Shown piece after piece: positions 1 to 26,854 of a stretch of DNA of 26,854 nt. Origin of the DNA: a virus (lineage: Duplodnaviria; Caudoviricetes). The stretch is from the IMG/VR virus record IMGVR_UViG_3300006105_000094, positions 1 through 26,854 of that record. The stretch is one strand, 5' to 3'. How positions within the stretch are numbered: the first letter of the stretch is position 1; every line of letters starts with the position of its first letter. Made by a program: the position numbers and the translations under genes. A model generated the notes under the pieces. The model saw nothing but the letters and a program-made list of their open reading frames with translations, was not told where the DNA came from and did not search any database.

Positions 1-237
1 CTGTACTGATCCGGAGCAAAAAAGCCTGCCCATTTGTTCAACTTGACTAGACTTGTATATATTGGTGCCACCAAAATTAAGAAAAGCACCAGGAGTAGTG
101 GCTGTAGGAATATCCGTAGGCCCAGATATAATTTGAACATTGTGTCCTGCCTTTCGTAAGAGATTAGGTACATGGCGTTTCCATTCGCCAGTGTACCTTG
201 TCTCAACAGCTTCTAGATCAATTAGAAATACGTTCAT
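1..237 (-). CDS. Putative glycosyltransferase (GT-B type), N-terminal part; runs off the window's left edge
   Basis: Not in the ORF track. Manual translation from ATG at 237 is open to base 1: MNVFLIDLEAVETRYTGEWKRHVPNLLRKAGHNVQIISGPTDIPTATTPGAFLNFGGTNIYKSSQVEQMGRLFCSGSVQ. It has an N-terminal beta-strand and 'LRKAGHNVQII', the typical GT-B 'L..GHxV.v' element. Confidence 0.6.
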   Translation of the reverse strand, partial: MNVFLIDLEAVETRYTGEWKRHVPNLLRKAGHNVQIISGPTDIPTATTPGAFLNFGGTNIYKSSQVEQMGRLFCSGSVQ

Positions 238-475
238 TGTAAGGACGTGGATTTTTGCCTAAGTAAGGCTTGCGTTCGCCTGTAAATGGCTTCTTAGGAC
301 GGCGTGTTTTATCAAAGTTACGCCACTGCCAACTTTCTCTGTTGTAGAGGTGAGCTTCATTAAACTCACAAAGTTCTAACCGGCACCAGTTATGAAATGC
401 CTCTAAGTCGTCGAATAATTTAACAACATCTGGACGGTTCTCGAAATAAGAATAATCCTTGTAGTTCTTAGCCAT
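218..475 (-). CDS. Hypothetical protein (85 aa, basic C-terminus)
   Basis: Intact ORF, AAGGAAAG SD-like sequence upstream, overlaps the downstream gene start, in operon orientation. Confidence 0.7.
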   Translation of the reverse strand: MAKNYKDYSYFENRPDVVKLFDDLEAFHNWCRLELCEFNEAHLYNRESWQWRNFDKTRRPKKPFTGERKPYLGKNPRPYNERISN

Positions 476-486
476 TATAGCTTTCC

Positions 487-882
487 TTAATATTTAATAA
501 ATGAACCATTTTCTCCATCTTCGGAGACCTCAATCCAAACCTCACGGTCGGGATACTTTTGTGAAATAATGTCGTACAAATCGTCTGACATCATCTCGCA
601 ACTTTTATAATCTAATTTTAAAACGGCACCGTCACCTGAATACAACGCTTCGAGCCATCGTTTGAATTGGATGAATTCAATGTCTCTGTCATTGTGTGAC
701 ACGCCAATCCACACCCGGAAATGGAAAATGTGACGGTGAGGAGTAGCAAGAAACGATACGTCATACATATCTCCTGTAGCTAAGTTTGGATCTGTTGCAG
801 CCGCTGGATAGCAATGAATGCCTTCCTTCTGGAAGGTAACCCAGATCATTTTGTTTGGTCTAATGTCTTGTTTAATTATCAT
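487..882 (-). CDS. dpdL: QueD/6-pyruvoyl-tetrahydropterin-synthase-like T-fold protein, QueD-paralog (DpdL-like) type
   Basis: Has EGIHxY, LATPHRHIFHF (LxxxHRHxF instead of the QueD CxxxHGH), SCE and a C-terminal EVSEDGENG. Start reassigned to ATG 882, which overlaps the upstream TGA (ATGA coupling). The dpdL assignment rests on my recollection of the published motif. Confidence 0.65.
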   Translation of the reverse strand: MIIKQDIRPNKMIWVTFQKEGIHCYPAAATDPNLATGDMYDVSFLATPHRHIFHFRVWIGVSHNDRDIEFIQFKRWLEALYSGDGAVLKLDYKSCEMMSDDLYDIISQKYPDREVWIEVSEDGENGSFIKY

Positions 883-1418
883 GTTGGTGTATCTTGTGTG
901 TACTGATCCCAATGAGTATACTTGTCTTTACTCATTAAGCTCTGTAAGTGATGTGTCCACACACCTGGATTTGTAGCACCCCAAGTTCGGTCATCCAGTT
1001 TAAGTGTGGCGTTATAGTTGAGTTGATTAATGTAAGGTAACTTAACACTAATCATAGGGACAAAGCGAGGATATTCGTTATAGGCAGACTCTAGTACACC
1101 TTCGATATGTTCAACACCGAAGTCTAGTGACACCCAATAGCCTGCTTTTAGACAACCTATGATAACATCATCCCACGCTTTATATTCTTCGTGACTAATT
1201 GATTTAGGATTAAAACTTTGACTAGTGCCAAAATAAATGTGTTTAATACGTTTAGACTCATCCAGGTATGCCTGTGTGTCATCTGCCTTACGTAGTATTT
1301 CTTCGAGAGGAGGAGTACCTACAACAAACAATGTAAACATACCGTGACAAATAGTATGCTCGACTTCGTAACCTGTAAAGTAGACAATGTCTTGTCTTTC
1401 TTCAGTGTTTAATCCCAT
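879..1418 (-). CDS. Conserved hypothetical protein within the DNA-modification cluster
   Basis: 179-aa globular ORF (GxEVEHT, TLFVVG, HIYFG, TLKLDD, NPGVW), overlapping both neighbours. Confidence 0.75.
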   Translation of the reverse strand: MGLNTEERQDIVYFTGYEVEHTICHGMFTLFVVGTPPLEEILRKADDTQAYLDESKRIKHIYFGTSQSFNPKSISHEEYKAWDDVIIGCLKAGYWVSLDFGVEHIEGVLESAYNEYPRFVPMISVKLPYINQLNYNATLKLDDRTWGATNPGVWTHHLQSLMSKDKYTHWDQYTQDTPT

Positions 1419-2314
1419 TTAATATAACCTCTGCTATAACCACTCGGACGATTAACGCCGTCCGCAAATGCTTGTTCCCACTCTGTGCTTCTATTATACT
1501 CTCTAGTCCAAAAAGAATCAACCTCTAAGTAACCGTTTTCAATAAAGTACTTTGCCATTCGCATACAATCAATAAAAGCAGGATTTCGGGGACTTGGTTT
1601 AATAGTAGTAACAGCTTTCCAAAGTTGACTTTGTGCTTCTTGTTTGGAAACAGCTTTACCAACCCCGTCGATAATTAAAGCATTGTTATTTAGGTTAATT
1701 TGTGTGCCTAGTTCATAATTTCCACTAAGGTCTACAATAACATCGTAATTTTCAATAGTGCTGGATAGTAATTTGTCGCCCCATAGTTCTTTATTACTGT
1801 GTCCTAATACATCTACGTGATAGATATATCCATTAAGACGCATAGTATGATAGGCAACCCAAGCAAGGAATCCACTACCAATAATCAACATACGGGTGTT
1901 TTCATTGCGACCTTGTCTATCTAACAATTGATCCTTAGCTTGATTAATTAAATTCATACCACAAGCTACTGGTTCTAAGATATACTTTGGGCTAGCTTCA
2001 GGAACTACTACAAATTCTTCAATTTTAGTATTATAATAATCAGCATAAGCCGGCTCGCCTCGCGTTGCTACAATATCACCAACCATAACTTTGGCAACAC
2101 CCATTCCAACTTTAGTTACAATACCTAAACCTTCGTGTCCTTGCATGTGTAATGGTAACGGACCAAAGTCGCCCATCATCATATCAATATCACTACGACA
2201 AACACCTGTCATCAAAGCCTTAACTTCAATTTCGTATTGACCAGGTTCTGGTTTATCGTATTCTACTTCTTCGAAATAACCTTGTCCGGTTGTTTGTAGG
2301 CAGTTAACAATCAT
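1409..2314 (-). CDS. Zn-dependent medium-chain alcohol/sugar dehydrogenase (MDR, GroES-like plus Rossmann)
   Basis: GVCRSD and GHEGLG catalytic-Zn motifs, LEP, Rossmann IIGSGFLA. The 4-Cys structural Zn lobe is absent. Start reassigned to ATG 2314 (ATGA overlap with the upstream stop). Confidence 0.85.
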   Translation of the reverse strand: MIVNCLQTTGQGYFEEVEYDKPEPGQYEIEVKALMTGVCRSDIDMMMGDFGPLPLHMQGHEGLGIVTKVGMGVAKVMVGDIVATRGEPAYADYYNTKIEEFVVVPEASPKYILEPVACGMNLINQAKDQLLDRQGRNENTRMLIIGSGFLAWVAYHTMRLNGYIYHVDVLGHSNKELWGDKLLSSTIENYDVIVDLSGNYELGTQINLNNNALIIDGVGKAVSKQEAQSQLWKAVTTIKPSPRNPAFIDCMRMAKYFIENGYLEVDSFWTREYNRSTEWEQAFADGVNRPSGYSRGYIKWD

Positions 2315-3201
2315 AATGTTTCTATCTGTTGATGGATCCAAAGATCCTGGGTTAATTGTTTCTTCCAAAATATTGCTTCGTGCTGACTTAATACAGCATC
2401 TTGTATCATAGTTTGATATGCGTCTTCTGGGCAAAGTCCTAGTTCTACTCGAACTTGACTATCATCTGGCATGGTAAAGATAATAGCACGGTCATCTTCG
2501 CCCAATGTACGCCAATTGGCATCTAATGTCCATGTTCTATTATGACATACATATTCTAAACGGCAACTATCATCTACATCATAGGTTCCGTTTAAATTTA
2601 CAGTACCATAATCTGTGTTAGACACATCTTCTAACAACCAGTTTTGCATTGCGATACTTGATATTTGACGAGATGTTTGGTAATAAGGTTCTAGTACCAT
2701 AAACAAACTTAGCAAGTGTGGCATCAAGTCTCTACTAACTCCGCCAAAGGCTAGTTTCTTTGTAGTAAACCAAGTACCAGGGTTAGGTACTCGATCTTTA
2801 TTGTGCCAGCGTATTTCTACACTTTTAGATTCTTGTGTTAATTTAACTAGATCTTTAATGTTATCACGCCATTGATTATTCTTAACCATCATGAAACGTG
2901 TATAAGGAAACGTCTTAACTAGTGTTTCCCAGATATTACTAGTACTAACACCTGGTTTTTCGATAAACACTATATTAGAACATTTGGCAACTTTTGTAGC
3001 AATATCAAAATGTGTGAAATTAGGAGTACAGATATGTACAGTATCGAACATATGGCAAGCAACAATAGCCGCATCGACTGATTCAAAGTCTGCGCCTTTA
3101 GCAGGATCCTGATCTACAGTAACAACACCGTGACCGAGGTTTTGTAATACTGTGGCATATAAATTGCCAATACCCATTCCAATAATAAGACTAGTTTTCA
3201 T
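2311..3201 (-). CDS. Gfo/Idh/MocA-family NAD(P)-dependent oxidoreductase
   Basis: IIGMGIG Rossmann start, HICTPNFTH, IEKP and GGVSRDLMPH are the hallmark motifs of the family. Confidence 0.88.
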   Translation of the reverse strand: MKTSLIIGMGIGNLYATVLQNLGHGVVTVDQDPAKGADFESVDAAIVACHMFDTVHICTPNFTHFDIATKVAKCSNIVFIEKPGVSTSNIWETLVKTFPYTRFMMVKNNQWRDNIKDLVKLTQESKSVEIRWHNKDRVPNPGTWFTTKKLAFGGVSRDLMPHLLSLFMVLEPYYQTSRQISSIAMQNWLLEDVSNTDYGTVNLNGTYDVDDSCRLEYVCHNRTWTLDANWRTLGEDDRAIIFTMPDDSQVRVELGLCPEDAYQTMIQDAVLSQHEAIFWKKQLTQDLWIHQQIETL

Positions 3202-3451
3202 TTGTAAATTTCTTTCCTTCTTCCCAGTACTTGATCATTCGTTGTACATCTTCCATACGTTCTGTGATAACTTCTGGAGCCGCACGTTCTAATTCTTTTA
3301 GATTATGATAACTAGGATAATGCCGCAAACACCAACGAGCTTTCTCACGTATTTCTTTTGGAATACGTGGAGTTTTTTGAGGATTCATTAGATCCTGTAA
3401 AAACTCCTCAGTTCGTTGTATACTTCTAAATCGTTCGTCAGGTAATGTCAT
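3191..3451 (-). CDS. Small conserved protein resembling the BPSL0761 family
   Basis: MTLPDER...EFLxDL...P.IPKEIR..AR..LRHYP pattern. Likely start is ATG 3451. Confidence 0.6.
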   Translation of the reverse strand: MTLPDERFRSIQRTEEFLQDLMNPQKTPRIPKEIREKARWCLRHYPSYHNLKELERAAPEVITERMEDVQRMIKYWEEGKKFTNEN

Positions 3452-5141
3452 GTACACTAGTCTCTAAAGCGTCTAGTTTATCGGAAACTTCATCACTAAA
3501 GTCTGGTTCTTCGTTTGATTGTACAGTCGTTGTATCCACTTCGTCAAACAAAACGGAAAATTGAGTGCTAGCATTAACCGTTTTCTTACCTGTTGCGCCA
3601 CGTGTTCCAGGAATAGCTTGCCAATATTTGTCATAAAAATCAATAATTGCTATGGCATCTTCTCTAGTATCCGCAGAAAATATAGCTTCTACTATATCTT
3701 TGAAATAAACTCTTGAAAATCTTTCGTCTACTAGCATAGCAGGACATAGTCCTGCGTCATATTGTCGATTGGCTTCTTGTACACTATTCAAATGTAACCA
3801 AACATTATGCCCCATCATGATAGCATAGGTAAAACTATCCCAACTAGTCTTACCTTCTTTGCCAATCTTATTTAGGTCTCCAGGACCGTATATACAAATT
3901 TCATTAACTTTGACACCGTCCATTAAGGGACTAGTAGTGAAAGATTCGAAATGGCCGTCTTGTACTACTACGTCTTGGAATAATCGTGTGTCGCTGGCGT
4001 ATTTTTTGTCATCAAGAGACGGCAACATACGGTAGAGCCATTTTTCTCTGTCTTTGATTTCTGTTTGGACATAGATTTGACCGTTTGCTGTTGCAAGGAA
4101 CGGTGAGGCGCAATCAAAAGAGATGGTAAAGTTTTCATTATGATGTTTCCTTATAGCACGTTGTATGTCAGTTAATAATAATGCCCACTCTAATTTAGAG
4201 GTGCCCAAGAAGTGCATCCAGTCTTGATGACCTTTTTCAAGAAGACCATCGAACTTTAGTGCCACTAATCTACGTAGTACAAGGTCAACGTCGCACATGT
4301 TTTGTCCACCCATAGCCCAGCCGTTAAATGGCTTGTCATATTTGGTAGGATCGCAAAAATCTTTCATTTGCTGATACCAATCTTCTGCTTGTGCGTGATT
4401 CTCGCCCTGTAATACATTTAAAAACTTACAAGCGCCTGTACGATGCTTAATAAAGTATTCATTATTATACTTTGTTGCCGCGACTGCTTGCGGATAATCA
4501 GCAACACCACTATTCTTAGCACCTACTGGACTGCGACCAACCCATGCTGGAATATCAAGTACCATACCATAGTCCATAAGCGTGTCCATCCATGCTAGAA
4601 CTTGCTCACGTTTCTTTTGTGCCGCATCCAACTTTGATTGATAAACTTTTACATGATCAATTTTTGTATATTTCGGATTGCCGTTCTTATCAGTTTTAGG
4701 ATGACCGGTAGGATGTAATTGAGGAATTAACTCAACACCTTTGGCTTGTGCTTCAGCCATACGTTGTGCTACTACAGGGACGTTAGGATCATTCCATTCG
4801 CCTTCCCACACACCTTTACCAATCTGGAATCCACCAGAGTCACCTAATACCCAACTAGTCGAACGGTCTCTGTTACGAAACATGTCTTCGCTCGGATCAG
4901 GTTTAGACAAATCTAAGTTAGCATGACCTGCCGAATACAAGCAATGATCATAATAAAATGCCGCATTAGGATCCAAATAGTTCATTGCTTCAATGCCTTT
5001 AGGGCCAAAGCTCTTTGGAATACGTGCTGGATCTACATAGTTACTGTAGCGTTGTTTGCCTATGTAAGTACTATAGAATCCAGATGTTGCTGGAAGAAAA
5101 TATGCGTAATCGTTTTGTGTAGCTGTTAAGTTTTTATTCAT
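3438..5141 (-). CDS. dpdA: TGT-fold guanine transglycosylase, DpdA-like (7-deazaguanine insertion into DNA)
   Basis: TGT motifs in order: GDSGGFQ, MVLDIP, LNVLQG, GWAMGG, HFLG, SFDCASP (nucleophile Asp). No CxCxxC Zn site of tRNA TGTs is evident. Lies next to the clamp/polymerase genes and a QueD paralog. Start reassigned to ATG 5141, directly after the upstream TAA. Confidence 0.8.
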   Translation of the reverse strand: MNKNLTATQNDYAYFLPATSGFYSTYIGKQRYSNYVDPARIPKSFGPKGIEAMNYLDPNAAFYYDHCLYSAGHANLDLSKPDPSEDMFRNRDRSTSWVLGDSGGFQIGKGVWEGEWNDPNVPVVAQRMAEAQAKGVELIPQLHPTGHPKTDKNGNPKYTKIDHVKVYQSKLDAAQKKREQVLAWMDTLMDYGMVLDIPAWVGRSPVGAKNSGVADYPQAVAATKYNNEYFIKHRTGACKFLNVLQGENHAQAEDWYQQMKDFCDPTKYDKPFNGWAMGGQNMCDVDLVLRRLVALKFDGLLEKGHQDWMHFLGTSKLEWALLLTDIQRAIRKHHNENFTISFDCASPFLATANGQIYVQTEIKDREKWLYRMLPSLDDKKYASDTRLFQDVVVQDGHFESFTTSPLMDGVKVNEICIYGPGDLNKIGKEGKTSWDSFTYAIMMGHNVWLHLNSVQEANRQYDAGLCPAMLVDERFSRVYFKDIVEAIFSADTREDAIAIIDFYDKYWQAIPGTRGATGKKTVNASTQFSVLFDEVDTTTVQSNEEPDFSDEVSDKLDALETSVHDIT

Positions 5142-5143
5142 TA

Positions 5144-5494
5144 TTATACCAAATGTTGGGCTAATATCATTACACTTATCCAGTACCATATGGTATTAAA
5201 ACCAACTAGTGTAGGCAAAGCCTTTTTACGACTTGCCCAAATAAGTGTAGCACTAGTAATCAATGTTAAAAAATAAAATTGCCAAATTTGAATACCAAAA
5301 ATTAGTCCGGGAACAATAATAATGGCTTTAGCCGCCCAGGAAACAAATTCAACAGTATTATAATCTGTCCAGTATTCTTTCTTAAACCACATTCCATAAC
5401 ATTCTTTAATAGCCGGCCATGTAATGTGATTATATAAAATAGCTATAGTTACAATACTAAAAATTGTTGCGTATAAAATTTGATCAAGAGTCAT
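5144..5494 (-). CDS. Small multi-pass membrane protein
   Basis: About 4 hydrophobic segments. Start reassigned to ATG 5494, 1 nt after the clamp stop. Confidence 0.7.
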   Translation of the reverse strand: MTLDQILYATIFSIVTIAILYNHITWPAIKECYGMWFKKEYWTDYNTVEFVSWAAKAIIIVPGLIFGIQIWQFYFLTLITSATLIWASRKKALPTLVGFNTIWYWISVMILAQHLV

Positions 5495-5495
5495 A

Positions 5496-6227
5496 TTATT
5501 TGCTCTGTGCTGGTAAAATATATTCGTATTCAGCAATTCCGCTATCTACAGTAATTTGTAGTGCGCCAACGTCTGCGATACGAACAGTCTTATCGCCTGT
5601 TAAATTCAAGATGCTTTGAACTTGAGTAACTGGCCATGCCCATGCTTGTTTTAGTTTGCCAGTAACTCCTGATTGGAATACAAAAGTTCCTGCGTGTGTT
5701 GTAGCATCACCAAACTTGAATACTAAGTTTCCGTTGTCTGTACTGACTTGAAAGACTTTTTCTTCTGTGTGTGCTGCACTTTGGAATTTTAATTTTTGAA
5801 TACTAGCCATAGATGGAGTAAACTCGATATCCCACTTAGTGCCTTTAAATTTAACAGACTTCATTTTTTCATTAATAATATCGCTATTCATAAAACGATA
5901 ATCATTTTCAAAGTCACCGGCACCGTTGGCAAAGTGTAATCCTGTTGGAATGTCTTCACCATTACGATTTTGTACAACAACATCGATAGTAAAGTTTTCT
6001 TTATATTCTGGACACTTCAAATGAATATCTAACTTATTTAGGTCTGGCATACCAAATGTGCCTTCTAAATTGTCGATTGGTTCCTTTGTTCTAGCGTTAA
6101 GAATAACACTACGATCTTCAGCCATTGATTCAATAGCTGTTTCTTTGTCGCTAGCACTAACTTTAACCAAAGGTAAAAATCCTAGGCTGTGTGTATGTGC
6201 TACTAAATCTTGTAAAAAGTCTTTCAT
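5496..6227 (-). CDS. Putative DNA polymerase sliding clamp (T4 gp45-like)
   Basis: About 243 aa, beta-rich two-domain pattern, C-terminal LQITVDSGIAEYEYILPA resembling the clamp terminal strand, near the polymerase. GGAG SD precedes ATG 6227. Confidence 0.65.
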   Translation of the reverse strand: MKDFLQDLVAHTHSLGFLPLVKVSASDKETAIESMAEDRSVILNARTKEPIDNLEGTFGMPDLNKLDIHLKCPEYKENFTIDVVVQNRNGEDIPTGLHFANGAGDFENDYRFMNSDIINEKMKSVKFKGTKWDIEFTPSMASIQKLKFQSAAHTEEKVFQVSTDNGNLVFKFGDATTHAGTFVFQSGVTGKLKQAWAWPVTQVQSILNLTGDKTVRIADVGALQITVDSGIAEYEYILPAQSK

Positions 6228-6247
6228 AAGTTTCTCCATGTTTGTAT

Positions 6248-6275
6248 ATTATATAGGTTTTTCTGACAATGTCAA
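6248..6275 (-). promoter_or_regulatory. Sigma70-type promoter TTGACA-N16-TATAAT for the clamp/dpdA operon
   Basis: Plus strand shows ATTATA at 6248-6253 and TGTCAA at 6270-6275. Both hexamers are perfect consensus. Confidence 0.8.
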
Positions 6276-7045
6276 GGATTTTTCCTAACCTTTTTGTTAT
6301 ATTTTACAGCTGATTCTACCAATGTATGTGATATTTGTTGTCTATCACAATAGTGTATAAAGGCGCTTGTATCTTTAGGAAAACAAGCTCCACCAAATCC
6401 TCTGCTCATATCAGGTCCTGGTACCATCATATGGCTATTACCAATACGCTCATCGTGTGTCAATACTTGTCTAACTAGACTATAATCAGCACCGTTCTTT
6501 TCGCACACATCGTACAATTGATTAAAGAATGCCACTTTGACACTTAGGAAACAATTGGTAGCATATTTGATTGTACTAGCTTCGGTAATACTAGTATTAA
6601 AAATAATACGTAGTTTAGTCAAAGAATCTTTAAAAAGAGCAGACCAAAATCCTTCTGGATCATCTCCGCCCATAACCATATATTCTTGATTGGCAAAATC
6701 TTCATTAGCTGATACAGCACGTAAAAATTCTGGACTATAACAAATACTGTGTTCTGGATATTTTTGTAATATCGTTTGTAAATAGTCTGGAGGTATAGTT
6801 GATTTAATCAGCACTGGTAAGTATACCGGTACTTGATCAAGTACGTTAATTACTTGATTAATATCGCAATCGCCTAATTGATCACTAGGCGTACCTACGC
6901 AAACAACAATACCATCTGCGTCGGCAAAGTCCATTACTTTGTAATCACCATATTTAGGATCAACAATATGAATCCTGTTTTTTTCTTGTATGGCATTGCC
7001 AACAGCCTTGCCAACAAATCCGTATCCTGCAATTATAATTTTCAT
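6272..7045 (-). CDS. ugd: UDP-glucose/GDP-mannose dehydrogenase family protein (short form)
   Basis: GYGFVG, VCVGTP, IKSTIPP, SPEFL, KYATN..L..K..F.N and catalytic GFGGACFPKD. At 257 aa it lacks the usual C-terminal domain. Confidence 0.88.
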   Translation of the reverse strand: MKIIIAGYGFVGKAVGNAIQEKNRIHIVDPKYGDYKVMDFADADGIVVCVGTPSDQLGDCDINQVINVLDQVPVYLPVLIKSTIPPDYLQTILQKYPEHSICYSPEFLRAVSANEDFANQEYMVMGGDDPEGFWSALFKDSLTKLRIIFNTSITEASTIKYATNCFLSVKVAFFNQLYDVCEKNGADYSLVRQVLTHDERIGNSHMMVPGPDMSRGFGGACFPKDTSAFIHYCDRQQISHTLVESAVKYNKKVRKNP

Positions 7046-7046
7046 A

Positions 7047-9716
7047 TTAAAACTCGAATAAACTGTTAAATGTATTTTTTTCTTCTGTGCTAGTAATATT
7101 CCATTCTAGTACACCTATTAAGTTGTCTAGCTTTTTATCAATGATAGTAGCTTCCATTTCAGCATGATCAAAAGGTAAATCTTTGAACCACTGCGGTAAC
7201 CTCAGTTCGTCTACAGGGTAAGCGACTGATGTATAGCCTAACGGATTAGGCTTGAGTTTACAAACAATAACTTTAGCACCATCTGTAATACTCATAGAAT
7301 ATTTGTCATTGTACATACGTTTTAGCGTGTTCCAATTGATACTAGCACGAACATGTCCTGGCATATTAGTCTTACCGGCTTTGGCTTCTTTGCCTTGATA
7401 CTCGGTAATCTTGTTAGCACGTTTAGGAGATCCTTTTTCCCAACCTGGTCGAGCTTTAAATTTGATACGGAATGCGCTGATATGATCCAATACATCCTGT
7501 TCATCTTTACCCATTAGAACCATTTCAAGAACTTCACTTAAAAAGTCTTGAATAAATTCTGGAGTATCACTACGCTTCAAGTCCAAGCCCATAGCTTTAA
7601 TCTTACCAGCTTTACCATCTATGTCAGTACGTTTGCCTTCTTTGTCATAGTAAAGAACAGCATAGCGTTTCTTAGTAATAAACAAACTTTTAGATCCGAC
7701 AATTTCACGACCTGCTTTAATAACTTCTCCACGGGTCTTTGGCACATGAAACGTATCCAACATAAACTGTGGGAATGTTTGATTTACTTCTTCTCCGATG
7801 GTATCATACAGTTGAATTACCGTTTCTTTCGTCCAGGGAATTCGTCCGGCTTCAATGTCCTTCTGTAAAGTGCGATAAGCACTAAAATAACAACTATCAG
7901 TATCACCATAAATTACCGCCTTTCCTACGTGATCATACTCTCCGGTAATGATCTCATTTACTTTACTCGCCATATGTTTTGCGATTTGGCGACCGACCAG
8001 CGTTGTTGATTGTCCGATTCGTTTATCAAAGAATCTACAACCGCTATTAAGAATAGCACCGTACAAGCTATTAAGATTAATCTTCTTAACAAGTTGTCGT
8101 TTATCCCAATACTCTTCTTCCACTTTATTCCCAGCATTTATAGCCTCCTTTAACTTGGCCTGCATCTCTTTACGTTCAGCATACCAGCGTTTTAGTAGCC
8201 CTGGAATAATACCTTCCTTTTCATGGGTGAAGATTGTCCCGTTACTTGAAAGCATCCAAGGCTGATTGCTTTCAAATATTAATCTATATACTTCGGCGGC
8301 ACTTAGTACATCGCTAGATCCATCTTCCCAGTCGATAGTAATGTCTGTGCCAATCTCTTGTGCCATCACAGCTTCGTATTCGTCAGTACCAAATTTACCT
8401 TCCCAAGCAGCCGCAAATGATTTACCTTTGGCAATTTGTAGCTCAATGTATTCTTCTGTCTTAGTTTGACGTAACTGTCCAATAATAGTTTCCGGACCCA
8501 TGTTTAACGCACGAATCGCAGATGGATATAGTGAGTTAATATCTAATGATCCTACCCAGTCTTGAATACCTGTTTTAGGAAATGCTACATACGCACCTGC
8601 CGCACCTTCGTTGTCTTCACGTTCGCTCATCTTAGTACGATTAGGAACTTGGAAACCTCTACGATGTGCTTCGTTAATAATAGCCTGTTCAGTCACAGCT
8701 ACAGCACCCATTGTAGTTTGTAGTAGTACTGTATTTTCATGTGCCAACGTGTTAGTTAGATCCATGAATTTTAACTTCTTGTCTAAGTCGTCAAGCAGTT
8801 TACAGTCATTAATGTTATATTCAACAAACGTTTTAAAGTCATTGTTGTACAACTGATCCAATGTACCTTCGTATTGTGTTTTACGTTTGCCCAATTCATA
8901 TTCAGCAATAGCATCTAGTCTATAACTATGACGTTCTTCATATGTGTACTTACGATATAGTTCGAGATAGTCGAGGTGAACACGACCAATATAATCATAA
9001 GTTGTACTAGTACGACCATACTTTTCATATTCACGTTTTTTAGGAAATTGATTAAACAAACAAAAGCGTCTAGTATCTTCTTTTGATAACGCTTTTGTTA
9101 CTCTATTTGTAGTGTATGGAATATCAAAGCCTTCCGAGTTCCAACCACTTAATATATCTGCGTCTTTAATCAAGTCAAGGAATGTGTCCAACAAGTCTGC
9201 TTCGTTGTCGAACAGCATAGTATTAGGAAAATCTTTAACCATTTCCTTAGCATCTTCCATACTAAGCTTCTTAGGAGGAATAGCTAAACAAACCATTGTT
9301 TCTAACCATTGTAAGTAGACAGCAATCGCAGTAATTGGCATAAATGCGTCGTCTGGACTAGCATAGCCACGCTCTGGATCGAAGTCTACCTCAATATCGA
9401 AAAATGCTACATTTAGTTTAGGAGCATCTTGATTTAAGTAGTGTTCGCTTAGTGTTACAAAGATTGGATTAATATCCGATTCGTATAAAGTCTTGCCACT
9501 GTTAATGGCTTGTTCTTTGCGTAGTTCTTTTGTGTTTTTACAAACGATACGAGTGAGTGGATCACCGTAAATTGATTGAAATTTCCCTCTGGGATCTTTC
9601 ACATAAAATGTATGACGTACAGGAATATCTCTAAATTCCCTGTCGCCTTTTTTATTGCGTTCAACAACTCGAACGATATCGTTCTCGCGGTCAAACCATG
9701 CGTCTACATAAGACAT
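7047..9716 (-). CDS. polB: Family B DNA polymerase (T4 gp43-like)
   Basis: Exonuclease motifs FDIE, GWNSEGFD and YNINDC. Polymerase motifs LDINSLYPS, KINLNSLYG, YGDTDS and KKRY. Confidence 0.97.
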   Translation of the reverse strand: MSYVDAWFDRENDIVRVVERNKKGDREFRDIPVRHTFYVKDPRGKFQSIYGDPLTRIVCKNTKELRKEQAINSGKTLYESDINPIFVTLSEHYLNQDAPKLNVAFFDIEVDFDPERGYASPDDAFMPITAIAVYLQWLETMVCLAIPPKKLSMEDAKEMVKDFPNTMLFDNEADLLDTFLDLIKDADILSGWNSEGFDIPYTTNRVTKALSKEDTRRFCLFNQFPKKREYEKYGRTSTTYDYIGRVHLDYLELYRKYTYEERHSYRLDAIAEYELGKRKTQYEGTLDQLYNNDFKTFVEYNINDCKLLDDLDKKLKFMDLTNTLAHENTVLLQTTMGAVAVTEQAIINEAHRRGFQVPNRTKMSEREDNEGAAGAYVAFPKTGIQDWVGSLDINSLYPSAIRALNMGPETIIGQLRQTKTEEYIELQIAKGKSFAAAWEGKFGTDEYEAVMAQEIGTDITIDWEDGSSDVLSAAEVYRLIFESNQPWMLSSNGTIFTHEKEGIIPGLLKRWYAERKEMQAKLKEAINAGNKVEEEYWDKRQLVKKINLNSLYGAILNSGCRFFDKRIGQSTTLVGRQIAKHMASKVNEIITGEYDHVGKAVIYGDTDSCYFSAYRTLQKDIEAGRIPWTKETVIQLYDTIGEEVNQTFPQFMLDTFHVPKTRGEVIKAGREIVGSKSLFITKKRYAVLYYDKEGKRTDIDGKAGKIKAMGLDLKRSDTPEFIQDFLSEVLEMVLMGKDEQDVLDHISAFRIKFKARPGWEKGSPKRANKITEYQGKEAKAGKTNMPGHVRASINWNTLKRMYNDKYSMSITDGAKVIVCKLKPNPLGYTSVAYPVDELRLPQWFKDLPFDHAEMEATIIDKKLDNLIGVLEWNITSTEEKNTFNSLFEF

Positions 9717-9732
9717 AAATTTTCTTCTCCGA

Positions 9733-9777
9733 TGTCACTTAAGGCTGACAAATACCTTCATGCGAATTATGGCTCGC
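9733..9777 (-). promoter_or_regulatory. Tandem stem-loops in the polymerase 5' leader (putative translational operator)
   Basis: Minus strand has GCGA-GCCATAAT-TCGC and TGTCA-GCCTTAAG-TGACA, both with 8-nt loops, just upstream of the GGAG SD (9727-9730). Confidence 0.55.
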
Positions 9778-9793
9778 TAACCTTTCCTAGCAA

Positions 9794-9800
9794 TATTTAT
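9794..9800 (-). promoter_or_regulatory. Putative T4-like late promoter (ATAAATA) upstream of the polymerase
   Basis: TAAATA core at the intergenic boundary. The same motif recurs at other gene-block starts. Confidence 0.45.
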
Positions 9801-10057
9801 TAGATACGTTTTGTGATATCTAAAATTGCTTCAATTTCTTCCCAATCAGCATTATAATTTTGCCAATCGCCTTTATGTGCGATCTTAATTGCTTTGGTAA
9901 TAACGCTTGGTTTGATTTGTAATTCTTCGGCAACTGCCTTGACAGTTTCCTTTAAGCCTTCTTGTAAGTCTTCAACTTCACGTAGGACTGTTGAGCCTTC
10001 ACTAATTAAACGCTCTAGTTTTGCTTTTTCTTCTGCACCGTATGAACGACCGCCCAT
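9800..10057 (-). CDS. Small dsDNA-binding protein (T4 DsbA / GapR-like helical fold)
   Basis: 85 aa, amphipathic helices, 'LKETVKAVAEELQIKPSVITKAIKIAHK' pattern, AGGAG SD, directly upstream of the polymerase. Confidence 0.6.
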   Translation of the reverse strand: MGGRSYGAEEKAKLERLISEGSTVLREVEDLQEGLKETVKAVAEELQIKPSVITKAIKIAHKGDWQNYNADWEEIEAILDITKRI

Positions 10058-10081
10058 GTAAATCTCCTAATGTATATGCCT

Positions 10082-10110
10082 ATTGTATACTACTTATACT
10101 ACAAGAGCAA
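10082..10110 (-). promoter_or_regulatory. Sigma70-like promoter TTGCTC-N17-TACAAT for the replication operon
   Basis: Plus strand ATTGTA at 10082-10087 and GAGCAA at 10105-10110 in an intergenic gap. Confidence 0.6.
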
Positions 10111-10124
10111 CCTATATGAAATTT

Positions 10125-11021
10125 TTAATAGCCAAAACTTTTAATTAAGTTTTCAGCAAGATGCGTAGATTCGAATCTCTTATCTGGAACTGGAATAAAT
10201 CCTTGAGGAGGAGTTGCGCCAGCGTCTTTTAGTGCGGCAAGAGTTTTCTTACCAATCAATCCGTCGGCTACTAATCCATGTGATTGCTGGAATGACTTGA
10301 TTTCGGCATCAGTGGTTGGCCATTTGGTTTGACCAGCAACTCCTGCGTCGGGAGCTTTTGATAAGGTACTTGGATCTATAGTTATAAAGTCAGTAGATCT
10401 GCCATGCTTTTTCCAATAACCCATTTGACCAGTACGTGGATTTTTAACTAATGGTTCGCCATTCGGACCTTTGCCATCTTTGCCTACGTGTGCTTTGCTA
10501 TCGTATACGTGATCAACAATAGCATTAATAAGTTGATCGATGCCTTTTTCACCTAAGAAATAACTAGCGGCCATACCGCCTACACCGCCACCGATAAATC
10601 CTGCCAATGCTCCGGCACCGCCAGTAACAGCTCCGGCAATAGCTCCACCAATAATCGATCCTACCCAGAACAATCCAAAGTTAGCAACAAGATTAGTAAC
10701 TATTTTAGTAACTTGTGCTCTGTATTCTGTTTCAGGAGTATCTACGGGTATAGCTTGTATTGATTCCCAACCGTCCCAAATCTCAGCGGCAATAGCTATT
10801 GGTAATGCGGCCTTACCAAAAAAACCTTTAATACCGCCCCACATCTTACTCATTACACTTGCTTCTTTGCCAACATCGGCGGCAACAGTTGTAGCTACAG
10901 GAGCGGCTTGCGATGCTTTCGCGGCCCAGTAAGGACTATTACTATAGGCGTTGGTTGCGCCAACAGCTACTTCGTCTAATTCTGCTTCGTCAATTTTATT
11001 GATTAATTCGCGGATATTCAT
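10125..11021 (-). CDS. Putative virion protein with glycine-zipper hydrophobic hairpin and C-terminal peptidoglycan-binding domain
   Basis: GSIIGGAIAGAVTGGAGALAGFIGGGVGGMAA hairpin. IKSFQQSHGLVADGLIGKKTLAAL matches the PG_binding_1 pattern (FQ..hGL..DG..G..T). N-terminus is MNIREL. Confidence 0.75.
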   Translation of the reverse strand: MNIRELINKIDEAELDEVAVGATNAYSNSPYWAAKASQAAPVATTVAADVGKEASVMSKMWGGIKGFFGKAALPIAIAAEIWDGWESIQAIPVDTPETEYRAQVTKIVTNLVANFGLFWVGSIIGGAIAGAVTGGAGALAGFIGGGVGGMAASYFLGEKGIDQLINAIVDHVYDSKAHVGKDGKGPNGEPLVKNPRTGQMGYWKKHGRSTDFITIDPSTLSKAPDAGVAGQTKWPTTDAEIKSFQQSHGLVADGLIGKKTLAALKDAGATPPQGFIPVPDKRFESTHLAENLIKSFGY

Positions 11022-12148
11022 TTTTTACTAGGTACACAATTAGGAACTGTGCGTCCGCCTTTCTTTTTAGTGCCCACTGGATGATATCCTGTCCAGCATG
11101 GGTTTGAATTCTTTAATGATTTTTTCTTAGCGTTGGCTTCTTTAATAGGATTAGTTTCGCCTATGTTTTTATCTATATTATGAACTCTACGTCCACCACC
11201 TTTGCGTATCTTGGCAAGTTCTTCTATACCATGACGGATCTGTTCTATATTCATAGCTAGTTCTGGAAAATGACTAGCAATACTTTCCCATACAACTAAA
11301 TTATCGCTTTCTGCTGATTTAGCCAACTCTCTAAGTTGACCACGTGCTCGCATAATACGTGCTTCTATACTAGCAGGGTTTACTCCTTGATGACTATGAA
11401 TAGTACTAGCTGTTGGGTTTTCTTTGTCAAAATCTAACGGAGTTTCTGCTACCGCACTTTGTATGCCCGGGCCAACACCGCCGGTGAATCCCATGCTATG
11501 ATCTGGAATTTCGTTTTCATTAACTGGCTTACCTTTCTTAACACGTTTAGGTAATGTTTTTAATTTTTTACCAGTATCGGCTTTGTTAAACTCTTTAGCA
11601 ACTGATTGCTTAATACCAACTTTCTTAGCAAACTCTGGATTGTGAGCCGCGGCAGCCATTGTACGTGCTTGTGCTTGACTAACCGAACGTTCGTCTAATT
11701 CTAATCCGTGATGCCCGAATGAATTTTGATATGTTTTATGATCTAAATCTAATTCTTGAACAGCTCGTTGTTTAGCGGCTTGTTCAATGCGATCCTTTTT
11801 ACCTTCTTTCATCATAACACGTTCAGCAATAACTGACGCATATTGATTCATTATCTGACGCTTACGATCTTTTTCTTGGGAAATTTCTTCTTCAACTGTA
11901 TGAAAGTATTTGCCAATAGTAAGCTCACGTCCGATAGGTTTACTAACAGGCTTATCTTCTTGGGGCGCTTGATAGTGTTGCATTGCCATTTGTACTGGCA
12001 ATGATACTTTATGAGGATTACCTTCGTTAAGGATTTGAATACTGGCATTCTTATCTACAATGGATAAGAACTTAACCATATCACTAGCACCTTCTACAGG
12101 TTTAGAAGATGCTCCGTCTAACGCCTGTAGAATGCGCTTCATGTCCAT
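11018..12148 (-). CDS. Modular, charged hypothetical protein (putative internal head protein)
   Basis: Short modules (SQAQARTMAAAAHNPEFAKKVGI; NPCWTGY..VGTKKKGGRTVPNCVP) separated by [ILVM]-x-E sites. Confidence 0.7.
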   Translation of the reverse strand: MDMKRILQALDGASSKPVEGASDMVKFLSIVDKNASIQILNEGNPHKVSLPVQMAMQHYQAPQEDKPVSKPIGRELTIGKYFHTVEEEISQEKDRKRQIMNQYASVIAERVMMKEGKKDRIEQAAKQRAVQELDLDHKTYQNSFGHHGLELDERSVSQAQARTMAAAAHNPEFAKKVGIKQSVAKEFNKADTGKKLKTLPKRVKKGKPVNENEIPDHSMGFTGGVGPGIQSAVAETPLDFDKENPTASTIHSHQGVNPASIEARIMRARGQLRELAKSAESDNLVVWESIASHFPELAMNIEQIRHGIEELAKIRKGGGRRVHNIDKNIGETNPIKEANAKKKSLKNSNPCWTGYHPVGTKKKGGRTVPNCVPSKK

Positions 12149-12154
12149 TGGAGT

Positions 12155-13906
12155 TTATCCCAATAGTTTGCGTGTCAATGCGCGGATCTGATCAACTTCA
12201 CGTGATTCAACAATCGCTGGTTTTTCAGAACGATTTAAACGAGCTAACTGATCTTGCATGCGTGAAAAATCTGTAGACTCTTTAACAGTCTCTTTCTTTT
12301 TGTCAGCAACTGCTTTCTTCATTGGCTCTTTCTTGTCACTGTCTTTGTCCATGTCTAAGAAATCTGGCTTAGTAGCTTTTGCTTTTTCAGCAATATACGC
12401 AGTAGTTTCTTTGATGTTCTTCCACATAGCGGCTGCGGCAATTTTCTCGCCTTTCTCACCACCACCAGCTTTCTTAGCTAGTTTAGCAAAACCTTTACCT
12501 GGCTTACCAATGTCTCCACCTGCTTTGGCTTTTTTAACTGTAGCAGATTTCTTAGCGGCACTTAATCCAGCACTCGGCTTCCCTTTTGAACTTTCTCTCA
12601 TAGGATTAGCTTGCCCTTGTGGCATAGCCGTATTTGATTTTGAGTATCCACCTGTTGCTGAACCTGAATTTAATCCAATAACTGTACCTACTGGAATTGG
12701 TTGACGCGGATCAATTCCTGGATTGTTAGATATAATATCTTGAACAGTTGTTTCCTTCATCTTAGCTAAAGCTTCTACAGTAATACCCGGTTTATCAATT
12801 TTAACTGTACCAGTTACTTTGTCAGTGTCGTATGAGCCATATGGACTTTTACTTTCTTTGAATGGCTTACCTGATTTAGCGGCAGCCTTAGCACGTGAAC
12901 CCCATACTTCGTCTTTATCACTTTCTACTTTGCCATCGCCATCGTAATCTTTATCAGCTTTCTTTTCTTTAGCTTCTTCCATTTTCTTACCAAACTTCTC
13001 GCCATTCTTCATGCCCCATGTGTTGCCTGAGTGTTTAGGTAATTTGATATCGTTGCCACGTTCAGCTTTCTTAGTTGCGGCATCTTTAGCTTTAGCATGA
13101 GTCTTAATACCCTTGCCTGACTTTTCTTCTGCTTCGCCGTCGTCGGCATAGCTAGTGTTCTTATGTACAACACCTGTGTGAGTCTTAGTTAACTCGCCGG
13201 TACGAGTTTTCTTAGTATCACCGACTTTCATTTCGCCCTTACCTTTTGAAGTAAACGCATTTTCGGCTTCTTCGTCTACTTCTGTTTCTGGGCTCATTTG
13301 TCCATCCATACGCTTATGAGCGGCTTTAGTAGCTTTGATCATTGTATTGTATTTGGCAACTTTACCTTTTACATGAGCTGGAATTGGTTTTGGCTCTTCG
13401 TAAACCATGCCTGTTCCTCCGCACTCTGTACAAGGACGCTCACCGCCGCTTAGAATACCTTCTTCAACTTTGTGCTCATGCTTGCCTTTCATCTTTTCAG
13501 CGTCAGCTTTCTTAAGCTCTTTCATCTTATCTTTTGCTTCGGCTAACAATTCTTTAATTTTCATTTTTTGTCCTTCGCTTAGTGTATCGCTGTTGTCTAA
13601 ATGATGTCCATACTCGCTGAACTTCATTTCATACTCTAAATAGTGATAAACACTAGCGATGTAATCTGCGGCTTTAGTAATCTTAGCCTGTACCCATGCT
13701 TCCATTTGATCATCATCGCTGATTTGTTGGAATAGCTTGTGTGAATAATTAGCTAGTTTATATAAATCAGCTTTAGCCATAGCACCTTCACGGTCTACTT
13801 CGCCGTTACTTGATCCTAATGCTTGTGTTGGTTCTGCGCCTGCGTCTGGAGCTGGTGCTCCTGCGTCTGGGCTCATTGTTGGGTCTAATTCTGGTGGCAT
13901 GTTCAT
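12155..13906 (-). CDS. Lys/Glu-rich modular protein with LysM-like and DxDxDG motifs (putative internal head protein)
   Basis: TVEALAK...TTVQDIISNNPGIDPRQPIPVGTVIGL (LysM-like), DKDYDGDGKVE and DMDKDSDKKE (EF-hand-like loops), CTECGGTG. GGAG SD upstream. Confidence 0.7.
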   Translation of the reverse strand: MNMPPELDPTMSPDAGAPAPDAGAEPTQALGSSNGEVDREGAMAKADLYKLANYSHKLFQQISDDDQMEAWVQAKITKAADYIASVYHYLEYEMKFSEYGHHLDNSDTLSEGQKMKIKELLAEAKDKMKELKKADAEKMKGKHEHKVEEGILSGGERPCTECGGTGMVYEEPKPIPAHVKGKVAKYNTMIKATKAAHKRMDGQMSPETEVDEEAENAFTSKGKGEMKVGDTKKTRTGELTKTHTGVVHKNTSYADDGEAEEKSGKGIKTHAKAKDAATKKAERGNDIKLPKHSGNTWGMKNGEKFGKKMEEAKEKKADKDYDGDGKVESDKDEVWGSRAKAAAKSGKPFKESKSPYGSYDTDKVTGTVKIDKPGITVEALAKMKETTVQDIISNNPGIDPRQPIPVGTVIGLNSGSATGGYSKSNTAMPQGQANPMRESSKGKPSAGLSAAKKSATVKKAKAGGDIGKPGKGFAKLAKKAGGGEKGEKIAAAAMWKNIKETTAYIAEKAKATKPDFLDMDKDSDKKEPMKKAVADKKKETVKESTDFSRMQDQLARLNRSEKPAIVESREVDQIRALTRKLLG

Positions 13907-13924
13907 AACTCCGTTGTCTTTATA

Positions 13925-13930
13925 TATTTA
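13925..13930 (-). promoter_or_regulatory. Putative late promoter (TAAATA)
   Basis: CTAAATATATA on the minus strand, overlapping the upstream stop and about 20 nt before ATG 13906. Confidence 0.5.
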
Positions 13931-14590
13931 GCGTCTTTTGATGACTACTGACTCTTTTGGCTGACCAAATAAGCTGGCGCCCATATCTAATCCGTTCTTA
14001 GCAGTTCCATCACTATTTTTAGGCTGTACAACCTTAGGCTGTGCTGGTGCTTTTTTACCTGATCCTGTGCTAGGACTGCCTAAATAACTACGTTTTCCAC
14101 GTGATTTACCAGGACTTAATTGTGGCGCATCTACAGTTCCAATGTTAGCGGCACTTGTAGCACCCGCTGTAGCTGTTTCTTTAATATCTTTTTTCTTCTT
14201 CTTAGCAATAGCAATAGCGGCCTGTTGTGCGGCGTTTGCGGCTTCTGCTACACCTTGTGGTTTACCAAATGGATGTACTTCGACCCATTTACCGCCTTGA
14301 TTTTGAATCCATTTACCTTGGTGATATTTGCTTTTTATAATATTATGCACTCTTAGTGCGGCTTCTATACCATCTCTGTAGCCTAAATTACGTGCTTCGC
14401 GTTCTTGATGCCCGGCAATCATGTTTTGTTTAAGTCTGCCTTCATGTGGATCATATCTGTACCAAAGATTGGCTTCGTCATTTCCGCCACGCAAATCGTT
14501 GCCATCGCTGTCATAATAGTTTGTAAAACTACCGTGTCTGCCTTCTACTAATTCTTTAGTATTAAATCCCGTTAAGTCTTTAATTTTCAT
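13928..14590 (-). CDS. Modular hypothetical protein (putative internal head protein)
   Basis: MKIKDL start; modules bounded by LVE/G, VAE/A and IKE/T; basic C-terminus. Confidence 0.7.
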   Translation of the reverse strand: MKIKDLTGFNTKELVEGRHGSFTNYYDSDGNDLRGGNDEANLWYRYDPHEGRLKQNMIAGHQEREARNLGYRDGIEAALRVHNIIKSKYHQGKWIQNQGGKWVEVHPFGKPQGVAEAANAAQQAAIAIAKKKKKDIKETATAGATSAANIGTVDAPQLSPGKSRGKRSYLGSPSTGSGKKAPAQPKVVQPKNSDGTAKNGLDMGASLFGQPKESVVIKRR

Positions 14591-14817
14591 TTTTTAATTC
14601 CCCTGAATCCAGTGCCTACGGCACGTTCGCCATTCATAAACTTAGGTAAACTAAACCACAACTTGAACCATTCTTCAGTGCCAGGTTGTATATTTTGTTC
14701 ACGCATAATCTTTGCTTTCTCTGTACCAGTTATACTGATATTACTTCCGCCGTAAGGTTGTAGGCCTTTAAACTCGTTAATGCCTGCTAACTTCTTAAGA
14801 CGTGCTATTTCATCCAT
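14587..14817 (-). CDS. Small hypothetical protein (IARLKKLAGI motif)
   Basis: Coupled by TAATG and ATGA-type overlaps on both sides; IQPGTEEWFKLWFS motif. Confidence 0.7.
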   Translation of the reverse strand: MDEIARLKKLAGINEFKGLQPYGGSNISITGTEKAKIMREQNIQPGTEEWFKLWFSLPKFMNGERAVGTGFRGIKK

Positions 14818-15191
14818 TATACACCGTACTTATTCTTTTTAGATTTAGCTACTGGACTAACTTTATGTGTATCGTCTGGTTCAGCACTTTTAGCCCAAGG
14901 TAAAACTTGATCATGTTCTGTAGGCACAGCTTTACGTGCCTGTTTAAACATATTATGTTCTACTTCTGTAAAAGGATGTTGTGTCCAATAAGGACCCATC
15001 CAACTTTCATGATCTACATCAATTTGTTTATTTGAGCCATCACTCATAGCTAATGCTATACCGGTGCGCAACTGATGGTAGTTAGGATAAAATCCACCAG
15101 GATCGCGATCTCTACTAACACCATTGTGTACACTTGCGTGTTGTTTATGGTGTTTTCCAGTACGTTCGGAAAGAAATTCTTTAGCTCGCAT
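14817..15191 (-). CDS. Hypothetical protein, paralog of the C-terminal domain of the upstream nucleotidyltransferase
   Basis: MRAKEF start and VSPVAKSKKNKYGV end match the internal MRAREF and terminal VSPVAKPKKNKYGI of 15191..16456. Confidence 0.75.
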   Translation of the reverse strand: MRAKEFLSERTGKHHKQHASVHNGVSRDRDPGGFYPNYHQLRTGIALAMSDGSNKQIDVDHESWMGPYWTQHPFTEVEHNMFKQARKAVPTEHDQVLPWAKSAEPDDTHKVSPVAKSKKNKYGV

Positions 15192-16456
15192 TATATTCCG
15201 TATTTGTTCTTTTTAGGTTTAGCCACAGGGCTAACTGTATTACCATCTTTTAATTCGTTACTTTCGCCGTCAGTAAGATGAGTAATAGCACCAGCACCTA
15301 ATGTCTTTGCCGCATCTTTTACTTTTTGTAAATCTGCGTCTGTATAAGCAGTGATTAAAGGATCTCCGCTCATTGCGCCAGCACGTGGCATATTAGGATT
15401 AGCCATAGCCATACCAAAACGATACTGCATGTAAGGACTACCGTTGGCTTTGTTCATACTGATATTAGGGATACTCATAGCATTTTTTAATGCTTGAATA
15501 TGAACATCGTGCCATTTTTCCTCGCCTTTACCTGCGTATGGAACATCTTCTGCTAATTGTTTACGTGCGAATTCTCTTGCTCTCATTTCTCTTATTACCT
15601 TATTAGCATATTTAACCGAATCTTCATATGCGTGTCTTGTATGAACAGCTTGAATATTCTTGTCATCGCCAGGTTCTTTGTGCTTGGGTTGTTCTTTGGC
15701 TTTTTCTTTTTCAAAATACTTACGCATTTCTTCTGCTGTAGCCGCTTTCTTTTTAACATCCTTCTTGGTCTTAGATAGCAAATCCATCATGCCTTCGGCT
15801 GTTTTCTTTTCTTTCTTTCCAAAGCTAGGATCATTCATACGATTCATTGCTTTAACCATTAGCTCGCGTACTTCTTCGTCACTAAGTTCAGGGCTCATAG
15901 CATCGCGCCATGTTTGAAATTTTTCATCGTCTGACACATTAGGATCTTTAAGTACAGCTCGCATTGGAGTAGCACGTGGTCCTTCTTCCCCTGCGCTTGG
16001 GTCATTAGTTTGTTGACGACTAATAACATCTAAACCATCTGTGAAATTAAAAGGAATATTACCTGCTTTATCTGGATTACCATTGTAATTTTTTACATAA
16101 CCTAGAGCTTTAACCTGATCAGCACCTACTACAACTGTACATTTTGTATATCCGTGTTCGTTTAATTTTTGTAATACACGAGTTAAGTCTGGCATTTCTT
16201 CTGTAGCAGTATGGAATATATGTCCATGCTTAGGAAACACCTTTTGATAAATTGCTAATTTTTCGTCTGGCGTAATAGGATCATCTTTACCAACAGTACG
16301 ACTAACAACAAAATACGGATCTGCTCCTTCTTCTTTAGCTTGAGTAATAACACTACTGGCTAGGAACATATGACCTTTGTGACCCATACCACGGCCCCAA
16401 CCTACTACACAGGCTTTGCCTTCTCCGGTACGATTTAAAAATTCACGTAAAAACAT
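15191..16456 (-). CDS. HxGH (cytidylyltransferase-like) nucleotidyltransferase with C-terminal fused domain
   Basis: VVGWGRGMGHKGH (HxGH), DPITPDEK, VVVGAD, and RATPMR (variant of the SxTxxR motif). Confidence 0.75.
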   Translation of the reverse strand: MFLREFLNRTGEGKACVVGWGRGMGHKGHMFLASSVITQAKEEGADPYFVVSRTVGKDDPITPDEKLAIYQKVFPKHGHIFHTATEEMPDLTRVLQKLNEHGYTKCTVVVGADQVKALGYVKNYNGNPDKAGNIPFNFTDGLDVISRQQTNDPSAGEEGPRATPMRAVLKDPNVSDDEKFQTWRDAMSPELSDEEVRELMVKAMNRMNDPSFGKKEKKTAEGMMDLLSKTKKDVKKKAATAEEMRKYFEKEKAKEQPKHKEPGDDKNIQAVHTRHAYEDSVKYANKVIREMRAREFARKQLAEDVPYAGKGEEKWHDVHIQALKNAMSIPNISMNKANGSPYMQYRFGMAMANPNMPRAGAMSGDPLITAYTDADLQKVKDAAKTLGAGAITHLTDGESNELKDGNTVSPVAKPKKNKYGI

Positions 16457-18312
16457 TAGTCTTTCCTTGGAGCCCAGTTAGCCTGGTCAATAGTTTTAAC
16501 AAACTGTCCTGGTAAGTCGTTTTGGAATCCTGTTCCAGGATGCGCTTGTACATAACCTTCCGGTTTAGTTTGCCTAATACCGCCGTGTGTACCTTTGCTC
16601 AAATTACCAATTAGTTTCATTTTTTCATTGCTAATCATTTCGACAGCAGTTAATACAGCGTTAAGCCCGGGATGTGCCAATATTTTTTGTGCTTGTCCTG
16701 CGCTAATATTTGCATGTACCCATTCGGCAAACTTTGCCTTAACTCCGGCAACACGTAAATTCTGATTAAAGAATTTGTATAATATATCACCAGGTTTACT
16801 TAATCCAGGTTGTCCGCCTACAAAGCTATCAATATTAGCCGCGTGTTGTTGTATATAAGCGGCTACTTTCTTTAAGCCTGCTTCGTCTGATCCAGGTGCT
16901 TCTTGAACATAGGTTGTACCTTGTACAATAACCTCTGGTGTTGATAAATTTTCAGCATTAGGATAACGACCTTCGTTACCACCTATACGATCATAGTAGC
17001 CAGTTGCCGCTACCATTAATTTAGCTTGACTAATACGTTGACCTAATTCGCTATTAGCTGGTATATGAAATTTAGTAATATTTGGTTTAAATTCATACTC
17101 GCCACTTGCCTTGTTTAGTTTAGGAGGTTGCGATGGACTGAATAATATTCCGCCTTCGATATAACCGCTTTCAGGACTAATACTTTCAAAGTATGGCCAT
17201 AGTTGTCCGAGACTGTGAGCAAATGCTGTACGATGTTTATCGTGTTTAGTAGCATCGCCTGTTCCTAACACAAATTTAGTAACATCCTCTGGACTATTCA
17301 TCATTGTGCTTGCGCCACCTTTAGTAGCTGGTACACCGCGTTTTAAATAATCCCAAGCATTTTTTGGAATCATATGAAACGTGCCTTGTTCGTCTCTGCC
17401 CCAATAGATTACAGGACTACCATCCCATTTGATTTCTATACCGCCTTGATCCGATGTTCCCATATGACGCAACCGTTCGACTGCGTGTAACCCGCCATTA
17501 CTACCATTAGTAAACACAAGGTCTTCTATATGTTGGTACTTACGGCCTGTAGTAGGTTTAGCATTTTCATTCATAGCTTGCGGAGGAACCGCTTGCCAGC
17601 TTGAACCACTACTTGCTTTTTGAAATATTTCATCACGGCGTGTTGGATCTGGAATTGCGGCTAGTATACTTTCTACACTACCTAAATCTGATCCTTTAGC
17701 GTGATTGCCTAGTAAGTGTTTAGCAATAACATCTAAATCATCGCTGATGAAATGTGACTTCTTACCCATCTCATCTCTAGCATATAATCCTTCATCTGGT
17801 GACCATAACATACCTTGACTACTGGCCAAAGCATTTAACATCATTTGTTTGTGTACACCTTTGTATGGACTTCCTTGCGGGATTACATGGTGATGGAATT
17901 TACGAACTTTCTCGGCATTAGCAACTGTCTTAATGTCTACTTGGTAAAATTTACCTTTGTATGGCAACAATATATGTACAGTAACACCTGTCTTTTTAGT
18001 TGCTAGTCCTTGATGTTGTAGATATTTTTCTAATTCAACACGAGTAGTTTTGCCATCAGTTGTGCCTAACTGTTGCATTAAATGTGTAACATCAACCATT
18101 ACATCTAAGTCACCGCTGATCTTACCAGGAGTAGGTGTAGCGGCACTACCGATTACGTGAGCACTAGTTTTAAGATTTTTAAGATAACGGTTAGTTTCGT
18201 TTACTAGATGTTGTGCGATAGCTTGGTCGAATCCTTCTGATTCCGGCCAAATATTACCGCCCTCTAATAATAATGGGCGTTGCGGTTTAGCAAACAGCTC
18301 GCGTAAAAACAT
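16456..18312 (-). CDS. Two-domain protein: Pol-beta-like nucleotidyltransferase plus ligase/capping-enzyme-like nucleotidyltransferase
   Basis: N-half: VIGS...SGDLDVMVD...YQVDI (GS, DxD, third Asp). C-half: IEIKWDGSP (motif I KxDG), IEGGILF (III), PEGYV (IV), FVK (V). Confidence 0.7.
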   Translation of the reverse strand: MFLRELFAKPQRPLLLEGGNIWPESEGFDQAIAQHLVNETNRYLKNLKTSAHVIGSAATPTPGKISGDLDVMVDVTHLMQQLGTTDGKTTRVELEKYLQHQGLATKKTGVTVHILLPYKGKFYQVDIKTVANAEKVRKFHHHVIPQGSPYKGVHKQMMLNALASSQGMLWSPDEGLYARDEMGKKSHFISDDLDVIAKHLLGNHAKGSDLGSVESILAAIPDPTRRDEIFQKASSGSSWQAVPPQAMNENAKPTTGRKYQHIEDLVFTNGSNGGLHAVERLRHMGTSDQGGIEIKWDGSPVIYWGRDEQGTFHMIPKNAWDYLKRGVPATKGGASTMMNSPEDVTKFVLGTGDATKHDKHRTAFAHSLGQLWPYFESISPESGYIEGGILFSPSQPPKLNKASGEYEFKPNITKFHIPANSELGQRISQAKLMVAATGYYDRIGGNEGRYPNAENLSTPEVIVQGTTYVQEAPGSDEAGLKKVAAYIQQHAANIDSFVGGQPGLSKPGDILYKFFNQNLRVAGVKAKFAEWVHANISAGQAQKILAHPGLNAVLTAVEMISNEKMKLIGNLSKGTHGGIRQTKPEGYVQAHPGTGFQNDLPGQFVKTIDQANWAPRKD

Positions 18313-18314
18313 TA

Positions 18315-18686
18315 TTATTCCTTATACTTTCCGTCATTTATATGTTGAATAACATCTTCGTGAATTTTTTCACAAATTTGTTTACACATTTCTTCGTCTA
18401 AACTATCTGGAAGTTCGCGTATAGGGAATTTTTTAACGTATAGTTTGTAGCTGTTTTCTACAGCAGGTTTGAAAATGTTAATACTTGGATCACGTTTACT
18501 TTCAAGTTTATCCATACAATTGGCAATTGCTGGATATGTATGACGGCGGTAAACATCGTCGTCCTGATTCATAAAATGAATAAGATCTTCTGCTAAATCA
18601 AAGTTTATTTCGCGGCCTTCACCGTTTTTCTGTACAAAATCGTCTTCTTTGAAATGTTTGTTTTCTAATAGTTCATTTATTCGCAT
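18315..18686 (-). CDS. Hypothetical protein (MRINEL N-terminus), first gene of the late block
   Basis: Intact 123-aa ORF downstream of a TAAATA motif. Confidence 0.75.
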   Translation of the reverse strand: MRINELLENKHFKEDDFVQKNGEGREINFDLAEDLIHFMNQDDDVYRRHTYPAIANCMDKLESKRDPSINIFKPAVENSYKLYVKKFPIRELPDSLDEEMCKQICEKIHEDVIQHINDGKYKE

Positions 18687-18732
18687 TTTTAAGCCCGTAA
18701 CGTGATATCAGCAGATGACTCTGCGGTTAGAG

Positions 18733-18739
18733 TATTTAT
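18733..18739 (-). promoter_or_regulatory. Putative late promoter (ATAAATA) heading the internal-protein block
   Basis: GATAAATACT on the minus strand in a 68-nt intergenic gap. Confidence 0.6.
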
Positions 18740-18754
18740 CGCTTTTGTTGGGCT

Positions 18755-19378
18755 TTAGTTTTTAACAATCCGCTCCACTTTTGCGATGCTTCCGCCTAAA
18801 TGCATCTTTGCTAATAGTAAATTGTTATCGCCCGTAATATAGAAGTGTGTGCCGCCCCAACTACGCGGTCTTCCTAATTCTCTAATACAGCTCTTGGTTA
18901 GTTTACATTTTTTACTAGTTTCTGCCCATTCAACAAACGAAAGGTTAGGCTGTGTAGTTTTACCTAGCGTAACACGATATTCATAGTCCATTTTAGGCAT
19001 AACAATAGTTCCAGTAGCTAAAGTAGCATTTGGATCGGGTTTACTAACATATTTTACCCGGTTGTTATCTAAATTAACTAGTTTGTTTACTAAGGTTTCA
19101 TCATTAGTGTAGATACTAATCCATGGAGATTCGACCCTAAGGTCGAAATCTGACATGTTGTTTAATTCTGTTGCTAAACGAATAGCGTAATCTAAATCAT
19201 CTTGACTTTTGATATGAGCATGATATCTCATCTTGTCCTTTTCAACAGGCAATTGATTTAATTCAGATAATGTTGACAGTAAATCTGTTCTACGAAATAA
19301 ACTCGATCCGGCACATACCAGTACAATTTTGTACTGATATGTGTTACGAAATAAGCGTCTTGTAGTTTTAAATTCCAT
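18755..19378 (-). CDS. Conserved hypothetical protein, coupled to clpA
   Basis: 207-aa ORF overlapping the clpA 3' end. Confidence 0.75.
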   Translation of the reverse strand: MEFKTTRRLFRNTYQYKIVLVCAGSSLFRRTDLLSTLSELNQLPVEKDKMRYHAHIKSQDDLDYAIRLATELNNMSDFDLRVESPWISIYTNDETLVNKLVNLDNNRVKYVSKPDPNATLATGTIVMPKMDYEYRVTLGKTTQPNLSFVEWAETSKKCKLTKSCIRELGRPRSWGGTHFYITGDNNLLLAKMHLGGSIAKVERIVKN

Positions 19379-21656
19379 CGATCGGGCTATTTACTAAATC
19401 TTCTGTACTGTCAACTGTTAACAAAGGAACTTTAACTTCTTTTGGAACAGCGACAATTACTAATTTATCGTTTTCGGAATCAACTGTGATACTAGCAGTA
19501 CCGCCGTTCTTTAACGCACCAAACAACATCATTTTAGCAAGATCACGTTTGATTTCTTTGTCAATAACACGTTGTAGCGGACGAGCACCCATCTTATTAT
19601 CAAAGCCTTTGTTGAGCAACCACTCAATACCGTCTTTGTTAATCTTAATTTTAATACTCTTCTCTTTAACTTGATCCTTGAGTTCATCGATAAACTTGGT
19701 AACAATTTTAACCATAGTTTCTTTGGCTAGCTTGTTAAATGTAACAATACCATCTAAACGATTACGGAACTCTGGAGTTAAGAATTTCTTCAAATCTGTA
19801 TCACTATAGTCTTTTTCCTGTGATCCAAATCCAATGTTATTCTTTTCAGCTGTTTGAGCGCCGGCATTAGTAGTAAGAATAAGGATTAAGTTACGGCAAT
19901 CAGCTTGCTTCCCGTTTGACCCAGTAATAAAACCGTTATCCATAACTTGTAACAATACAGTCATAACGTCTGGATGTGCCTTTTCAATTTCATCTAACAA
20001 CAATACAGCATTAGGTGACTCTTGAATGCTAGTAATTAACTGTCCTGCGTTTTCCTCAAAGCCAACATATCCAGGAGGGCTACCAATTAACTTACTAATA
20101 CTATGTTTCTCTTGATACTCACTCATATCAAAACGTAGCAATTTAACACTCAAGTGTTTAGCAAGTGCTTTAGCAGTTTCAGTTTTACCTGTTCCTGTTG
20201 GACCCATGAATACAAATGATCCGATAGGTTTGTTTTCTGATTTAAGACCTGCTTGGGCAACAATAATCTTATCCACAACTTCTGTAAGTGCCAAATCTTG
20301 GCCGTATACTTGTGTTTGTAAGTTTTCTTGTAGTGTAGCAAGATTGTTAGATTCAGTTTCCATGATCTTTTCTTCAGGCATCTGAATCATTTTAGCAAGT
20401 TCAAATTGAATTTCACGTTCGCCAATTACACGGGTATCAGAGATTTTCAAATTAAAACGTGAACAAGCAACGTCAATCAAGTCAATAGCCTTGTCTGGTA
20501 GTTTCTTGTCTGTTTGATACTTAACACTCAACTTGATAGCCGAGTCGATAGCATCATCACGGATTTTAACATTGTGGAAACCTTCATAGTACTTCTTAAT
20601 ACCTTTAAGAATCTGCTTAGTAACTTCAATAGTTGGTTCGTCAACAGTAATGCGTTGGAAACGGCGCATTAACGCACGGTCCTTTTCAAAGTGCTTACGA
20701 TATTCTTCCCAGGTAGTACTTGCCACAACTTTAATGTTGCCTTTGCTTAGAGCCGGTTTCATCATGTTAGCAAGATCGTTAGCAGAGTTGCTAGCAGATC
20801 CTGCGCCAGAGATCATATGTGCCTCATCGATGAACAGCACAGTCTTACCTTTCTTAGCCAATCCTTTTAGAACCATCTTAAAGCGTTCTTCAAAATCTCC
20901 ACGATATTTACTACCAGCTAACATAGCTGAAATATCTAAACTATAAACTTTGTATTCTTTTAGGAAATCTGGGACTGCGCCCTGTACTATGTTGTATGCT
21001 AAACCTTCGGCTATAGCCGTCTTGCCTACACCAGGATCGCCTACTAAGATTACATTGTTTTTGCTACGACGGCCTAATGCCAGAGCAATGTTTTCTAATT
21101 CGTCGATACGTCCAATAACTGGATCAATCTTCTTCTTAGTAACTTCGTCATTTAAATTACTAGTAAATGCCTTGAGCGCACGATCTCCTTGAGAATCTTG
21201 TGGGCCTTCTTCTTCACCTTCTTCCACAGCATTGGATATGTAGTCGTTAAACTTGTCTTTATCAATACCTGATTTTTGTATATAATAAACAGCCCAACTA
21301 CGCTTTTCACCAATCATAGCCATAAAGATATCAGTCGGTTCAATCTTTTGACGTCCATTGAATAGTACCTGTGTGAACGCACGATTAAGTACACGTTCAA
21401 CAGCTTGTGTTTTTTTAGGTTTAACTACTACATCTGGTACAGTAATTTCACCACATTTATTTTGTAGATAGTCTAACAAATCCTTCTTCAACTGGGAAGA
21501 AGATTGATTAAATCCTTCTATTAATCCACTAAATGAATCTTCATTCATCATGGCAAACAATAAATGCTCTATTGTTAGGTATTCATGATGCATTTTTTTA
21601 GCAGTATCAATTGCCTTTTCAAATACTGCTTGTAAGTGGTCACTCGGTTCAACCAT
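19368..21656 (-). CDS. clpA: ClpA-type Hsp100 AAA+ ATPase
   Basis: Clp N-domain (HEYLTIEHLL). Walker A motifs GDPGVGKT and GPTGTGKT. Walker B motifs FIDEAH and LLDEIEKAH. Pore loops KYRG and GYVG, IGF ClpP-docking loop, GARPL. No ClpB middle domain. Confidence 0.95.
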   Translation of the reverse strand: MVEPSDHLQAVFEKAIDTAKKMHHEYLTIEHLLFAMMNEDSFSGLIEGFNQSSSQLKKDLLDYLQNKCGEITVPDVVVKPKKTQAVERVLNRAFTQVLFNGRQKIEPTDIFMAMIGEKRSWAVYYIQKSGIDKDKFNDYISNAVEEGEEEGPQDSQGDRALKAFTSNLNDEVTKKKIDPVIGRIDELENIALALGRRSKNNVILVGDPGVGKTAIAEGLAYNIVQGAVPDFLKEYKVYSLDISAMLAGSKYRGDFEERFKMVLKGLAKKGKTVLFIDEAHMISGAGSASNSANDLANMMKPALSKGNIKVVASTTWEEYRKHFEKDRALMRRFQRITVDEPTIEVTKQILKGIKKYYEGFHNVKIRDDAIDSAIKLSVKYQTDKKLPDKAIDLIDVACSRFNLKISDTRVIGEREIQFELAKMIQMPEEKIMETESNNLATLQENLQTQVYGQDLALTEVVDKIIVAQAGLKSENKPIGSFVFMGPTGTGKTETAKALAKHLSVKLLRFDMSEYQEKHSISKLIGSPPGYVGFEENAGQLITSIQESPNAVLLLDEIEKAHPDVMTVLLQVMDNGFITGSNGKQADCRNLILILTTNAGAQTAEKNNIGFGSQEKDYSDTDLKKFLTPEFRNRLDGIVTFNKLAKETMVKIVTKFIDELKDQVKEKSIKIKINKDGIEWLLNKGFDNKMGARPLQRVIDKEIKRDLAKMMLFGALKNGGTASITVDSENDKLVIVAVPKEVKVPLLTVDSTEDLVNSPIDGI

Positions 21657-22144
21657 TATTTCTTCCTCTTCTTTTGTGATTTCTTAATTGCTAATGCTAA
21701 CTTTAGCGGACTTAAACTATCTGTAAAACATACTCCGTCTAAATGATCTAACTCATGTTGGAAACATCTAGCGTCGATGCCTTCAAGTTCTATTATACGC
21801 TTTTCTCCGGTATTGTCAAGATACATGGCAGTAATTTTTTGATAACGTGGAACATCTAACCAAAGGTCTGGAAAACTTAAACAACCTTCCTCGCCTTTGA
21901 CTTCGTCTTCACCGGTTAGTATTGTAGGATTAAATGCGCCAAATTCTCTTCCATCTGTTGTACGCATTACAAATAATTGTCGTGCTAGACCTATTTGATT
22001 AGCGGCAAGCCCAATGCCGTTGTTAGCCTTCATGAACTCAATCATTTCACGTTCAATTGATTCGGCATCGGTGTGATTTGTAAAATCCCACGGTACTGCT
22101 TTTTGTTTTAATATTGGATTAGGATGTTTGATTAATTGCATCAT
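21656..22144 (-). CDS. def: Peptide deformylase
   Basis: GIGLAANQIG, EGCLS and QHELDHLDG motifs. Confidence 0.97.
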   Translation of the reverse strand: MMQLIKHPNPILKQKAVPWDFTNHTDAESIEREMIEFMKANNGIGLAANQIGLARQLFVMRTTDGREFGAFNPTILTGEDEVKGEEGCLSFPDLWLDVPRYQKITAMYLDNTGEKRIIELEGIDARCFQHELDHLDGVCFTDSLSPLKLALAIKKSQKKRKK

Positions 22145-22979
22145 TGAGTCTTCTAAGTTCTGCTACTAGTAATGGATTGGTAACAGCTGGTGTTTTAATA
22201 TTAACCACAGTTACGAACCTTCCTTTAATACCATTATTTACATTTGGAAATCCATTTCCATTACTAGCATATTCAACACCGGACTCGACACCAGCACGTA
22301 TTTCTAAATCAATGCTATCACCCGAAATAGTTTTTATAGTTTTTCTAGTACCAATCATTGCTTCGATAGGTGTAATATCTATAGTAGTATATAAATCATC
22401 TCCTTGTCGATTAAACTTAGCATCAGGGTGAACTATAATTGTTACATTAAGGTTACCTCGTGGAGCATTGGGAACACTATCGTCTCCTAGTCCGCTATAA
22501 CGGATAGTATCTCCGTTTTGTATACCGGCTGGTACATTGATAACAACATTTTGATTACGTCCGCTAGGCAATCTATAATTAGCTTCAAGTTGTTTACCAG
22601 TATAACTGTCGTAAAAACTAACTTGACACTGAATGTTTAAATCCTTATTGCGGCGTATCTGATGTGGATGTCCGCCTCTCATATTGCCGAATATATCCGC
22701 AAACGGATGTCCTTGACCAAACATCTGACCAAATGGGTCAAACCCGCCGCCAGTATTAAAATGGAATTGTGGTCCAGCACCGTACATACGCTGTTGATCG
22801 TACTCGGCTTTCTTTTGTGGGTCGCTTAGATTTTCATAAGCAACACTAATGTCTTTGAATTTAGCTTGATCACCACCCTTATCTGGATGATGTTTATTAG
22901 CCAAACTTCTATATGCTTTCTTTATTTCGTCCGGGCTAGCATTTTCGCTAACACCCAGTGTTTGGTAATAATCAGTCAT
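22119..22979 (-). CDS. dnaJ: DnaJ/CbpA-like class B J-domain co-chaperone
   Basis: DYYQTLGV...HPDKGG J-domain, G/F-rich linker, C-terminal substrate-binding domains, no Zn finger. Confidence 0.93.
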   Translation of the reverse strand: MTDYYQTLGVSENASPDEIKKAYRSLANKHHPDKGGDQAKFKDISVAYENLSDPQKKAEYDQQRMYGAGPQFHFNTGGGFDPFGQMFGQGHPFADIFGNMRGGHPHQIRRNKDLNIQCQVSFYDSYTGKQLEANYRLPSGRNQNVVINVPAGIQNGDTIRYSGLGDDSVPNAPRGNLNVTIIVHPDAKFNRQGDDLYTTIDITPIEAMIGTRKTIKTISGDSIDLEIRAGVESGVEYASNGNGFPNVNNGIKGRFVTVVNIKTPAVTNPLLVAELRRLNDAINQTS

Positions 22980-22985
22980 AGTCGT

Positions 22986-23032
22986 AAAAAAGCTCCAAAT
23001 AATAATAGTAATTATACTATCTTACTTGGAGC
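22986..23032 (-). terminator. Intrinsic terminator-like hairpin ending the lysis operon
   Basis: Minus strand GCTCCAA...TTGGAGC outer stem with an ATAGTA/TACTAT inner stem, followed by T6. Confidence 0.65.
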
Positions 23033-23039
23033 CTGTCAA
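23011..23039 (-). promoter_or_regulatory. Perfect sigma70 promoter TTGACA-N17-TATAAT for dnaJ-def-clpA
   Basis: Plus strand ATTATA at 23011-23016 and TGTCAA at 23034-23039. Confidence 0.85.
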
Positions 23040-23052
23040 GTTTTTGAGTTGT

Positions 23053-23250
23053 TTACTTTTTCTTTTTAGGAACAACTGTATCTGGTTTAGTACCTGCTAT
23101 TTCAGTACCTTCAGCTTTTTTATGATGCTTGACTTCTTTTTTAGCTGGTTTGCTTGCTGTAGGAGGCGCTTTCTTTACTTCAGCGTGTGCTACTTCAAAA
23201 CAAACTAAACTCCAAACTACAATGTTTAATGCGATTAAAAACTTTTTCAT
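23053..23250 (-). CDS. Small secreted Lys-rich protein
   Basis: MKK + hydrophobic core + AHA signal-peptidase site; 42-aa mature peptide with 13 Lys; AAGGA SD. Confidence 0.7.
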   Translation of the reverse strand: MKKFLIALNIVVWSLVCFEVAHAEVKKAPPTASKPAKKEVKHHKKAEGTEIAGTKPDTVVPKKKK

Positions 23251-23260
23251 AATGATATCC

Positions 23261-23911
23261 TTATAGTGCTGGTTGGTCTACTGCTGGAACGACTTTATGA
23301 CCTTTCGAGCTTAATGCTGGTGTATCGGGTGTCGCTCCAGACCCGCTATTAAAACCCGATCCAAATCCTCCCGACGTTGGAGTTGAACTAGGTGTGCTTC
23401 CAAAGCCGCCTGTAGATGGTGTTGATGAACCAAAGCCACCGGTTGGTGCTCCGAATCCGCCTGACGCAGGTGCGCCAAATGTTGAGCCGCCGCCCATTGA
23501 TGAACCGAATCCGCCACTTGATGCTCCTCCAAATCCGCCAGTGCTTCCACCGAAACCTCCACCCATACCACCCATTCCGCCTGACATTCCTGCTGGAACT
23601 CCAGACATATTAGTGTTGTTTGTCATTGTTTGACTTGTAGCAGTTGGGTTAGCCGCGGTTCCTGCTAGTTTTTCTTGTGTACGTCCAAACGCACTAATAC
23701 CTAATACAGCACCCATTGCAATATGGAACAACCCGGCACCTTGTAGTGTTAACGGATTCCATTGTGTAATAGGCACATGATTAACACCTTGCCAAAGTGC
23801 CCATAGCACTGGAAATACTGCCATGTCTAGTAAACAGATAAGCATATACATCCAACCCATCATAGGACGCCACAGTTGTTGCATCCAGTTACTATCTTTC
23901 TTTTCTGACAT
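23261..23911 (-). CDS. Putative holin (GTA-holin-like) with long Gly/Phe-repeat tail
   Basis: WRPMMGW + TM, second TM ending in FGRTQEK, located in the lysis cassette, AGGAG SD. Confidence 0.7.
   Translation of the reverse strand: MSEKKDSNWMQQLWRPMMGWMYMLICLLDMAVFPVLWALWQGVNHVPITQWNPLTLQGAGLFHIAMGAVLGISAFGRTQEKLAGTAANPTATSQTMTNNTNMSGVPAGMSGGMGGMGGGFGGSTGGFGGASSGGFGSSMGGGSTFGAPASGGFGAPTGGFGSSTPSTGGFGSTPSSTPTSGGFGSGFNSGSGATPDTPALSSKGHKVVPAVDQPAL
23330..23600 (-). repeat. Coding low-complexity GGFG repeat region
   Basis: Seven GGFG units plus a TFG, separated by S/T/P/A spacers. Confidence 0.85.
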
Positions 23912-23937
23912 TGTTCGCTCCTTTGTCTTTATATACG

Positions 23938-23944
23938 TATTTAT
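23938..23944 (-). promoter_or_regulatory. Putative late promoter (ATAAATA) upstream of the holin
   Basis: AAATAAATAC on the minus strand, overlapping the o-spanin stop. Confidence 0.5.
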
Positions 23945-24216
23945 TTCACGCTGTTATAAATCTTCTGTTGAGTATTATACCAATCTAACCAGTTATCTAC
24001 CTTATCTTTACACAAGTAATACTGGCTATAATTTGCTGTAACTACATTCAACGCATCACTAAGTTTCGTTGTATTAGGATCTACTTGATCTAAATCTGGA
24101 CATGCAACTTTAAGATCTGGTGGCGTGTCGGGCCAAGTCATTGTCATTTTAGGACCAGTAACACTAGAGCATCCAGCTAATAATACAACTAATGTCGCAA
24201 TTAATAATTGTTTCAT
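23941..24216 (-). CDS. Outer-membrane spanin (Rz1-like lipoprotein)
   Basis: Lipobox LLAGC, Pro-rich segment, two further Cys, follows the i-spanin. Confidence 0.8.
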   Translation of the reverse strand: MKQLLIATLVVLLAGCSSVTGPKMTMTWPDTPPDLKVACPDLDQVDPNTTKLSDALNVVTANYSQYYLCKDKVDNWLDWYNTQQKIYNSVK

Positions 24217-24671
24217 TTGGTCGCTCCTAGCGGGTTCTTTGCCGCACCATTTAATATACTAATAGCTTCCGGATCCACTTTACAATCGGCGTCAATTTTC
24301 TTTTCAACTTCTTTAATTCTTTCTTTGTATACAACCTGTGTATCGTGAATTACTTTTGTATGAGTTACAATTTTAGTTTGAACTGCGGTATTCGCATCTG
24401 AGCTAGCTTGTTGTGCTACGGCAATTTTAGCTTCTTGTTCTTTAATTTGTGCTTGAAGTATTTCAGTGACTCCAGCGCCACCATACATAAACACACCTAA
24501 TAAAATCGATATAAACGCAACAGGTTTAATAAACAAGGCGTAGGGTTTAAAATTAGGAAAGCTACCGATAATATGAGCTAAGAAATAAACAGCAGTTGCA
24601 CCTCCCGCTACAGCAGGCCATATCCACGTAGGCAATGTTCCTAATGCTTGTTCTATTAACCAATTAAACAT
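24213..24671 (-). CDS. Inner-membrane spanin (Rz-like)
   Basis: N-terminal TM segments, coiled-coil region, C-terminal Cys; lies between the endolysin and the lipoprotein. Confidence 0.75.
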   Translation of the reverse strand: MFNWLIEQALGTLPTWIWPAVAGGATAVYFLAHIIGSFPNFKPYALFIKPVAFISILLGVFMYGGAGVTEILQAQIKEQEAKIAVAQQASSDANTAVQTKIVTHTKVIHDTQVVYKERIKEVEKKIDADCKVDPEAISILNGAAKNPLGATK

Positions 24672-24673
24672 GA

Positions 24674-25303
24674 TTAACCTTGTAGTACTTGATGTGCGTT
24701 GGCTGTGTGCTGTTGACGTTCCGCTAGACCTAATGTACCGCCATTAATCTTTTTAGTTAGTCCTAGAACATCACCGTTGTCTGCTAGGGCATTAAGATTA
24801 TTAGCTTCCCAGAACCAGCAAGCTGATTGTACACAACCTTCAAATGTTGTTAAAAATTCTGGAACATCATCTAATGGTGTATCAATACTTTCAGCAAATT
24901 TTTCGTAATTACTCTTGCCTGTCAATTGAATTAATCCACGTCCGCAGAATTTCCAGCCATCGCCGCTTTCTTCTGGACCATTGCCCATGCGATTAGCGTA
25001 TGCTCTGTTAGCAATTTGTTCTGGGTGGTGTGCGTATTGTTGTGCTACTTCCATTGTTGGGAAATAGTGTGGCCATACTTTCATCAATGTTTCTGGACGA
25101 TAGTTTAAGTTTTCGATAATAGCAGTATAGCCTGCTGACTCAACCATAGTTTGTCCTAAGAAACAGGCTACACGCTCTGGTGTATTGATATCGTAGTCAG
25201 GAAGAATTTTGCACAATGCTTCGTGCCAATGTTCGCTATACTGATTATTTTGTAATATTGCTTGACACTTTGCTAAACTAAAATCAAATGTAAAATCTGC
25301 CAT
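24674..25303 (-). CDS. Glycoside hydrolase family 19 endolysin
   Basis: FLGQTMVES, ENLNY, GDGWKFCGRGLIQLTGKSNY and INGG motifs. Confidence 0.92.
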   Translation of the reverse strand: MADFTFDFSLAKCQAILQNNQYSEHWHEALCKILPDYDINTPERVACFLGQTMVESAGYTAIIENLNYRPETLMKVWPHYFPTMEVAQQYAHHPEQIANRAYANRMGNGPEESGDGWKFCGRGLIQLTGKSNYEKFAESIDTPLDDVPEFLTTFEGCVQSACWFWEANNLNALADNGDVLGLTKKINGGTLGLAERQQHTANAHQVLQG

Positions 25304-26037
25304 TATTGTATCCTTTCTAAAGCAACGGCCCAGCCGTTATTTTCAAATATAAATTTGTTACCGATTTTATTAATATTATAGTTACCAATAACTTTAGTTA
25401 AGAACATAACTTCTGCCATGTTTTTAGTTTCTAAAATTATAGGGCCTTTAATACTTTCATATACGTCTTGTTTACTATCACTATTTACTATCTTAAATGT
25501 TACAGTTCCGCTATAAATGCGTTTAAAACTAATACTTTCATCGAGTAATTTAATTTCGTCTGCGTAACTGTTCTTAAAAAATTCTTGGAAATTATCTAAC
25601 TGATTACGTTCTGTGGCAATGTCATAGGATTCTTTATCAGAAGGAATAATATTTTTTAAATTTTCTAATGTTGCGGAATGACTTTTAAAGTTCTTAAAAT
25701 AGCGAAAGCGCATATCTTCTATGCCAGTTAGCTTTTTTACGCCTTCAATAATTTCCATTATTTGATCGGCGATATGACGTGTGCGTTCTATTTCAACGTA
25801 CACCTTATAAGTACCATCGTCAGTTTCTCCCGAACTACAATCTGCGTCGAGTATAAAGCTATAGCCCATTTCAAAGAAGTGTTCTAAATCTTTAGCAGGA
25901 TCTTCTTGGTCAACTGTAAAACTTAATGTAACAACATCTTCGTCTCGACCAATTTTACTTTTAAAATTGTCTACTTCAAAAACATTTTTAACAAGTTCTC
26001 TTAGATCGTTTGCTTGTAAACTTTCATTTAAACTCAT
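25303..26037 (-). CDS. Conserved hypothetical protein
   Basis: 244-aa acidic ORF, coupled to both neighbours. Confidence 0.75.
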   Translation of the reverse strand: MSLNESLQANDLRELVKNVFEVDNFKSKIGRDEDVVTLSFTVDQEDPAKDLEHFFEMGYSFILDADCSSGETDDGTYKVYVEIERTRHIADQIMEIIEGVKKLTGIEDMRFRYFKNFKSHSATLENLKNIIPSDKESYDIATERNQLDNFQEFFKNSYADEIKLLDESISFKRIYSGTVTFKIVNSDSKQDVYESIKGPIILETKNMAEVMFLTKVIGNYNINKIGNKFIFENNGWAVALERIQ

Positions 26038-26630
26038 ACTGGAGCTCCTGCTGCCGCTCCTGGTGTTGGAAGTGCGCCTGCGCCTGTTGCAGCTCCGCCT
26101 GCTGCCGCTCCTGGTGGAGAACCTGCTGGTGGTGTAGGAGCTGGTGCGCCTTGCGGAGCAGTTCCTTGAGTGGGTGCGCCTTCTTCTTGTTTATTTTCGT
26201 TCTTCATCTTGTCCATGTAACCTTTGTAGATATCAAAGGCTATTTTCTTCGGCATTGTAATTTCTACAATCCAAATAGGCTTACGATCAAGATGTCCTTT
26301 CTTTGTACCTGGACGAATATCTTCGTGTGTACGAATCTTACGTGGTTCTAACAAGTGGCTCTTTTGATATGTAACTTTACAGCCTAGTTCTGTTAGACGT
26401 TTTGCGGCTACAGGGTTAGGCATTTTTTCACGTTCCCACATAAAACCAGCAGTAATCCAATGGCGGTCTACTTTAGGACCATAGGCTAATTCGCCGTCTT
26501 CCCAGTTTTCGTAGACGTACATATCCATCTCATCTAGGACTCGTTCAAAGTCCTTTAACACAGCCAAACTGCTGTTGTTTTCATATAGCTCGTCTATATT
26601 GCGTATTACGTCTAAAATATCGTGGTGCAT
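26034..26630 (-). CDS. Conserved hypothetical protein with Pro/Ala/Gly-rich tail
   Basis: 198-aa ORF with GAGG SD and a TAAATA motif upstream. Confidence 0.75.
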   Translation of the reverse strand: MHHDILDVIRNIDELYENNSSLAVLKDFERVLDEMDMYVYENWEDGELAYGPKVDRHWITAGFMWEREKMPNPVAAKRLTELGCKVTYQKSHLLEPRKIRTHEDIRPGTKKGHLDRKPIWIVEITMPKKIAFDIYKGYMDKMKNENKQEEGAPTQGTAPQGAPAPTPPAGSPPGAAAGGAATGAGALPTPGAAAGAPV

Positions 26631-26648
26631 GATAGGTTCCTCTATACT

Positions 26649-26707
26649 TATTTAGCTGGTTCAAAATCATAACGTAACAGTTTATATTTCTGTGTATTCG
26701 TTAAATA
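26649..26707. promoter_or_regulatory. Divergent pair of TAAATA late-promoter-like motifs
   Basis: TAAATA on the minus strand at 26649-26654 and on the plus strand at 26702-26707, each pointing to a gene. Confidence 0.5.
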
Positions 26708-26782
26708 ATAGTGTAGGACCTCTGTAGTTATCAGGGCGGTCACTACAAGTCTTACTTTAACCTTAAAGTAGGAGCAACTTTA

Positions 26783-26854
26783 ATGAGTAAACAACGAGTG
26801 AAAAAGCGTTTTACATCAGAAGTTAATATCATTGATTTCCAGCCGTATCTTCCG
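26783..26854 (+). CDS. phoH: N-terminus of a divergent gene, probably PhoH-like ATPase (partial)
   Basis: AGGAG SD at 26770-26774; MSKQRVKKRFTSEVNIIDFQPYLP is open to the window end. It resembles N-termini of phage PhoH proteins as I recall them, but no catalytic motif is in view. Confidence 0.45.
   Translation, partial: MSKQRVKKRFTSEVNIIDFQPYLP

Follow-up and report, generated by a model that had tools for sequence, protein, structure and literature searches.

Background

Published work describes how FolE, QueD and QueE lead to CDG, and how guanine in DNA is exchanged by DpdA proteins. None of the eight deazaguanine DNA bases of Cui 2023 carries a sugar (PMC10516641). Decarboxylation of CDG to 7-deazaguanine by DpdL has been proposed but not proven: the activity could not be demonstrated in E. 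coli, where DpdL and DpdA of phage ACP17 gave no product (PMC10516641). In the dDG system of Cellulophaga phage phiST (PMC10516641), FolE, QueD, QueE, a DpdL with the motif LxxxHRHxF and a DpdA are encoded without QueC, as in the module described here; the phiST cluster differs in having a 259-aa DpdA3 and kinase-like and MazG-like genes, and in lacking a glycosyltransferase (GT), a 179-aa protein that we call p179, a Gfo/Idh/MocA oxidoreductase (Gfo) and an MDR dehydrogenase (MDR). Phages PA5oct and Paride, with the order clamp-DpdA-GT-DpdL-PRT-QueE, resemble our locus and carry, as a group of three, homologues of Gfo, MDR and p179; however, this group is separated from the cluster by about 26 kb, the p179 in it is of a different type (AN, see below) and there is no UDP-glucose dehydrogenase. 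The DpdL (QCG76199) and DpdA3 (QCG76197.1) of PA5oct are listed in Data S1 of Cui 2023 (PMC10516641), and PA5oct DNA is resistant to five restriction enzymes, from which its authors, in the accessible part of their report, infer a modified G (PMC12191111).

Findings

The stretch of DNA analysed here (the window) comprises 26,854 nucleotides of a Caudoviricetes record (IMGVR_UViG_3300006105_000094). It contains, on the minus strand of a giant phage genome, an operon in which every gene named by the initial annotation was found; gene calls and gene order confirm its description of a coupled operon lying amid clamp and polymerase genes. The genes, all on the minus strand, follow the order family B DNA polymerase (7047..9716), UDP-glucose dehydrogenase, sliding-clamp-like protein (5496..6239; 31% identity, E 7e-44, to a Phosso protein annotated as a sliding clamp), a small membrane protein that is sporadic in relatives (5144..5536), DpdA-like protein, an 88-aa BPSL0761-family protein (3191..3457; NF041728 match over the cut-off), Gfo, MDR, p179, a T-fold protein, a basic, lineage-restricted 85-aa protein (218..475) and the start of a GT, with neighbours overlapping or at most 32 bases apart. 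Contig L001 is 100% identical to window positions 1-15144 and extends to the left of the window, where it encodes the complete 365-aa GT together with a phosphoribosyltransferase, a HIT protein, FolE and QueE. None of the DpdA-like protein, DpdL, the GT and p179 could be named by searching their sequences directly against Pfam, PHROG, NCBIfam and PDB; the DpdA-like, T-fold and GT proteins, none of which has a Pfam match of its own, were identified via their relatives.

The deazaguanine core

The 568-aa DpdA-like protein (3438..5189, probable start 5141) is 31% identical, with 98% coverage (E 1e-65), to the PA5oct DpdA3, and we assign it as a long DpdA transglycosylase of the PA5oct type. The motifs DSGGFQ, LDxP, LQG, HFLG and S[FY]D are present in all 62 close relatives, and the set DSGG, LD, QG, HxLG and nucleophile Asp, which we take to correspond to the TGT catalytic motifs, is nearly invariant across 106 homologues; one family member matches Pfam TGT at E 4e-4, below the cut-off. 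Profile comparison links the protein to a DpdA2-type protein (hhalign, 94%), with a weak likeness to the 259-aa phiST protein (hhalign, 83%, E 1e-5). Since the latter is the founding member of DpdA3, that class as listed is heterogeneous.

The QueD paralogue noticed earlier is borne out by the T-fold protein (487..882), which reads LATPHRHIF, that is LxxxHRHxF, in place of the QueD motif CxxxHGH. This motif is conserved in 36/36 close relatives, and the protein, 54% identical to the DpdL of ACP17, 56% to that of PA5oct and 33% (E 4e-9) to that of phiST, and homologous also to the BCSR5 protein, is assigned to DpdL, the proposed CDG decarboxylase. The genome from which the window comes is incomplete. 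Among related genomes, QueD was found in five of five, whereas QueC exceeded the cut-off in none of the five, with a single weak match in G004. FolE, QueD, QueE and DpdA are thus co-encoded without QueC when L001 and the related genomes are taken together. The proposed check for folE, queE and queC to the left of the window found the first two genes; queC is absent from the near-complete relatives.

The glycosyltransferase as part of the module

The window holds the N-terminal 79 aa of the GT (1..237), cut by its edge, and the whole gene occupies positions 14908-16005 of L001. The motifs HAGSY, HRxxxEK and ETLGIxxxE are conserved in all 31 close relatives, and the donor-binding motifs of GT4-type enzymes (EX7E, the Arg/Lys phosphate-binding pair and the conserved His) are invariant in 102 members at 23-84% identity. 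Pfam PF00534 is matched by 28 of these 102 (best E 1e-16), the window copy not being among them, and neighbours in the protein atlas carry the name glycosyltransferase. We predict that the protein is a GT4-like enzyme of the retaining GT-B type, from a family of at least 8,000 sequence clusters; its composition is net acidic (35 K+R vs 46 D+E). GT-B folds include proteins that are not transferases, and for the window protein nothing in Pfam, NCBIfam or PDB passed the threshold (best E 0.03 in the PDB sequence search), so that it might instead transfer no sugar to the base and act as an accessory or epimerase-like factor of DpdA, leaving a known deazaguanine in the DNA. The invariance of the donor-binding motifs, and the recurrence of several kinds of sugar-tailoring genes next to the GT, make this quite improbable.

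Loci anchored on the GT, with at least 6 kb on each side, were grouped into 47 clusters at 80% identity. All 47 adjoin QueE, FolE or QueD; DpdL is present in 43 and DpdA was detected in 41. The same polymerase-clamp context recurs in 34 of the 47, which means that the sample comes mostly from one large phage group. The link is also seen in the cultured phages ACP17, X1, BCSR5, Phosso, BUCT-ZZ01 and PA5oct, which have unrelated layouts and differing DpdA types, and the GT immediately adjoins dpdA in ACP17, X1, BCSR5, PA5oct and locus L250. Conversely, the GT was absent from all five other DpdL phages tested, including phiST with its plain dDG, with positive controls detected in three genomes. 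Scans that used the GT of ACP17 or of Paride as a single query sequence returned one and zero loci, respectively, and alignments were required as queries; the Vibrio 2.275.O gene following dpdA is not this GT. By its genomic distribution the GT is a fixed component of the deazaguanine module, in agreement with the earlier proposal that it acts inside the DpdA/DpdL pathway. Its co-travel with deazaguanine genes in unrelated phages argues that the DNA of the phage analysed here likely holds a sugar-bearing purine.

The sugar genes might instead be hitchhikers in a replication block, with a target elsewhere such as hmC, virion proteins or the host surface. Phage GTs acting on virion proteins and host surfaces are described in the part of one report that was available (PMC12619734), and short UDP-glucose dehydrogenases are common near unrelated GTs in Microbacterium phages. 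With all 47 clusters adjoining deazaguanine genes in several unrelated layouts, we regard hitchhiking as highly improbable for the set, although it is a fair reading of the UDP-glucose dehydrogenase alone. A C5 methyltransferase was found in none of five genomes and a thymidylate-synthase-family gene in neither of two near-complete relatives nor in ACP17, so there is no evident hmC acceptor; PA5oct does carry a gene of the latter family. Neither of the gene sets expected of an hmC-GT cluster (a dCMP hydroxymethylase, or a C5 methyltransferase with a dioxygenase) was found, the Tet/JBP search having been run without a positive control.

The UDP-glucose dehydrogenase

The nucleotide-sugar dehydrogenase that had been recognised in the operon is indeed present (6272..7045), with the catalytic motif GGxCxPKD, in a short form of 257 aa: its match to Pfam UDPG_MGDP_dh (E 5.9e-24) covers just positions 73-297 of the 413-position model, and no C-terminal Pfam match indicates the UDP-binding domain. 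The gene, missing from Phosso and ACP17 as from PA5oct, is loosely linked to the module. It was rejected as a partner of Gfo and MDR on nine independent pairs (sign test, p ~1, with low power), and by gene content it sorts independently of them. We consider it a separate addition to the module, with which some lineages may oxidise the sugar to a uronate.

An optional pair and its partner p179

Gfo (2311..3201, 296 aa; GFO_IDH_MocA, E 2.5e-6) and the zinc-type MDR (1409..2314, 301 aa; ADH_N, E 4.8e-10) both retain their catalytic motifs. The window Gfo has GxGxG, EKP and GGxxxDxxPH, and GxGxG, EKP and GGxxxDxxxH are present in 47/47 relatives; the window MDR has the ligands C39, H60 and E61, with CxSD and GHE in 43/43 relatives and the Rossmann glycine motif in 42 of them. 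Neither family match points to a substrate. The pair occurs in 10 of the 47 GT clusters, whereas 20 of 21 clusters anchored on MDR contain DpdA, DpdL and the GT. These loci come in three layouts: in one (L097) Gfo-MDR directly precede the GT, and in L250 they flank a second GT. Other lineages carry a PIG-L deacetylase or a nucleotidyltransferase-cupin at the same slot, and the pair can also be located at a distance from it, as in genome G009. The two genes thus appear to be an optional tailoring pair, almost confined to the deazaguanine module. The expected co-occurrence with dpdA holds for the GT and DpdL, which belong to the core. The view of four sugar enzymes as a single pathway is not supported, the UDP-glucose dehydrogenase being independent and the pair missing from most GT-bearing lineages; the broader proposal of a sugar-bearing deazaguanine keeps its central element, a GT working within the pathway.

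Presence of the pair can be mapped on the tree of each companion protein, and the changes needed are 2 for p179, 5 for DpdA, 10 for the clamp, 17 for the GT and 22 for DpdL, compared with a shuffled mean of 34; the pair appears to follow p179 and DpdA, not the GT. Individual alignment columns agree: p179 tracks the pair at 0.98, while the best GT column reaches 0.62, level with the clamp and polymerase background (0.64 and 0.63). The 88-aa protein does not track it. Complete genomes lacking the pair retain a GT with intact motifs, and the GTs of L001, which has the pair, and L078, which lacks it at the slot, are 91.5% identical, so the acceptor of the GT cannot depend on Gfo and MDR. Differences in the DpdA pocket between loci with and without the pair were sought, and the motifs were identical, which does not favour a reading of the altered sugar by DpdA.

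By this covariation p179 (879..1418), which the initial annotation passed over, is the closest partner of the pair. It occurs in two types, with TS at residues 65-66 where Gfo and MDR are intact and AN where they are not; homologues are found in the PA5oct group and also ahead of dpdA2 in ACP17. A Phosso gene annotated 'glycosylase' was expected to be p179 and was not. The predicted p179 model (pLDDT 92) has three QueE proteins among its top seven structures, at Z 6.4 (rmsd 3.2, 104 aligned), 5.9 (4.2, 124) and 5.5 (4.6, 130), level with STAS domains and with none at Z 8. Foldseek gave no match at E 0.001, the hhalign profile comparison with QueE was not significant, the protein atlas held no usable match, and the iron-sulfur motif CxxxCxxC of QueE and radical SAM proteins is absent from the sequence. 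On this model p179 may be a barrel resembling QueE that lacks the iron-sulfur motif.

Pterin and deazapurine are ligands of QueE, and such a resemblance, together with the fact that the pair tracks p179 and DpdA rather than the GT, would fit a scheme in which Gfo, MDR and p179 modify the base, altering either the substituent at C7 or the side chain of a pterin, before the GT decorates the resulting acceptor; a zinc dehydrogenase could, for example, turn a 7-formyl group into a hydroxymethyl acceptor. The GT nevertheless persists with intact motifs in complete genomes without the pair, and the QueE likeness of p179 is weak, so that we judge base modification unlikely.

Discussion

The reading that we favour, with slightly better than an even chance, is that the operon specifies a DpdL/DpdA pathway that dispenses with QueC and includes its own GT, likely placing a sugar-bearing 7-deazaguanine in phage DNA and thereby blocking host nucleases. 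With a nucleotide sugar of the host as donor, the GT would attach a hexose or an amino-hexose to deazaguanine; N2 and the unoccupied C7 are the most plausible sites. More speculatively, Gfo might oxidise one sugar hydroxyl to a ketone that MDR would reduce with the other stereochemistry; these steps would come after sugar transfer, which would explain why the GT is unchanged when the pair is lost, and p179 might bind either the pair or the glycoside of deazaguanine, passing the product to DpdA. A point that counts against glycosylation is that plain 7-deazaguanine from DpdL would have no hydroxyl, so unusual transferase chemistry is needed; C-glycosylation of a ring of this kind by a GT4-type enzyme is not known to us. 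In its fullest form, which we offer as a tentative and rather doubtful extension, the glycosyl-7-deazaguanine of a widespread family of aquatic phages would be the first sugar-bearing purine in DNA, built with swappable sugar cassettes, in which Gfo and MDR invert a hydroxyl via the ketone and p179, a catalytically stripped QueE paralogue, switches between TS and AN to read both sugars for DpdA.

Small molecules are the usual substrates of the Gfo and MDR families, to which YcjS and YcjQ of E. coli belong, one to each. In the interconversion of glucosides and gulosides by YcjS, YcjQ and YcjR, as far as the available part of the report describes it (PMC11543891), two sugar dehydrogenases likewise act via a 3-keto glycoside; no YcjR-like epimerase was seen in our operon, and the likeness is one of described chemistry. 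The huimycin GT HuiG likewise glycosylates a 7-deazapurine as the free base, but for a secondary metabolite and from clusters without dpdA, according to the accessible text (bioRxiv 10.64898/2026.04.15.718813). Both precedents would suit glycosylation of a pterin or deazapurine in its free form, with the glycoside remaining a small molecule (kept as a store, formed as a side product or serving as a nucleoside analogue) and the DNA holding plain dDG, and no DNA-binding GT would then be required. Yet the GT sits in replication blocks and abuts dpdA in the five cases named above, and the tracking of the pair by p179 and DpdA ties it to the insertion step; we consider a free glycoside rather unlikely.

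A glycosylated 7-deazaguanine in the DNA itself would fit a pattern known from pyrimidines. Phage GTs acting on hmC or 5-hydroxycytosine (T4 alpha/beta-GT; bioRxiv 10.1101/2023.12.21.572611; PMC13326640) are likewise accompanied by optional sugar-remodelling genes that diversify the base with uronic and other sugars, although their acceptor is a hydroxylated pyrimidine; the word 'deazaguanine' does not occur in the texts of these two reports. All phage DNA glycans in the literature searched are on pyrimidines, and no report of a glycosylated deazaguanine was found there, most subscription journals and bioRxiv supplements lying outside the search. A glycosylated purine, if confirmed, would add a new class to the DNA bases. 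The PA5oct copies of Gfo and MDR, which lack GxGxG and EKP and the Cys and His zinc ligands, respectively, were rejected as a test of the pair, and this phage is therefore informative for the GT only. Paride, Phosso and BUCT-ZZ01 likewise carry the GT but no functional Gfo-MDR pair. On the favoured reading the modified G of PA5oct-like phages would be identified, and the failure of ACP17 DpdL and DpdA to yield a product in E. coli may reflect that the GT and p179 of that cluster were not cloned with them.

Results

Closely adjoining minus-strand genes occupy the leftmost 9.7 kb of the window. In order, they encode a family B polymerase, a UDP-glucose dehydrogenase of 257 aa (UGD), a clamp-like protein, a small membrane protein, a 568–583-aa protein resembling the 7-deazaguanine transglycosylase DpdA, an 88-aa protein, a Gfo/Idh/MocA oxidoreductase (Gfo, 2311-3201), a zinc-type MDR dehydrogenase (MDR, 1409-2314), a 179-aa protein (p179, 879-1418), a T-fold protein with LATPHRHIF (DpdL, a QueD paralogue), an 85-aa protein and the N-terminal 79 residues of a GT4-like glycosyltransferase (GT, 1-237). 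The initial annotation had joined the DpdA-like protein, the T-fold protein with LxxxHRHxF, UGD, Gfo, MDR, GT, clamp and polymerase in one operon, and all are found on this strand. Positions 1-15144 are 100% identical to a longer viral locus, L001, in which the whole 365-aa GT is followed to the left by genes for a cupin-like protein, a phosphoribosyltransferase, HIT, FolE and QueE. Of the genes to be checked for there, folE and queE are present; QueC scored over the cut-off in none of five related genomes, and QueD is present in all five. Near-complete relatives measure 356–383 kb. The xanthine-guanine phosphoribosyltransferase-like and HIT genes lie between GT and folE (L001:17374-18638), as in many relatives (30/47 and 19/47 GT clusters, from the best 80 of 581 plus the best 80 of 577 matches), and could recycle guanine released by DpdA. 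Positions 10125-26630 encode low-complexity virion-like proteins, a ClpA-like ATPase, peptide deformylase, DnaJ, holin, spanins and a GH19 endolysin, a content ordinary for this giant-phage group.

The GT implies a deazaguanine gene cluster (the module), but DpdL does not imply the GT. Two alignment scans of viral contigs, taken to the best 80 of 581 and the best 80 of 577 matches, gave 159 GT loci forming 77 clusters at 80% identity, 47 of them extending at least 6 kb past the GT in both directions. Within these best matches, QueE, FolE or QueD accompanies the GT in 47/47 clusters, DpdL in 43 and a detected DpdA in 41, bearing out the predicted co-occurrence of GT and dpdA; a p179-like protein occurs in 27, Gfo with MDR in 10 (never one alone) and UGD in 8, the clusters not being independent of one another because many have one Pol–clamp layout. 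At 60% identity the same matches form 20 clusters, with QueE/FolE/QueD in 20, DpdL in 17, DpdA in 15, p179-like proteins in 9, Gfo+MDR in 3 and UGD in 1. His115, Arg221, Lys226, Glu273 and Glu281 of the GT are invariant in 102/102 aligned members, of which 28 match PF00534. The GT matched 22 phage records, BUDD and the five PhiXhv/Ep records among them, and its surroundings were viewed in five lineages. It abuts a transglycosylase of another type (DpdA2-listed or DpdA2-like) within a FolE/QueE/DpdL cluster in ACP17, X1 and BCSR5, sits between dpdA and dpdL in PA5oct and follows dpdL in Phosso. Cyanophage BUCT-ZZ01 has it as well (E 2e-35), behind dpdL and together with a second GT. Such a second GT-like gene (BUCT-ZZ01, L343:3388-4731; also L250:6590-7993 and L097:11959-12963) may yield a disaccharide. 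Conversely, phiST, RHph_I1_18, Ahp1, Bakedbeans and D479 have DpdL, and a search with controls found the GT nowhere in their genomes. In three of these (phiST, Ahp1, D479; L338, L340, L342) a short 259–290-aa DpdA3 lies beside a nucleotide-kinase-like gene and a MazG- or dUTPase-like gene, and incorporation may there proceed through the nucleotide pool. No C5 methyltransferase was detected in five genomes (9/14 positive controls were detected) and a search of three related contigs and ACP17 for a thymidylate-synthase-family gene had no match; PA5oct has such a gene.

Among 50,697 phage records, 13 contain a match to the long DpdA-like protein; the PA5oct/Paride group accounts for 11, the other two being Vibrio phage 2.275.O and Sinorhizobium phage Phosso. 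All 62 distinct close relatives keep DSGGFQ, LDxP, LQG, HFLG and S[FY]D, which we take to be the equivalents of the TGT motifs. Its PA5oct homologue, QCG76197.1, is entered as DpdA3 in Data S1 of Cui et al. 2023 (PMC10516641); the founding DpdA3, from phiST, bears it a weak likeness. The T-fold protein matched 29 phage records, among them the DpdL of ACP17, PA5oct, BCSR5 and phiST. In PA5oct and ACP17 the listed dpdA and dpdL genes flank the GT or stand next to it, yet no word of that paper's main text starts with 'glycosyl' and its supplement does not contain 'glycosyltransferase' (PMC10516641). In 2.275.O (L082:14905-21931) a long DpdA of the window's type occurs with QueF, YhhQ, QueC-like, glutamine amidotransferase-like and FolE proteins and no GT, and is followed by a protein of 370 aa that weakly matches an amidoligase, making the cluster a candidate for amide-linked preQ1 hypermodification. 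Free-standing endonuclease-like ORFs of 150–210 aa lie between p179 and dpdL in six loci (L010, L018, L029, L033, L056, L061), and in L063 (14908-19003 region) a 219-aa endonuclease-like ORF, probably in an intron, interrupts the GT.

The sugar enzymes do not behave as the single set initially proposed. UGD is loosely linked to the module: the short form matched 103 phage records, mostly next to unrelated GTs, and it is present in both near-complete relatives and was not found in PA5oct, Phosso or ACP17. Three loci (L021, L026, L027) instead have a distant UGD (33–35%) near folE, which hints at some link. The presence of UGD shows no co-variation with that of Gfo+MDR, which form an optional, module-specific pair. 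Among the best 80 of 412 viral matches in an MDR-anchored scan, 21 clusters reach 5 kb or more in both directions; DpdA, DpdL and GT are all present in 20/21, as a link of the pair to dpdA predicts, and UGD in 2/21, the exception being L323, a 39%-complete genome in which GT was not found. In 185,579 species genomes MDR had two matches, both metagenome-assembled contigs. Gfo+MDR also occur in two unrelated layouts, L097 (QueD-QueE-DpdA-FolE-Gfo-MDR-GT-Pol-DpdL-GT2) and L250 (QueD-QueE-FolE-DpdL-Gfo-GT2-MDR-GT-DpdA), p179 being absent from both fragments. MDR was not found in GT-positive Phosso, ACP17, X1, BUCT-ZZ01 or three further genomes (G004, G005, G008). Gfo motifs are kept in 47/47 close relatives and MDR zinc ligands in 43/43; in the MDR-anchored set such retention is partly circular, because the scan patterns contained those motifs. 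The only cultured phages with full-length homologues of the pair are 11 PA5oct-group records, where a Gfo-MDR-p179 trio lies ~26 kb from dpdA and the pair is without GxGxG, EKP and the Cys and His zinc ligands.

The presence of Gfo+MDR follows p179 and DpdA rather than the GT. Of 185 loci with DpdA, p179, DpdL and GT, 102 remained once those alike in label had been thinned at 88% GT identity, 53 with the pair inside the locus and 49 without; the fewest changes of pair label were 2 on the p179 tree, 5 on DpdA, 10 on clamp, 17 on GT and 22 on DpdL, against a mean of 34 (minimum 26–28) for shuffled labels. The 50 loci common to all trees gave 2 for p179, 4 for DpdA, 7 for clamp, 9 for Pol, 10 for GT and 13 each for DpdL and FolE, and with IQ-TREE the counts were 2 on the p179 tree and 21 on that of DpdL. 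The sole outlier on the p179 tree, L219, has an intact Gfo-MDR pair ~107 kb distant and a TS-type p179; relabelled as pair-bearing, it reduces that tree to one change. This type refers to p179 residues 65-66, which are TS in 92/109 distinct sequences beside an intact pair (the other 17 being 13 untyped by pattern, 2 CG and 2 TG, with no AN) and AN in 57/58 where the slot beside dpdA is visible without the pair (one untyped). PA5oct, whose pair is degenerate, has the AN type. The GTs of L001 (pair) and L078 (pair-less) are 91.5% identical, and DpdA pocket motifs showed no difference between pair and pair-less loci. To control for linkage, the gene for the 88-aa protein, which lies between dpdA and Gfo, was treated likewise: it required 5 changes and p179 and DpdA 1 each, in a small sample (27 loci, 5 pair-less) of a short gene. 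Part of the signal is still accounted for by shared descent of the cassette.

The predicted structure of p179 (pLDDT 92) aligns over nearly its whole length with three QueE structures at Z 5.5–6.4, tied with STAS domains and below the Z of 8 that would mean more than a common arrangement, and neither Foldseek nor profile comparison returned a significant match. The model offers a lead that p179 may be a QueE without its cluster.

Other enzymes occupy the slot elsewhere. Ahead of the X1/BCSR5-type GTs lie genes resembling PAPS reductase and PIG-L deacetylase, and one for a 143–155-aa protein resembling p179 (L086:8335-11104, L087:8155-11095, L170-L176, L222); the PIG-L-like genes point to N-acetyl-hexosamine as the donor in this clade, and possibly to a deacetylated amino sugar. 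Further insertions comprise a 513-aa putative flavoprotein-like ORF, putative oxygenase-like ORFs, a class III aminotransferase, a nucleotidyltransferase-cupin fusion and radical SAM proteins (L004:12704-16044; L110:6085-7317; L191:5562-6323; L199:6566-7972; L222:5464-6180).

Discussion

FolE, QueD and QueE convert GTP to CDG, DpdL has been proposed as a decarboxylase, and DpdA proteins of other subfamilies are known to carry out the insertion. To this route the GT would add the transfer of a sugar onto deazaguanine, as the free base or in DNA, a step that we marginally favour. Gfo and MDR would afterwards invert a sugar hydroxyl by redox chemistry with p179 as adaptor, a scheme that, taken overall, we regard as rather doubtful. 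The acceptor is the main difficulty, because 7-deazaguanine has no hydroxyl.

The literature searched has no account of DNA that carries a glycosylated deazaguanine; mass data on PA5oct may exist in subscription journals or bioRxiv supplements, which lay outside it. The ApaLI site contains neither GA nor GG and falls outside the motif 'GA and/or GG', so that the modified context in PA5oct may be wider. That motif is the one given for PA5oct (L089) in the consulted sections of a preprint in which its DNA resists five restriction enzymes and a modified G is inferred, the base not being named (PMC12191111). A deazaguanine system in PA5oct is noted in the portion available of PMC7824862, and the word 'deazaguanine' is absent from the accessible parts of Pyle et al. 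(bioRxiv), PMC13326640 and PMC12619734. For comparison, small-molecule deazapurine glycosides are the subject, judging from its available portion, of bioRxiv 10.64898/2026.04.15.718813, and PMC11543891 describes the E. coli YcjS/YcjQ sugar dehydrogenases, which act by way of a 3-keto glycoside. Judged from its genes, the GT-bearing module is a real, widespread and undescribed variant of phage deazaguanine modification.
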